A DNA stretch of 64,000 bases from an uncultured Anaerolineae bacterium (lineage in GTDB: Bacteria > Chloroflexota > Anaerolineae > Aggregatilineales > Ch27). The stretch spans positions 9,978 through 73,977 of the forward strand of contig CAZHMJ010000001.1 in assembly GCA_964533805.1 (NCBI GenBank), read 5' to 3'. Below the pieces are notes generated by a model. That model did not search any database, was not told the DNA's origin, and was given only the letters and a program-made list of their open reading frames with translations. How positions within the stretch are numbered: position 1 is the first letter of the stretch; the number at the start of each line of letters is the position of its first letter. Positions 1-64,000 of this stretch are shown here, piece by piece. A program made the translations under genes and the position numbers.

Positions 1-416
1 ATCCACCCGGCCGGCGCGCCGGTGGAGAGCGCCTGCCCCAACCAACTCTGCCCGCTGGCTGGCTGCCCGGCCAGCAGATCGGCCGCCACCAGAACCAACC
101 CCCACGCTCCGCCCACGATCAGCCAGGCCTTGTGCCAGGACAGTTGGAGATAGGCCAGGCTCAGCAGGCCAAACACAACGATCAGGGCGGCGTCGAGATA
201 CACGCCCAGAGAAGCGTTCCAGGGAAAGTCGGGCAGGATAAGCCGAAGCGCGCCAAGCAACCCCAGGCTCAGCAACACGGCCAGCAGGCCGAAATAGGGC
301 CTGCTGCGCGAGGTATTACGCGGCGTATCGCGCGGCACGCGGCGCAGGACATAGGCCAGCAACGCCCCGTACACGAGCGCCACCAGCACGGCAACCACAA
401 CCACCAGGTCTGGCAC
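1..416 (-). CDS. hypothetical multi-pass membrane protein; 3' end lies beyond the window edge
   Basis: Open minus-strand frame from GTG at 416..414 to position 1. It is absent from the ORF track because there is no stop in the window. Translation VPDLVVVVAVLVALVYGALLAYVLRR...LGVYLDAALIVVFGLLSLAYLQLSW... is strongly hydrophobic. Starts 21 nt downstream of the 438..1853 gene. Confidence 0.4.
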   Translation of the reverse strand, partial: MPDLVVVVAVLVALVYGALLAYVLRRVPRDTPRNTSRSRPYFGLLAVLLSLGLLGALRLILPDFPWNASLGVYLDAALIVVFGLLSLAYLQLSWHKAWLIVGGAWGLVLVAADLLAGQPASGQSWLGQALSTGAPAGW

Positions 417-437
417 GGCGGTACTCCACGGCGCGGG

Positions 438-1853
438 CTACTTCAGAATATAGTACGTCCCCTTTTTGGAGCCGATTTTGAGCAGCAAGCCCTGTTCGAC
501 CAGGTCGGCCAGGTCCAGCCGGATCGTCTCCGCCGAGACGTCCGGGCACAGGGTCCGGTATTCGCGGTTGGTGATCGAGCCGTGATCGCGCACATACTGC
601 ATCGAGCGAAGCTGGCGCGCGTTGAGCGTCTTGCCCTCGGCGAACACGGGCATCCGCTCGCGTGAATTGAACAGGGTCACGGCGAAGGAATACGGCCGGG
701 CGTCGAACTGGGGCCGCTTGTGGCCGGACTGGAGCATCTCCTCGATCATGCGATCGATCCCCAGCCCCAGCTCCTCGATATAGCCCCAGTGGAACAGCGA
801 TCCAACCAGCATCGGGTTCCGGCTGAAATGCTCCTCGACGATGTTGTCGACCGTGATGAAACCGGGCAGCCCGCCGGGCGAAATCACTTCCAGGCGGTCG
901 CGGTACATGCGCACTTCGATACGCCGCCCGCGCAGCCGGTAATCCCGGTGACAGACCGCGTTCACGATCGCCTCGCGCACGGCGAAGGAGGGGTACTCGT
1001 AGGTTTCCTCGCGCTCCAGCCCGCGCACCACGGCGCTGACCGCCATCTCGCTCCAGGTCAGTTCCCAGATATTCTCGATCAGGCGGGCCAACGGGCCGGT
1101 GATCTCCTCGCGCCGGGCGTACCCGGCCATGCCATCTTCGCCGCGTGGTTCCGTGCCCACGAACTTCACGAAGACCACGCCGCTCTGGGGCAGCCATTGT
1201 TGCGGGTACTTGCTGAACAGCAGGACTCCGGCGACGGTCGGCTGGCCGCCATCGGTCAGCGCGCCAATGTCGCGCAGCAGTTCCTTGCGGTCGCCCGTGA
1301 ACACGCGACGCAGGCGTTCCTCGCGCTTGGCGAAATACTCATCCAGGATTTCCCGATCGAAGTCCTCGTAGGTCGCGCCGGGCACGGCTTCCGCCTCAAA
1401 ATCGCCCGTGCTCTTGGTGCTGGCCAACCGGCGGATTTCATCCCCGCCCAGGGGACGGTTCTCCGCGCCAGAGCGAACCAGCACGCGCCCGTCCTCCAGG
1501 GCGTGCAGTTCCAGGCTGCGCGGCACGCGGATCGCCACCACGGACCCGCCCTCGGCTTCGAACTGCTCCCAGTTGCCGAGCACCACCGGGGGACGGCACA
1601 TCGTCTCCGCCTGGCGCAGGATGCCCTCGAGATCTTCGCTGTAGCCCTGGCCGACGCAGTTGCCCGCCTCGTCCAGTCCGACGACGATCATCCCGCCATC
1701 CGTGTTGGCGAAAGCCACCAGGGCCTCGGCCAGGCCGTCGGGCGTCGGCTCCGCGAGGAACTCCAGCCGGCTGTTTGGACCACTTTGCAGTAGGGTTGAA
1801 TCTAACATGGCTGTCAGTGTAGTCGGCTTCCCTTCCACGCGCCAGCGAAACAC
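438..1853 (-). CDS. AlbA_2/Schlafen-type (divergent AAA) plus HATPase_c_4-like ATP-binding protein with C-terminal winged-helix; putative DNA-binding regulator
   Basis: 471-aa ORF. N-terminal SRLEFLAEP...ALVAFANTDGGMIVVGLDE resembles the AlbA_2 domain. Central AVREAIVNAVCHRDY...IEVRMYRDRLEVISPGGLP resembles the HATPase_c_4 module. C-terminal NREYRTLCPDVSAETIRLDLADLVEQGLL looks like a wHTH. Annotated start is GTG 1853; ATG at 1808 is an alternative. Confidence 0.7.
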   Translation of the reverse strand: MFRWRVEGKPTTLTAMLDSTLLQSGPNSRLEFLAEPTPDGLAEALVAFANTDGGMIVVGLDEAGNCVGQGYSEDLEGILRQAETMCRPPVVLGNWEQFEAEGGSVVAIRVPRSLELHALEDGRVLVRSGAENRPLGGDEIRRLASTKSTGDFEAEAVPGATYEDFDREILDEYFAKREERLRRVFTGDRKELLRDIGALTDGGQPTVAGVLLFSKYPQQWLPQSGVVFVKFVGTEPRGEDGMAGYARREEITGPLARLIENIWELTWSEMAVSAVVRGLEREETYEYPSFAVREAIVNAVCHRDYRLRGRRIEVRMYRDRLEVISPGGLPGFITVDNIVEEHFSRNPMLVGSLFHWGYIEELGLGIDRMIEEMLQSGHKRPQFDARPYSFAVTLFNSRERMPVFAEGKTLNARQLRSMQYVRDHGSITNREYRTLCPDVSAETIRLDLADLVEQGLLLKIGSKKGTYYILK

Positions 1854-1896
1854 CTGCCGGCTGGGCCAACAGACGTCGATGCGATCGAGTCAGGGC

Positions 1897-4503
1897 CTAG
1901 GCTTCATCCTCATCCAGACCCGGATCGTCACCGTCATCCCAATCCAGTTCCTCGGCATCCGCCATGAATCCGGAGTCAGCCCGAGCCAGATCAGAAACCA
2001 GATCATCCTCGGTTACGCCATTGCCGTCCGCCGTCTGGGCGCGCTGCTCGTCCAGGATCGCAATCGAAGCGACCGTGTCCCCCGAGGCCAGATGCATGAG
2101 TTGGACACCCTGCGTGCTGCGCCCGGTCTGGCGAATGCTGTCGATCGAGGTGCGCAGGGTCTTGCCCTGGACGGTGAGCAGGGTGATATCGTCAGCCGGG
2201 TTGATGACGCGGGCATCGACGATAGGCCCGGTCTTGTCGTTCCGGGCCAGCGTCCGTACGCCAAGCCCGTAACGGCTTTGCCGGTTGTAGTAGTCCACCG
2301 GCGTGCGCTTGCCGAACGCATTCTGAGTCACGATCAGCAGGTCCGACTCGGGCGAGGCCACCACGTCCATGCCCGCGACCACATCGCCCGGATGCAACCG
2401 GATGCCATTGACTCCCGCCGCCGGGCGGCCCATCACGCGGACATCCTGCTCGTGGAAGCGGATCGACATCCCGTCCGCGGTGACCAGCAGGATATCCTGC
2501 TGGCCCGTTGTGCGCCGGACCCAACCCAGCGTGTCACCCTCGCTGAGCGAGATCGCGATCAGGCCGTTGGAACGCACCGAGCTGAACTCGCGCAGGTGGA
2601 CGCGCTTCACCCGGCCCTGGCGGGTCGCCATGATGAAGTAGCCTTCTTCGTCGAAGTTGGGCACGGCCGCCATTGCCGTGATCCGCTCGTCCGGCTCCAG
2701 GCTGAGGATCGCCTGGATGAGGACGCCCCGCCCGGCGCGCGCGCCGTCGGGAATCTCATACGCCCGCTCGGAATACACCTTGCCGCGATCGGAGAAGAAC
2801 AGAATATGATCCAGGCTGCCAGCCGCGAAAAGGTGTTCGAGGACATCCTCATCGCGCGTTTCCATGCCGGACGCGCCCTTGCCGCCGCGTATCTGGCGGC
2901 GGTACGCCGCCGATGGCACGCGCTTGATGTACCCGGCATGGGTGCAGGTCACCAGCACCTCTTCGTCCGCGATCAGGTCGGATTCCTCGAAAGCCGTCCC
3001 CACCCCGTGGATGATTTTGGTACGGCGAGCGTCGCCGTATTTCTGGGCCATGTCGAGCAAGTCCTGCTTGATCAGGGCGAGCACCTTGTGCGGGCTGCGC
3101 AGCAGGTCTTCCAGATACGCGATCCGGTCACGAATCTGTTTGTACTCGTCCTCGATCTTCTGGCGCTCCAACGCCGCCAGCCGGCGGAGTTGCATCTCCA
3201 GGATGGCGCGCGCCTGGACTTCGGTCAGGCCAAAGCGCGTCTGCAAGGCCTGCGAAGCGTCTTCGGCGTCATCCGCCTTACGGATGGTCGCGATGATGTC
3301 ATCCAGCGAGGCCAGCGCCTTGAGCAGTCCCTCCAGGATGTGCCCGCGCTCGCGCGCCCGCGCCAACTCGAACTCCGATCGGCGGCGGATCACTTCCTGG
3401 CGATGCTCGATATAGATTTGCAGGGCGCGGCGCAGGTTGATGAAACGCGGCGCGCCATCGACCAGCGCCAACATCTGGACGCCAAACGTGCTTTGCAGCG
3501 CCGTGTACTTGTACAGGCGGTTGAGGACCTTGCGCGGCTGGGCGCTGCGCCGCAACTCCATCACGATTCGCATCCCACGCCGGTCTGATTCGTCGCGCAG
3601 GTCGGTGATCATGTCCAGCCGGCCGGCGCGGGCCATCTCGGCGATCCGCTGGATCAGCGTTGTTTTGTTGATCTGGTAGGGAATCTCAGTGACCACGATC
3701 CGGTAGCGGCCGCCACGCATTTCCTCGATCTGGGCCGTAGCACGCATGATGATTCGCCCGCGTCCGGTGGCGTACGCCTGGTGCAGTTCCTCACCGGCCA
3801 TGATCTGCGCCCCGGTCGGGAAGTCCGGACCGGGGATAAACTGCAACAACTCCTCGACACTGATGTCTTCCACCCGATCGAAGTGATCGATGACATACAC
3901 GCAGGCGTCGACGACCTCACGCAGATTGTGCGGGGGGATGTTGGTCGCCATCCCGACCGCGATGCCACTCGTCCCGTTGAGCAGCAGGTTCGGCAGACGG
4001 GCCGGCAGCACGACCGGCTCCTGAAGCGTCCCGTCGAAATTGTCGGTGAAATCGACGGTGTCCATGTTGATGTCTTGCAGGATCTCGCCGGCGATGCGGG
4101 CCATCCGCGCCTCGGTATAGCGCATGGCCGCCGGGCTGTCCCCGTCGATGCTGCCAAAGTTGCCCTGGCCGTCCACCAGGGGATAGCGCATGGAAAAGTC
4201 CTGGGCCATGCGCGCCATCGCGTCATAGACCGCGACATCGCCGTGCGGATGGAACTTGCCCAGCACATCGCCCACGATACGGGCGCTCTTGCGGTACTGA
4301 GACCCCACACCAAGGCCCATCTCATTCATCGCGTACAGGATGCGCCGGTGGACGGGCTTCAGCCCATCCCGCGCGTCAGGCAGGGCGCGGGCCACGATCA
4401 CGCTCATGGCGTAATCCAGGTAGCTGCCGCGCATCTCCTCGTTGATGTTGACCAGCCGAACGGTGCCAATATCCATCCGCGAATAGTCGTCGTTATGTTC
4501 CAT
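1897..4503 (-). CDS. gyrA: DNA gyrase subunit A
   Basis: 868-aa ORF with GyrA signatures [29 protein letters not shown] and the active-site Tyr region [10 protein letters not shown]. Repeated C-terminal beta-pinwheel blades and an acidic tail. Confidence 0.97.
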
Positions 4504-4759
4504 AGAATCCAGCCGTCACCAGCCCACAGACGTGTCAAAGGCCCGGCAAAACTCCGGGCGTGCCAAAACTCGATTATACCTCAGGGCTGGGGTTCGGGCC
4601 AGTTTTACGCCATACAACGCAAGCCACGCTGGCTGTGCAGCCATAGCTCGCACACGCCACATCTGCTGGTCAACAGGCAGAGAAGCACCATATCTTTGGC
4701 TTCCAGAACAGACGTCTCAATCCTGGCGGGGAGCCACCCCCGGCGCTACAATCGCCCGC

Positions 4760-5845
4760 ATGAATGTTCTCAGGTCTTGCATCCGGACAGGTCTGATTCT
4801 GGCCCTGATCGGGTTGAGCGCGGCCCTTATCCGCGCCCAGCCCGCCGCCCGGTCGGCGGTCACCCTCTGGGCTCCGGCCCTGACCGCGGACCAGGCGGCC
4901 TGGATCGAGGCGCTGGCTGCCGACCTGCGGACTCGCCTTCCCGGCTCCGCCGTCGAGATCAGCGCCAGCCCGACCATGCCGGATATCACTCCCCTGTTCA
5001 TTCATGTCACTTCGTGCCAGCATGTCACTTCGTGCCAGCATATCACTTCGTGCCAGAAACAGGACTGCGCCCTTCGGCTGGCGTTCTCGCCGCGGCTGCC
5101 TGCCGGCAGCGCCCTGCTCTCCAGCGATCTAGAACAGACCATCCTCGCCAGCGCCCCGCTGATGGTCGACATCAACATCACCGCCCCGGCCCCACAGCGC
5201 GAGGCGGTAGCCGCGATCGGCGCGGCGCTGGCCGGTTACGCGACCGGGGACTGCGCGAGTGCCCTGCCCGCTTTCGAGGCAGCCCGCTCGGACCGGCCCG
5301 CGCCGGTGCTGGCGTTGTATCATGCCCTTTGCCTGCGCCAGCTTCATGACCACCCCGCCGCGCTGGACATCCTGACCGGGGAGGCGCGCCTCGACCTGGC
5401 GAGGGACGGCGCGCCCCAGGCTCTGCGCCGCCTGTGGGAAGCCTACCTGGCCGACTCCCTGTCCCAGGCGTTCGCCTTCGACCGGGCCATCGCCTGGGAC
5501 AGCCGGGCCATTGCCCGGACAGCCGCCCTGTTGGCCGGCGATCCGTTGGGTGACCGACTGCGAGCGGAGCTGACGCTCCTACGCGGCCGCCACCGCCTGT
5601 ATCTGTACGAATGGAACGCCGCCCTGGCCGACTTCGACGCGGCCCTGGCCTTGCCGGGCGTCCCGCCGCGCGCCTATTACGATCGCGGGCTGCTGTACTA
5701 TACTCAGAACGAACGCACGGCGGCCCGCGCCGATCTGGCCCGCTACCTGACCCTGGAAACCGACCGGGGCTCACGCCTGATCCCGCTGGCCCGGGCCATG
5801 CTGGACGAGCTGGATCGCCTGCTCTCCACACCGGCCGCGCCCTAA
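4760..5845 (+). CDS. secreted TPR-like repeat protein (hypothetical)
   Basis: ATG at 4760 begins a signal-like MNVLRSCIRTGLILALIGLSAALIRAQP. The C-terminal part has TPR-like helical repeats (YYDRGLLYYTQNERTAARADLARYL). The ORF-track start at 4532 adds a non-signal, low-plausibility extension. Confidence 0.6.
   Translation: MNVLRSCIRTGLILALIGLSAALIRAQPAARSAVTLWAPALTADQAAWIEALAADLRTRLPGSAVEISASPTMPDITPLFIHVTSCQHVTSCQHITSCQKQDCALRLAFSPRLPAGSALLSSDLEQTILASAPLMVDINITAPAPQREAVAAIGAALAGYATGDCASALPAFEAARSDRPAPVLALYHALCLRQLHDHPAALDILTGEARLDLARDGAPQALRRLWEAYLADSLSQAFAFDRAIAWDSRAIARTAALLAGDPLGDRLRAELTLLRGRHRLYLYEWNAALADFDAALALPGVPPRAYYDRGLLYYTQNERTAARADLARYLTLETDRGSRLIPLARAMLDELDRLLSTPAAP
5003..5056 (+). 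repeat. 18-bp x3 perfect or near-perfect in-frame tandem repeat
   Basis: catgtcacttcgtgccag (5003..5020), catgtcacttcgtgccag (5021..5038), catatcacttcgtgccag (5039..5056). Encodes HVTSCQ-HVTSCQ-HITSCQ inside the 4760..5845 CDS. Confidence 0.95.
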
Positions 5846-5957
5846 GCGCAACCTTCGGTTGCGCCGAGGCCAGGAGACCGAGAGATCCGAGGCCAGAAAA
5901 AGCGGCAGCATACAGTCGGCTGTTCGATTTCCTGTCTTTACCAAAAACTAATAACCA

Positions 5958-7949
5958 ATGACCATTCACTTTCTTTTCAACCGCTTTCCAATGCACGCAG
6001 TCGCGGCCCTGCTGACCGTAACCCTCCTATGTCCGATCGGGCCGGCGGCGGCCCAGGCACAGCCGCCTGTAGAGCCGCCTCTGATCGTGATCAATGTGCC
6101 GGGAAATCTGGGCGAAGTGTTTGCCGTCCGCATCCAGGTCCTGCTGGATCAGCACCTCCCCGGCCAGACCGTCCGCCAGCGCCAGGCCCCGATCGACTCG
6201 GCGGAAAGCGCCCGGCGCACCGGGCAATTGGACGGGGCGGCCCTGATCGTGTGGGCCGCCGGAGACACGCCCGACCTCTTGCACACCACCACCGCGATCC
6301 AGCCGGCCGCCGCCCCCCTTCCGCTGACCGCCGATTTGCCGCTGACCCTGGACGAGACCCGGTTGCGCCGGGTGCTGCCGCTGCTGATCGTTGGACAGGC
6401 CGCGATGCTCACGAACCAGACCGAAGCGGCCCGCGCCACCCTGACCACCGCCCAGACTCTCGCGCCGCGCGACTGGCCGGGTCGGGCCGAAATCCTGTAC
6501 TACCGTGGCCAGAGCCAGACCAGCCAGATCGCCGCGCTGGAGGATTTCCAGGCCGCCTTCGACCTCCAGCCGCGCTGGCCGTATGCGCACGCCCTGGCCT
6601 GGGCGTACTTCAACCTGAACGAGCCGCGCCTGGCCCTGGAAGCCATTCAGCAGGCCATCACCCTTGCTCCCGATCTGCCCGCCTTGCACCTGGACAGCGC
6701 CTATTTCCTGGAACAAGCCGGCGACCTGGAGACAGCCATCGACGCCTACACCGCCGCCCAGGCGCTCAGTCCGGCCGATCCCGCGATCTACTGGCGCCGG
6801 GGCAAAGCCTATCTCTCGGCGGGCGATCCAGACTTGGCCCAGGCTGATTTCGACCGGCTGGTCGCCCTCACCCCGGACGACCCGGCCGCTTATCTCGCCC
6901 GGACCAATGCTGCCTTCGCCCGGCAGGATTACCCGGCCGTGCTGGATGACATCGCCACCGCCCTGGCCCTGGAACCGGCCGATCCGACCCCGTACCTGTT
7001 CGCGCGCGGATTGGCCTATCTCTACCTCGGCGATCACGCCGCCGCAGTCGAAACCCTGGAAGACTACACCGCCCGCCAGCCCGGCGATCCCTCCGGCTGG
7101 ATCAACCTGGGCCAGGCCTACGAAGGCGCGGGCAACACCGTCGCGGCATTCCACGCCTTCGAAACCGCCCTGGGCATCGATCCGGACGCGACCTACCTGC
7201 ACGCGGCTCTGGCTCGCCTGTACTACACCACCGCGCTCACGCTCTCCGAGCCGGCCCGGACGCACTATTTGGCTCAGACAACCGACACCGCGACACGGGC
7301 CATCGAGGCCAACCGTCAGGACACGGGCTCCTATCTTTACCGCGCCCTGGCCGCACTGGAGCAAGGCCACCTGGAAGCCGCCCTGGAAGACCTCAACACC
7401 GCCCTGACGATCGACCCGGCCTTTGAATCGGCCACCTACAACCGGGCCATCGTCTACACCCGGCTGTCCGATCTGGCCCTCGACGCGGGCGAGCGCGACT
7501 CCCTGCTGCGCGCCGCCTCGGCCGACTACGACACGCTGCTCCGCGCCAATTTCGACCAATACACCTACCTGTTGATCTACCAGGGCTATCTTCTGGCCGA
7601 ACTGGGCGAGTACCGCGACGCGATCGATCACTTCGTGACCTACCGCGAACTGTTCCCAGACGCAGTCTATGACCAGACCTGGGCACTGTACGAGGGCCGG
7701 TCCGCGCTGGGCTTGCGCCGCTTCGAGGAGGCGCTCAACGCCTACACCGCCGCGCGGGAAGGGCCAACCCGGATTTACGCCTGCGAGGCCAACCTGCAAA
7801 GCGGCCTGCTGCTGGGGTCGCGCTTCGAAAACCCATTGGAAGCCGCCAGCCGCCTCCAGACCTATCTGGACGATAACTGTACCGGCAACCCGCTCCTGCG
7901 CGTCACGGTCGGCGCCCTGGCGGGGGCCTGGGCCGAAGCGGAACCTTGA
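5958..7949 (+). CDS. TPR repeat-containing secreted protein
   Basis: 663-aa ORF. N-terminal signal (AVAALLTVTLLCPIGPAAAQAQP) followed by many 34-aa TPR-type repeats (e.g. YWRRGKAYLSAGDPDLAQADFDRLVALTPDDPAAY). ATG at 5991 is an alternative start. Confidence 0.75.
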   Translation: MTIHFLFNRFPMHAVAALLTVTLLCPIGPAAAQAQPPVEPPLIVINVPGNLGEVFAVRIQVLLDQHLPGQTVRQRQAPIDSAESARRTGQLDGAALIVWAAGDTPDLLHTTTAIQPAAAPLPLTADLPLTLDETRLRRVLPLLIVGQAAMLTNQTEAARATLTTAQTLAPRDWPGRAEILYYRGQSQTSQIAALEDFQAAFDLQPRWPYAHALAWAYFNLNEPRLALEAIQQAITLAPDLPALHLDSAYFLEQAGDLETAIDAYTAAQALSPADPAIYWRRGKAYLSAGDPDLAQADFDRLVALTPDDPAAYLARTNAAFARQDYPAVLDDIATALALEPADPTPYLFARGLAYLYLGDHAAAVETLEDYTARQPGDPSGWINLGQAYEGAGNTVAAFHAFETALGIDPDATYLHAALARLYYTTALTLSEPARTHYLAQTTDTATRAIEANRQDTGSYLYRALAALEQGHLEAALEDLNTALTIDPAFESATYNRAIVYTRLSDLALDAGERDSLLRAASADYDTLLRANFDQYTYLLIYQGYLLAELGEYRDAIDHFVTYRELFPDAVYDQTWALYEGRSALGLRRFEEALNAYTAAREGPTRIYACEANLQSGLLLGSRFENPLEAASRLQTYLDDNCTGNPLLRVTVGALAGAWAEAEP

Positions 7950-8020
7950 ATCCCCACCGGATCGGGAGCTTGAGGATGGATTTGTTTTTCCTGGCTGGGA
8001 GTCTGTAGGCTGGAGCCTGT

Positions 8021-10711
8021 ATGAAATCACGCACTCTATTCCTGTCGATCGTCCTGAGCCTTGTCCTGGTGATCGTCCTGAGCCTGGGCGGGCTGCTGGC
8101 CTTCAACCTGCGCCGCATGCTGCCGGAGCACGACGGTTTGGTCTACCTGCCCAACCTGGACGCGCCGGTCGAGATCGTTCGCGATGAGACGGGCATCCCG
8201 CACATCTATGCCAGCAGCGCGCACGACCTGTTCTACGCGCAGGGTTACGTCCACGCCCAGGATCGCTGGTGGCAGATGGAATTCGAGCGCCACACCGCCA
8301 CGGGCCGGATCGGCGAGTTGACCGGATTCAATCCGAGCGTGGTCGGCAACGACCTGTTCATCCGCACGGTCGGTTGGAATCGCGCCAGCGAGGCTGACCT
8401 GGAGGTCGTCGGCGACGAGACCCAGGCCGCGCTGGACGCCTATTCCGCCGGAGTCAACGCTTACCTGGCCAACAAGAACGGCGGCGCGCTGGCCCTGGAA
8501 TACAGCCTGCTAGGGGTGTCTGGGATCAAGATCGAGGTCGAGCCGTGGGCGCCACTGGACAGCCTGGCCTGGGTCAAAGTCATGGCCTGGGGCCAGAGCG
8601 GCAACTGGGGCGCGGAGTTGGCTCGAATGGAACTGGCCGAGCAGTTGGGCCAGGACTTCGTCAACCTGTATTCGCCGCTGTACCCCTACGATCAGCGGCC
8701 CACCATCCTCACCACAGACGACTTGCCGATTGGTCAGGAATCCGCCGCAGCCCTGACGGGCGAGCCGCAGACCGTCGCCGCCCTGCCGGTGGATTATCAA
8801 ACCCTGGACGTGCCGACCGGACTGGCGGGCGGCGTTTCGACGGATTTCGCGCCGATCCTCGGCGCGGGCGTGGGTAGCAATAGCTGGGTCGTCGCCGGCC
8901 AGAACACAGCGTCCGGCAGCCCGCTGCTGGCCAACGACCCGCACCTGGGCATCCAGATGCCCTCGATCTGGTACGAAGTCGGGCTGCACTGCCGCCCGAT
9001 CAGCGCGGCCTGCCCGTATGACGTGGTTGGCTTTAGCCTGCCCGGCCTGCCCACCATCCTGATCGGCCACAACGCGCGCATCGGCTGGGGCCTGACCAAC
9101 GCGATGGGCGATACGCAGGACCTCTACATCCTGCGCATCAACCCGGATAACCTGTACCAGTACGAATACAACGGCGAATGGCGCGACATGCAGGTCGTCA
9201 CGGAGACGATCCGCTTCGGCAGCGCTTACGCCGGGGCCGAGGACGATCCCGCGACCGAAGCCTGCGAAGGCATCCACGGCCTGCCCGTCAACGAAAACGG
9301 CGAGTTGGTGGTCGAAGTCCGGCTAACTCACTTTGGGCCAATCGTCACCGACAACCAGATCGAGGATTGCGCGTTCGTCCCCCGCGCCGACTCCGGGCAC
9401 GCCCTGGCCCTGCGCTGGACGGCCCTGGAGCCGAACGACCTGCTGGCCGCCACGCTTGGCATGAACCGCGCCGCGAACTGGGAAGAATTCCGCGCCGCCC
9501 TGAGCCACTTCGAGTGGCCCTCGATCAATTTCGTCTACGCCGACGTGGACGGCAACATTGGCTACCAGCTTCCGTTCCACGTCCCCGTGCGCGCGTCCGG
9601 CCATGATGGTCGGATGCCCGTCCCCGGCTGGACGGACGAATACGAGTGGCGCGGCTATATCCCCGACGAACTGCTGCCGCGCATCCTCAACCCGCAGCGC
9701 GGCTGGATCGTGACGGCCAATCACGCCGTCGCGCCGGAGGCGTACTACGAACAGCTTGCAGCCGAACTGGCCGGTCAGTTTGGTGCGGACGCCAGTTACA
9801 TCCTGACCACGGACTACGATTTTGGCTACCGAGGCCAGCGCGCGATCGATCTGGTCAGCGCGCTGCAAGCCCACACCGTCGCGACCATGGCCGAAATCCA
9901 GGCCGACAGCCACAGCCTGCACGCCGAAGAACTCCAGCCCTACCTGGGCGGTCTGGCCCCGGAGGACAAGACGCTTCAGACCGCGATCGATTTCCTGCTC
10001 GGCTGGGACCTTCAGACCGACATGGACAGCCCACGGGCGGCGCTGTTCGAGGTCTTCTGGGCGAAGCTGGCCGAGAACCTGTGGGCCGATGACCTGGGCT
10101 TTCTCCCCAATGGCGGCGGCCACCTGGCCTGGGCCACTCAGAGCCTCCTTGATCTGCCCAATCACGCCGTGTGGGATAACCAGGCCACGCCCGAAGTCGA
10201 GAAACGCGACGATATCCTGCTGGACTCCCTCCAGGATGCGGTCGACTTCCTGACCAGCCAGCAGGGCTCCGACTGGAACGCCTGGCGCTGGGGTGCGCTG
10301 CACACCGCGACCTTCGTCAGCCCGCCACTGGGTCAGAGCGGAATCAGCCTGGTCGAGTCGCTGGTCAACGCCGGGCCGGTGCCCGTCAGCGGCAGTTGGG
10401 ATACGCTCAACCGCACGAACTGGAACACCGACGCCCCCTTCGCCGTGCGGGGCAGCATCTCGTCCATGCGCATGATCCTTGACTTCAGCGACCTGGGTGC
10501 CAGCCGAACCATCCACACCACCGGCCAGAGCGGCCATCCGTTCAGCGCCCACTACCGCGATATGGTCGATCCCTGGCGGCTGATGGGCAGCCAGGCGATG
10601 CGCTTCAGTGCGGAGAGCGTCGAAGCCGGCGCGCAAGCTCGCCTGGAGTTGCGTCCGTCACCGCTCGACCGGGCTTCGGGCCAAACCGAGCAGGGTGATT
10701 CGACGCCCTGA
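8021..10711 (+). CDS. penicillin/acyl-homoserine-lactone acylase family protein (peptidase S45, Ntn hydrolase)
   Basis: 896-aa ORF with an N-terminal TM/signal segment. Family motifs PHIYASSAHDLFYAQGYVHAQDRWWQME, nucleophile region GVGSNSWVVAG, and ANDPHL. Confidence 0.85.
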   Translation: MKSRTLFLSIVLSLVLVIVLSLGGLLAFNLRRMLPEHDGLVYLPNLDAPVEIVRDETGIPHIYASSAHDLFYAQGYVHAQDRWWQMEFERHTATGRIGELTGFNPSVVGNDLFIRTVGWNRASEADLEVVGDETQAALDAYSAGVNAYLANKNGGALALEYSLLGVSGIKIEVEPWAPLDSLAWVKVMAWGQSGNWGAELARMELAEQLGQDFVNLYSPLYPYDQRPTILTTDDLPIGQESAAALTGEPQTVAALPVDYQTLDVPTGLAGGVSTDFAPILGAGVGSNSWVVAGQNTASGSPLLANDPHLGIQMPSIWYEVGLHCRPISAACPYDVVGFSLPGLPTILIGHNARIGWGLTNAMGDTQDLYILRINPDNLYQYEYNGEWRDMQVVTETIRFGSAYAGAEDDPATEACEGIHGLPVNENGELVVEVRLTHFGPIVTDNQIEDCAFVPRADSGHALALRWTALEPNDLLAATLGMNRAANWEEFRAALSHFEWPSINFVYADVDGNIGYQLPFHVPVRASGHDGRMPVPGWTDEYEWRGYIPDELLPRILNPQRGWIVTANHAVAPEAYYEQLAAELAGQFGADASYILTTDYDFGYRGQRAIDLVSALQAHTVATMAEIQADSHSLHAEELQPYLGGLAPEDKTLQTAIDFLLGWDLQTDMDSPRAALFEVFWAKLAENLWADDLGFLPNGGGHLAWATQSLLDLPNHAVWDNQATPEVEKRDDILLDSLQDAVDFLTSQQGSDWNAWRWGALHTATFVSPPLGQSGISLVESLVNAGPVPVSGSWDTLNRTNWNTDAPFAVRGSISSMRMILDFSDLGASRTIHTTGQSGHPFSAHYRDMVDPWRLMGSQAMRFSAESVEAGAQARLELRPSPLDRASGQTEQGDSTP

Positions 10712-10717
10712 AACAAA

Positions 10718-10760
10718 CACGGCTGGCATCCTGGTGAGGATGCCAGCCGTGCGGTTTTGT
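10718..10760 (+). terminator. rho-independent terminator hairpin (usable from both strands)
   Basis: Perfect 14-bp stem cacggctggcatcc (10718..10731) / ggatgccagccgtg (10738..10751) with a 6-nt loop, followed by cggttttgt. Preceded by an A-rich run, so it can also terminate the convergent minus-strand gene. Confidence 0.8.
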
Positions 10761-10774
10761 ATCGGCGACGGATA

Positions 10775-11005
10775 CTACAGGCCGATATCGATCCGGCCCA
10801 GGGCGATCAGGATCAGCGTGCCGATCACAGAGGTCGCCAGGAACAGCATAATCGAGAGCAGCATGCGTTCCACGGCGTTCATCCCCAGGATGCGCCGCTC
10901 CTCCACTTCCGCTTCTGGAACAGCCACGTCGGCTTCCAGTTCTGCCCCAAAGAGATCGTCGTCATTCTCCAACGCGCTTTCGCGCAGGCGGTCTAACATC
11001 GACAT
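10775..11005 (-). CDS. small acidic protein with a C-terminal TM helix (hypothetical)
   Basis: ATG at 11005 is preceded by GGAGGA (plus-strand tttcctcc at 11011..11018). Translation MSMLDRLRESALENDDDLFG...MLLSIMLFLATSVIGTLILIALG. The longer ORF-track start at 11203 is unlikely. Confidence 0.55.
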   Translation of the reverse strand: MSMLDRLRESALENDDDLFGAELEADVAVPEAEVEERRILGMNAVERMLLSIMLFLATSVIGTLILIALGRIDIGL

Positions 11006-11075
11006 CGCGTTTCCTCCGCCAGACTCAAAAAACCACCTGTGATCGCCACCAGCATATAGCGTTCGCCCGTCCGTG

Positions 11076-12485
11076 TCAATTGCCACCAGGGAAGGCCGGA
11101 TCGGCCACGCTGCGCCGCCACACCCCGTCCACCAGCCGGAAAGTGATCGGGCCTTCGCTCCCGTCGGGGTAGCGCACCACCACCCAGGCGCGGCTCTCGC
11201 CATCGCTGCCCGGCCCCACCACCACCCGGATCACGGTCAGCACGGGCACGTTGGCGGCCTGCGGATCGCTGACCAGGGCCAGGGCTTCGTCGACCGCCTG
11301 GTCGTCATAGAGACCCAACAATCCAGCCTGGTCGCCCTGTCCCAGCAGGAACGGTTCCAGGGCCAGCCGCCACTGGAAGAACTCCCGCCATTCGACCTGG
11401 AGCTGATCCAGCGGAATCTCGAACGCCGTTGCCAGCATGCCGATGGTCGAGTCCGGCTGCACCACGCGGGCCAGCATGCCCACCGCCTGGTCGCCATAGG
11501 CCCGCGCCAGGCTCTCCACAAAGCTGGAGCCCAGCGCCCCGCCATCGCCCAGGAAACGCCCGGCCAGCCAATCCTCCAGTGCGCCCACCACGAAAGCCGC
11601 GTCGGTCGTTGGCTGGGGTTGCAGCCCGCCGAGGGCCTGGCGCACCAATCGCGCGGCCAGAAGCCGGCCCACCTGTCCGGCCAGCTCCGGCGCCAATGGC
11701 ACGTCGACCCTGGCCCGGTCGGTCAGGGGAGAGGCGATCAGCAGCTCGTCCGGCACGTCCGGCGACCAGGAAACTCCAACCGCCGCTTGCGGCACGATAC
11801 GCACCGTCAGCGCCGGCAGCGGCGTGGCACAGGCCAGCCAGCGGCAGCCCTCGCCCCAGACCAGGTCGAGCGAGGGTTTGAGCGCCTCGGCCAGGGGCCG
11901 GTCCAGTTCGGCGAAGATCAGGCTGAGATTATTGCCTTCCACGGCCGTTTCCTCGCCCCAGAAGGTAATATCCGCCGGGACGTGCCGCCAGCCATCGGCA
12001 TAGCGCCAGTAAAACCACAGGCGTTGGTAACGTTCTCCATTGACGACTTCCTCGACCAGGGCACGCGCCCGGTTCTCGTCGATCGTCAGGTCCAGCACCC
12101 GGCCGGTCAGATCGATATCCTGCTCCAGCTTGAGCTGCTGGTAGGTCCAGTACAGGTTGGTCTGGCCCAGCAGCCAGCTTTCGCTCTCGCTGCGCTGGAT
12201 GTTCAGGTACGCGGCGATATCGCCAATCCGCAGAGCAGTCGCCTCCGCCGCGACCGTGTCCCGAAGCTGGCGCTCGATGGTGCTGTCCACCGTCCACAGC
12301 CGCCACAGCACCAGCCCCACCACCCCGACGATCAGGCCCGCCACCAGGAATACCGCCAGCAAGGCCCGGCGGCGGTTGGCCCGGCGCTGCATCCGGTCGC
12401 GCGGATGCTCGCCCAGATCGTGATAGGCCTCGCGCTCGGATTCGATCTCCCAATCCAGCTTCACGCCCATGCTAAGCCAACCCAT
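11076..12485 (-). CDS. hypothetical membrane-anchored protein
   Basis: 469-aa ORF with a single N-terminal TM (ALLAVFLVAGLIVGVVGLVLW) and no motif I recognise. Overlaps the birA stop by 14 nt, or starts 1 nt after it if ATG 12470 is used. Confidence 0.6.
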   Translation of the reverse strand: MGWLSMGVKLDWEIESEREAYHDLGEHPRDRMQRRANRRRALLAVFLVAGLIVGVVGLVLWRLWTVDSTIERQLRDTVAAEATALRIGDIAAYLNIQRSESESWLLGQTNLYWTYQQLKLEQDIDLTGRVLDLTIDENRARALVEEVVNGERYQRLWFYWRYADGWRHVPADITFWGEETAVEGNNLSLIFAELDRPLAEALKPSLDLVWGEGCRWLACATPLPALTVRIVPQAAVGVSWSPDVPDELLIASPLTDRARVDVPLAPELAGQVGRLLAARLVRQALGGLQPQPTTDAAFVVGALEDWLAGRFLGDGGALGSSFVESLARAYGDQAVGMLARVVQPDSTIGMLATAFEIPLDQLQVEWREFFQWRLALEPFLLGQGDQAGLLGLYDDQAVDEALALVSDPQAANVPVLTVIRVVVGPGSDGESRAWVVVRYPDGSEGPITFRLVDGVWRRSVADPAFPGGN

Positions 12486-13254
12486 CCTCGCGGAGACTGA
12501 CGTCCCCGGCTAACAGGCGGTGCACGATCCCCTGGGAGTCACGCACCAGAAGCGCCCCCTGTTCGTCGATATCCAGCGCGATCCCCGCGAGGGTCTGCTC
12601 ACCCTGGCACGCGATCACCGGACGGCCCAGCAACCGGGCGCGGGATCGCCACGCCGCCAGGAGCGCCGGATCGCTCGCCCGCGGCAGCCAGCCATCCAGG
12701 CGAGCCAGCAGATCGCGCAGCAATGGCCCGCGATCGGGAGCCTGCCCCAACGCTTCTTCGAGTGTAATCGCGCCTAATGCCCGCGTCTGGGCTTCAGTCA
12801 AGGCCGAGCGCCGGACGTTGACCCCGATCCCCAGCACCACACCCGCCAGACGATCCCCCTGCCAGACCGCCTCGGCCAGCATGCCGGACACTTTGCGGCC
12901 GTCGATCTGGACGTCGTTCGGCCATTTGATCCGCGCGGCTAGGCCCAGCCCTTCCAGACATTCGGCCAGCGCCACTGCGCCCAGCAGCGGCACCCGGCCC
13001 AGCATCTCCGACGGCAGCACCGGACGCACGATCACCGAAAGCAGGAGCGACGATCCGGGGGCGGCCAGCCAGGTCCGGCCTAAGCGGCCCCGCCCGGCGG
13101 TCTGCTCCTCGGCCAGGACGATCGCCCCGTCCGGCGCGCCTTCGAGCGCCCAGGCGGACGCCTCGCTATTGGTGCTGCCCGTCTGAGGGTAGTAACGGCA
13201 GGGCCGATCCAGGCCCGCCAGCCAATCCGGAAGATCGCGCGGTCGGTCCATCAT
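12472..13254 (-). CDS. birA: biotin--[acetyl-CoA-carboxylase] ligase (class I, no N-terminal HTH)
   Basis: 260-aa ORF with the biotin-binding loop GRGRLGRTW and KWPNDV. Confidence 0.88.
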   Translation of the reverse strand: MMDRPRDLPDWLAGLDRPCRYYPQTGSTNSEASAWALEGAPDGAIVLAEEQTAGRGRLGRTWLAAPGSSLLLSVIVRPVLPSEMLGRVPLLGAVALAECLEGLGLAARIKWPNDVQIDGRKVSGMLAEAVWQGDRLAGVVLGIGVNVRRSALTEAQTRALGAITLEEALGQAPDRGPLLRDLLARLDGWLPRASDPALLAAWRSRARLLGRPVIACQGEQTLAGIALDIDEQGALLVRDSQGIVHRLLAGDVSLREDGLA

Positions 13255-13390
13255 CGCCTCGTTTCTGATCCGCGATTCTAGCGCCCCGCCGGGGGCACGG
13301 TCAACCGCCGTTCGGATGACGATTAGGCAATCGTCCGGCTCTTGAGTACAATCAGACGGGTGAGGTAATCTTTGAACCGGACATTATCGC

Positions 13391-13882
13391 ATGGATCGCT
13401 TGTGGACGCCCTGGCGTATGACCTATTTGCGTGGTGATGCTCCCCGCCCGACCGGCTGCATTTTCTGCCACAAAATTGAAGCCGACGACGAAACCGAGCT
13501 GGTGGTCTACCGTTCGAGTCACGTTTACGCCACGCTCAACCTTTTCCCGTACAACAACGGCCACTTGCTGATTGTGCCGTACGCTCACGTCGGTGACCTG
13601 ACCGAGCTTGCCCCGGACGCGCTGACCGACCTGATGCAGACCGCCCAGCAGGCGGTCACAGCCTTGCGGGCGATCTACCATCCCCAGGCCTTCAACATGG
13701 GCCTCAATCTCGGCCCGGCGGCCGGGGCAGGCATCGCCGAGCATCTGCACATGCACATCGTGCCGCGCTGGGAAGGCGACAACAACTACATGACGGTGAT
13801 CGCCCAGACCCGGATCATCCCCGATCTGCTGGCGGATACCTACCACAAGCTGCGCGAGGCCTGGCCCGCGCGCTGTCCCTGA
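13391..13882 (+). CDS. HIT family hydrolase/phosphorylase
   Basis: 163-aa ORF with the histidine-triad motif HLHMHIVPR and N-terminal MDRLWTPWRMTYL, typical of the Ap4A-phosphorylase-like HIT branch. Confidence 0.85.
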   Translation: MDRLWTPWRMTYLRGDAPRPTGCIFCHKIEADDETELVVYRSSHVYATLNLFPYNNGHLLIVPYAHVGDLTELAPDALTDLMQTAQQAVTALRAIYHPQAFNMGLNLGPAAGAGIAEHLHMHIVPRWEGDNNYMTVIAQTRIIPDLLADTYHKLREAWPARCP

Positions 13883-13909
13883 TTCATCCTGCTGGAAAGG
13901 GCGCAAGCC

Positions 13910-15205
13910 ATGACCCAACGCTTTGATCTGGAATTGACCCCGGAAGAACGGGATGCCTTGAACGCCCTCGCGGCATCCGCCAGCCAGACCCGCGCCCGCC
14001 GTGCCCGAATCGTGCTCATGAGCGCCCAGCGCACCCCCCAGGTTACCATCGCCAGCGAGACCGGCCTTTCCGAGCGCCAGGTACGGCGCTGGCAGCGGGC
14101 CTTCCAGCGCCGGCGCATGGCGATCTTCGAGCCGGCCGCCGGCCGTTCGACGCGCGCGCCACGCAAAGCCAGGGCCGGAGCGGCCGTTGCCGCCCCACAG
14201 TCGGAAACACCCGCGCCACGGCCCGGCATCGACATCCCACGCCGGGCGCTAACCCTCGCCGACAAACCGGGAACACGCCCGGACGATCCGATGAGCGAGG
14301 CGGGGCGCAAAATCCTGGCCTTCCAGTTCGAACGGATGCTGCTCCATGAGCCAGGCAGCCGCCTGGGCGAAGATATCGAAGCCGTGCACGACATGCGGGT
14401 CACCACTCGCCGCCTGCGCAGCGCCTTCCGCATCTTCGAGCCGTATTACCGCCGCAAGGCGCTCCGCCCCCTGCTGCGCAATCTGCGCAAGACCGCCCGC
14501 TGCCTTGGCCGGGTGCGCGATCTGGACGTCTTCATCTTCAAATCGGAGCAGTACCAGGCCGGGTTGCCAGATCAAACCGGGCTGGCCCCCCTCCTGGAAT
14601 TCTGCCGGGCCGACCGGGAGGCCGCCCGCGCCGACCTGATCGCCCACCTGGACAGCCCGGCCTTCACCCGGTTCGTGGAAGAATTCGATCGGTTCGTCTC
14701 CACCCCCAATCGCGGCGTCGAACCGATCAGAGCGGACACGCCGGTCGCCTTCCAGGTACGGCACGTCGTCCCCCGCTTGATCTACACCGCCTACGAGAAC
14801 GTGCGGGCCTACGAAACGGCCTTCGACCAGGCCGATGTGTTGACCCTCCACGCGCTGCGGATCGAGGGCAAGCGGCTGCGTTATGCGCTGGAGTTCTTCG
14901 AGGAAGTGTTGGGCGGGGAGATAAAAGCGGTCATCCAGGCGACCAAACGGCTTCAGGATCATCTCGGTGACCTAAACGACACGGAAGTCGCCGGGCGCTA
15001 TCTACGCGAGTTCATGGCGCGCTTCGAGCAGGCTCAGGCGACCCTGCCTTTCGGCGAACGGGCCAACGTCGAGCCGGTCGTGCAATACCTGGCTCACCAA
15101 TATGCCGAAAAGCACCGCCTGCTGACGACCTTCCCGGAAACCTGGGCCGCCTTCAACGCGCCGGAGATCAAGCGCGGGCTGGCGCTGGCCGTCGCCGCGC
15201 TGTAG
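13910..15205 (+). CDS. CHAD domain protein with N-terminal IS630-type helix-turn-helix
   Basis: N-terminus LTPEERDALNALAAS...RRARIVLMSAQRTPQVTIASETGLSERQVRRWQRAF matches the HTH module seen at IS630-family transposase N-termini. The remainder has CHAD hallmarks (VHDMRVTTRRLRSAFRIFEPYY, HALRIEGKRLRYALEFF). Confidence 0.8.
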   Translation: MTQRFDLELTPEERDALNALAASASQTRARRARIVLMSAQRTPQVTIASETGLSERQVRRWQRAFQRRRMAIFEPAAGRSTRAPRKARAGAAVAAPQSETPAPRPGIDIPRRALTLADKPGTRPDDPMSEAGRKILAFQFERMLLHEPGSRLGEDIEAVHDMRVTTRRLRSAFRIFEPYYRRKALRPLLRNLRKTARCLGRVRDLDVFIFKSEQYQAGLPDQTGLAPLLEFCRADREAARADLIAHLDSPAFTRFVEEFDRFVSTPNRGVEPIRADTPVAFQVRHVVPRLIYTAYENVRAYETAFDQADVLTLHALRIEGKRLRYALEFFEEVLGGEIKAVIQATKRLQDHLGDLNDTEVAGRYLREFMARFEQAQATLPFGERANVEPVVQYLAHQYAEKHRLLTTFPETWAAFNAPEIKRGLALAVAAL

Positions 15206-16553
15206 CGATCCGGCCCACCAGCCAGTCGAACCCGGCCGCGGCCAGGGCCGCCTGCACCGGGTAGAGCGGCATGCTATAGCGCTGCCAGGCCAGCGGAATC
15301 GTGAGCAGGATCACGGCCGCGTTGAGCACCCCCCACAGGCCCACGGCCCAGCCAAGCGCCTGCCCGCGCCGGAGCGCGCCCAGCAGCGGCACTATTCCGA
15401 TCAGGCTCAGGCCCAGCAATCCGAGTCCGAGCAGCGTCGTCAGCCCGTTGGTCCCGACCTGGACCCCGGCCCACAGCGAGGTGCGGTACAAATCAATCTG
15501 GGCCGCCAGCGCCGGGTATTCGCTCCACCAGGGCGCTTCGAAGTAGACCGGCGGGGCGACGCTCAACTCGCGCAGCATCCCGCCCAGGCGCGCGCCGAAA
15601 TCGGGGTAGACGCTCCCCGGAAAGGCAGCCACCTGATCATTGACCAATCCCTGGCGCAGGGTCAGCACCTCGCTCACCCGGGCCAGCGGATCGCTCCACC
15701 AGGCGGGATTGAGCGCCAGGAATACGCCCAGGGCCATGATCCCGCTGGCGAGCAAGACCGCCAGGGCCAGTCCCGCCCGGCGCGGTTGGGCGCGCATCCC
15801 AAACAGGCTGATCCCCAACCCGCCGTAAGCGGCGGCAGCCACGGCCGCGCCGCTGTGCTTGCTGGCCACCAGCAAACCGGTCGCCAGTCCCAATCCGAGC
15901 GCGCCGCCCCACACCGCCCGCCGGGAAACAACCGGTCGTGTCAGGCGCTGCCCCCACGCCGCCGCAATCAGGATCACCAGCACGGAAAAGAATAGCAGCG
16001 CGCCTTCCATATAGGCCCGCCGCCCGTGGATCAGCACGACCGGGTGCAGGGCCAGGATCAGGCTGGCGGCATAAGCCGCCCGCCGCCCGCGCCACAACCA
16101 GCCCAGACCGAAGATTGCCGGGATACTCAGCGCCGCCAGGATCGACGATGACCAGCGCGCCGCGAGCAGCAGCCCGTCGGAAGGCATGTGCCCATCGGTC
16201 ACGTTCCAGTCCCAGTCCGCGCCCCACAGCCATTGATCGTTGAGATCGTCGATCTCGTACCCGGCCAGGCGGGCCGCCAGCCCGATGAGATACTTGGGCA
16301 GCGTGCCATTCAACAGGCGGAGGTGCTGCTCGGTTGCGTCGGGTGGCTCCGCCTGATAGAGCAGGCGCGCCCCATCCCCCCGGAGGATGTAGTAAGTGTC
16401 CCGGCTCATCATGATCTGGGTCGACTCGTCGCCATGAAACGGTACCAGATTCGTCCCGGCCAGCACAACCACCATCAGGGCGGCTACCCATAGGATATCC
16501 GCCCCGATTCTGGCCTCGCGCCGGGAAAACCAACCCTGAAGCCGCTTGATCAC
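15168..16553 (-). CDS. GT-C fold membrane glycosyltransferase (PMT_2/GT39/GT83-like)
   Basis: Multi-pass membrane protein with a DE motif in the first external loop (PFHGDESTQIMMSRD). GTG start 16553..16551 overlaps the upstream TGA stop (GTGA). The ORF-track start at 16850 lies inside the upstream gene. Confidence 0.6.
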   Translation of the reverse strand: MIKRLQGWFSRREARIGADILWVAALMVVVLAGTNLVPFHGDESTQIMMSRDTYYILRGDGARLLYQAEPPDATEQHLRLLNGTLPKYLIGLAARLAGYEIDDLNDQWLWGADWDWNVTDGHMPSDGLLLAARWSSSILAALSIPAIFGLGWLWRGRRAAYAASLILALHPVVLIHGRRAYMEGALLFFSVLVILIAAAWGQRLTRPVVSRRAVWGGALGLGLATGLLVASKHSGAAVAAAAYGGLGISLFGMRAQPRRAGLALAVLLASGIMALGVFLALNPAWWSDPLARVSEVLTLRQGLVNDQVAAFPGSVYPDFGARLGGMLRELSVAPPVYFEAPWWSEYPALAAQIDLYRTSLWAGVQVGTNGLTTLLGLGLLGLSLIGIVPLLGALRRGQALGWAVGLWGVLNAAVILLTIPLAWQRYSMPLYPVQAALAAAGFDWLVGRIATARRRPAPARA

Positions 16554-17047
16554 GTGATCGTCACCAGCGTTTTGTTCTGCTCGACATTTTCCCCCGCCCT
16601 GACGTGCACGGCATGCACCTTGCCCGCGCGAGGGGCTTTCAGCTCGTTCTGCATCTTCATCGATTCGAGGATGACCAGCGTCTCCCCGGCGTCGACGTCC
16701 TGCCCGATCCCAACCGGCACTTCGACGATCAAGCCGGGCATCGGGGCGCGGATCGCGATCTCGCCCCCAGCCGGCACGAACAGGGCGCTGGACTGGGCCA
16801 GGCGCTGCTCGCGCTCGTCCATCACCTTGACGTTGTACAGCGCACCCCACAGCAGGACGTCGTACTGGCCTTCCGCCTCGCGCACCAGCCCTTCGTAGGA
16901 CCGGTTGTTGACCAGCAGCGAGTAGAACGCCTTCTCATCCAGGGACAGGAAATCGACTTCGTGTTCGTGACCGTCGACCAGCAACTTGCCGTTCGGGCGA
17001 ATCTCGATGGTGTAGGTCTGGTCGTTGACCGTGGCCAGGTATTTCAT
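16550..17047 (-). CDS. biotin/lipoyl-attachment (BCCP-like) subunit of acyl-CoA carboxylase
   Basis: ATG at 17047 with RBS AAGGAG upstream. C-terminal biotinylation motif LESMKMQNEL. Confidence 0.85.
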   Translation of the reverse strand: MKYLATVNDQTYTIEIRPNGKLLVDGHEHEVDFLSLDEKAFYSLLVNNRSYEGLVREAEGQYDVLLWGALYNVKVMDEREQRLAQSSALFVPAGGEIAIRAPMPGLIVEVPVGIGQDVDAGETLVILESMKMQNELKAPRAGKVHAVHVRAGENVEQNKTLVTIT

Positions 17048-17064
17048 GCTTGGCTCCTTGCCCG

Positions 17065-18579
<1,515 letters not shown>

Positions 18580-18627
18580 GATCCCATTCCGCAATTCACT
18601 GGACAGGCACAGCTCTTATCGCCTTCG

Positions 18628-20187
18628 CTACAGCGGGATATTGCCGTGTTTCTTGGGCGGATTCGAATCCCGCTTGTTGCGCAGCATTTCCAGGGCGTTG
18701 ATCAGGCGCGGCCGCGTGTCGCGCGGCTCGATGATGTCGTCGATGTAGCCCCGCGACGCCGCCACGTACGGATTGGCGAAGCGCTCCCGGTATTCCGCCA
18801 CGAGTTTGGCCCGCAGCGAGTCGGCGTCCTCCGCCTTATCCAGCTCGCGCTTGAAGACGATGTTCACCGCCCCTTCCGGCCCCATCACGGCGAATTCCGC
18901 CGTCGGCCAGGCCAGGTTGAGGTCGGCCCGCACGGCAGCGCTGTTCATGACGCAGTACGCGCCGCCATAGGCCTTGCGCGTCACCACGGTGATCTTGGGC
19001 ACGGTCGCTTCGCAGTAGGCAAAGAGCAGCTTGGCCCCGGAGCGGATGATCCCGCCATGTTCCTGGGCCACGCCCGGCATGAAGCCCGGCACGTCCTCGA
19101 AGGTGATGATCGGGATGTTGAAGGCGTCGCAGAAACGGATGAAGCGCGCGGCCTTCTCGCTGGATTCGATATCCAGCACGCCCGCCAACACGGCTGGCTG
19201 GTTGGCGATGATCCCCACGCTGTGGCCGCCCAACCGGGCGAAGCCCACCACGACATTGGCGGCATAGTGCTCGTGCACTTCCAGGAAGCGCCGGTCATCC
19301 ACGATCAGCCGGATGACTTCCTTCATGTCGTAAGGCTTGTTGGGGTTATCGGGCACGATCGAGTCGAGGGCTTCCTCGACGCGCAGCGGATCGTCCTGGG
19401 TGGGCACGAAAGGCGGGTCTTCCAGGTTGTTCTGGGGGAGGTAGCTCAGCAACTCCCGGATCAGGAACAGGCAGTCCTCTTCGCTTTCGGTGGCGAAGTG
19501 GCTGACCCCGCTGACCGAGCTGTGCGTCACCGCGCCGCCCAGCGCTTCCTTGGTGACCACTTCGCGGGTGACCTGCCGGATCACGTCCGGCCCGGTCACG
19601 AACATGTGGCTGGTATCCTTCACCATGAAGATGAAGTCGGTCAGCGCCGGGCTGTAAACCGCCCCACCCGCGCACGGGCCCATGATCGCGCTGAGCTGCG
19701 GCACAACGCCGCTGGCCAGCGTATTGCGCAGGAAGATGCTGGCGAAGCCATCCAGACTGACCACGCCTTCCTGGATGCGCGCGCCGCCGCTGTCGTTGAT
19801 GCCGATGATCGGCGCGCCGTTCTTCATCGCCATTTCCATGATCTTGACGATCTTCTCGGCGTGGACTTCGCTCAGGCTGCCGCCCAGCACGGTGAAATCC
19901 TGGGAGTAGACGTAGATCAGCCGCCCTTCCACGGTCCCCCAGCCGGTCACCACACTGTCGCCCAGGAACTGCTTGTCCGGGTCGTCCATGCCAAAGTCCC
20001 GGCCGCGCTGGACGACAAAAGAGTCGATCTCGCGGAAGCTGCCCGGATCGAGCAGGATATCCAGGCGCTCGCGGGCCGATAGCTTGCCGGCCTGGTGCTG
20101 GCGGTCGATACGATCCTGCCCGCCGCCAAGCCTGCCCTGGGCGCGCCTGGCGCGCAGCATTGCGATTTTGGGATCGAGTTCAGTCAT
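18628..20187 (-). CDS. pccB: acyl-CoA (propionyl-CoA) carboxylase carboxyltransferase beta subunit
   Basis: 519-aa ORF with N-terminal [30 protein letters not shown] and tandem carboxyltransferase domains. Confidence 0.92.
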
Positions 20188-20654
20188 CGGGTACGGTCCT
20201 CACCATTCGGCCGGGAGCTTCCCGGCCCAGCATAAGCCCGCGTCGGCGGGCGATTCAAAACCCAGACCACCAGCATGACAGCAAGGGCGGTCATCAGAAC
20301 GGCAAACGGCCAGCGCCGGACGGCATAGTCCGCCTGGGCAAAAATCCGCCACCAGACTGACTGTGCCAGGCCGTAACCCACGACGAGAAGGAACACCCAG
20401 CGCCGGGTTCGGTTACGTCGCCGCCAGGTCTGCCAGGCCATCCAGGGAAAAGCGACTGCCCAGATCAGGCTGAAGATCACCTGAGCCAGCGGGGGGAAGC
20501 TCACCCCCAAGGCCTCATAGTCCGCACCGAACTGAAGCACCCGAACCGCCGCGATCAGGTGAACGATCCCGACAGCCAGGAAAGCCACACAGATCAGGCG
20601 CAGTCCGCGCGGCCGTTCGATGCGTTGGGCAGATGGGTCGTAAGAACCAGCCAT
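20184..20654 (-). CDS. small 4-TM membrane protein (hypothetical)
   Basis: Hydrophobic ORF. Its TGA (20186..20184) overlaps the pccB ATG (20187..20185) as ATGA. ATG 20654 or the upstream start at 20699. Confidence 0.55.
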
Positions 20655-20852
20655 AGGGTCGGCATTATAGCCCGGCAAGAAATGGGTCACAACCCACAAG
20701 TCCGATCGTCAGACCGGCGGCGATCCCGGCGGCAGCGCCATCCTCCGCACGTTATTCCGCACGGATGATAGACGCGATCCCCCCTCAAAATCTATCAGAT
20801 TGGGGGTTGCGAGGTGTTTCACGTCTATCCAGACAGACCCCGTCGGGATAAC

Positions 20853-20881
20853 AAAAAGCGGCGCGCACCTCGTCGCGCCGC
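20853..20881 (-). terminator. rho-independent terminator downstream of the mutase gene
   Basis: Perfect 8-bp GC stem gcggcgcg (20858..20865) / cgcgccgc (20874..20881). On the minus strand it is followed by TTTTTG (plus-strand aaaaa at 20853..20857). Confidence 0.7.
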
Positions 20882-20910
20882 CTGTCCTTCGTTCCACCCA
20901 ATCCCGCCGT

Positions 20911-22560
20911 TCAGATCATTACGTCCGGCCGGTATTCGCCAAACACCTTGCGCAGCACCCCGCAAATCTCGCCCAGGGTGGCATCGTGCTCCACGCACTC
21001 GATAAACAGCGGCAGCAGGTTCTCCGTCCCGCGCGCGGCCGTGTCGAGCCGTCCCAGCAGTTCGTTGACCTTGGCGCTGTCGCGCTCCGCGCGGAGCTGG
21101 GCCAGCCGGGCGCGCTGCTGCTGCTCGATCGCCGGGTCGACCCGTAGCAGGTTCATGTGCCGGGTTTCTTCCACCGTGAACTGGTTAACGCCGACCACGA
21201 CCTGGTCATGCGCCTCGACCGCCTGCTGGTAGGCGTAGGCCGCGTCCTGAATCTCGCGGGTCATGAAGCCGTTTTCGATGGCCGCCAGCGAGCCACCCAT
21301 CGCGTCGATCCGGGCGATGTATTCGCGCGCCTTCTGGTAGATCGCCTCGGTCAGCGCCTCGATCGCGTAGCTGCCGCCCAGCGGGTCGATCGTATCCGCC
21401 ACGCCGCTTTCGTAGGCGATGATCTGTTGGGTGCGCAGCGCGACCTGGACGGCTTCCTCGGTCGGCAGGGCCAGCGCCTCGTCCATGCTGTTGGTGTGAA
21501 GCGACTGCGCGCCGCCCAGCACCGCCGCCAGAGCCTGGATCGTGACCCGCACGATATTGTTCTGCGGCTGCTGGGCCGTCAGCGTGCTGCCGCCCGTCTG
21601 GGCATGGAACTTGAGCCGCAGGCTCTCGGCCTGCTGCGCGCCAAAGCGCTCGCGCATGATCTCGGCCCACAGCCGCCGCGCCGCCCGGAACTTGGCGACT
21701 TCCTCCAGAAACTGGTTGTGGGCATTGAAGAAGAAGGAAAGCTGCGGGGCGAACTCGTCGACTTCCAGCCCGGCCGCGATTGCCGCCTCGACGTAGGCGA
21801 TCCCGTCAGCCAGGGTGAAAGCCACTTCCTGCACAGCGGTGCTGCCCGCCTCGCGGATGTGGTAGCCGCTGATGCTGATCGTGTTCCACTTGGGGACGGA
21901 CTGCTTGCAGAAGGCAAACAGGTCCGTGATCAGGCGCATGCTCGGCCCCGGCGGGAAGATGTACGTCCCGCGCGCCAGGTATTCCTTGAGGATGTCGTTC
22001 TGGACGGTGCCGCGCAGCTTGTCCGGGCTGACGCCCTGCTGTTTGGCGACCGCGATATACAGGGCCAGCAGGATCGCCGCCGGGGCGTTGATCGTCATAC
22101 TGGTGGACACCTTGTCCAACGGAATCCCCTCGAACAACCGGGCCATGTCACGCAGGCTGCTGATGCTCACCCCGACCTTGCCCACCTCGCCAAGCGCCAT
22201 CGGGTCGTCGGCGTCGTAGCCGATCTGCGTCGGCAGGTCGAAGGCCACGCTCAGGCCGGTCTGCCCGGCGTCGAGCAGGTAGCGGTAGCGGGCATTCGAC
22301 TCTTCCGCGCTGGCATAGCCCGCGTACTGGCGCATCGTCCACAGCCGCCCGCGATACATGGTCGGCTGGACGCCGCGCGTGTACGGGTACTGGCCCGGAT
22401 AGCCGCTGGTCGTCTCGTAGTCCTGCGGCACATCCTCCGGCGTGTACAGGCGCTCCAGCGGAATTCCGGACGAGGTCTGAAAGTCAGACCGCCGTTCCGG
22501 GAACCGCTTGAGGGCTGGACCGAGAATCGTCTCTTCCCACTTTTGTCGTTCGTCGCTCAT
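20911..22560 (-). CDS. methylmalonyl-CoA mutase, catalytic (N-terminal TIM-barrel) subunit; no B12-binding domain in this ORF
   Basis: 549-aa ORF with mutase motifs [12 protein letters not shown] and [29 protein letters not shown]. The length indicates the split-type enzyme. Confidence 0.92.
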
Positions 22561-22568
22561 GGCGCTGG

Positions 22569-23204
22569 TTATTCCTCCGAGGGTGCGAACGCTTCTGGCG
22601 GGACGGTGATCCCCGCGAAGTTCGCAAACGTCAGGTCAGTAAAGGTCAGGCCGAGCCGGGCGCGAACCCGGTCGAAAAGCTGGGCGTAGCTCTCCCGAAA
22701 GCGCGGGCAGGCCGTCAGCCCCAACGCCTCGATCGCCACCTCGATGGATTCCGGCGGACCTTCGATCTCCACGAACAGGCCGTAGGGCATCTCATCCAGG
22801 ACGACCTCGACCTCGCCCAGATCGTACGTGGTGCGATATTTCTCGTAGACCATCACAGGGCGATAGCCCAGCCGCTCCAGAATCAGAGCCATCGTGTCGA
22901 AATCATCGACCGTCACTTCAGCCTCGAAGCGCGTCGCCACCAGGTGACTCGTCACGACCTCCGCGGGCTGTTCCTTGTAGGTCAGCCGGTTCTGGCTATC
23001 CTGGCGCAGGCGCAGCACAACGCCCGCCGGGATCAGACTTCCGGCGGCATCGTCGTAGCGGATATTCCGTTCCAGAACGCGCGGCTTGCGCTGGACCGCG
23101 CCCAGATAGGCCAGCCGGCCTGTGATCGGGCGCAAATCGGGCACCAACAGCTTGGCTTCGATCTCCAGATAACGCGCTGCCTGCTCATTCGAGGCTTCGG
23201 ACAT
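22569..23204 (-). CDS. CYTH domain protein (class IV adenylyl cyclase / triphosphate tunnel metalloenzyme family)
   Basis: 211-aa ORF with N-terminal [10 protein letters not shown] (the ExExK motif of CYTH), followed by repeated beta-strand charge patterns. Confidence 0.75.
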
Positions 23205-23231
23205 CGTTTCTCCCGCCAGCCGGCGCTCCGG

Positions 23232-23930
23232 CTAGCGCCGCATCCCGGCCACGATCTCGCTGATCTGGGATTTCAGATCGACGAAGACCGGATAAACATC
23301 CCGGTTGGCGTCGACGACGCGGAACTTGAACCGGTCGGCCATCGCGTCAAACTGCTGGATGATGCTGGTCTGGTAAGTGATGTAGTTTTGGTACATATCC
23401 GTGCCAGCCAGGAAGTCAGAGCCGCTTTCCCAGTAATCGAACGCCCCCCGCGAGGCCAGGACGCGCGGCACGATCGAGTCCAGGTCGGCGCGCAGGTAAA
23501 AGATCGCATCCGGCACGATCGCGAAGCCGTAGACCGAGGTGATCCAGTCCGGATCGGCCCCGCGTGCCAGAGCGCGCGCAATCGGCGCGTAGATATAGCG
23601 GTCAGTCAGCATCACGAAGCCCGCCCGCAGCGCCGGGATGATTTCTTTCTCCAGCCGGTCCACAAAGTCGGTCGCGTAAAACAGGTCCATCGTCAGCGGG
23701 CTGAGGGTGTTGCCCTGCTTGGCCTTGTTGATGCCCTGCGCGGCCAGCGCCGAGCGTGCCAGACCGGTCTGCACCGCGCCATAGCCATTCTGCTCCAGCC
23801 ATTCGCGCAGCAGCGCCACCTGGGTAGAACGCCCCACGCCGTCGGTGCCTTCAATCACGATCAGCTTGCCGGGCAATTCGTCTTCGGGCATGCCGGGCAG
23901 CGGATAGCCATAGGTCTGCATCTTGGTCAT
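23232..23930 (-). CDS. thymidylate-kinase-family protein, atypical P-loop (GVGRST)
   Basis: 232-aa ORF. KLIVIEGTDGVGRSTQ has Arg (cgt) where the Walker-A Lys is expected. The DRY motif LTDRYIY is retained. Confidence 0.75.
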   Translation of the reverse strand: MTKMQTYGYPLPGMPEDELPGKLIVIEGTDGVGRSTQVALLREWLEQNGYGAVQTGLARSALAAQGINKAKQGNTLSPLTMDLFYATDFVDRLEKEIIPALRAGFVMLTDRYIYAPIARALARGADPDWITSVYGFAIVPDAIFYLRADLDSIVPRVLASRGAFDYWESGSDFLAGTDMYQNYITYQTSIIQQFDAMADRFKFRVVDANRDVYPVFVDLKSQISEIVAGMRR

Positions 23931-23942
23931 GCTGATCTCTCC

Positions 23943-24695
23943 TTAGGGATGGCTCATGCCGCCGGTCAGATAGCGCCCGTACAGCGACTCGCGACTGAGC
24001 GTCTCGCGCCAGGCAATGGGCTGGGTCTCCCGCACGCCCTCCAGGTGCGGCTCGACCACCTGCCGCACGAACTGCTGCTGGGCAACCAGGGTCTGGGTCG
24101 CGTCGACCACTTCCAGCCCAAATTCTCCCACCATCCGGTCATACTCGTTCAGAATCCGGCTTTGGAAAATCTTGAAGGATTCGTAGGGGTCGGAGGCAAA
24201 GCCCATGTCCAGACCGGCCTCGTAGTATTTCAGCTCCGGGCGGCCGGTCATGATCCGTTCCAGCGATTCGTCCAGCGGCACGCGGAAATAGAAGGACACG
24301 GTCGGGCGCACCGCGAAACTGTACAGCTTGCGAATCCAGGCCCGGTCGAGGCCGCGCGCCGAGTCGCGGGCGAAGGCCGTGTAGATGTAGCGGTCGGCCA
24401 GCACGATCGCGCCGGCCTTGAGCGCCGGGATGATCTGGCGCTCCATCCGGTCGGCCAGGTCGGCGGCGTGGATCAGGCTGAAGCTCATCGGCGTGAGCAA
24501 GCGATCCTTCTTGCCTTTTTTGGTCGTCGCGCGCACCACGGGGGAGGAGTTCCACTCCGTGAACACAACCACGTAACCCTCGCCCAACAGCCACTTATGA
24601 AGGATATCGAGTTGGGTGCTTTTGCCGCTCCCATCGATTCCTTCCACGATGAACATTTTACCGGGGAGCTGGGTCCCATCCGGCAGGGTTGCCAT
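23943..24695 (-). CDS. thymidylate-kinase-family protein (canonical P-loop)
   Basis: 250-aa ORF with KMFIVEGIDGSGKSTQ and LADRYIY. Paralogous to the gene 12 nt downstream. Confidence 0.75.
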   Translation of the reverse strand: MATLPDGTQLPGKMFIVEGIDGSGKSTQLDILHKWLLGEGYVVVFTEWNSSPVVRATTKKGKKDRLLTPMSFSLIHAADLADRMERQIIPALKAGAIVLADRYIYTAFARDSARGLDRAWIRKLYSFAVRPTVSFYFRVPLDESLERIMTGRPELKYYEAGLDMGFASDPYESFKIFQSRILNEYDRMVGEFGLEVVDATQTLVAQQQFVRQVVEPHLEGVRETQPIAWRETLSRESLYGRYLTGGMSHP

Positions 24696-24925
24696 AATGC
24701 CTCGATCCCTTCTTCCTCATCACCGGCAGACGATCCGCGAAACGGGTTGTATAGAGTAGTATACTCAGGCCTGGAGATAGAACATCTTCCAGTCGATTGT
24801 AGCGCAGGAGCACCGGCTTTGACCACGATCAACCCTTCCGAATGCATCACTTGCGCACCCTGAACGGCCGCGCGCCCGTCTCGACTGACGAACGGCGTGG
24901 CACTCTCCAAGCGAGGAGGTGGGTT

Positions 24926-25741
24926 GTGTATCCCAAGCGAATTCCCTGGCCGAGCCTGCTGCTCCTGATCGTGGGCAGTCTGGGCTGCAACCTGATCACT
25001 CCTCAGCCCACGGCGGGGCCAGCCCTGCCCGCGACCATCACCCCGCTATCGGCCGGCACGCCGCTCACCAGCCCGACGGCCACCCCCGGCCCCACGCCGG
25101 TCCTGCCGACCTGCGCGCCGGCCGGTTGGTTCGCCTACGTGGTCGCGGCGGGCGACACGCTGTATGACCTGGCCCTGACCACCGGCGCGAGCATCGACAC
25201 CCTGGTCGCGGCCAACTGCCTGACCAATGCCGACCAGATCGTGGAAGGCCAGGTGCTGGCCTTGCCCATTCCCCTGCCCAGCGGCGCGCAGCCGCCCGGT
25301 TACTACCTGATCGCCCCGGATGACAACGGCCAGTCCGGATTGGCCGTCGGCTGCGGCGATTCGGCCGTCTTCGTTACAACCGGCAGCCCGTCCAGCGGCG
25401 ACCCGGCCACCGACCTGCGCTTCGCCCTCGGAGCGATGCTGGCCTATCGAGCTTCTGCGTCAGGCAGCGGGCTGATCAACGCCTTTGAGGACAGTCCGCT
25501 GGCCGTCCAGAGCGTAACCCTCACTGGCGACCGCGCCGAGGTGGCTCTCTCAGGCAACCTGACGCTCGGCGGCGCCTGCGCCAATCCCAGGGTCGAGGCC
25601 CAGCTCCTCCTGACCATCTTCGAGCAGCCGGCAGTCAACAGCGCCTCGATCACAGTCGATGGACGGAACCTGAAACAAATACTGGATGCGAGCGGGCTGC
25701 AAGGCACAACTGCGGTCTATACCCGCGCCGACCTGCCTTGA
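24926..25741 (+). CDS. LysM plus GerMN-like domain lipoprotein
   Basis: GTG 24926 lies 6 nt after GAGGAGG. Lipobox-like LIVGSLGC. LysM motif YVVAAGDTLYDLALTTGASIDTLVAANCL. The C-terminal GerMN-like part ends ...SITVDGRNL. Confidence 0.65.
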   Translation: MYPKRIPWPSLLLLIVGSLGCNLITPQPTAGPALPATITPLSAGTPLTSPTATPGPTPVLPTCAPAGWFAYVVAAGDTLYDLALTTGASIDTLVAANCLTNADQIVEGQVLALPIPLPSGAQPPGYYLIAPDDNGQSGLAVGCGDSAVFVTTGSPSSGDPATDLRFALGAMLAYRASASGSGLINAFEDSPLAVQSVTLTGDRAEVALSGNLTLGGACANPRVEAQLLLTIFEQPAVNSASITVDGRNLKQILDASGLQGTTAVYTRADLP

Positions 25742-25871
25742 TGTCGGTACGACAGCCGGGCTGGTCAAAACGATCGGGCCGCGTGAGATATCTCACCCAG
25801 GGACGCCCGCGCCGGATCGTGGTACCATCCTCGCATTCAGGCGCTTTCGCTGGATATCAGGAGCAAGCCTT

Positions 25872-26948
25872 ATGATCAACAAACCCCGCCTGCGCGACCT
25901 GGGCATCTCCGTCGGGAGACTGCCCACCGGCCGCCATAACGCCATCACCGACGTGCCCGGCGTGCGGGTCGGACACACCACCGTGATCTTCGATACCCCC
26001 CAGGTGGCCCGCACCGGGGTGACGATCATCGCCCCGCGCGAGGGTCCGACTCGCGAAGATCACGTCTTCGCCGGGTACTACAGCTTCAACGGCTGCGGCG
26101 CGATGACCGGCCTGCTGTGGCTGGAGGAATCGGGCCAGCTCATCAGCGAGATCGCCCTGACCGGCACCTACACCGTGGGCACGGTCTACGATGCGCTGGT
26201 GCAGGCCACGACCGACGGCGGCTACGGGAGTTGGCTTCCCGTCGTCGGCGAGACCTACGATGGCTTCCTGAACCAAGCCGACTTCCATGTGACCCGCGCG
26301 CATGTCTTCGAAGCCCTGGCGAAGGCGAGCAGCGGCCCGGTGGCCGAGGGCAATGTCGGCGGCGGCACGGGGATGAAATGCCACGACTTCAAAGGTGGCA
26401 TCGGCACCGCGTCCCGCGTGGCGGAGACCCGCTTCGGCACCTACACGGTGGGTGCGCTGGTGCAGGCCAACCAGGGCGAGCGGGCCGATCTGGTAGTGGC
26501 GGGCGTCCCGGTTGGGCAGGAGATCGGCCCGGAGGTCGTCCCACTGGCCCAGCGCGGCCCCGAAGAACACGAGCCACAGTCCTCGATCCTCGTCATCCTG
26601 GCGACGGATGCCCCCCTGCTGCCCTTCCAGTGCAAGCGTCTGGCCCAGCGGGCCACCATCGGACTGGCTCGCACCGGCAGCTACGGCCATAACTGGAGCG
26701 GCGACATCTTCCTGGCCTTCACGGTTGGCAATCACCTCTGGCCGCACGCCTCGGCCCCGGACTGCGTCCAGATGCTGCCCAACGAACAGCTCGATCCGTT
26801 GTTCCTGGCGGCGGCCGAGGCGGTCGAGGAGTCGATCCTCAACGCCCTGTGCGCCGCCGAGACGATGACCGGCCAGCAAGGACGCATCATCCACGCCCTG
26901 CCCCACGACACGCTGGTGAGCGTCATGCGCAAATATGGGCGGTTGTAG
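25872..26948 (+). CDS. P1/S58 family peptidase (DmpA-like L-aminopeptidase/D-esterase)
   Basis: ATG 25872 with AGGAG upstream. Motifs NAITDVPGVRVGHTT and NVGGGTGMKCHDFKGGIGTAS. Confidence 0.85.
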   Translation: MINKPRLRDLGISVGRLPTGRHNAITDVPGVRVGHTTVIFDTPQVARTGVTIIAPREGPTREDHVFAGYYSFNGCGAMTGLLWLEESGQLISEIALTGTYTVGTVYDALVQATTDGGYGSWLPVVGETYDGFLNQADFHVTRAHVFEALAKASSGPVAEGNVGGGTGMKCHDFKGGIGTASRVAETRFGTYTVGALVQANQGERADLVVAGVPVGQEIGPEVVPLAQRGPEEHEPQSSILVILATDAPLLPFQCKRLAQRATIGLARTGSYGHNWSGDIFLAFTVGNHLWPHASAPDCVQMLPNEQLDPLFLAAAEAVEESILNALCAAETMTGQQGRIIHALPHDTLVSVMRKYGRL

Positions 26949-27008
26949 CTTTTCTTTGGAGTTGGAATGAGATATTGGCCTGCGGGCAGCGACCCAAAAC
27001 ACGGGCCG

Positions 27009-27482
27009 TCATTCGCGCTGGATGGGGCGTACCGCCAGGGGAAGCTGCGTTTTGATCGCTTCCCAAAACCAGCCATACACCCCATCGGCCAACTCCGGGG
27101 CCATGACCATGTCGTGCAGGAAACTGCCGGAGGCGCGCTCGATCAGCCACAGGTCAACCCCGAGGTAGGGCACGTCCGGCTGGTCGTCGCGCCGGTCGAA
27201 GCCCAGACGACGCATCGTGAGATCAAATTCCCGATACCGGTCAGGTTCCAGGGGATAATCAAACGCCGGTTGGGAGTTGGATCGGCGGTACACCACGCTG
27301 AGCCGGGCCGCGGTTGGCTGTCCATAGGACAGCGTCGCGACCTGGTCGGCATAGTGCCCGGCGTGATACTGGATCGTGATACGGTAGGCCTCGTTGATGC
27401 CCGGCTGGCGAACGACATCCCGCAGGTCCGGCAGCCCCAGGCGCATCGCCACGAAGCGCAGCGCATCGGCGCGGCGCAGCAT
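27009..27482 (-). CDS. hypothetical protein
   Basis: 157-aa ORF with plausible composition and no recognisable motif. Confidence 0.45.
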   Translation of the reverse strand: MLRRADALRFVAMRLGLPDLRDVVRQPGINEAYRITIQYHAGHYADQVATLSYGQPTAARLSVVYRRSNSQPAFDYPLEPDRYREFDLTMRRLGFDRRDDQPDVPYLGVDLWLIERASGSFLHDMVMAPELADGVYGWFWEAIKTQLPLAVRPIQRE

Positions 27483-27742
27483 AGGCGCACTCGTTTCTCA
27501 TGACTCGCTTGACTGCCTCCGATTGTACCCCGCGCCCTCTGCCGGGGCACGCCTCCACTCAGAGCAATCGAGCAGAGTGCTGGGGCAGCGTCAATCAGAA
27601 GGGCGAAGACCAGACGCCAGAAAACCGGGAGGACAGGGTGGATCGCGCCACTGGTGGAACCCATGAGACGATATATCGCAGTGACAGGTTATTTTCGCTT
27701 TTGGCCAAATGCTGATTACTGCCCGCGGTGAGGCATCCCCGG

Positions 27743-29590
27743 TCAAAGCTGCGCGATTGCCAGCGCCAGGGATCGGCGAAATTCCACGGAGAAGAATGCC
27801 TCCCATACCGCCGCCACCTGCTGGCGCGCCTCGGTGAGCCAGGCCTCCTGGACGCGGGCCAGGTCCGCCAGGGCGGGATCGATCTGGGGCTTCTTGCGCT
27901 TGCGCCCGTCGCTCCCGGCCTGGGTGTAGAAGGTCTCGCGCACAGCTTCGCCCAGGATCATGTCCCGGAGTTGCGATTCCAGGGGCTGTACAACCGCCAG
28001 CACCTCGCCCAGTTCTTCGCCCAGCAGGCTGCTCATAAACTGCAGGAGGTGATGGAAGCTCGCAATCGCGCGCCACTGGCTCTCGAGATCCAGGGTCGTG
28101 ACATCCATATCCCGCAGCGCGTTGAACTCCGACCAGAACATGAGGGCGGCCTGCCGCCCGATCCGGGCTTCCGCCGCCTCGCCGGGGAATACCCCCAACC
28201 CTGGCTGGCGAGCGAAGGCCATCAGGTCGGTCAGGAACTGGCGATAGCGCCGCCCCGACAGATCGCGCGCCAGTTCATCGAAAGCAGCCTCGGCCTGCGC
28301 CCGGCGCGCCTGGGCGGCCGCCCGAAACTCCTCCGCCAGGACGGGGTCCACAGGTGCATTGTCCGCCGAGCGAACCAGAATCGCCGCCGCCTGCCGGGTG
28401 AGCGCTTCGGTCGCATGGTTGGTCAGCCAGCGCGCCGTTTTCTTGAAATCGCCCACGACGGACGCATCGTAATACCGTCCAAAGAGCTTCAGGACGGCGT
28501 GCAGCCGGCTCGCATCGCGATCGAACAGGGCCAGCGAATCCCAGTGACCGTCCCGGAGCTGTTCGGCGTGCTGCTCCACCAGGGTCATATAGTGGCCCAT
28601 CAGAATGCGTCCGGCCTCAGGCAGGGTCAAATCCGGCTCCAGGCGGGCGCGCACCATATCCGCGCGCACCGCGTCCATCGGATAGCGCTCCCAGACCTGG
28701 ACCGCCATCTCGTACTGGTTCTCCCAAAGATCGGACAGTTTCTCCGCGCGAGCCGCGTTGAGGTCCGAGTCAGCCCCTTCGATCACGATCAGGACCTGGC
28801 TTTCGTTAAGCCGGATTTCGCCGATCGTGGTCGTCTGGGTCTGGCTGAAGTCCAATCCATCCGCGATCCGCAGGATCGCGGACAGGCCCAGCACCTCGCG
28901 CTGCTGCCGGCCATCCAGATCGGCAAACAGCGGCTCGCGATCCGGACGAACCTTTTTGCGGTGGAACGCGGTCAGCAGAGCCAGCATGCGCTGCTCGTCG
29001 ATCGAGAATCCCTGGATCGGGTGCTTCAGGATGATGTCCCGGCCGATCTCGTGGTGATTATCCGGGCTAAGCTCGTAAGCGACGTTGTGAACCAGGGCGG
29101 CGGCTTCGAGCACGTCCTTGAGCCGGGTCGGGAAGCAATGCGCAGGCAGCAGGGCATCGAACAACTGCCCGGCGAGCCGGGCCACATGCCCGGCGTGGGC
29201 CAGGTCGACGCTGTAGCGCCGGCACAAGTCTTCCAGACTGACCGGTCCGGCCGTGTTTTGTCCGGCACCGGCATCCTTCGGCGGCATGTCCTCGGCCAGC
29301 GCCTCAAGCACCTGGGTGACGATGGCACTGCCCGGCGGCGCCTTCTGCGCCTCGCCAAACAGAGCCAGCCCGACCTTATAGTAGCGCCGCAGCCAGTAGC
29401 GCACCCCGGAATGGCTCAATCCCACGTTCGCGCCTATGGTTCGAAAGGCCATCCCCTGCCCGGCCAGCAGCACGATCCGGGCCGGACGGCGCAAGCGCGC
29501 CGGACCCGCCTGGGCGACATTTTCTAGCCGATGAATTTCCTGGGACGAAAGAGAAGGAAAGAGGTATGATCGCCGCTTGCTGCCAGTCAT
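27743..29590 (-). CDS. IS630-type HTH plus Ppx/GppA-C-terminal-like HD domain plus CHAD domain protein
   Basis: N-terminus LRRPARIVLLAGQGMAFRTIGANVGLSHSGVRYWLRRY (HTH). Middle LEAAALVHNVAYELSPDNHHEIGRDIILKHPIQGFSIDEQRMLALLTAFHRKK (HD-like). C-terminal CHAD-like helical repeats. ATG 29590 is preceded by GGAG; the ORF-track start is 29620. Confidence 0.75.
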   Translation of the reverse strand: MTGSKRRSYLFPSLSSQEIHRLENVAQAGPARLRRPARIVLLAGQGMAFRTIGANVGLSHSGVRYWLRRYYKVGLALFGEAQKAPPGSAIVTQVLEALAEDMPPKDAGAGQNTAGPVSLEDLCRRYSVDLAHAGHVARLAGQLFDALLPAHCFPTRLKDVLEAAALVHNVAYELSPDNHHEIGRDIILKHPIQGFSIDEQRMLALLTAFHRKKVRPDREPLFADLDGRQQREVLGLSAILRIADGLDFSQTQTTTIGEIRLNESQVLIVIEGADSDLNAARAEKLSDLWENQYEMAVQVWERYPMDAVRADMVRARLEPDLTLPEAGRILMGHYMTLVEQHAEQLRDGHWDSLALFDRDASRLHAVLKLFGRYYDASVVGDFKKTARWLTNHATEALTRQAAAILVRSADNAPVDPVLAEEFRAAAQARRAQAEAAFDELARDLSGRRYRQFLTDLMAFARQPGLGVFPGEAAEARIGRQAALMFWSEFNALRDMDVTTLDLESQWRAIASFHHLLQFMSSLLGEELGEVLAVVQPLESQLRDMILGEAVRETFYTQAGSDGRKRKKPQIDPALADLARVQEAWLTEARQQVAAVWEAFFSVEFRRSLALAIAQL

Positions 29591-29774
29591 CGGAGAACTC
29601 CTGATGGACGGGTGCCGCAAACTTGGGACTGCACTGAATCACAAAGTGCCGCTATCGCTTACTGATAAGTATAGTCCAAGTTGCCAAAAGATCGAACTCC
29701 CTAAGCTGTGCAGTCTGAACTCACGTCTGTCCGGTCAAATACTGTAGAATGGGATATTCGCCCAGGGGGAAACC

Positions 29775-30179
29775 ATGCCCACACGGATCAATCACGTCGC
29801 CATCGTCGTCGAAGACCTGCCCACGGCCCTGCACTTCTGGCAGGAGGCCCTGGGACTCGACCTCCAGCGCACCGAGGATAACGCCACCGAAGCGGTGCGG
29901 ATCGCCTTCCTGCCGCTGGGAGAGAGTGAGATCGAGCTGCTGGAGCCGACCACGCCAGAGAGCGGCATCGCCAAGTACCTGGCCAAGCGCGGCCCCGGCA
30001 TGCATCACGTCTGCCTCCAGGTCGACGACATCGAGGCGGCCATGCAGCGCCTGCGCGACCACCAGATCGAGCTGATCAACGAGACACCGCGCACTCGCGA
30101 GGATGGCACGCGCTATGCGTTCGTGCACCCCAGGAGCGCGGGCGGGGTCATGGTCGAGCTGTACGAGCTGCCGGCCTGA
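29775..30179 (+). CDS. mce: methylmalonyl-CoA epimerase (VOC family)
   Basis: 134-aa ORF. INHVAIVVEDL...IELLEP...GPGMHHVCLQVDDI...GVMVELYE is typical of the epimerase. Confidence 0.88.
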   Translation: MPTRINHVAIVVEDLPTALHFWQEALGLDLQRTEDNATEAVRIAFLPLGESEIELLEPTTPESGIAKYLAKRGPGMHHVCLQVDDIEAAMQRLRDHQIELINETPRTREDGTRYAFVHPRSAGGVMVELYELPA

Positions 30180-30221
30180 TTTTCATCGCCGCCTGACTGG
30201 CCCCCGGAAAGGAACCGCGCC

Positions 30222-30601
30222 ATGCCACCCGATACCGTCACACTGTGGGGCTGCCGCCGGGGGCCAAAGTTTTCGTCCACTGCTCGCTCAGCAGTCTCGG
30301 CCATGTCGAAGGCGGCGCGGAGGCCGTCATCGACGCGCTGCTGGACTCGGTGGGCACGCCGGGCACCGTCCTGGTCCCCACCCTGAACGGCAGCGAGGCG
30401 CTTTCCCCACGGAACCCGCCGGAATTCGATCCCAAACGCACGCCCTGCTGGACCGGCCGCATCCCGGAGACGTTCCGCCGGAGGCCGGAAGCAGTACGCA
30501 GCCTGCATCCCACCCATTCAGTAGCGGCGATCGGGCTGGGCGCGGTCGCCCTGACCACCCAATGCCTGCGCGCCGATCCGGGGATTCTGTGCGCCTCGTG
30601 A
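30222..30601 (+). pseudogene. truncated or frameshifted aminoglycoside N3-acetyltransferase-family (AAC(3)/YokD-like) gene remnant
   Basis: Frame from 30245: GLPPGAKVFVHCSLSSLGHVEGGAEAVIDALLDSVGTPGTVLVPT...RSLHPTHSVAAIG matches the N-terminal half of the AAC(3) family, then stops at 118 aa (full length is about 260). The plausible ATG at 30222 is in a different frame. No C-terminal half appears in any frame before the next gene. Confidence 0.6.
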
Positions 30602-30766
30602 GGGGATGGCTTTCCAATTACTTTCTTGACTACACGAAAACACTGAACTGGCGGCACCCATGCGGCTTCTTCGACACACCTCTTGAATGCGCCGCCCATC
30701 TGGCGTAACATGGAGGGCTATCTTGACTCATGCCCGATTCTTCATCACCACTGGACTCATCACCTT

Positions 30767-31675
30767 ATGAACAACCTTCCCTTCGACAAGCCTGGCCGCT
30801 TTTACCGTGGCAACCTGCACACCCACTCCACCCGCTCCGACGGTGACCTATCGCCCGAAGCCGTGTGCGCGTACTACCGCGAAGCCGGATACGACTTCCT
30901 GGCGCTGACCGACCACTACATGCAGCGCTTCGGCTTCCCGGTGACGGACACACGCCCCTACCGCACGCCGGACTTCACCACCATCCTGGGCGCGGAGCTG
31001 CATGCTGAAGCAACTGAATTCGGCGAGCTGTGGCACCTGCTGGCCGTCGGCCTTCCGGAGGACTTCACCCCGCCCCAGCCGAAGGAAAGCGGTCCGGCCC
31101 TGGCCGCCCGCGCCGTCGCCGCCGGGGCCTACGTCGCGGTCGCCCACCCCGCCTGGCATGGCATGACCGAAGCCGACGTCCTTTCAATCACCAGCGCCCA
31201 TGCCATCGAAATCTTCAACGGCGTCTCGGTCGATCACAACGACCGGGCGGACAGCATGTATATGCTCGACCTGGTACTGACTCGTGGGCGGCGCGTCTTC
31301 GCCTGCGCGACCGATGACGCCCACTTCGACTCCAAATTCAACGACACCCTGCGCGGCTGGGTTCACGTCAAAGCCGAAACCCTGGACCCGGACGCGCTGC
31401 TGGCCGCCCTCAAGGCAGGCGCTTATTATTCCAGCACCGGCCCAGCGATCCACCATATCCAGGTCATCCCGGGCGAGGAAGTCACCGTCCGCTGCTCCCC
31501 GGCGGAGCGCATCTTCCTGACCGGGCGCACGTGGCAGTCCACCTTCGTCCACGGCCCCGGCATCACCGAAGCCCACCTGAGCCTGAAGAACTTCACCAGC
31601 CCGTATGGGATCGTCACCGTGCGCGACGCCCACGGCAACCGGGCCTGGACGAACCCGTTCTGGTTCACGGACTGA
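30767..31675 (+). CDS. PHP-domain metallohydrolase (CehA/McbA-like)
   Basis: ATG 30767. FYRGNLHTHSTRSDGDLSPE, ALTDH and AHPAWHG are PHP-type metal ligand motifs. Confidence 0.75.
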   Translation: MNNLPFDKPGRFYRGNLHTHSTRSDGDLSPEAVCAYYREAGYDFLALTDHYMQRFGFPVTDTRPYRTPDFTTILGAELHAEATEFGELWHLLAVGLPEDFTPPQPKESGPALAARAVAAGAYVAVAHPAWHGMTEADVLSITSAHAIEIFNGVSVDHNDRADSMYMLDLVLTRGRRVFACATDDAHFDSKFNDTLRGWVHVKAETLDPDALLAALKAGAYYSSTGPAIHHIQVIPGEEVTVRCSPAERIFLTGRTWQSTFVHGPGITEAHLSLKNFTSPYGIVTVRDAHGNRAWTNPFWFTD

Positions 31676-31757
31676 TTCCGCCGCGCAACCCTTTCAGGAT
31701 GAACTACGTACAGTTTGTGCAGAGACTGTCGCGCGAGAAAATGCCTGGAGGCACGGA

Positions 31758-32174
31758 ATGCAAGAACGGGAACACAAAAGCGAGGTCCAATACGCCATCT
31801 GGATCGGGACCGGGGCGATTTGTTTTGGCATGGGAATCTACGGCGCGGCATCCAACGCCGATGTAGGCCCATTCTTTCTGGTGGCGATGATCATTGCCGC
31901 CGTGACGTCCATGACCTACATGCTGCTACCCGTCCTGGCCGCGCGCCGGCTCGAAGCGCCCGCCGTGGAAAAGAACAAGCGCGGCGGCGACGACCGGCTC
32001 GCGACCCTACTGGCTCTGATGGACGAGGACGAGCGCCAGGCGTTCAAGGAAACCCTCAAGCAGCGCATGCTGGATAGTCTCACCCAGCCCGCAACCGATG
32101 GCGAGCTGCCCTATGACTCGGACACACTGGAGACTCTGCTCCAGGAACAGCCCTCCCGGCGCAGCCTGAGCTGA
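31758..32174 (+). CDS. small membrane protein with acidic C-terminal tail (hypothetical)
   Basis: ATG 31758 after GGAGG. Two TM helices (AIWIGTGAICFGMGIYGAA; FFLVAMIIAAVTSMTYMLLPVLAA), then DDRLATLLALMDEDERQAFKE. Confidence 0.55.
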   Translation: MQEREHKSEVQYAIWIGTGAICFGMGIYGAASNADVGPFFLVAMIIAAVTSMTYMLLPVLAARRLEAPAVEKNKRGGDDRLATLLALMDEDERQAFKETLKQRMLDSLTQPATDGELPYDSDTLETLLQEQPSRRSLS

Positions 32175-32199
32175 CGTGCGCCCCAGAAACGAGGTTTCC

Positions 32200-32988
32200 A
32201 TGAACCAAGTTGCCTCCCCGGTCATCCTGATCACCGGGGCTTCCTCCGGAATCGGGTATGAGACGGCACTGGCCTTCGCCCGGCAGGGAGCCAGGGTTGC
32301 CGCGCTGGCCCGCCGGGCCGACCGCCTGGCCGCGTTGAGCGAAGCCGCCGCGTCCCTGCCCGGCGAAATCCTGCCCCTCCAGACCGATGTCACCCGCCCG
32401 GATGAGATCAGGGCTGCCGTCGAACAGACCGTCGCGCGCTGGGGGCGGCTGGATGTCCTGGTCGCCAACGCCGGGATCGGCCACCGTGGGTCGCTGGTCG
32501 AAGCGGCCTGGGACGACCTGGAGATCGTGCTGCGCACCAACATCGACGGCGTGCTGCACAGCATCCGCGCGGCCGTGCCCGCCATGCGCGCCAGCCCAGG
32601 CGACAGGCCGCGCCACATCCACCTGATCTCATCGATCACCGGGAACGCGCCGCCGCCCTATGCAGCCGCCTACGGGGCCAGCAAAGCCTTCGTCAATGGA
32701 CTGGCCCGCGCCCTGCGCGTCGAGCTGGCCGCCGACCGGATCTACGTCACCACCTTCCTGGTCGGCCAGACTGACACCGAGTTCGCCCAGCGCCGCCTGG
32801 GGCATTCCGGCAAAGTGGCCGGCAAATTGCCCTCCATGTCGGCCTCACAGGTCGCCGAGACGATCGCGCGCGTCACCTTCCGGCCAAAGCGCACGGTCGT
32901 GCTGCGCCTGATCGACCGGGTCTTGATTGCAGCCGGCGCGATTGCCCCGGCTCCGTTCGACCAATTCCAGGGCAGGATCTATCGCTGA
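32200..32988 (+). CDS. SDR family oxidoreductase
   Basis: Cofactor motif ITGASSGIGYETA, NAG in VLVANAGI, and catalytic YAAAYGASK. Confidence 0.88.
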   Translation: MNQVASPVILITGASSGIGYETALAFARQGARVAALARRADRLAALSEAAASLPGEILPLQTDVTRPDEIRAAVEQTVARWGRLDVLVANAGIGHRGSLVEAAWDDLEIVLRTNIDGVLHSIRAAVPAMRASPGDRPRHIHLISSITGNAPPPYAAAYGASKAFVNGLARALRVELAADRIYVTTFLVGQTDTEFAQRRLGHSGKVAGKLPSMSASQVAETIARVTFRPKRTVVLRLIDRVLIAAGAIAPAPFDQFQGRIYR

Positions 32989-33080
32989 GCAACGCGTCGC
33001 AGCCTCCGATTCGATCTCGTTTTTGCCTTGACTGAGTGCCCAAAAACATTCTCCGCGCGTGAAAAGACCCTGAGCGCGCG

Positions 33081-33109
33081 TTTACATCCGCCGGGGGAGC
33101 GTTTATACT
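33081..33109 (+). promoter_or_regulatory. sigma-70-type promoter
   Basis: TTTACA (33081..33086), 17-nt spacer, TATACT (33104..33109). About 100 nt upstream of the 33217 start. Confidence 0.55.
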
Positions 33110-33216
33110 GGATTCAACATGCAATACGCTTCGGATTCGTTGCCCTGGGGTGAGTCTGGGCGCTAAGTTGGCAGCAGCCGACCGAACACTCTTCAAGACC
33201 AGCACAGGAGGCAGCC

Positions 33217-33435
33217 ATGCAATCACGAGGCATCTACGACCGCCAAGGTGAATTGTTCGCCTATCTCGTTGGAACCGTGGTCTACGACCTGGACGACACC
33301 CAGAAAGGCTATGTGCAGGAGGGGTGCGTCTACGCCATGAATGACGAGAAGTTGTGGCTCATCCGTGGCGACGGACTCTACACCCTCAAGGGTGAGGCAG
33401 TAGGGTACCTGGGAGCCAACTTTCGGGAAAGCTAG
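33217..33435 (+). CDS. small repeat-containing hypothetical protein (72 aa)
   Basis: ATG preceded by CAGGAGG. Three similar beta-hairpin-like units (GELFAYLVG / KGYVQEG / GEAVGYLG). Stop lies 3 nt before the ybaK GTG. Confidence 0.6.
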   Translation: MQSRGIYDRQGELFAYLVGTVVYDLDDTQKGYVQEGCVYAMNDEKLWLIRGDGLYTLKGEAVGYLGANFRES

Positions 33436-33438
33436 CGC

Positions 33439-33924
33439 GTGGCCAAACCAATCAAAAAGCTGAACTCCATGCGCCTGCTGGAAAGTCATGGAGTCGCCTA
33501 CACCGTCCACGAATATTCGCCCGAGTTTCACAGCGCGGAGGAAGTGGCCGAGATTCTTGGCCTGCCACCCGCCAGCGTCTACAAGACCCTGGTGGCCTTG
33601 CGGGCCAATGGCCGGCCGGTGCTGGTCATCATCCCCGGCCCGGCCCGGCTGGACCTCAAAGCCCTGGCCGCCGCGGTCGGCGAGAAGCGGGTGAGCATGG
33701 CGACCCATGCCGACGCCGAGCGCCTGACCGGCCTCAAGGTCGGCGGGATCAGCGCCCTGGCCCTGACTCACAAGGGCTGGGAGGTGATCCTGGACGCCAG
33801 CGCCGAGAGCTACGACACGATCACGATCAGCGCCGGGCAGCGCGGCCTGAACCTGAGCGTTCCGGTGGCCGGTCTCAAGGCGATCCTCAAGCCGCGCGTG
33901 GTCTCGGTCATCGAGGCCGACTGA
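33439..33924 (+). CDS. ybaK: Cys-tRNA(Pro)/Cys-tRNA(Cys) deacylase YbaK/EbsC family
   Basis: 161-aa ORF. KKLNSMRLLESHGVAYTVHEY...SVYKTLV...GGISALAL is typical of the YbaK family. Confidence 0.82.
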   Translation: MAKPIKKLNSMRLLESHGVAYTVHEYSPEFHSAEEVAEILGLPPASVYKTLVALRANGRPVLVIIPGPARLDLKALAAAVGEKRVSMATHADAERLTGLKVGGISALALTHKGWEVILDASAESYDTITISAGQRGLNLSVPVAGLKAILKPRVVSVIEAD

Positions 33925-33947
33925 CGACCACAGCCATTCCAGAAGAA

Positions 33948-33994
33948 CACATCAAACGTCCCGGCGGGCACAATCCACCGGGACGTTTGATGTG
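33948..33994. terminator. long perfect hairpin between convergent genes (probable bidirectional terminator)
   Basis: 17-bp perfect stem cacatcaaacgtcccgg (33948..33964) / ccgggacgtttgatgtg (33978..33994) with a 13-nt loop. No clear U-tract on either side. Confidence 0.55.
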
Positions 33995-34015
33995 CAGGCA
34001 AACACCAGCGCGGGT

Positions 34016-34696
34016 CTAGCCCTTGCTGGGGATGTAGCGGCTGATCGCGCCCGCCAGGTTCGAAAGCGGCATCGTCTGGAGCCACACCCGACCCGGTCCG
34101 GTCAGGGTCGCCAGGAACAGCCCTTCGCCGCCGAACAGCACATTACTCACGCCGCGCACCATCTCGATATCGTAATCCACCGTCGGCTCGTACATGGCGA
34201 TGTGGCCGGGATCGACCTTGATCCGCTGGCCCTGCCCAAGCTGATACTGTTGGACTTCGCCTGAGATCTCGACGAACGCAATGCCGGGGCCGGTCAGCTT
34301 CTGGAGGATGAAGCCTTCGCCGCCGAACAGGCCCGTGCCCAGGCGCTTGCGGAAGTGCATTTCCATCTGCACGTCATCCTCCGCACACATGAAAGCGTCC
34401 TTCTGGGCGATGATCGAAAAACCGGCCTGAAGCGGGACGGGGATAATCGCGCCGGGCGCTTCCGGCGTGAACACAATCGTGGCTTCCGGAGCCTTGCAAG
34501 TGTATGTCGTCAGGAACAGCGATTCACCCGCCAGCGCACGGCCGAGCATCTTGCCCAGCCCGCCCCGCCCGCTGGTCTGCATCTCGATCCCATCGCTCAT
34601 CCAGGCCATCCCACCCGACTCGGTATAGATCGCTTCCCCCTGCGTCAGGCGGATTTCCAGCATGGGTAAAGTCGTGCCTTTGATTTCGTATTTCAT
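34016..34696 (-). CDS. AIM24/TIGR00266 (DUF124) family protein, copy 2
   Basis: 226-aa ORF MKYEIKGTTLPMLEIRLTQGEAIYTESGGMAWMSDGIEM... with FGGEGFILQKLTGPG and FGGEGLFLATLTGPGRVWLQ, typical of the family. Confidence 0.8.
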   Translation of the reverse strand: MKYEIKGTTLPMLEIRLTQGEAIYTESGGMAWMSDGIEMQTSGRGGLGKMLGRALAGESLFLTTYTCKAPEATIVFTPEAPGAIIPVPLQAGFSIIAQKDAFMCAEDDVQMEMHFRKRLGTGLFGGEGFILQKLTGPGIAFVEISGEVQQYQLGQGQRIKVDPGHIAMYEPTVDYDIEMVRGVSNVLFGGEGLFLATLTGPGRVWLQTMPLSNLAGAISRYIPSKG

Positions 34697-34812
34697 GCCG
34701 TATCAATCTCCTGGCTCATTCGTCCCATGATTCACCGTAAATGCATTGTAGGGGATGCACCTGAATCGCGCTTGACAACCACCCGACATCCAGCCGACAG
34801 AACCACCGCGCT

Positions 34813-35550
34813 CTAGAGGTTATCCAGGATGCGCGTGATCCCACCCAGCGTATCCCCGCCCCGTTCAGCGCTGCCGCCGGTGTGGATGTAGCGCGACAGC
34901 GCGCCCGCCAGGTTCGAAAGCGGCATCGTCTGGAGCCACACCCGGCCCGGCCCGGTGAGAGTCGCCACGAACAATCCCTCGCCGCCAAACAGGATGTTGC
35001 TGGCGCCGCGCACCATTTCGATGTCGTAGTCCACCGTCGGCTCGTACATGGCGATATGGCCCGGATCGATCTTGATCCGCTGGCCGGCGGCGAGCTGGTA
35101 CTGGTGCACCTCGCCCGCGATCTCGACGAAGGCCGTGCCCGGCCCAGTCAGCTTTTGAAGGATGAATCCTTCCCCGCCAAAGAGGCCCGTGCCCAGGCGC
35201 TTGCGGAAGTGCATCTCGATCTGGACGTCGTCTTCCGCGCACATGAAGGCATCCTTCTGGGCAATCATCGAGTACCCCGCCTGGAGTGGCACGGCGACGA
35301 TATGCCCCGGCGCCTCCGGGGTGAACACAATCGTGGCTTCCGGAGCCTGGCAGGTGTACGTCGTCAGGAACAGTGATTCGCCCGCCAGCGCCCGGCCGAG
35401 CATCTTGCCCAGGCCGCCGCGCCCGCTGGTCTTCATCTCGATCCCGTCGCTCATCCAGGCCATGCCGCCCGATTCGGTATACAACGCCTCGCCCTGGCGC
35501 AGCCGGACTTCCAGCATCGGCAGCACGGTTCCCTTAATCTCGTATTCCAC
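34813..35550 (-). CDS. AIM24/TIGR00266 (DUF124) family protein, copy 1
   Basis: 245-aa ORF. GTG start 8 nt after GGAGA. Near-identical to the downstream copy over most of its length, with a distinct C-terminal tail. Confidence 0.8.
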   Translation of the reverse strand: MEYEIKGTVLPMLEVRLRQGEALYTESGGMAWMSDGIEMKTSGRGGLGKMLGRALAGESLFLTTYTCQAPEATIVFTPEAPGHIVAVPLQAGYSMIAQKDAFMCAEDDVQIEMHFRKRLGTGLFGGEGFILQKLTGPGTAFVEIAGEVHQYQLAAGQRIKIDPGHIAMYEPTVDYDIEMVRGASNILFGGEGLFVATLTGPGRVWLQTMPLSNLAGALSRYIHTGGSAERGGDTLGGITRILDNL

Positions 35551-35566
35551 TGTTTTCGTCTCCTGG

Positions 35567-38500
35567 TTAGATATCCGTCTCGCGGGCTGCGGACGGCGAC
35601 TCTGCGCCTGAGACCGTGACCTCTACCCAACGCACCTCGATCACGCCCGGTAGCGCCCGAAGCTCCGCCATCAGTCCCTCGCTGAATTGGGTCGTATGAT
35701 TCGGAAACTCCATGTTGTATTCCTGACTGCCCTGGCAAATGGCAATCTGGAACCGATCGCCCCCATGGAACTCGGTCAGGCGACCATGGATGCGCCGCAA
35801 GCGGCGGCGGTCCACATCGACGTCCTCCGACCGCGCGAAACGGATCACGATCAGCTTGCGCGCCTCGATCGTGGACGCGGCCCGGTAGGAGGGCATGTCC
35901 TCCTCGCTGACATCCGCCCAGACCGGCCGTCCACCGGGCGTCGCCGGGCGCGGCGATGCGGGCTGCGCCGGCCGGGAGGGCATGAATTCCCCCGACCGGG
36001 ACGGCGCAGGACTGCGCCGCGCTTCGCCCGGTTCGGCAGCCCAGGCGGGCGGGCCTTCCGCCGCGCGCGTACTCACGCCCGTCGCCCGTGGCGTGGCCTC
36101 GGCGCGTGGTTGAGCAGACGCCGCCGCGGGCCTTTCCGCCCTGGGTTGAGCCGCCTCCGCCTGGGTAGCCACAGGCTGGACAATCTCGGCCACCGGTTGA
36201 GGGATAAGGTCCGGCGCATCAACAACGCCTCCCGCGCTGGCCGGCGCAATGTTCGGGCGGGGGGCCGGTTCCCAGGGCGGCGGCGCGGGGGGCAGATCGG
36301 ACTCGTCCATCCCGACATCGTCTAAAGGAGGCAGTGGGCCTTCTTCCGGTGGCTCCTCGCCATTCCCCAGCCAGCCCGGCAGCGCCTCCAGATTGCGGAG
36401 GAGCTGGGCCGTCATCGGCGCAGCCTCTTCGCTGACCGTGAAATTCGTGGAAACATTATCGGCGACGATCTGCGCCTCGCCCCGGCTGGCGTCTACCTTG
36501 CCGCTGACCCGGATGACCGCCCCTTCCTGCACCATGTCGGCACACTGGCGCCAGATGCGCGGGAAGAGCACCACGTCGATCTGGCCCTGCAAATCCTCCA
36601 GGGTAATGATCGCCATCGAGTCACCCTTCTTGGTGATCAGGGTGCGCAGCGACTCGACCAGCCCAACCACGGCCACCGGCCGGTCATGCAGGGCCTCGGC
36701 ATCGTCCTTGATCTCCCGGCTCTGGGTGATGTTGCTGTACGGGTTCTGGATGTAGCCCAGTACCGAATCCAGCGGGTGGCTGGTGACGTACAGGCCCACC
36801 AGTTCCTTCTCCCAGTTGAGCATTTCGCGCTGGCTGGCTTCCGGCATCTCCGGCAGATTGCCCAGCATGTCCTCACCCGAATCGAACTGAACGCCGGTCA
36901 TCGCCCCGAACAGGCTGAGCTGGCCGACATCCCTGGCCCGGTGCTGCTCGGCGCTAAAACTCAAGATACGATCCAGCGCGCCGAGAAGTTGCGGTCGCGT
37001 GCCAAACGCCGCGAGCGCCCCCACCCGGATCAGGCTCTCCAGGGCGCGTTTTTGGACGATCCGCAGGTCAACCCGGCGGCTGAAGTCGCCCAGGTCCTTG
37101 AACGGCCCGCCCTCCGCCCGCACGGTGATGATGTGTTCCATCGGCACGGTGCCGGCATTCTTGATAGCGGCCAGGCCGTAGCGAATCCCGCGCCGCCCGT
37201 CGTCCCGCGTCTCGATGGTGAAGTCCAACCCGCTGCTGTTGACGTCCGGCGGCAGGATTGGGATGCCCATCCGCCGGCATTCGGCCGTGAAATGCGACAC
37301 CTTGCTGGTGTCGTCGCGGTGGACGGTCAGCAGCGCGGTCATGTATTCGACCGGGTAATGCGTCTTGAGGAACGCCGTCTGGCAGGTGATCACCGCGTAG
37401 TCGGCGGCATGCGAGTTGTGGACGATGAAGTCGTTGGCGATGAAGTTGTGGCTGTCCGCCACTGTCAGATCGTAGGTCGGCATTTCTCCAACGTATTCGA
37501 TCGAGGCAACTTCATCCCAGGCCACCGCCTGGCGGTCGCTTCCTGTGACGGTGACGCGGTCGCCCACTGAGAGCTTGCCGAGCCATACCCAACCATCCGG
37601 CGTCAGGAACGGATGATTGGCCGTGGCTTCAATCTGACGACCGAGACGGCTCGTCAGACGATAAACGGGTTTGATCCCGTTCTCGTGGACCTGGGTCACG
37701 GCCCCGTGGCCCAGGTGGAGGGTGTCCACGTCACAGGTCAATGTATACTCGATCGTCGCCGCGCCGGAGGCCAGATCGCCAATCCGCACCAGCCGTCCTG
37801 TCACCGCGTCGACCACTTCGACATGGGCTGGCAGACACTTGTTGAAACCATACCGCGCGAAGAACTCGATGTCGTCGAAAATCGCCCCAGCCGATTCCGG
37901 ATCAACGCCGAACTCCGGCCCCTTCTCGAGGAAAATCCCGCGGTGCTTGAGAAGATCTTTCTCCTTCTTCTTGGAGACAGCGCGCCGCATCAGGTCGGCG
38001 TCACCGAGCGAATACCCGAACAGATCGGCCGCGATCTGCATGATCTGTTCCTGGTAGACGATGATGCCATACGTCTCTTCCAGGATGGGCTTGAGCAAGG
38101 GGTGTTTGTAGATGACTTCCTCGTCCCCATGCAACCGCTGGTTATAGGTCGGGATGTATTCCATCGGCCCCGGCCGGTAAAGCGAGATCGCCGCGACGAT
38201 GTGCTCGAACGTCTTGGGCTTCATCTCGGTCAGCATCTTACGCATCCCGGAGCTTTCGATCTGGAAGACGCCCACCGTCTCGCCACGCCCGATCAGGTCG
38301 AAGGTCTGCTCGACCTGGCGGGTCAGCTCCGGGTTGTCCGGATCGGGCCGGTAGGGGATGTTCTCCATCGTGTAATGCACCCCGTGGTATTTCTCCACCA
38401 GCTCACACGCCTTGCGCATGATGGTCAGAGTGGAGAGGCCCAGGAAGTCCACCTTCAGCAGCCCGATCGACTCGCAGGTCTCCATGTCGAACTGGGTAAC

Positions 38501-40150
38501 CATCTTGACCGGCACGTCGTCGGCGCTGCCCTTAGTCGGGCGGTGAAGCGGGATGTACTCGTCCAGCGGCTTGTCGGAGACGATCACGCCGGCGGCATGG
38601 GTGCTGGCGTGGCGGACGACCCCTTCCAGGTTGCGAGCCACATCGATCAGCCCCTTGACGGTTGGGTCGGACGCATAGGCTTCCTTCAACTCCGGAATCG
38701 CCTTGCCCGGCTCGTCGCCCAGGGCGTCACTGAACTTGACCGGCTTGGCCCCGCTGGGCAACATCCCGGCGATCCGGTTGACTTCCGGCAGGGGCATGTC
38801 CAGGGCGCGGCCCACGTCCCGGATGGCGGCCTTGGAGCCCATCGTCCCGAAGGTGATGATCGCCGCGACTTTGTCCTCGCCGTACTTGCTGGAGGCATAC
38901 TCGATCATCTCCGGACGGCGGTCGTCGGGGTAGTCCAGGTCGATGTCGGGCATCGACACGCGACCGGGGTTCAGGAAGCGCTCGAAGATCAGGCTGTTCT
39001 TGAGCGGGTCGATATTCGTGATGCCCAGGCAATAAGCCGCCACGCTGCCCGCGCCGGAGCCGCGCACGTTCCACCAGATATCGGCGTGCCGGGCGAATTC
39101 GCACAGGTCCCACACGATCAGGAAGTAGGTATCGAACCCCATGTCATGGATGATCCCCAGCTCGTAGCTGAGCCGGTTGATCACCACCGGGTCGTCGGCC
39201 CGCGCCCCGTAGCGCCACTGGAGGCCCTTCTCGCACAGGTGGCGCAAATAGGTCTGCCCGTCGAAGCCCTCCGGCACCGGAAAGACAGGCAGGTGGTACC
39301 CTTCCTTCTCCAGGCTGACATCGCACATCTCCGCGATGCGCAGCGTGTTGGTCAGGGCTTCCGGGACCTCGCCGAACAGCGACCACATTTCCTCCGGTGA
39401 GCGGAGGTGGTAGCTGGGATCGGTCATACGCATCCGGTCGGGGTCGTTCTTGAGGCTGCCCGTCTGGATGCACAGCAGTGTGTCGTGCGGATCGAAGTCT
39501 TCCTGGCGGATGTAGTGGGTGTCATTGGTCGCCAGGAGGGGCACCTCGGCGTGGTGCTGGTTGGCGACCAGCCACCTGTTCCACTTGTGCAACTCCGGGA
39601 TGTCGTGGTGCTGGAGCTCCAGGAAGAAATTCTCCTTGCCAAAAACCTCCTGGTACCAGCCAATTGTCTCGTGCAGGCGAGTATCGCCCCGATCTTCCTC
39701 GAACATGCGCGGGAGTTCCGCCGCCAGGCAGCCCGTGGTGACGATCAGGCCCTCGGCGTGCTGTTCGAGGAGCGCCTTGTCCACCCGGGGCCGGTAGTAG
39801 TAGCCGCGCAACTGCGACTCGCTGGCCAGCTTGAGCAGGTTCTTGTAGCCGGTCATGTTTTTGGCCAGCAGCAGGAGGTGATACGGGCGGCTGTCCAGGG
39901 CGGGATCGCGGTCTTCCATCCCGCGCCGGGCGAGATAGGTTTCCATCCCGATGATCGGCTTGATTCCGGCCGCTTTGGCCGCCCGGTAGAATTGCAGCAC
40001 GCCGAACATCGCGCCGTGATCGGTGATCGCCACCGCGGGCATGCCCAATTCGGCCGTGCGCGCGACCAGCTTGTCGATCCGGCTCAGGCCGTCCAGCAGC
40101 GAGTATTCGGTATGGACGTGCAGATGGACAAAACTCTTGTCTTCACTCAT
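35567..40150 (-). CDS. dnaE: DNA polymerase III alpha subunit, intein-containing, with long C-terminal extension
   Basis: ATG 40150 gives the PHP N-terminus MSEDKSFVHLHVHTEYSLLDG. Polymerase core motifs (PDIDLDY, GLLKVDFLGL) and an OB fold. The conserved YGFNKSH motif is interrupted by an intein. Confidence 0.95.
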   Translation of the reverse strand: MSEDKSFVHLHVHTEYSLLDGLSRIDKLVARTAELGMPAVAITDHGAMFGVLQFYRAAKAAGIKPIIGMETYLARRGMEDRDPALDSRPYHLLLLAKNMTGYKNLLKLASESQLRGYYYRPRVDKALLEQHAEGLIVTTGCLAAELPRMFEEDRGDTRLHETIGWYQEVFGKENFFLELQHHDIPELHKWNRWLVANQHHAEVPLLATNDTHYIRQEDFDPHDTLLCIQTGSLKNDPDRMRMTDPSYHLRSPEEMWSLFGEVPEALTNTLRIAEMCDVSLEKEGYHLPVFPVPEGFDGQTYLRHLCEKGLQWRYGARADDPVVINRLSYELGIIHDMGFDTYFLIVWDLCEFARHADIWWNVRGSGAGSVAAYCLGITNIDPLKNSLIFERFLNPGRVSMPDIDLDYPDDRRPEMIEYASSKYGEDKVAAIITFGTMGSKAAIRDVGRALDMPLPEVNRIAGMLPSGAKPVKFSDALGDEPGKAIPELKEAYASDPTVKGLIDVARNLEGVVRHASTHAAGVIVSDKPLDEYIPLHRPTKGSADDVPVKMVTQFDMETCESIGLLKVDFLGLSTLTIMRKACELVEKYHGVHYTMENIPYRPDPDNPELTRQVEQTFDLIGRGETVGVFQIESSGMRKMLTEMKPKTFEHIVAAISLYRPGPMEYIPTYNQRLHGDEEVIYKHPLLKPILEETYGIIVYQEQIMQIAADLFGYSLGDADLMRRAVSKKKEKDLLKHRGIFLEKGPEFGVDPESAGAIFDDIEFFARYGFNKCLPAHVEVVDAVTGRLVRIGDLASGAATIEYTLTCDVDTLHLGHGAVTQVHENGIKPVYRLTSRLGRQIEATANHPFLTPDGWVWLGKLSVGDRVTVTGSDRQAVAWDEVASIEYVGEMPTYDLTVADSHNFIANDFIVHNSHAADYAVITCQTAFLKTHYPVEYMTALLTVHRDDTSKVSHFTAECRRMGIPILPPDVNSSGLDFTIETRDDGRRGIRYGLAAIKNAGTVPMEHIITVRAEGGPFKDLGDFSRRVDLRIVQKRALESLIRVGALAAFGTRPQLLGALDRILSFSAEQHRARDVGQLSLFGAMTGVQFDSGEDMLGNLPEMPEASQREMLNWEKELVGLYVTSHPLDSVLGYIQNPYSNITQSREIKDDAEALHDRPVAVVGLVESLRTLITKKGDSMAIITLEDLQGQIDVVLFPRIWRQCADMVQEGAVIRVSGKVDASRGEAQIVADNVSTNFTVSEEAAPMTAQLLRNLEALPGWLGNGEEPPEEGPLPPLDDVGMDESDLPPAPPPWEPAPRPNIAPASAGGVVDAPDLIPQPVAEIVQPVATQAEAAQPRAERPAAASAQPRAEATPRATGVSTRAAEGPPAWAAEPGEARRSPAPSRSGEFMPSRPAQPASPRPATPGGRPVWADVSEEDMPSYRAASTIEARKLIVIRFARSEDVDVDRRRLRRIHGRLTEFHGGDRFQIAICQGSQEYNMEFPNHTTQFSEGLMAELRALPGVIEVRWVEVTVSGAESPSAARETDI
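37415..37837 (-). mobile_element. mini-intein (141 aa, no homing-endonuclease domain) in DnaE
   Basis: Extein junctions ...ARYGFNK | CLPAHVEVVD...TANHPF...YDLTVADSHNFIANDFIVHN | SHAADYAV. Cys1 codon at 37837..37835, terminal Asn codon at 37417..37415, +1 Ser. TxxH block B and terminal HN are present. Excision restores GFNKSHAA. Confidence 0.9.
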
Positions 40151-40219
40151 GAAGTGATCCAGGGTTGCTACCAATACACGGCATTTTGTGGGGAACACGA
40201 AACAGCACAGTCTGGCTGC

Positions 40220-40228
40220 ATTATAGCA
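40220..40228 (-). promoter_or_regulatory. extended -10 promoter for dnaE
   Basis: The minus strand reads TGCTATAAT (TGn plus TATAAT), about 70 nt upstream of the dnaE ATG in an AT-richer divergent intergenic region. Confidence 0.45.
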
Positions 40229-40396
40229 CACGTGGTCGGATCGCCGCCCCTGGTTATGGCCGTTTTTGATCAAGTTGAACTTCAGAAAGACATAAGATAT
40301 GATTGCATCAGCACAATCCTTTGTTAAGGATTTGCTTGAGTCTTTTCCAGCGTTTTCGCTTTCTGGGTAAACTTAGAATAACCTTGTGGAGTATCT

Positions 40397-41215
40397 ATGC
40401 CTGAGTTGCCCGAAGTCGAAACCGTCGTGCGCGGCCTGCGCGAGCCACTGCTGGGCCGCACCTTCACCAGCGCCTGGCTGGATTGGCCACGCTGCCTGAT
40501 CACACCCTCCATTGAAGTCTTCCAGGCCCGGCTGCCCGGCCAGACCGTGCGCCAGCTCGCCCGGCGCGGCAAGTACATCCTCGCCAGCCTGGATGAGGCC
40601 ACGCTGATCATCCACCTGAAGATGACCGGGCGGCTGTACGTCGTCCCGACTGGCTCTCAAAACGCGGCGGATCGCTGGGTACACTTTCGCTTCGGGCTGG
40701 ATAACGGCCACGAGCTGCGCTTCTCCGACGCGCGCAAGTTCGGGCGGGTCTACCTCGTCCCCGATCCGGCCGAAGTTGTGGGTGCGCTTGGCCCGGAACC
40801 GCTGGCGGACGAGTTCAGCCTGGCGAGCTTCCAGGCCCGGCTGGCCGGTCGCGGCGGGCAACTCAAGCCCTTGCTGCTCAACCAGGCGTTCGTCGCGGGC
40901 ATCGGCAATATCTACGCCGACGAAGCCCTACATCGCGCCGGGCTTCACCCCCTGCGCCTGGCGGGGAGCCTGTCCGGGGACGAGCAAGGCCGCCTGTACG
41001 ATGGGATTCGCGCCGCGCTGGCCGATGGCATCCAGCGCCAGGGGGCCAGCATCCAGTGGTATCGCCAGCCGGACGGCGCGCCGGGCAGCGCCCAGGACCA
41101 TTTCGCGGTCTATGGACGAACGGGCGAGCCGTGCCCGGCCTGCGGCACGCCCATCGAACGCATCGTGGTCGGCCAGCGGGCCACCCATTATTGCCCGGCC
41201 TGCCAGCGCCGGTGA
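40397..41215 (+). CDS. mutM: formamidopyrimidine-DNA glycosylase
   Basis: N-terminal MPELPEVE and C-terminal zinc finger CPACGTPIERIVVGQRATHYCPACQ. Confidence 0.93.
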   Translation: MPELPEVETVVRGLREPLLGRTFTSAWLDWPRCLITPSIEVFQARLPGQTVRQLARRGKYILASLDEATLIIHLKMTGRLYVVPTGSQNAADRWVHFRFGLDNGHELRFSDARKFGRVYLVPDPAEVVGALGPEPLADEFSLASFQARLAGRGGQLKPLLLNQAFVAGIGNIYADEALHRAGLHPLRLAGSLSGDEQGRLYDGIRAALADGIQRQGASIQWYRQPDGAPGSAQDHFAVYGRTGEPCPACGTPIERIVVGQRATHYCPACQRR

Positions 41216-41262
41216 ATTCAGGCATCATCAACGCCCGTACTTGTCGGTGGAGTGAATAGGAC

Positions 41263-42378
41263 ATGGATCCTCTAAGCGAATTCGTATCCCTGCCTTTTGT
41301 CCAGTTCTGGCTGGCGATCATCTGCGTCAGCGGCCTGCTGCTGATCGTGGCCTGGAGCTTCATCCTGCGCCGCCGCAGCCAGCGCCGCGACGCGACCAGG
41401 CAGGCCGAGGCCAACGCCGCGCTGGCCGCCGTCGACCCCGACGCAGTCCCGGCCAAACCTGAGCCGGCTGAGGTGGGTAAGAACCCCGTCGAGGCGGTGA
41501 GCGGCGCCTTGCGCGGCGCGGGGCGCGGCATCCGCAACTTCTTCTTCTACACCGAGGAAGAAAAAGCCGCGCTTCAGACCTCGAAACGGACGGTTGAGGG
41601 AGCAAGCAATCCCCTCCCGGCGGCCCAGGCGACGCCGGCCCTGCCCCACGTCAGCCCGCTGCCCGATACGGCCGAGGTGCTGCACCTGTGGCGCGACGTG
41701 GCCGACGGCAGCCTGATCATCCAGATCGGCCAGGAGTACTACCGCACGATGGGCGATATCGCCGCAGCCGGACAGGAACGGCGCTTCATGGCCGTCCTGC
41801 GGGAATTGGCCCGCATCGCCAAGGAGACGGCAGGTGAAGTCAGCACCCCGGCCCCAGTTCCCATCCAGACAGTCGTCCCGCCCGCGCCGGAAATGGCCTC
41901 CCCAGTTCCATCCCCGGCAGCCGAAACGTCCACCCCGGCGAAAGTAGACAGCGCCCTGCCCATGCCACCACAGCCTGAGGTGGAAGCTATCGTCAAGGCC
42001 GCCCAACGGGCTACGAACCGTCCCTCGCTAACCGCCGACCTCGAACGGGAAAATGCCGGAGGCATTGAGACTGAAAGCCTGGGTACATTCTTCGGGAACG
42101 TACGGGAGGCCGTCAAGCGGGGCGGGCGCGCGCCGGAAAAGAAGCCGGAAGCGCCGCCGCTGACCATCGCCGACCACATCGAAGAGTTTCTCCAGGCCCG
42201 GCTGCGCACCGCGTCACCCGAACTGCAGGGCAGAAAAATTCACATCCGCGCGGCCCTGCACGGCGGCGTGCGGATCGAGGTCGATGGGCGCTTCTACGAC
42301 GCTGTGGGCGACATCGAGGACGAAACCGTCCGCCAGTTCGTGATCGACGCCATCCAGGGCTGGGAAGCGGGAGGCTGA
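41263..42378 (+). CDS. hypothetical membrane-anchored protein with internal duplicated domain
   Basis: N-terminal TM (FVQFWLAIICVSGLLLIVAWSFIL), low-complexity linkers, and two similar segments (IIQIGQEYYRTMGDIAAAGQERRFMAVLREL and IEVDGRFYDAVGDIEDETVRQFVIDAIQGW). Confidence 0.6.
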   Translation: MDPLSEFVSLPFVQFWLAIICVSGLLLIVAWSFILRRRSQRRDATRQAEANAALAAVDPDAVPAKPEPAEVGKNPVEAVSGALRGAGRGIRNFFFYTEEEKAALQTSKRTVEGASNPLPAAQATPALPHVSPLPDTAEVLHLWRDVADGSLIIQIGQEYYRTMGDIAAAGQERRFMAVLRELARIAKETAGEVSTPAPVPIQTVVPPAPEMASPVPSPAAETSTPAKVDSALPMPPQPEVEAIVKAAQRATNRPSLTADLERENAGGIETESLGTFFGNVREAVKRGGRAPEKKPEAPPLTIADHIEEFLQARLRTASPELQGRKIHIRAALHGGVRIEVDGRFYDAVGDIEDETVRQFVIDAIQGWEAGG

Positions 42379-42401
42379 CCCCACCCCACAGTCCTAGACA
42401 G

Positions 42402-42444
42402 AAAAAAAGCGCCGGGAAGGGACATCCTCCCGGCGCTTCTGATT
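42402..42444. terminator. bidirectional rho-independent terminator
   Basis: GC-rich hairpin gcgccgggaagg gaca tcctcccggcgc (42409..42436), flanked by aaaaaaa (42402..42408, a U-run for the minus strand) and ttctgatt. Sits between convergent genes and ends the minus-strand operon. Confidence 0.8.
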
Positions 42445-42457
42445 CGAGCGGCCCGGC

Positions 42458-43321
42458 CTAGCTGTAGGTCACCATTTCCGGCCGGATCTCCGGCTTGCCT
42501 TCAGGGGAGATTCCCAATCGCCCGGCGGGAATCTGGGAGTCGTGAGCGAAGATCAGCAGCGCGTCGCGGTCGAGCGCCCACTGCTGCCAGCGGCGTTTGG
42601 TCTCCAGCGTGACCAGCGGTTCCACATCGTAGGCGCTCATCCAGCCCAGCCGCGCGAACTGGACGGCATACGAGGCCATGTCGCACACGAACAGGGCATG
42701 CTGCCCCTGGCTCTCGAAGCGCACGCTCATGTGGCCGGGCGTATGGCCCGGCGTCCGCACGCCGAATACCCCCGGAGCCAACTCGACCTCGTCCTCGTCC
42801 AGCAGGCGAAGTTGCCCGGTCTGCGCCAGCGGCTCGTAATTGGCCAGGGTGTAGGTCGCCCGCGTGCGCTCGTTAGGGTGCATGGCGTCCTCGAACTCGC
42901 GCCGCAGCACGACATATTCCGCGTTCGGAAAGGTGGGCACGACCTCGCCGGCTTCGTCAAAGCGCGTATTGCCCGCGCAGTGGTCGGCATGCAGGTGGGT
43001 ATCGATCACCAGGTCGACCTCCTCCGGGCGAATACCCAGCCGGGCCAGCCCATCCAGCAGGCCGCCTTCAGGCCGCTCCAGTCGCCAGATCGCGCGCATC
43101 TTGGGCGTGAGCTTGTCACCCATCCCGCTATCGATCACGATCGTCCTGCCGCCGGAGCGGAGAACAAGATTGTGCAGGGTCATCGGCACCTGGTTATCGG
43201 AGTCAGGCATGAGGATCGACTGATACAACGCCCGCGGAACCAGGCCCCACGCCCCGCCGGCATCCACCCTGACCCAACCGTCGTTCACCAGGTGGATTTC
43301 CAGATCGCCCAACCGGATCAT
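42458..43321 (-). CDS. MBL-fold metallo-hydrolase (lactonase-like subgroup)
   Basis: HxHxDH motif THLHADHCAGN, with later GHTPGH and a D/H ligand pattern. The ATG overlaps the add stop (ATGA). Confidence 0.8.
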   Translation of the reverse strand: MIRLGDLEIHLVNDGWVRVDAGGAWGLVPRALYQSILMPDSDNQVPMTLHNLVLRSGGRTIVIDSGMGDKLTPKMRAIWRLERPEGGLLDGLARLGIRPEEVDLVIDTHLHADHCAGNTRFDEAGEVVPTFPNAEYVVLRREFEDAMHPNERTRATYTLANYEPLAQTGQLRLLDEDEVELAPGVFGVRTPGHTPGHMSVRFESQGQHALFVCDMASYAVQFARLGWMSAYDVEPLVTLETKRRWQQWALDRDALLIFAHDSQIPAGRLGISPEGKPEIRPEMVTYS

Positions 43322-44403
43322 CGGCTTCCACTCTCCGCGGTCTGCACCCCATCCTCAAACACGCCCAGCGAATCCAACTCTGTCCGCAGGGACTCCACCA
43401 GGGCCGCTTTGTCCGCCGCAGGCAAGAACGAAGCGGACGCGGCCCGCAGGATCGCCTGGCGCAGCATACCCAGCGTGAATCCGAACGATTGCATGACCAA
43501 CAGATATTCGTCGCTCAGCTCAATGTTGCTAATGGCCGGATCGTCCGTGTTGATCGTGTATCCCAGATTGAGGTAGCTCAGATCGAGGAGTGGGTGGAGC
43601 GCCAACTCGCGCACCACGCCTGTCTGAACATTGCTGGTCGGGCATACTTCGAAAATGGTGCCCCGCTCGCGAGCCAATCCAACCGTCCACGAATCCTCGA
43701 CCACGCGCACACCGTGCCCGATCCGGTCGGTGTACAGGTTCTCGATCGCGTCCCGGATGTTGTCTGGCCCGTGCCATTCACCGGCATGAATCGTGATCCC
43801 CAGCCCTTCGCGCTTGGCGGACAGGAACACCGGGCCGAAGGGGCGAGCCGGGAAGCCTACCTCCCGCCCGGCCAGATCGAGCCCCAGCACGCCCCGCTCC
43901 CGGTGACTCAGCGCGGCCTGCATCGCCTCCAGCGCGACCTCCAGGGGTTCGTGGCGGTTGATGGACACGATCAGGCCCACCTGGATGCCAAACTCCGCCG
44001 CCGCCGCGCGGGCCGCGTCCGCGACCCAGCCCACCGTATCGATCATGGGGAAATGCATCCGCGAAGCCAGCGCGTACGGCGTGAAGCGCAGTTCCAGATA
44101 GCGGACGTGATCGGCCGCCGCATCTTCCACGACCTCGCGAGTGATCCGCCTCACGATGTCGGGCGAACGATAGAAGGTGCGCAGCAAGTCAAATTTGCCC
44201 AGAAAACGATCGAGGGTGCGGGGATCGCCAGGCATCATCTGAACGTAGGGACGCAGCGTCTCCACGTCGTAGCTGGGCAGCGGGATATGGTGCTTACGGG
44301 CCACCTCGACCAGCGTGGACAGGCGAATCGACCCTTCCAGATGGCGGTGGAGATCGACTTTCGGCAGGGCTTGGATGAGGACGCGTTGGTTGTCGCTGGT
44401 CAT
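43318..44403 (-). CDS. add: adenosine deaminase
   Basis: LPKVDLHRHLEGS, ITIHAGE and NTDDP motifs of the adenosine/AMP deaminase family. The ATG overlaps the kinase stop (ATGA). Confidence 0.88.
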   Translation of the reverse strand: MTSDNQRVLIQALPKVDLHRHLEGSIRLSTLVEVARKHHIPLPSYDVETLRPYVQMMPGDPRTLDRFLGKFDLLRTFYRSPDIVRRITREVVEDAAADHVRYLELRFTPYALASRMHFPMIDTVGWVADAARAAAAEFGIQVGLIVSINRHEPLEVALEAMQAALSHRERGVLGLDLAGREVGFPARPFGPVFLSAKREGLGITIHAGEWHGPDNIRDAIENLYTDRIGHGVRVVEDSWTVGLARERGTIFEVCPTSNVQTGVVRELALHPLLDLSYLNLGYTINTDDPAISNIELSDEYLLVMQSFGFTLGMLRQAILRAASASFLPAADKAALVESLRTELDSLGVFEDGVQTAESGSR

Positions 44404-46970
44404 GGGGCTGGCTGTTCCTGAAAGCGAGGCAGGCGCAGGGTAAACGTGCTGCCCTTGCCATGCTCGCTGCTGACGGCGATGCTTCCCTGATGGGCGTCGA
44501 TCACACGCTGAACGATGGCGAGACCAATCCCGGAACCGCCCAAAACAGTCCGGGCCGGGTCTTTGACCTGATAGAAGCGTTCGAAGATTCGCGCCAGATA
44601 TTGTGGCTCGATCCCGATTCCGGTATCGACGACCGCGATCTCGATCGTGTCGCCATCGTCCAGCAGGTGCGTCCGTAGCGTGATCGTGCCCCCATCCGGG
44701 GTGAACTTGACCGCGTTGCCAAGCAGGTTATCAATAGCCTGGTTCAGGCGGCTGCGATCCCCATGGACGATGAAAGGCTCGTCCAGGATTTCGGATACAA
44801 ACCGGAGCGCCCGGTTGCTATACACCACGCGCAGCGCGTCGACCGCCTGGCGTGCCAGGGCATTCATGTCCACCCGCTCGCGCACCAGGGTGGCTTCGCT
44901 GATCTGCTCCAGCGAGACCACGTCTGCGATCAGACGCTGGATCACGTCGGCCTTGTCGCCAATGATCCGCAAGGCTTCCTGCTGGTCATCCGTGACTGGC
45001 CCCATGGCGCTATCTTGCAGCAGGCCCACATACCCCTTGATATAGGTCAACGGGTTGCGCAGCTCGTGGGACAGATTTTGAATCAGCTCCTCGCGCAGCC
45101 GTTCCTGAAGCTTGAGTTCCTGGTTGGCCTCCGCGAGCTTGACCGAACGATCAAGCTCGACCTGGTACAGGCGCGCGTTTTCCAGGGCCGCGGCGAGCTG
45201 GGCGGCCGCGATGATCAGCACGCGCTCATGATCGGGGGTGAAGGCGTCGGGAACCAGACTGTCCAGGTTCAGCGCGCCAATCACCCGGCCCTGAAAAGTC
45301 ACCGGCACGGCCAGCACACTCCGTACCTGGGGGTCGAAAATCAATTGAGAGGGGTCCGCGTACACGTCCGGCACATACATTGGTCGTCCGCTGGCGACCA
45401 CCTGGCCCACGATGCCCTCGCCCGGCCGGAAACGGGCCTGCTCCTGCCAGCGCGGCTTGATCCCGACCGCCGCCTTGATGTGGATTTCCTGCCGTTTCTC
45501 GTCCAGGAGCGACACCACGCAGGCCCGGCAGTCGAAAATCTCGCGCATCTTGTGGACGACCATCTGCAACAGATCGTCGCTGGTCAGATGCTCGGTCACC
45601 TGTTGGGCCAGCGTGTAAAGCGCCTCCACTTCCTCGAAGCGCTGGAGGAGCGAGCCGCCAAATTGCAGGTTCTCGACCGCGATGGCCGCCTGATCCGCCA
45701 TCAGACTCAGCGCGCGCCGCTCGTGCTCGCGCACCAGATGAGGCTCACGGTAGAGCAGCAGCAGCACACCATAATGCACCCCCGACCGGCTCAGCGGGCA
45801 GCCCGCGATGACGGCCGGCAGCCAGTCGAAATCGTCCGCGGCAACCCGATCCGGCTGGGGGGCATCCACGATACACACCCCACCCTGCCCATCCACGAGC
45901 ATCACCACGCTGCCCGGCACGGGATCGCGGCGGTCGTGGAGGGGGCCGTCCACGCCAACCCCCGCGCCAAAGCGCAGTCCGGTCGTGAGCTGGTCGCGCA
46001 CGTACAGGCGCACTTCATCCGGCCGGATGAGCTCGCTGACCGCGTCGACCACGATCTGGGCCAGGCCCTCGAAGCTGGTCATGCTGGTCAACTGCGGGGT
46101 AATTACCTGGAGCGCGGCCAGAACTGCCAGACGATCGGCCGTCTGGCGGTCCAGCCAGGCGTTCTTGAGCGCAATCGCGACCTGTTGGCCAACCAGAGTC
46201 AGAAAATCAAGGTCATCCAGGGTGTACACGTCTGGCAAGTTCGACTGGACGGAGAGAACCCCGACCGCCTCCCCACCCGCCACCAACGGCACCATCATGT
46301 AGGAACGCGGTGTCGATCCAATAATCACCGGCTGGACAGGCAGAGTCTCCCGCTCGGAATCCCTGATCAGGAGACTGCGCTGGTGAGTCAAAACCCAGCC
46401 CACCAGCCCATGCGACGGAAATTGCCCCGGAGGCGACTCGATCGGCCGGCCGGCCTCGATGCCATGCCCAAACTCAATCAGGTCGGTTTCGGCCTCGTAA
46501 CTGGCCAGATAGAAGCTATCGACCGGAAAGAGACCGGCCAGAGTCTCCCGCACGTGGCCCAGAACATCATCCAGTTTGCCATCCGCCAACGCCTCGCTAA
46601 TGGCGTGCAGGGCCGCATAATAGGCTGGCATGTCAGCACCGGCACGCGGCGTGCACGTGACCCATAGATCGTCGCTCTCTGGGACAGCCCGGACCGTCAC
46701 CCAGACCGGTTGAGTGGCATGGACGCTGCTGCACAGCGTGGCCGGATAGTGGCCAGCCTGCACGCGCGCATCATCCACCGCGGTTCGCCACCAGGTCGCG
46801 AAGCTCTGGCCACCCAGCGTGAGGATCGCCGCCAGCCCGCCCGCATCGAGTTCCGATATCCGCGTGGACGCGTCCAGGACCGAGCCGTCCGCCTGAACCC
46901 GCAGCGTCAGGATCGGCTCCTCCTGGGTGGATGCGCCCTGCTCAACTGAGGAATTTGCCTGGTGTCCCAT
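44400..46970 (-). CDS. cytoplasmic multi-GAF sensor histidine kinase
   Basis: Three GAF-like segments. HisKA H-box LSHELRNPLTYIKGY. HATPase N/G boxes NLLGNAVKFTP, DTGIGI, GSGIGLAIV. No TM segments. Start is uncertain: ATG 46970, or TTG 47027 which would overlap the upstream gene. Confidence 0.88.
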   Translation of the reverse strand: MGHQANSSVEQGASTQEEPILTLRVQADGSVLDASTRISELDAGGLAAILTLGGQSFATWWRTAVDDARVQAGHYPATLCSSVHATQPVWVTVRAVPESDDLWVTCTPRAGADMPAYYAALHAISEALADGKLDDVLGHVRETLAGLFPVDSFYLASYEAETDLIEFGHGIEAGRPIESPPGQFPSHGLVGWVLTHQRSLLIRDSERETLPVQPVIIGSTPRSYMMVPLVAGGEAVGVLSVQSNLPDVYTLDDLDFLTLVGQQVAIALKNAWLDRQTADRLAVLAALQVITPQLTSMTSFEGLAQIVVDAVSELIRPDEVRLYVRDQLTTGLRFGAGVGVDGPLHDRRDPVPGSVVMLVDGQGGVCIVDAPQPDRVAADDFDWLPAVIAGCPLSRSGVHYGVLLLLYREPHLVREHERRALSLMADQAAIAVENLQFGGSLLQRFEEVEALYTLAQQVTEHLTSDDLLQMVVHKMREIFDCRACVVSLLDEKRQEIHIKAAVGIKPRWQEQARFRPGEGIVGQVVASGRPMYVPDVYADPSQLIFDPQVRSVLAVPVTFQGRVIGALNLDSLVPDAFTPDHERVLIIAAAQLAAALENARLYQVELDRSVKLAEANQELKLQERLREELIQNLSHELRNPLTYIKGYVGLLQDSAMGPVTDDQQEALRIIGDKADVIQRLIADVVSLEQISEATLVRERVDMNALARQAVDALRVVYSNRALRFVSEILDEPFIVHGDRSRLNQAIDNLLGNAVKFTPDGGTITLRTHLLDDGDTIEIAVVDTGIGIEPQYLARIFERFYQVKDPARTVLGGSGIGLAIVQRVIDAHQGSIAVSSEHGKGSTFTLRLPRFQEQPAP

Positions 46971-46993
46971 ACCGGCTCGAACGCTCACTGTGT

Positions 46994-47299
46994 CTAGCCC
47001 CTGCGCTCGCCGAACAACCAGCTCCAATACTTCCAGGCGGCCGCCACGCCGATGCTCACGCCCAGCGCGAAAGTCAAGGCATAGGCCACCTCGAGGTCAA
47101 CCGTCCTGTTTCCGAGGGTCAGCAGCCGGAACACCGTGCCGCTGATCACCAGTCCCGCCGCCACATAAAACCAGCGATAGTAAGGCGGGGTCTTGGTGAC
47201 CGCGCCCAGACGCTGGCTCAACAGGCCCAGGATTGTGAGCGCGACCGCAACCGACGCCGGGCCTAGCCCTCCGAGCAAGACCAGCAGACTCTCGCCCAT
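46994..47299 (-). CDS. small 3-TM membrane protein (hypothetical)
   Basis: ATG 47299. MGESLLVLLGGLGPASVAVALTILGLL...YYRWFYVAAGLVISGTVF...AYALTFALGVSIGVAAAW. Layout is similar to the gene just upstream. Confidence 0.5.
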   Translation of the reverse strand: MGESLLVLLGGLGPASVAVALTILGLLSQRLGAVTKTPPYYRWFYVAAGLVISGTVFRLLTLGNRTVDLEVAYALTFALGVSIGVAAAWKYWSWLFGERRG

Positions 47300-47313
47300 G
47301 ACCGATCCTATTC

Positions 47314-47601
47314 CTAACGACCGGCGGTCATCCGACGGTACAGAGACACACACAACCAGAGCAAGATGGCGCCGCCTAGCGCCAGCAGCAAATCGGCAAT
47401 CGGCTCACCGCTGGTCCGCGTCATCCGGGCATACTGGGCCGCGGCCAGCCCAAACAAGACAATCGGGAGGCTATACAAGGCATAGCGGGTCCGCTCACCC
47501 GTCAAATTCTGGTAGAAACGGGCCACCATCAGCAGGATCGCCAGCAACACCGCCAGCGGAAACCAGGCATAGATCGTTAAAAACTGAACCAAGCCGGCCA
47601 T
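47314..47601 (-). CDS. small 3-TM membrane protein (hypothetical)
   Basis: 95-aa ORF MAGLVQFLTIYAWFPLAVLLAILLMVA...YSLPIVLFGLAAAQY...LLLALGGAILLWLCVSL. Starts 11 nt after the ATPase stop. Confidence 0.5.
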   Translation of the reverse strand: MAGLVQFLTIYAWFPLAVLLAILLMVARFYQNLTGERTRYALYSLPIVLFGLAAAQYARMTRTSGEPIADLLLALGGAILLWLCVSLYRRMTAGR

Positions 47602-47612
47602 CCTTCCGCTCG

Positions 47613-48395
47613 TTATTCGGCGTGAGTCGTGCGCGCCCGCCCGAACGCCTCTCCGAATGCGTCGGCCGGACTGGGCGTCGGACTGCCACTCATCAGGCCA
47701 TGCTGCCCTTTGAATCGGGCCTGCACCACCGCCCCCTGGCTCGTGATCTCATACTGCCGGATGTCACGGGCATGATCGGAGCCGCGCTGCTTCAGCACGA
47801 GGAGCGCCTTGCGCATCATGCTGTCGATTTCGACATAGCGCAGCAGAAGGTAGCTATCCACGAGGAAAGCCAGCTCGTGCGCCGCGTTGGGATCGCCGCC
47901 AAAAAGGCTGCCCGACTCGCGCGTCAACAGGATCGTCAGGCCAAGGCGTTTCAGCCCGTTGACGAACCCGTAGACGGTTTCGCGCAGGGCCGCCCGATCG
48001 GCGACGATGCGCTCGAAATGCGAGATGCTGTCGACCAGGATACGCTGCGCGCCGATCGCCGCGGCGTGTTGCTCCAGCATGCCGCCGACCCGCTGCAACT
48101 CGTTGAGGCTGATCTCCGGGCTGCTCATCACCACGCGGAGCTTGTTCTCCGCCTCCAGACCGGGCAGGTCCCAACCGAAACCGGCGGCGTCGTGATAGTA
48201 CTGGCGTGGGAATTCCTCAAAGGTGAGGATGATACCCGGCTCGTCGCAGACCGTGACCCCGTGATGGATGAACTGCATGCCCAGGGTAGTCTTGCCCGTG
48301 CCCGGCGCGCCTTCGATCAGGTTGGCCGTCTGCGGAAAGAAGCCCCCCTGCAGCATCGGATCCAGTCCGGGAACCCCCGTCGAGATACGAGTCAT
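47613..48395 (-). CDS. single-domain KaiC-like / RecA-superfamily ATPase (COG0467-type)
   Basis: ATG 48395. STGVPGLDPMLQGGF, Walker A GAPGTGKTTLGMQF, catalytic ILTFEE, Walker B RILVDSIS. About 260 aa, i.e. one KaiC/RadA-like domain. The ATG overlaps the upstream TGA (ATGA). The ORF-track start at 48674 is unlikely. Confidence 0.82.
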   Translation of the reverse strand: MTRISTGVPGLDPMLQGGFFPQTANLIEGAPGTGKTTLGMQFIHHGVTVCDEPGIILTFEEFPRQYYHDAAGFGWDLPGLEAENKLRVVMSSPEISLNELQRVGGMLEQHAAAIGAQRILVDSISHFERIVADRAALRETVYGFVNGLKRLGLTILLTRESGSLFGGDPNAAHELAFLVDSYLLLRYVEIDSMMRKALLVLKQRGSDHARDIRQYEITSQGAVVQARFKGQHGLMSGSPTPSPADAFGEAFGRARTTHAE

Positions 48396-48769
48396 GTCTG
48401 CATCCCCCGGATGACATGGTACATCGCCCGCACACGGAACTGCCGGTCTTCGCACGCCTGGCGAAAACGCCGTACCAGGTCCCGCATGGTCGGATCGGGC
48501 GCCAGTCCGAAGATGGGCTGGTCGGGTGTGCCAGAGACGGCCAGCACGCCGCTCTCCGCCAGAGCGTCCAACTCCCGGCGAATGACCTGCGACTCGCGGC
48601 CGACATAAGTGGCAATCTTGTCCGCCGTATCGACCGTGTACGGGTTGTCGTGGAAGAAGCTCACCAGATCCCACTTGATGAAAGAATTGACCCGGATTCG
48701 AATAAACGCCAGCAGATCGGGATCAATATCATCCATCAGGTGGGATGCCCCCGTGTTGTGCTGATCCAT
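48392..48769 (-). CDS. small hypothetical protein, possible winged-helix partner of the KaiC-like ATPase
   Basis: ATG 48769 lies 9 nt after GAGAGGA. 125 aa. FIKWDLVSFFHDNPYTVDTADKIATYVGRESQVIRRELDALAESGVL resembles a wHTH. No family recognised. Confidence 0.6.
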   Translation of the reverse strand: MDQHNTGASHLMDDIDPDLLAFIRIRVNSFIKWDLVSFFHDNPYTVDTADKIATYVGRESQVIRRELDALAESGVLAVSGTPDQPIFGLAPDPTMRDLVRRFRQACEDRQFRVRAMYHVIRGMQT

Positions 48770-48792
48770 CACTTCCTATCCTCTCGCGGCCG

Positions 48793-51603
<2,811 letters not shown>

Positions 51604-51679
51604 ATCGCCTCATCACGAACACCAGACAACACCGACTCAAAGTGTGCGCGCCGGGCTGATCGGCGGCGTGAACGCGGGA

Positions 51680-51688
51680 ATTATAACA
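51680..51688 (-). promoter_or_regulatory. extended -10 promoter for secA
   Basis: The minus strand reads TGTTATAAT, about 75 nt upstream of the secA ATG. Confidence 0.45.
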
Positions 51689-51776
51689 TACCGAACATGA
51701 GCGCCTCGTTAAAGTCGCATTGGAATCGAAGGCCGGTGCGCGCTCCGATCCGCCTTTTCCGCCATCGCACCCAGGA

Positions 51777-51805
51777 TTGACGCTCCTCCGGGCCGCCGTT
51801 ACAAT
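51777..51805 (+). promoter_or_regulatory. sigma-70-type promoter for miaB
   Basis: TTGACG (51777..51782), 17-nt spacer, TACAAT (51800..51805). Leaves a leader of about 140 nt before the miaB ATG. Confidence 0.6.
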
Positions 51806-51953
51806 AACACATCCTTTGTCAGAAATTCAGTGGACCGCAATCCACAGCCGGCCGCTTGCTCCCCTCTCCGCGTGCGGAGACGGGCCGGGGGTGAGGTCTC
51901 CCCTGAGCCGCGCCGTGTTGCCGTCCACTGAAATTGAGATTCAGGCGGCGACA

Positions 51954-53348
51954 ATGCGCTATCACATCTGGACCCTGGGCTGCCAAATGAACGTGGCCGA
52001 TTCGCAGCTCCTCGCTTCGGAACTGGAAAAACGCGGCCACCATGCCGCGGATAACTGGGAAGACGCCGACATCTGGGTGATCAACACCTGCGTCGTGCGC
52101 CAGTCCGCCGAGGACAAAGCCTACGGCCGCCTCAACGAACTCAAGCACCTCAAGCAGCGCCACCCCGGCAAGATCATCGGCCTGATGGGCTGCCTGGTCG
52201 GCGTGCGCGATCCGCTCCGCCTGCGCAAGCAGCTTCCCCAGGTGGATGTCTTCCTGCCGCCCTCCGATCCGGCCCCGATGATCGACTTCCTGAGCCAGCA
52301 CAGCGCCGAGGGCGAGGCGATCCAGGCCGAGGCCATCGCCCGCGCCGAGCGCGACGCTCTCCAGGACGGCGAACTGCTCCTGCCCCAACACGAGCGTTAC
52401 GCCCTGATCAGCGCCCACGTGCCGATCGTCTACGGCTGCTCGTTCGCGTGCAGCTATTGCATCATCCCCTTCCGGCGCGGGATCGAGCACAGTCGCCCGG
52501 TGGGCGAGATCGTCGGCCACGTGCGCAGCCTGGGCCGCCAGGGCGTCAAGGAGATCACCCTGCTCGGCCAGATCGTCGACCGCTACGGCAAGGACATCCC
52601 CGACGGCCCCACCCTGGCCGACCTGCTGCACGTCGTCCACGATGCGGCCGAGGAAACCGGGATCGAGCGCATCCGCTTTCTGACCAGCCATCCCAACTGG
52701 ATGACCGATCGCCTGCTGGATACCGTGGCCGAACTGCCACGCGTGATGCCGCACATCGAGGTCCCCAACCAGGCCGGCGACAACGAGGTCCTGGCCCGGA
52801 TGAAGCGCGGTTACACCATCGAGCAGTACGTCGACCTGGTGGGCAAGATTCGGGATCGCATCCCCGAAGTGGCGATCCACACCGACATCATCGTCGGCTT
52901 CCCCGGCGAGACCGAGTCCCAGTTCCAGCGCACCTACGACGTGCTGGCCCAACTCCGCCTGGACAAGGCCCACATCGCCAAGTACAGCCCGCGGCCCAAC
53001 ACCCTCAGCGCGCGCACGATGCCCGACGACGTGCCCGCCGGGGAAAAGGAACGCCGCCGCAAGGCTCTGGACGACCTTCAGGCCCAGGTGGTGGCCGGGA
53101 TCAACGCCCGCTGGCTGGGCCGGACGGTGCCCGTCCTCTTCGAGGAGCAGCACAAGGGCAAGTGGCGCGGCCGCACCCCGCAAAACAAGTTGGTCTTCGT
53201 GGACAGCGCCGACAACCTGCTCGGCCGGGTCGAAAACGTGGAGATCACCTGGACCGGCCCGTGGAGCATGCAGGGCCGCCTGCCCGGCCGCCAGTCCGAC
53301 CCAGCGCCGGAGGTGATCGAAGTCCTCCCGATCGCGTCCTCGCGGTGA
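51954..53348 (+). CDS. miaB: tRNA-i6A37 methylthiotransferase (radical SAM MTTase)
   Basis: ATG 51954. N-terminal IWTLGCQMNVADS, radical-SAM cluster CSFACSYC, and a C-terminal TRAM-like region. Confidence 0.85.
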   Translation: MRYHIWTLGCQMNVADSQLLASELEKRGHHAADNWEDADIWVINTCVVRQSAEDKAYGRLNELKHLKQRHPGKIIGLMGCLVGVRDPLRLRKQLPQVDVFLPPSDPAPMIDFLSQHSAEGEAIQAEAIARAERDALQDGELLLPQHERYALISAHVPIVYGCSFACSYCIIPFRRGIEHSRPVGEIVGHVRSLGRQGVKEITLLGQIVDRYGKDIPDGPTLADLLHVVHDAAEETGIERIRFLTSHPNWMTDRLLDTVAELPRVMPHIEVPNQAGDNEVLARMKRGYTIEQYVDLVGKIRDRIPEVAIHTDIIVGFPGETESQFQRTYDVLAQLRLDKAHIAKYSPRPNTLSARTMPDDVPAGEKERRRKALDDLQAQVVAGINARWLGRTVPVLFEEQHKGKWRGRTPQNKLVFVDSADNLLGRVENVEITWTGPWSMQGRLPGRQSDPAPEVIEVLPIASSR

Positions 53349-53582
53349 CTGACGCCCGATTCGACCCATTCCAACTCGACACAGATGACACAGATAGGAC
53401 GGATGGGCACGGTTTCTCAAGAGGGAACCCGTGTCTATCTACCTGCTCTGTGTCTCCGTGTTGAGTTGAAAGATTGCCCAATCGACTCGCCTGTCGTCAG
53501 GCAAGCGCAGGCCAATCACTGAGCATCGGCCCGCCAGGGCGTGTATACTGCGATGGAACCGCTGTCACCGGGAGGATGAGAC

Positions 53583-55220
53583 ATGGATCGCTACGGATTC
53601 GCAATCTGGGCGCTGATCGCGGGCCTCGTGATCGGGCTGGTGGGGAATGTGCTGTTCTACGGTAAGGAGATCGGCCTCTCGTTCCCGCTGTTCACCCTGA
53701 TCATGATCGGCGCGGTCCTGCTCTCGGCGCGGCTGAAAGGCGTCGCGCCCCGCTGGCGCAACCTGTGGCTGCTGCCGCCGCTGATCGTCTTCGCCGGGAT
53801 GTTCGCCGTGCTGGCCAGCCCATCCCTGCTGATGAGCAACGGGCTGGCCGTCCTGGCACTCGGCGCCCTGGGCCTCTTTTACCTGACCTCCGAGCGCAAT
53901 GTCGACACCGATGGGACCATGACTTACCTCACCGGCCTGTTCGAGGCCGGTCTCTCCACCTTCATCGTGCCCTTCTTCACGCTTGCCGATGGCTGGAGCT
54001 GGCTGCGCCAGCGCGGCAACCGGCGGCCGACCGCCCTGGGGGCGGTCCTGCGCGGGCTGCTGCTGGCGATCCCGCTGCTGCTGATCCTGGCCCTCCTGCT
54101 CGGCTCAGCCGACGCGGTCTTCGGAGAGTTTCTCAGCCGGTTCTGGGACCTGTTCCACATCGAGAACCTGGAAGACCTGATCGGCCAGGGGACGCTGGTC
54201 GTGATGTTGGGCTGGGTGGCCTGCGGGGCGATCGCCTATGGCGTGACCCGCGACAGCCGCCTGAGCGTCCCCGCAACGAGCAACGCCGATCCCTTCGCGG
54301 CGGAGACTGATGCCCCACAGATGACCGCCGCACAGCCCTCAGCACCGACGGGCGGCTGGAAGCTGGGCCTGATCGAGTCCGGGATCGTGCTGGGCAGCGT
54401 CGACCTGCTCTTCGCGGCGTTCGTGTTGGTTCAATTCGCGTACTTCTTCGGGGGGCAGACCAATATCTCGGTCGAAGGGCTGACCTACGCCGAATACGCC
54501 CGGCGCGGCTTCTTCGAGCTGGTCACCGTGTCGGTAATCGTGCTGGGGCTGGCCCTGCTGCTCGATTCGATCACGGTGCGAACCAGCCCCGCCCAGCACA
54601 CCGTTTTCCGCGTCCTGGCAATTGTCCTGATCGGCCTGACCACGATCATGCTCGTCTCGGCCTGGGGACGGATGAGCCTCTACGAATCCGAATACGGCTT
54701 CACCCATCTGCGCCTGTATACCCACCTGTTCATGCTGTGGATGGGCGTGCTGTTCGTCTTCTTCCTACTGTCGCTGTTCCGGGTGCGGGAGCACATCTTC
54801 TCGCTGGGCCTGCTGGTCGTCCTGATCGGCTACCTCGCCACGCTGAACCTGGTCAACCCGGATTACACCATCGCCCGGCTCAATATCGATCGCTACTGGG
54901 CAGGTCAGGCGCTGGACTTTCCCTATCTGGATCAACTCTCAACGGATATGATCCCGGCCCTGGTTCCGCTGTACGAGGAAACCGCCGAGCGCGATCCCCA
55001 GGCGCACGAGTGCGCCGCCCAGGTCCTCAGCGGCCATCTGCAACGTCTGGATACTCTGCGCGCGGGCGCAGGCGGCACGATTTTCTCGGCCAACCTGTCG
55101 CGGGATGGCGCGTGGGCGCTGCTCGATCCGCTCCGGAATCAGTTACCTGACTACGATTGGGAGACGCTGTACAGCGAGGATTGTGGCGGGTCAGGCTATG
55201 GCCGTGACTGGATGGATTGA
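53583..55220 (+). CDS. DUF4153/DUF4173-like polytopic membrane protein
   Basis: 545-aa ORF with 10 or more TM helices. N-terminus ...LVIGLVGNVLFYGKEIGLSFPLFTLIMIG resembles that family. GGAGG RBS upstream. Confidence 0.6.
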   Translation: MDRYGFAIWALIAGLVIGLVGNVLFYGKEIGLSFPLFTLIMIGAVLLSARLKGVAPRWRNLWLLPPLIVFAGMFAVLASPSLLMSNGLAVLALGALGLFYLTSERNVDTDGTMTYLTGLFEAGLSTFIVPFFTLADGWSWLRQRGNRRPTALGAVLRGLLLAIPLLLILALLLGSADAVFGEFLSRFWDLFHIENLEDLIGQGTLVVMLGWVACGAIAYGVTRDSRLSVPATSNADPFAAETDAPQMTAAQPSAPTGGWKLGLIESGIVLGSVDLLFAAFVLVQFAYFFGGQTNISVEGLTYAEYARRGFFELVTVSVIVLGLALLLDSITVRTSPAQHTVFRVLAIVLIGLTTIMLVSAWGRMSLYESEYGFTHLRLYTHLFMLWMGVLFVFFLLSLFRVREHIFSLGLLVVLIGYLATLNLVNPDYTIARLNIDRYWAGQALDFPYLDQLSTDMIPALVPLYEETAERDPQAHECAAQVLSGHLQRLDTLRAGAGGTIFSANLSRDGAWALLDPLRNQLPDYDWETLYSEDCGGSGYGRDWMD

Positions 55221-55233
55221 GCCGCCGCGGCGT

Positions 55234-55623
55234 TCAGATTGCCATTCGCCGGTCGGAGCCGGTCAACTGCCGACGGGCATCATCCAGCGTGTCGGCAAAT
55301 GAGATGGTCTGCATCATCTCCGGGCGCATGCGCCGCAGGGCGTTGAACAGGGCGCGCATCATCAGCGGAGCGCCCACGAACACGGTCCGGTCGGCGTTGT
55401 GATGGGCGGCGCTGACCACGCGCTCGCCCGGCCAGATCGGCCCATCACTCATCAATCCGGCCGAGCGCAGGTCGACGATGTAGTGCACACGGTGATCGAG
55501 GTGATCCATCCAGCCGTGGGCCTGCTGGACGGCCGCGTAAAGCTCCGGCCAGGCCCAGTCCCCGTCGACCCGGTACAGCAGCGCCTTCTTTTCTCCGTCT
55601 GCCCAATCCAGCGTGACGGTCAT
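55234..55623 (-). CDS. hypothetical small protein, STAS/SpoIIAA-like pattern (paralog A)
   Basis: 129-aa ORF with ATG 6 nt after GGAGA. Clearly homologous to 55916..56302 (shared W-A-D...LLY...G.W.W..LYAAV.QAH.W.D..DH.VH.IVD...AG......FVGAP......LF..L.R). Confidence 0.6.
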   Translation of the reverse strand: MTVTLDWADGEKKALLYRVDGDWAWPELYAAVQQAHGWMDHLDHRVHYIVDLRSAGLMSDGPIWPGERVVSAAHHNADRTVFVGAPLMMRALFNALRRMRPEMMQTISFADTLDDARRQLTGSDRRMAI

Positions 55624-55915
55624 CCCTGATCTCCAGCCCTGCGTATTTTCTTCAGCCAGTCGACTTGCCGTATCCTTGGTTACGTGTCAGGCAAGACGCC
55701 TGTCTGGCGAACTCGTTAACCCCACTATACCTCGATCCATCGTTGTAGTATATAGCTCTTCTCTACTATTCACTCTTTTTTAACGCTCCGCCAATGATCT
55801 ACTCCGTTGCTTTGGGATATGACCCGCCCACCCTGAGCTTCCGGGCAATCAAATCGACAGCGCCGGGGCTTAGCCGGCGCTGCACTCCCACGATCAAAGC
55901 TCGATGGAAAGGCGC

Positions 55916-56302
55916 TCAGGCCACCGCCCGCGCCGTCACCTGTAACAACTCGTAGGCCATTTCCATCGAAGCGACACACTGGAGCCGGTAGTTGACCTGG
56001 GGATACAGGCGCCCCAGCACACTGAACAGCGCCTGCATGAAAACCGGCGCGCCGACGAACACGGTCATCCCCGAACGAGGATGGACGGCCGTCGCCAGCC
56101 GGCGGCCGTGGCGCAGCGGGTTCTCGCCCATGCGCCCGGCCTCGCGCATGTCGACAATACTATGGACGACGTGGTCGACCTCGTCCAGCCAGCGGTGCGC
56201 CTGGAGCACGGCGGCATACAAATCGCCCCACAACCAGGTGCCCTGGACTTCATACAGCAGGAGAGTGTGTTCGGCATCCGCCCAACGCAGATTGACTGAC
56301 AT
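55916..56302 (-). CDS. hypothetical small protein, STAS/SpoIIAA-like pattern (paralog B)
   Basis: 128-aa ORF with RBS AGAGGA upstream. Paralog of 55234..55623. Confidence 0.6.
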   Translation of the reverse strand: MSVNLRWADAEHTLLLYEVQGTWLWGDLYAAVLQAHRWLDEVDHVVHSIVDMREAGRMGENPLRHGRRLATAVHPRSGMTVFVGAPVFMQALFSVLGRLYPQVNYRLQCVASMEMAYELLQVTARAVA

Positions 56303-56441
56303 GGTGGTCCTCTTGGCGCAAGTACCTCCGTCTTTCCATTAAGGTATCATAAAAATATAACACCAATCAATAGTCCTCCTTTACTATTCGCTCTATCATC
56401 ACCATCGCGCTCGCGTCAGGCAAGCATCAGCTACTCACTGC

Positions 56442-56470
56442 TTGAACTCGCCCAGCCTCAGACCTACAAT
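56442..56470 (+). promoter_or_regulatory. sigma-70-type promoter for the ABC-2 exporter operon
   Basis: TTGAAC (56442..56447), 17-nt spacer, TACAAT (56465..56470). RBS AAGGAG lies before ATG 56510. Confidence 0.6.
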
Positions 56471-56509
56471 CTCCGGCCTGAGACCGCCCGCCAAAGGAGT
56501 CGCGCCGCG

Positions 56510-57481
56510 ATGCCCGATCCGATTTCCGCAGGCTCAGCCGTGTATGAGGTGGAGGACCTGATCAAGCTGTATCCAGGCCAGACCACCCCGGCGAACGATC
56601 GACTCACCTTCAAGGTCGAGCGCGGCGAAATCTTCGGCCTGCTGGGGGCCAACGGGGCGGGCAAAACGACCCTCGTCCGCCAGCTTGCCAATCTCCTGGC
56701 CCCCACCAGCGGATCGATCCGGCTCTTCGGCCGCCCGCTGACTTGCACTCCCCTCTATACCCCCGGTCTGATCGGCTACATGCCCCAGAGCGGGTATGCC
56801 ATGAACATGGTCACGGTCGCCGAGACGCTGTATTTCACCGCCCACCTGCGCGGCCTTTCCCGTCCCGACGCCCGCCGCGAACGCGATGCACTGATCGACC
56901 GGCTCAACCTGGGCGCGCTGCGCGACCGGGTCGTGCCCCGCCTGAGCGGCGGACAGCGCCGGCTGGTCCTGCTGGCGACCGCGCTGGCGGCCTCGCCGCC
57001 GGTGCTGATCCTGGACGAGCCGACCAACGACCTCGATCCCCAGCATCGCCGCCTGGTGTGGGATACCGTGCGCGCCACCAACCGGGAACACGGCTCGGCG
57101 GTCATCCTGGTCACGCACAACGTGGTGGAAGCCGAGCAGGTGATCGAGCGGGTGGGCATCATCCAGCGCGGCCGGTTGATCGCCGTTGGGCGACCCGGCC
57201 AACTCAAGGCCGACCTGAACCACCAGCTCCGCCTGGAAATCCTCTTCGACCCGGCCAACCCACCCAGCCTGCCCGCCGCCGCGCAGCCGCGCGAGTTGGC
57301 GCCAGGCCGCTGGTTCCTGCTCCTCGATCGCGCCGCCGGGCCGGCCTACGTGGCCGCCCTGACCGATAACCCGGCCGTGGAAGACTTCCGCCTGAGCACG
57401 GCCACCCTGGAAGACCTCTACCTCGCCCTGGCCGAGCCGCTGCCCAACGGCCATGCCCCCGCAGATCAGAGCGCCCCATGA
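56510..57481 (+). CDS. ABC transporter ATP-binding protein (ABC-2/DrrA-like)
   Basis: Walker A GANGAGKTTL, signature LSGGQRRL, Walker B LILDEPT. Confidence 0.9.
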   Translation: MPDPISAGSAVYEVEDLIKLYPGQTTPANDRLTFKVERGEIFGLLGANGAGKTTLVRQLANLLAPTSGSIRLFGRPLTCTPLYTPGLIGYMPQSGYAMNMVTVAETLYFTAHLRGLSRPDARRERDALIDRLNLGALRDRVVPRLSGGQRRLVLLATALAASPPVLILDEPTNDLDPQHRRLVWDTVRATNREHGSAVILVTHNVVEAEQVIERVGIIQRGRLIAVGRPGQLKADLNHQLRLEILFDPANPPSLPAAAQPRELAPGRWFLLLDRAAGPAYVAALTDNPAVEDFRLSTATLEDLYLALAEPLPNGHAPADQSAP

Positions 57482-58272
57482 ACGCCTCCAATTCAAAATT
57501 CAGCATTCAGAATTCAAAATTGTCTTTCCAGCCGTTCCTGGTTCAGCTCGCCGACCTGACCCTGCTCCAGCTCACCAACTGGCGCTGGTCGTGGCGCGGC
57601 CTGCTCCTGACCGGGATCGTCGCCCCGACTTTCACCATCCTGGCCCTGGGCACCTTCGCCGCGGAGAGCGGCCCGGTCGCCCTGGGCTATGTCCTGACCG
57701 GCAACCTGGTGATCTCGCTCCTGTTCTCGACGATGGGCCAGGTGAGCAGCCATTTCGCCTTCATGCGCAATGTCGGACGGCTGGAGTTTTTCGCCACCCT
57801 GCCCGTCTATCGCAGCGCGCTCGTCCTGGCGACTCTGGCCGCGTTTTTCGCCCTGTCCCTGCCCTCGACTGTGGCCACGCTGCTCATCGGGACGATCGCC
57901 CTCCAGGTGCCGCTGAGCATCAGCCCGTGGGTGTTGGTTGTCGTGCCCCTGATCAGCCTCAGCCTGAGTGGGCTGGGCACGCTGATCGGCCTGATCGGCC
58001 GCACCCCGGAGGAGGTCAGCAGCCTGAACATGCTCACGACGTTCATCCTGGCTGGCCTGGGACCGGTCGTCTTCCCGCCGGAGAGTCTGCCGCCGATCAT
58101 GAGCGTGATCGGATTACTCTCCCCCGCGACTTATGCGGCCTCGGCCCTGCGTCAGGTGATCCTGGGCTGGCCGGATCGCCTGCCCCTGGCCCTCGACCTG
58201 GCTGTCCTGGCCGCGATCACGGGCGGGCTGCTGTGGATGGTCGAGCGCCGACTGGACTGGCGGGTCACATAA
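57478..58272 (+). CDS. ABC-2 type transporter permease
   Basis: 264-aa six-TM protein. ATG overlaps the ATPase stop (ATGA). Confidence 0.8.
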   Translation: MNASNSKFSIQNSKLSFQPFLVQLADLTLLQLTNWRWSWRGLLLTGIVAPTFTILALGTFAAESGPVALGYVLTGNLVISLLFSTMGQVSSHFAFMRNVGRLEFFATLPVYRSALVLATLAAFFALSLPSTVATLLIGTIALQVPLSISPWVLVVVPLISLSLSGLGTLIGLIGRTPEEVSSLNMLTTFILAGLGPVVFPPESLPPIMSVIGLLSPATYAASALRQVILGWPDRLPLALDLAVLAAITGGLLWMVERRLDWRVT

Positions 58273-58298
58273 AAAAACCGCCGATATCTATCCGGCGG
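58271..58298 (-). terminator. rho-independent terminator for the minus-strand DUF4405 operon
   Basis: GC stem ccgccg (58278..58283) / cggcgg (58293..58298). On the minus strand it is followed by TTTTTTT (plus-strand aaaaaaa at 58271..58277). Confidence 0.6.
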
Positions 58299-58327
58299 CG
58301 TGCAGCATGCCTCGATCGCGGTTGAAG

Positions 58328-58771
58328 TTATTGCCCTGCGCCCTGGCCTTGCCCTCGCCCTAGCCCCCGCCCGGCCCACATCGGCGCGCCATCCGGCCCG
58401 CGCAGGGTCACCTCCGCGCCCGACGATGTCGTGATCTGGACCGCCTTGAATTCATCCACTTCCGGGTAGCCGAGCAGGGTTACGGTTTCGCCTGGCCGGC
58501 AGGCGAAGCCCTGCCCTAGCGCGTACGCCCAGGGCTGACCTTCCACAATCACTTCGGTCTCGCCGTCCGTCCTGACGACCAGCATTTCGCCATCGACCGT
58601 GAGCGCCGTCCCGTGAATGGTCTGCATGTCCACGGCCACCGCCTCGGATTCCGAGCTTCCAGTCACGACCTCGCCCGACCCCAGTTTGGCCGAGGTCCGG
58701 TTGATGGCCCCGCTGACCAGCACCACGGCCAGTCCCAGCCAAGCGATGCCCCAGATCAGTCGCTTAGTCAT
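58328..58771 (-). CDS. hypothetical secreted or anchored protein with Gly-rich tail
   Basis: ATG 58771 lies 6 nt after GGAGG. Signal/anchor KRLIWGIAWLGLAVVLVSGA, then a beta-rich core, ending GRGLGRGQGQGAGQ. Confidence 0.6.
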   Translation of the reverse strand: MTKRLIWGIAWLGLAVVLVSGAINRTSAKLGSGEVVTGSSESEAVAVDMQTIHGTALTVDGEMLVVRTDGETEVIVEGQPWAYALGQGFACRPGETVTLLGYPEVDEFKAVQITTSSGAEVTLRGPDGAPMWAGRGLGRGQGQGAGQ

Positions 58772-58781
58772 GGTCAACCTC

Positions 58782-59393
58782 CTAACCCTGGCGAGCCGTA
58801 ACAGCCCCAGGGATGGGGCGAGGGGAAGTCCGTCCCAGGATGCGCCGGGTCACGTTGACGACCCAGCGCCAGTGAATGGCGAAGTGCACCACCGCCGCCA
58901 GCACCAAAACCACCCCGGCCCAGGTGTGAACGACATCCCAGGTCACCCGGTCGACCAGAAAAACCGTGCCTGCCGGTGCCAGCCAGAAGTACAGTCCCGA
59001 CACAGCGGTCAGCAGGAAGCTCACAGCCACGATGACATCGATCAGGATGTTGTTCCAGGCCCCGCGCGACATCGTCGTCCGGCGTTCCCGGAGGCAGACA
59101 CCCGCCCGGCATGCCATCATCCTGACCCAGCCCCAGTGCAGCGCAAAGTGAACGGCGGCGGCGGCGATCATCGCCAATCCACCCCAGGTATGCAGGTCTT
59201 TCCAGGTCGTCCGGGAGAACAGCAGCGCCAGGTCATAAGCCGGGTTACGCCCGCCCTGGTACCCGCCCACCGGGAAGTACAGAAAGTAAATGCCCGTGAG
59301 TGACGCGATCAGCGCGCTACTCAGCACCACTGCATCCAACATCCAGTTCCACCGCGTTCGCGGGGCGACACTACCTCGGTCTTTCACTGCCAT
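58782..59393 (-). CDS. DUF4405-like (cytochrome b-like) membrane protein
   Basis: Two repeated halves, each with a conserved His pair: HTWGGLAMIAAAAVHFALHW and HTWAGVVLVLAAVVHFAIHW. Four TM helices. Start is ATG 59393, or 59426. Confidence 0.65.
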   Translation of the reverse strand: MAVKDRGSVAPRTRWNWMLDAVVLSSALIASLTGIYFLYFPVGGYQGGRNPAYDLALLFSRTTWKDLHTWGGLAMIAAAAVHFALHWGWVRMMACRAGVCLRERRTTMSRGAWNNILIDVIVAVSFLLTAVSGLYFWLAPAGTVFLVDRVTWDVVHTWAGVVLVLAAVVHFAIHWRWVVNVTRRILGRTSPRPIPGAVTARQG

Positions 59394-59602
59394 GCCTCCA
59401 TTCCGCTGCTGCCCTTGCCAACCCATTCAGCGCCAGTATAGGGCGGTCTTGCGAGGAACTTGTGTGGACACTATGAAGAACCTGTGAAGAAGTCCGGTCT
59501 GGCCGAATTGATCAGTGGCAATCCGTGTTTCACCCTTGTTATCCGATCCCAGAGTTTTTCTCTGCCACCCGCTCCGGCGATTCGCCAGACGGCAAGCCGC
59601 GG

Positions 59603-59611
59603 TGCTAGAAT
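59603..59611 (+). promoter_or_regulatory. extended -10 promoter
   Basis: TGCTAGAAT, about 50 nt upstream of ATG 59661 (RBS AAGGAGG). Confidence 0.4.
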
Positions 59612-59660
59612 CCGGGCTGTGAAATGGCCGCACTGGCGCCAGGCAAAGGAGGCCCAGACC

Positions 59661-60902
59661 ATGAAACTCAGACCCTATGCCCACCGGTTGTGGATCGCCA
59701 TCGTCGTGCTGGCCTTCGGCAGCCTGGCCTGCAACCTGATCCAGAATCAGCAGCCCTCCCCCCTGGTCACGCCGACCTCGGCCTCCGGCGCGCCGACTGT
59801 CACGATCAACAGCCCGGCCAATGGCGGCGAAGTCGCGGTCGGTCAGGAAGTCCTGATCCAGTCCACAGCCCAGGATGGGGTCGGGGTGACGCGCATCGAG
59901 TTGCGCGTGAATGGCTTCATCGTCAACACGGTGCCCGCCGAGTCGCCGCTGGGCGACCAGGAATTCTCCGTGATCCAGTCCTGGCGTCCGACGGAGGCCG
60001 GTACGGCCACGCTCCAGGTGACAGCCTATCGCGGCTCGATCGCCAGCGCGCCGGCCCAGATCGCACTCACGGTGCGCGCCAGCGCGGCCCAGATCACCTC
60101 CACCCTGCAACCCTTGCCCGGCGTGACCCAGGTTGCGACCGACGACCCCACCTGCCGGGCGCGGATCGAAGTCGAAGGGCTGAACTTCCGCACCGGGCCG
60201 GGAACGACCTATCCGATCCTGAACGTCCTGACCCTGGGCAACCTGGTCCGGATCACCGGACGGCTGGCCGACAACAGTTGGTGGCAGGTTCAGAACGGCC
60301 TCGATTACGGCTGGATCAGCTCGGCCTACACGACCCAAATGGGCAATTGCAGCGCCATCGCGATCATCCAGCCGCCGCCCAGCCCCACCCCACGTCCGGC
60401 CACGGCCACACCGACCACGCCGCCGACCAGCACGCCAATCCCAGGCTCGCCGACGCCCACCTTCACGCCAACGCCGCAGGTCCCGGACCTGGTCGTCTCG
60501 GCCATCGAAGGCCCGGCCCTGCTCGAACTGAACGCCTCCGGCACGGTCGGCGCGCGCTACACGGTCCGCCTGCTCAACCAGGGCACCGGCAACAGCGGCC
60601 AGTTCGCTACCAGCTTCCGCCTGCCGGATGGCACCGTCGCCCTGCTGCCCATCGTGGTCAACCTGGCCCCGTCGCAGTCGGTCGATCTGCCGGTGGACGT
60701 AACCTTCAATGCCTCGGCATCTTACCGGCTGGAAGCCACGATCGACAGCGGCTCGCAGGTGGCCGAACGCGACGAGGGCAACAACGTTCGCATCCTGGAC
60801 GTGGTGATCACCAACCCGCCCACGACCGGGCTGACCGCGGCTCCGGTCGTATCCGGGGCAGCCCTGACCGGCCCGCTGGTCGTGATCACCCTTGCGCCGT
60901 GA
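59661..60902 (+). CDS. lipoprotein-like secreted protein: Ig-like plus SH3b plus Pro/Thr linker plus CARDB-like domain
   Basis: ATG 59661. Lipobox-like LAFGSLAC. Ig-like VTINSPANGGEVAVGQEVLIQSTAQDGVGVTRIELRVNG. SH3b-like LNFRTGPGTTYPILNVLTLGNLVRITGRLADNSWWQV. CARDB-like PDLVVSAIEGP...NQGTGNSG...ERDEGNN. Confidence 0.7.
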   Translation: MKLRPYAHRLWIAIVVLAFGSLACNLIQNQQPSPLVTPTSASGAPTVTINSPANGGEVAVGQEVLIQSTAQDGVGVTRIELRVNGFIVNTVPAESPLGDQEFSVIQSWRPTEAGTATLQVTAYRGSIASAPAQIALTVRASAAQITSTLQPLPGVTQVATDDPTCRARIEVEGLNFRTGPGTTYPILNVLTLGNLVRITGRLADNSWWQVQNGLDYGWISSAYTTQMGNCSAIAIIQPPPSPTPRPATATPTTPPTSTPIPGSPTPTFTPTPQVPDLVVSAIEGPALLELNASGTVGARYTVRLLNQGTGNSGQFATSFRLPDGTVALLPIVVNLAPSQSVDLPVDVTFNASASYRLEATIDSGSQVAERDEGNNVRILDVVITNPPTTGLTAAPVVSGAALTGPLVVITLAP

Positions 60903-60942
60903 GCCTGACATCCCATCCCGTCATCGAGGAGCCACGCCCGGT

Positions 60943-61671
60943 ATGAAACGTCTATGGATGGTCGCCCTGCTGTGCCTGAGTCTGTCCGGCCTGGCCTGCA
61001 ACCTGACCAGCGGCGGCGAGCCCGAGTCAAGCGCGACCGCCCTCCCCTCCCAGGACAGCGGCGCGGGAGGCAGCGCCCCGGTGGTCACTGTCCTGTGGCC
61101 GCCCACGGGCAGCGAGTTCGTGATCCGGCAGGAGATGCTGGTCTACGTCCGGGCAACCGACAGCGTCGGGATCACCCGGCTGGAACTGCGCAGCCCGACC
61201 ATGCTTCTGAGCAGCATCCCTTCCGCCGAACGCCGCGGGCAGACCGAATTCGAGGCCATCCTGTCCTGGACGCCGACCCGGACCGGGACGCAGGACATGG
61301 AGGTGGTCGCCTACCGGGGCCAAACCGCCAGCGCGCCCATCCCGCTCCAGGTCACCATCCGCCAGCTCGCGCGTGATATCGTCGCGACTCCACTGCCCTA
61401 CGGGATCAGCGCGCCGGTGGCCCCGACCGGCGGCTGCCAGGTCCGGGTGGACATCAACGAGCTGCGCTTTCGGTCCGGGCCGGGGACGCAGTACGAGATC
61501 ATGGGCATCCTCCAGGTTGGAGAAGTCCTGGGAGTCACCGGCCGGAACGCGGCCGGCACCTGGTGGCAGGCCAACCGCAATGGGCAGACCGTCTGGTTCT
61601 CCGCCAGCGCGGACTATACGACCAACCTTACGGACTGCGCGGCCGTACCGGCGGTCGCCGTCTCCGGGTAG
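60943..61671 (+). CDS. lipoprotein-like secreted protein: Ig-like plus SH3b (paralog of the upstream gene's N-terminal part)
   Basis: ATG 60943. Lipobox-like LSLSGLAC. VVTVLWPPTGSEFVIRQEMLVYVRATDSVGITRLELRS. SH3b-like LRFRSGPGTQYEIMGILQVGEVLGVTGRNAAGTWWQA. Confidence 0.7.
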   Translation: MKRLWMVALLCLSLSGLACNLTSGGEPESSATALPSQDSGAGGSAPVVTVLWPPTGSEFVIRQEMLVYVRATDSVGITRLELRSPTMLLSSIPSAERRGQTEFEAILSWTPTRTGTQDMEVVAYRGQTASAPIPLQVTIRQLARDIVATPLPYGISAPVAPTGGCQVRVDINELRFRSGPGTQYEIMGILQVGEVLGVTGRNAAGTWWQANRNGQTVWFSASADYTTNLTDCAAVPAVAVSG

Positions 61672-61734
61672 ATGGGTGATTGACGGCCACTGGCGGCCCA
61701 TATACAATGAGGCCGTCGACTGGATGGGGACGCT

Positions 61735-63684
61735 ATGATCACGCACGTTCTGTTTATCGACAGCGATTCGAGCGCGATGACCCGGGTGAAAGACGCCCTG
61801 GAAAAGGCCGGCAACTTCGAGGCCAGCGTCTTCACGACCGGGCTGGCCGCCCTCGAACACGCGGAGAAGAACCCGCCTTCGGTGGTGGTCGTCTCGCTGA
61901 ATGTGCAGGATGTCAGCCCGGATGAACTGGTCACGGGCCTGCGCGGCCTGTACGCGGCGCTCCCGGTCCTGCTGCGCGCGCCGGACGATGCCGATCCCCT
62001 GTTGATCGACCGCCTGAAGCCGCAGGGCGTGCTGTATGGCAGCTACTCGACTCGCGTCCTGGTTCCGATGATCGAGGAAGCCCTGACGGCTGATCTCGCC
62101 GCCCCGGCGCCTGAGCAGGCTGGTCCGGACGTGGTCGCGGACGACCACGAGAGTCTACTGGCCGGTGCGCCGCCCAGTGATGATCTGGCCGAGTTTGGTG
62201 AAGTCCTCAAGGCCATCGAACCGGGCTTGCAAGCCGAGGAACAGGACACCTTCAAGACCCTGGTCGAATCGCTGCGCGCCCCGGTCGAGAAGCCTTCGCT
62301 GCTCAAGCGCAGCAAATCCAAATCCCGTTGGGCCGACCCGGAAGCCGAAGCCAGCGCAGCTCCTCCGGCGGAGGCCGCGCCGCCCGCTTCGGACCATCTG
62401 TTCGAGAAGCTGGCCGCGGAAGAGCCACCCTTCCCGACGCTGGAAGATTCCGGTACGGTGCGCGACCTGATCTCGATGACCGATCCGGAATTCGAGCAGA
62501 CTCCCCCCGGCACCGCCGTCGACGTGCCGGATGAGATGATCGGCGGTCTTCACGACCAGCCGCTTGGCGTGGCCGAACAGGAGCTGCTGCAAGCCCTGGC
62601 CGATGCCAGCGCCGAGCCGCGACCCGAATCGCGCCGTCCTGCGGTGGATGGTGAAGCGTCCAAAAAGCGCACGCCGCCCTTTGTCGTCGACGAGGTCACT
62701 CCCTTCCGCAAGGATGCCGCGACGCTGGCGCTGGAACTCACCCAACACGTGGTCGGGTCCACGGCGCAGGCGATCATCCTGCTGAAAGACAATGCCGTGG
62801 TCACGGCGGCCGGGTCGCTGAACGAACAGGACATCGCGGTCCTGGCGGAGGCCATCGACTGCCGGACGGTCAACAGCCGGAGCGGCACCCAGATCAAGTT
62901 CGTCGCGTTGCGCACGACCAACACCAACTACATGGTCGTAGCCGTGCCCACCCTGGACGAGATGGTGCTGGTCCTCGTCTCGGCGGAGAACACGCACCTG
63001 GGCACGATCCGCCAGGAAGCGCTGGGCCTGGCTGCTGCCCTGCGCAATCCGCCCCAGCCCATCTCCCCAAAAGTCCCTGAGCCGGCCCCGGAGCCGCCTG
63101 AGCCTGGCTTCTTTCGGGAGACGCCCGCGCCGGAGGCCAGCGAGGCGTTCATGGTCATGGCGGCCGAGCCGGATGACACCACCGATTATGGCGTGACCGG
63201 CCGGATCCAGGCCGAGGGGGAAGACGCCGAGCCGCTGCCCACCGAAGCGGAACACGTCGAGCAGCGCGTGGCAGAGACGCGCGAGGCCCCCGAGTCCGCG
63301 CCGCAGCTCGACCCCGCCACCCTGGTCAAATACGCCTGCGCCTGGCTGCTGCGCGATCCCGCAGCCGAACTGGACGAGGAACTGATCCACGCCCTGCCCG
63401 TCTGGCTGGATCAGGTCATCAGTCTCCAACACTGGCTGCCTGAGCAAACCGAGGCCCAGCCGGATTACATCAGCGTCGTGGTCAACGTCCCGCCCGCGAC
63501 CGTGCCCTCCGACATCGTGGCGATCCTCAAGCAGGCGATCGGCCAGCGCATCCTGGCCGCGCGGCCTGAACTGGCCGCCTCGATCGACCAACTGTGGGCG
63601 GATGCCTACTATGCCATCGCGCCGGGCCGTCCGCTGTCCGGCGAAGAAATCAGCCGTTTCATCAGCTATCAACGCGGTTCCTGA
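61735..63684 (+). CDS. multidomain protein: pseudo-receiver plus Roadblock/LC7-like plus degenerate IS200/Y1-transposase-like domain
   Basis: aa 1-118 form a CheY-like fold with Ser at the phospho-acceptor position (VVVVSLNV) and KP retained. aa ~326-437 are Roadblock-like (VVGSTAQAIILLKDNAVVTAAG...MVLVLVSAENTHLGTI). aa ~528-647 resemble IS200 TnpA (YACAWLLRD...PDYISVVVNVPPATVPSDIVAILKQAIGQRI...LWADAYYAIAPGRPLSGEEISRFISYQ). Confidence 0.65.
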   Translation: MITHVLFIDSDSSAMTRVKDALEKAGNFEASVFTTGLAALEHAEKNPPSVVVVSLNVQDVSPDELVTGLRGLYAALPVLLRAPDDADPLLIDRLKPQGVLYGSYSTRVLVPMIEEALTADLAAPAPEQAGPDVVADDHESLLAGAPPSDDLAEFGEVLKAIEPGLQAEEQDTFKTLVESLRAPVEKPSLLKRSKSKSRWADPEAEASAAPPAEAAPPASDHLFEKLAAEEPPFPTLEDSGTVRDLISMTDPEFEQTPPGTAVDVPDEMIGGLHDQPLGVAEQELLQALADASAEPRPESRRPAVDGEASKKRTPPFVVDEVTPFRKDAATLALELTQHVVGSTAQAIILLKDNAVVTAAGSLNEQDIAVLAEAIDCRTVNSRSGTQIKFVALRTTNTNYMVVAVPTLDEMVLVLVSAENTHLGTIRQEALGLAAALRNPPQPISPKVPEPAPEPPEPGFFRETPAPEASEAFMVMAAEPDDTTDYGVTGRIQAEGEDAEPLPTEAEHVEQRVAETREAPESAPQLDPATLVKYACAWLLRDPAAELDEELIHALPVWLDQVISLQHWLPEQTEAQPDYISVVVNVPPATVPSDIVAILKQAIGQRILAARPELAASIDQLWADAYYAIAPGRPLSGEEISRFISYQRGS

Positions 63685-63744
63685 CTCACCCGCCCCGGCG
63701 CTGCTGCCCGCGGTTGAGTTAAGATTGCTTTCTTGGGAGAACAC

Positions 63745-64000
63745 ATGAGCGACTCGACCCGCCCCACCCTGATCATGATCGACGGCCATGCCGTTGCCTA
63801 TCGCCAGTTCTTCGCCCTGCCGGTGGAGTCCTTCAGTACGCGCGATGGCGAACCCACCAACGCCACCTTCGGCTTCGCCCGCACCCTGCTCGACGTGCTG
63901 GAAAAAGACCGGCCGCGCTATCTACTGGTCACTTTCGACCGGGGCCTGAGCGGGCGTAACGAGTTATATCCGGAATACAAAGGCACCCGGGAGAAAATGC
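63745..64000 (+). CDS. polA: DNA polymerase I, 5'-3' exonuclease N-terminus (partial; continues beyond the window)
   Basis: ATG 63745. MSDSTRPTLIMIDGHAVAYRQFFALP...GEPTNATFGFARTLLDVLEK...LLVTFD...R.ELYPEYKG.R is typical of PolA/FEN N-termini. Open to the window end, so it is absent from the ORF track. Confidence 0.85.
   Translation, partial: MSDSTRPTLIMIDGHAVAYRQFFALPVESFSTRDGEPTNATFGFARTLLDVLEKDRPRYLLVTFDRGLSGRNELYPEYKGTREKM

Follow-up and report, generated by a model that had tools for sequence, protein, structure and literature searches.

The window (the whole 64-kb stretch of DNA that was analysed) comes from the chromosome of an Aggregatilineales-like bacterium of the class Anaerolineae (Chloroflexota) and carries ordinary chromosomal genes: gyrA, birA, dnaE, fpg and a miaB-like gene. 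On its minus strand, a co-directional cluster runs from secA through the genes for a 125-residue protein (p125), a KaiC-like ATPase, two small membrane proteins (TMa and TMb) and a sensor histidine kinase to add and a gene for a metallo-beta-lactamase (MBL)-fold hydrolase, and is closed by a terminator (Table 1). A seven-gene co-directional block had been described by the first-pass annotation; the common direction holds, but the genes number eight, with secA (51603..48793) in the lead. Starting from the 23 nt that separate the end of secA from the p125 gene, the intergenic gaps are 23, -4, 11, 14, 23, -4 and -4 nt, and gaps of 23 nt or less are too short to hold strong internal signals. The ATGA overlaps reported between kinase stop and add start (44403-44400) and between add stop and MBL start (43321-43318) are present in the sequence, and a third joins the p125 and KaiC-like genes (48395-48392). 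When the genes of the window are roughly mapped, ATGA overlaps occur at 4 of 33 co-directional junctions; the tight packing is unusual for the window, since three of these four belong to this cluster. The strong terminator noted past the MBL gene was likewise recovered. Its hairpin has a 15-pair stem with nine G-C pairs and a 6-nt loop, followed by the T run TTTTTTTCTG, and is the sole strong site within 41-52 kb; weak terminator-like sites total 8, against 5.9 in shuffled sequence, which is no excess. Control by a riboswitch or another RNA was considered and rejected, as an Rfam scan of the whole window at gathering thresholds gave 0 matches. A defence island was also rejected, the PADLOC matches being to the generic deaminase domain of CARF-ADA and to trivial P-loop and HATPase fragments.

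Table 1. Genes, domains and sites of the cluster in gene order, in window coordinates.
Feature	Position	Strand	Basis or remark
secA	48793..51603	-	Pfam SecA_DEAD, P-loop_SecA, SecA_SW, SecA_PP_bind, SEC-C; first gene of the cluster
p125 (125 aa)	48392..48769	-	Putative winged-helix protein, by fold resemblance
Single-domain KaiC-like (RecA-superfamily) ATPase (260 aa)	47613..48395	-	PF06745, E 2e-44
TMa, small membrane protein (95 aa)	47314..47601	-	Hydrophobic segments at residues 1-34 and 66-89
TMb, small membrane protein (101 aa)	46994..47299	-	Hydrophobic segments
Soluble sensor histidine kinase (856 aa)	44400..46970	-	Pfam GAF (three), HisKA, HATPase_c
Kinase, PAS-like N-terminus	~46913..46581	-	AF2 model and Foldseek
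Kinase, GAF1 (residues 133-268)	46574..46167	-	Pfam
Kinase, GAF2 (residues 298-433)	46079..45672	-	Pfam, weak: 29.5 bits, cut-off 28.6
Kinase, GAF3 (residues 462-597)	45587..45180	-	Pfam
Kinase, HisKA (residues 626-691)	45095..44898	-	Pfam, E 2e-15
Kinase, phospho-His635	45068..45066	-	H-box in ortholog alignment
Kinase, HATPase_c (residues 737-849)	44762..44424	-	Pfam, E 2e-30
add, adenosine deaminase (361 aa)	43318..44403	-	PF00962, E 8e-85
MBL-fold hydrolase, lactonase-like branch (287 aa)	42458..43321	-	Lactamase_B, E 8e-20
Intrinsic-terminator-like hairpin and T run	42405..42440	-	End of the cluster

The kinase reading frame begins with the ATG at 46970, an in-frame GTG at 46988 being an alternative, and its product has the H-box histidine and the N, G1, F and G2 boxes of a two-component sensor kinase. 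These boxes (SHELRNPL, containing H635, then DNLLGNAVKF, DTGIGI, FERFYQ and GGSGIGLAIV) are invariant across the orthologs. The earlier description of a soluble protein with three GAF domains was borne out: Pfam recognizes all three, the middle one weakly, the GAF_2 model matches the three regions separately (63.9, 29.5 and 85.3 bits), and the highest Kyte-Doolittle mean over 19 residues is 1.41, with no segment at 1.6 and hence no transmembrane segment. For the N-terminal region, an AF2 model (pLDDT 74, built on a 6-sequence alignment) finds PAS domains as its top Foldseek matches, which speaks against a SasA-like N-terminus of KaiB fold. That the operon encodes no response regulator was also correct and extends to the whole 64 kb, as phmmer searches of all window ORFs with CheY, PhoB and Spo0F found none. 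No REC domain was detected by Pfam in the cluster or the 64-kb window, which makes the kinase an orphan; the one REC-like match in the window is a sub-threshold pseudo-receiver (61735-63684) with Ser in place of the phospho-Asp. Soluble orphan multi-GAF histidine kinases include DosS and DosT of M. tuberculosis and cyanobacterial CikA. Like them, this kinase is cytoplasmic, with tandem GAF domains ahead of HisKA and HATPase_c, but it has an extra PAS-like N-terminus, lacks an adjoining regulator or pseudo-receiver, and holds a fixed place between secA and add. Kinases that precede add score 300-400 bits against one another, whereas most generic GAF kinases reach no more than 220 bits. Some kinase-less loci have multi-GAF kinases immediately ahead of secA; these were considered as relocated orthologs and discarded, since they score as generic relatives.

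The Add protein passes the TIGR01430 equivalog cut-off (280.5 bits against 216.55). The motifs HxH, HAGE, GHG and NTDDP are present, and H19, H21, H206, E209, H230 and D287-D288 are invariant in the aligned orthologs. Its best PDB matches are full-length Add entries (6n91 and 6n9m, E 1e-61), enterobacterial Add being the closest, and it scores 212 bits with bona fide Add, compared with 125 for the cog1816 adenine deaminase 3ou8 and 131 for plant N6-mAMP deaminase. It resembles E. coli-type Add as a single-domain amidohydrolase of about 360 residues with the same catalytic and metal motifs; it differs in having Glu for Asp in HRHL(D/E)G, as do all aligned Anaerolineae orthologs, and in its downstream place in a secA-led cluster, which is lineage-specific. 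The cAMP deaminase CadD is a member of the same superfamily, and GAF domains are known to bind cNMPs. Deamination of cAMP or another alternative substrate was considered for this reason; the best matches of the window protein are genuine adenosine deaminases, and the enzyme is predicted to carry out adenosine-to-inosine salvage. The suggestion of the first-pass annotation that something other than ordinary purine salvage is at work here thus finds no footing in an enzyme with standard Add motifs and an equivalog-level score.

The companion hydrolase has the HxHxDH motif and the distal His, Asp and His of the metallo-beta-lactamase fold (PF00753, 72 bits against a 22.7 cut-off), and alignment to 3esh shows the metal ligands H109, H111, D113, H114, H193, D214 and H260. 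Its best NCBIfam match is the YtnP lactonase (160.5 bits, below the 425 cut-off), and the other lactonase equivalogs lie further off (AidB 66.5 against 360, AiiA 60.8 against 375), so that it is not at equivalog level for the YtnP, AidB or AiiA quorum-quenching lactonases. In the PDB, 3esh is matched best (E 2e-33), followed by OPHC2, MPH, 4-pyridoxolactonase and AiiA. Fold and ligands are shared with the YtnP/AiiA-type lactonases (S. aureus 3esh, B. subtilis YtnP, AiiA), with OPHC2/MPH and with 4-pyridoxolactonase; unlike the YtnP/AiiA type, the window protein is fixed beside add and not in a quorum-sensing context. Its substrate may be a lactone or ester-type compound.

Less familiar are the genes that stand between secA and the kinase. 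No Pfam or NCBIfam family matches p125, and its 40 homologs are all unnamed or hypothetical. Its AF2 model (pLDDT 90) retrieves only ArsR/SmtB/MarR winged helix-turn-helix (wHTH) proteins as top Foldseek matches, with E values of 2e-3 to 2e-2 and TM scores of 0.4-0.58 (at the top, E 2e-3 and TM about 0.55), a resemblance of fold only. TMa and TMb also lack a Pfam or NCBIfam family match, and they are not recognizable as paralogs (BLASTP E 0.59, no detectable similarity). Circadian KaiC is a duplicated protein (CI and CII) of about 500 residues that autophosphorylates at S431/T432 and works with kaiB, with or without kaiA, as partner. The window ATPase scores 119 bits with CI and 131 bits with CII and has the Walker A motif GAPGTGKT and an FEE motif. 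Of the circadian traits it shows only the PF06745 match, being a one-domain protein of 260 residues with Ala and Phe at the S431/T432 positions, and no cluster gene matches the KaiA or KaiB families. More than 120 protein clusters match it at 62-72% identity, a conservation about that of SecA. Archaeal single-domain KaiC-like ATPases were reportedly proposed as signalling hubs by Makarova et al. in 2017. The arrangement recalls KaiC with SasA/CikA and the kaiBC-HK operons of purple bacteria in that a KaiC-family ATPase is clustered with a sensor kinase, here together with a small putative wHTH protein; it departs from them in its single-domain ATPase without the phospho-site residues, in the absence of KaiA/KaiB, in a kinase without a KaiB-like domain, and in an ATPase cassette that is commonly found with no kinase. 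This cassette appears to be undescribed; limited literature searches found no paper on a cassette of a wHTH protein, a KaiC-like ATPase and two membrane proteins.

The neighbourhood of add was compared in 80 species-level genomes, all Anaerolineae, retrieved with add; these loci are the 80 most add-similar of more than 600 pattern matches and so a biased sample, and gene presence or absence was read from tblastn against MAG contigs. Among these best 80 of more than 600, secA lies upstream of add in 71 genomes, and the gene directly in front of add is secA in 36 loci (median gap 18 nt), TMb in 23 (57 nt) and the kinase in 18. The kinase itself is found in only 18 of 75 informative species, with a median gap to add of 21 nt over 24 loci (survey loci together with further ones). 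The packing of add is equally tight behind secA, TMb or the kinase. The MBL gene follows add in 18 kinase-less and 9 kinase-bearing genomes, and the table of kinase against MBL (9/8/18/35) gives a Fisher p of 0.25 in a test that ignores phylogeny. One complete genome (CP070811) has secA-p125-KaiC-TMa-TMb-add-MBL without the kinase. In other lineages, argS follows add in two loci (L011, L012) and deoC follows MBL in two others (L008, L009).

The cassette also varies. The p125 and KaiC-like genes adjoin in every KaiC-carrying locus, and the kinase is also present in five of the six KaiC-bearing loci of the survey (best 80 of more than 600). Partial forms include p125-TMa-TMb lacking both KaiC and the kinase (about 22 loci), TMa-TMb-kinase lacking p125 and KaiC, the kinase alone, and the KaiC cassette without the kinase; since every partial combination occurs, the parts are not obligately interdependent. 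Conservation of the kinase-add linkage, which the first-pass annotation had proposed as a check, is found in relatives: where neighbourhoods of kinase orthologs were examined, add is directly downstream in all but one (L093), in which the kinase ortholog follows secA with no add nearby. Absence of the linkage from all relatives, one of the outcomes that the annotation had named as refuting its proposal, is therefore not what is seen. Kinase and add often overlap, by 4-11 nt, and the adjacency occurs in at least three architectures, across orders, having survived although the flanks were rearranged several times independently and neighbours were lost. A reverse metagenome scan from the kinase alignment added little, as its patterns matched the generic H-box and 75 of the 80 loci held unrelated kinases; the informative loci were L093 and L095 only. 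In an unbootstrapped neighbour-joining (NJ) tree, Add sequences cluster by locus architecture, with kinase-bearing clades to either side of the midpoint root, which indicates vertical inheritance. The window copy is the syntenic ortholog of the add that follows secA across the class.

Altogether, the data are probably best explained by conserved synteny with the kinase as a positional passenger, rather than by a sense-and-degrade module. The gene add encodes the ordinary adenosine deaminase of the lineage, anchored class-wide immediately behind secA, and MBL is its lineage-specific companion, with or without the kinase. As the deaminase is above the equivalog cut-off and closest to enterobacterial Add, add and MBL are regarded as lineage housekeeping genes. 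A variable slot, filled here by five genes, separates secA from add, and the kinase is an orthologous, old, fast-evolving, vertically inherited and often-lost occupant of it; since nearly all Anaerolineae have this ordinary deaminase copy behind secA, the kinase has the look of an optional insert. In such a setting, the PAS and GAF domains of the kinase would detect some cytoplasmic ligand or state, the kinase would autophosphorylate on His635 in response, and the signal would pass to a response regulator encoded at another locus. Its co-transcription with secA, add and MBL would follow from its position, not from any control over the hydrolases or dependence on them.

The first-pass annotation had instead proposed a dedicated sense-and-degrade module of kinase, Add and MBL, with a purine-derived or lactone-type molecule as the ligand of the GAF kinase. 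The two ATGA overlaps that chain kinase, add and MBL are in its favour, as are the overlapping or very short kinase-add junction in the window's clade, the spread of this adjacency over several architectures and orders, and the small-molecule-binding nature of GAF and PAS folds; the pattern of adjacency is also compatible with selection for expressing kinase and add together. As a three-gene unit, however, the proposal is not supported: among related genomes without the kinase, most keep add and MBL in the same position and packing, add sits behind secA class-wide, and MBL presence is independent of the kinase. Moreover, Add is a standard equivalog-level deaminase, the L093 kinase ortholog does without add, the 64 kb encode no regulator that could link sensing to transcription of add and MBL, and no paper joining these elements was found in the literature searched. 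Such a module is considered very unlikely. At the opposite extreme, the kinase might be a decaying or non-functional remnant passively carried in the operon, and here its much faster evolution than its neighbours (33-53% identity across loci, compared with 62-72% for the KaiC-like protein and 51-67% for Add), its repeated losses and a GAF2 barely above the Pfam cut-off would fit. This is scarcely credible for an intact 856-codon ORF with coding-type GC3 (0.78) whose H-box His and N, G1, F and G2 boxes stay invariant in orthologs down to 30% identity.

A different division of the cluster would make p125, the KaiC-like ATPase, TMa and TMb, with or without the kinase, the functional unit and leave add and MBL as downstream bystanders, which is possible although we lean against it. 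The kinase would then be no true orphan: it might work with the KaiC-like ATPase as SasA/CikA do with KaiC, with p125 as output and TMa and TMb as anchor or input. The ATGA overlap and constant adjacency of p125 and the ATPase point this way, as do the frequent company of kinase and KaiC-like gene in the survey, the SecA-like conservation of the ATPase, the modelled ArsR/MarR-like fold of p125, and a window free of response regulators. For Rhodobacter sphaeroides, a histidine kinase is reported within a kaiBC operon, and Chloroflexi are reported to have KaiC homologs (PMC5520375). Against it stand the existence of all partial gene combinations, the lack of the S431/T432 phospho-sites in the ATPase, and a kinase N-terminus that is PAS-like and not of the KaiB/thioredoxin-like fold by which SasA binds KaiC. 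That the secA-anchored cassette, which includes the kinase in some orders, is an undescribed signalling system widespread in Anaerolineae, in which the kinase acts via the KaiC-like ATPase and p125 in place of a response regulator and the position between secA and add reflects a link to secretion, membrane or energy/purine status, is quite unlikely.

Three genes that are translationally coupled and seem to share a theme can thus mislead: the comparative picture is of a secA-add(-MBL) array that has long persisted and contains a variable slot, not of a dedicated circuit for sensing and degrading a ligand. What is still useful is the class-wide, unexplained linkage of secA and add in Anaerolineae. 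The more interesting residue is the cassette itself (wHTH protein, KaiC-like ATPase and two membrane proteins, with or without the PAS-GAF kinase), a reasonable target for those studying non-circadian KaiC-family ATPases or signalling in a poorly cultured phylum.

The kinase, add and the MBL-fold gene close a co-directional block on the minus strand, whose members are listed in the table with other features of the window. The ATGA overlaps that a first-pass annotation had described between kinase and add and between add and the MBL gene were both found in the sequence (44400..44403 and 43318..43321), and so was its terminator, the sole strong terminator-like site in 41-52 kb. The block itself exists, but it contains eight genes with secA at the head, not seven. 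Successive gaps from secA to the MBL gene are 23, -4, 11, 14, 23, -4 and -4 nt, and because of these short gaps and the sole terminator 3' of the MBL gene, the eight genes are predicted to form one unit, secA first. In a rough GC3-based gene map of the window, ATGA overlaps were found at 4 of 33 co-directional junctions; three of those four are inside the block, so the tight packing is a real local feature.

Features of the gene block and of the remaining window
Feature	Position	Strand	Description
secA	51603..48793	-	most upstream gene of the block
p125	48392-48769	-	125 aa, in block
KaiC-like ATPase	47613-48395	-	260 aa, in block
TMa and TMb	between KaiC-like ATPase and kinase	-	small membrane proteins
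kinase	46970..44400	-	ORF, 856 aa
add	44403..43318	-	ORF, 361 aa; Pfam A_deaminase
MBL-fold gene	43321..42458	-	ORF, 287 aa; Pfam Lactamase_B
terminator-like hairpin	42440..42405	-	15-pair stem and T run, 3' of MBL
dnaE	35567-40273	-	DNA polymerase III alpha subunit
AIM24-family pair	34016-34696, 34813-35550	-	tandem
thymidylate-kinase-like pair	23232-23930, 23943-24695	-	tandem
CHAD-domain protein	13910-15205	+	
CHAD-domain protein	27743-29620	-	
pseudo-receiver protein	61735-63684	+	649 aa

The remaining window is ordinary chromosome (gyrA, birA, propionyl-CoA carboxylase, methylmalonyl-CoA mutase, dnaE with an intein, fpg and a miaB-like gene). No Rfam family reached its gathering score within 1-64000, no tRNA, riboswitch or sRNA being detected, and PADLOC found no defence system in the window. 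The dnaE intein (Intein_splicing at residues 830-953) is larger with a LAGLIDADG domain, or missing, in the related loci L006, L008 and L009. Downstream of dnaE lie the paired AIM24-family genes, and the thymidylate-kinase-like pair adjoins a CYTH protein and methylmalonyl-CoA mutase. One CHAD-domain protein has an HTH and one is fused to a Ppx/GppA domain, which suggests possible polyphosphate-related functions in this neighbourhood.

Pfam agrees with the three GAF domains earlier assigned to the kinase and also finds HisKA and HATPase_c, and each GAF region matches GAF when scanned alone, the middle one barely over the cut-off. As had been proposed, the protein lacks a hydrophobic segment and is therefore soluble; its N-terminus appears PAS-like in a moderate-confidence structure model. 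The reported absence of a response regulator from the operon also stands: phmmer searches of all window ORFs, with CheY, PhoB and Spo0F as queries, found no receiver, and Pfam on the remaining window genes gave just one sub-threshold pseudo-receiver, 15 kb off, with Ser replacing the phospho-Asp (REC 20.8 bits, cut-off 30.2). This domain is the N-terminus of a 649-aa protein that continues through a long low-complexity linker and has at its C-terminus a domain resembling an IS200-like Y1 transposase (26.6 bits).

Close kinase relatives are few (eight clusters over about 30% identity at high coverage), and neighbourhoods were looked up for seven clusters. The full secA-to-add array is present in six (L008 without a KaiC-like gene call), and the seventh relative (1198 aa) has secA, kinase and add only; kinase-add linkage is thus conserved in relatives, even though the outer flanks have changed. 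On contigs that reach far enough past add, the MBL gene follows, save in the P0008 loci L011 and L012, which have argS there; deoC comes after MBL in two kinase loci. Kinases preceding add are more similar to one another than to generic GAF kinases, and therefore form one orthologous, fast-evolving group. Five loci (L022, L029, L034, L036, L037) lack the kinase in the secA-add interval and carry another large multi-GAF kinase directly upstream of secA; such kinases were considered as relocated orthologs, but pairwise scores show generic relatives. At a single locus, the metagenomic L093, the kinase ortholog follows secA with no add nearby. The product of the next gene there (9000-10367) joins an AAA_16 ATPase to a DNA-binding domain of the OmpR type (Trans_reg_C) and has no receiver; it could be an output partner that works without one.

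Species-representative genomes were also scanned with an Add alignment, and the 80 most add-similar of >600 pattern matches, a biased sample, were surveyed; neighbours were labelled by tblastn with window proteins, mostly on MAG contigs, so that presence or absence rests on tblastn. All 80 loci (L013-L092) come from Anaerolineae MAGs or genomes, the nearest being an Aggregatilineales MAG. secA is upstream of add in 71/80, most others being truncated contigs. Directly before add stands secA in 36 loci (median gap 18 nt), TMb in 23 (57 nt), mostly as secA-p125-TMa-TMb-add-MBL without the KaiC-like gene and kinase, and the kinase in 18 (21 nt), as full cassette, TMa-TMb-kinase or kinase alone. 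Whichever gene precedes it, add lies equally near. secA and add are neighbours class-wide in Anaerolineae and, where not adjacent, have only the variable cassette between them; a secA-add operon has no known functional explanation. In a neighbour-joining Add tree (no support values) sequences cluster by architecture, which indicates vertical descent, and kinase-bearing clades on both sides of its midpoint root favour an old arrangement with repeated losses.

A more interesting, though less likely, alternative would be a signalling cassette made up of p125, KaiC-like ATPase, two membrane proteins and kinase. p125 matched no known family, and its model (pLDDT 90) is a winged helix like ArsR/SmtB/MarR proteins. 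The KaiC-like ATPase is one KaiC-type domain with Walker A motif and catalytic Glu residues; it differs from KaiC in having Ala and Phe at the S431 and T432 positions. Its >120 close clusters (62-72% identity) indicate conservation about that of SecA, and in all sampled contexts it occupies this same locus, between secA and add, with p125 directly before it. KaiC homologs occur in Chloroflexi, and the Rhodobacter sphaeroides kaiBC operon contains a histidine kinase (PMC5520375). However, every partial combination of cassette genes occurs, which argues against obligate interdependence, and a complete 5.35-Mb genome has secA-p125-KaiC-TMa-TMb-add-MBL without the kinase.

The first-pass annotation had read kinase, add and MBL as sensing and degrading a purine-derived or lactone-type ligand. 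The persistence of kinase-add adjacency leaves this reading some, though low, probability, but neither the distribution of the genes nor the sequences of the enzymes nor the inventory of regulators calls for it. Among the survey loci, add has MBL behind it in 18 without the kinase and in 9 with it, while 8 with the kinase lack MBL; a Fisher test that ignores phylogeny gives no significant kinase-MBL association (p=0.25). The MBL protein, its metal site complete, falls in a lactonase-like branch (top matches YtnP and 3esh, then OPHC2/MPH, 4-pyridoxolactonase and AiiA) and scores far under every equivalog cut-off. Add reaches 280 bits against the 217 cut-off of the TIGR01430 equivalog, has all catalytic motifs, and among solved structures is nearest to Add (6n91 and 6n9m, E 1e-61). 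HRHLEGS is common to all aligned Anaerolineae Add orthologs, with Glu at residue 23, the position at which E. coli-type and mammalian enzymes have an Asp that contacts the ribose 5'-OH. A literature search found no paper joining adenosine deaminase, GAF domain, histidine kinase and operon.

The proposal that add serves something other than ordinary purine salvage is thus not upheld: Add is the ordinary deaminase of the lineage, in a secA-led array conserved class-wide, and MBL is its lineage-specific companion. The translational coupling most likely arose by compaction within an old transcription unit. The kinase sits in the variable secA-add slot, would be dispensable for the remaining genes, and probably signals to an unlinked regulator upon a cytoplasmic cue.
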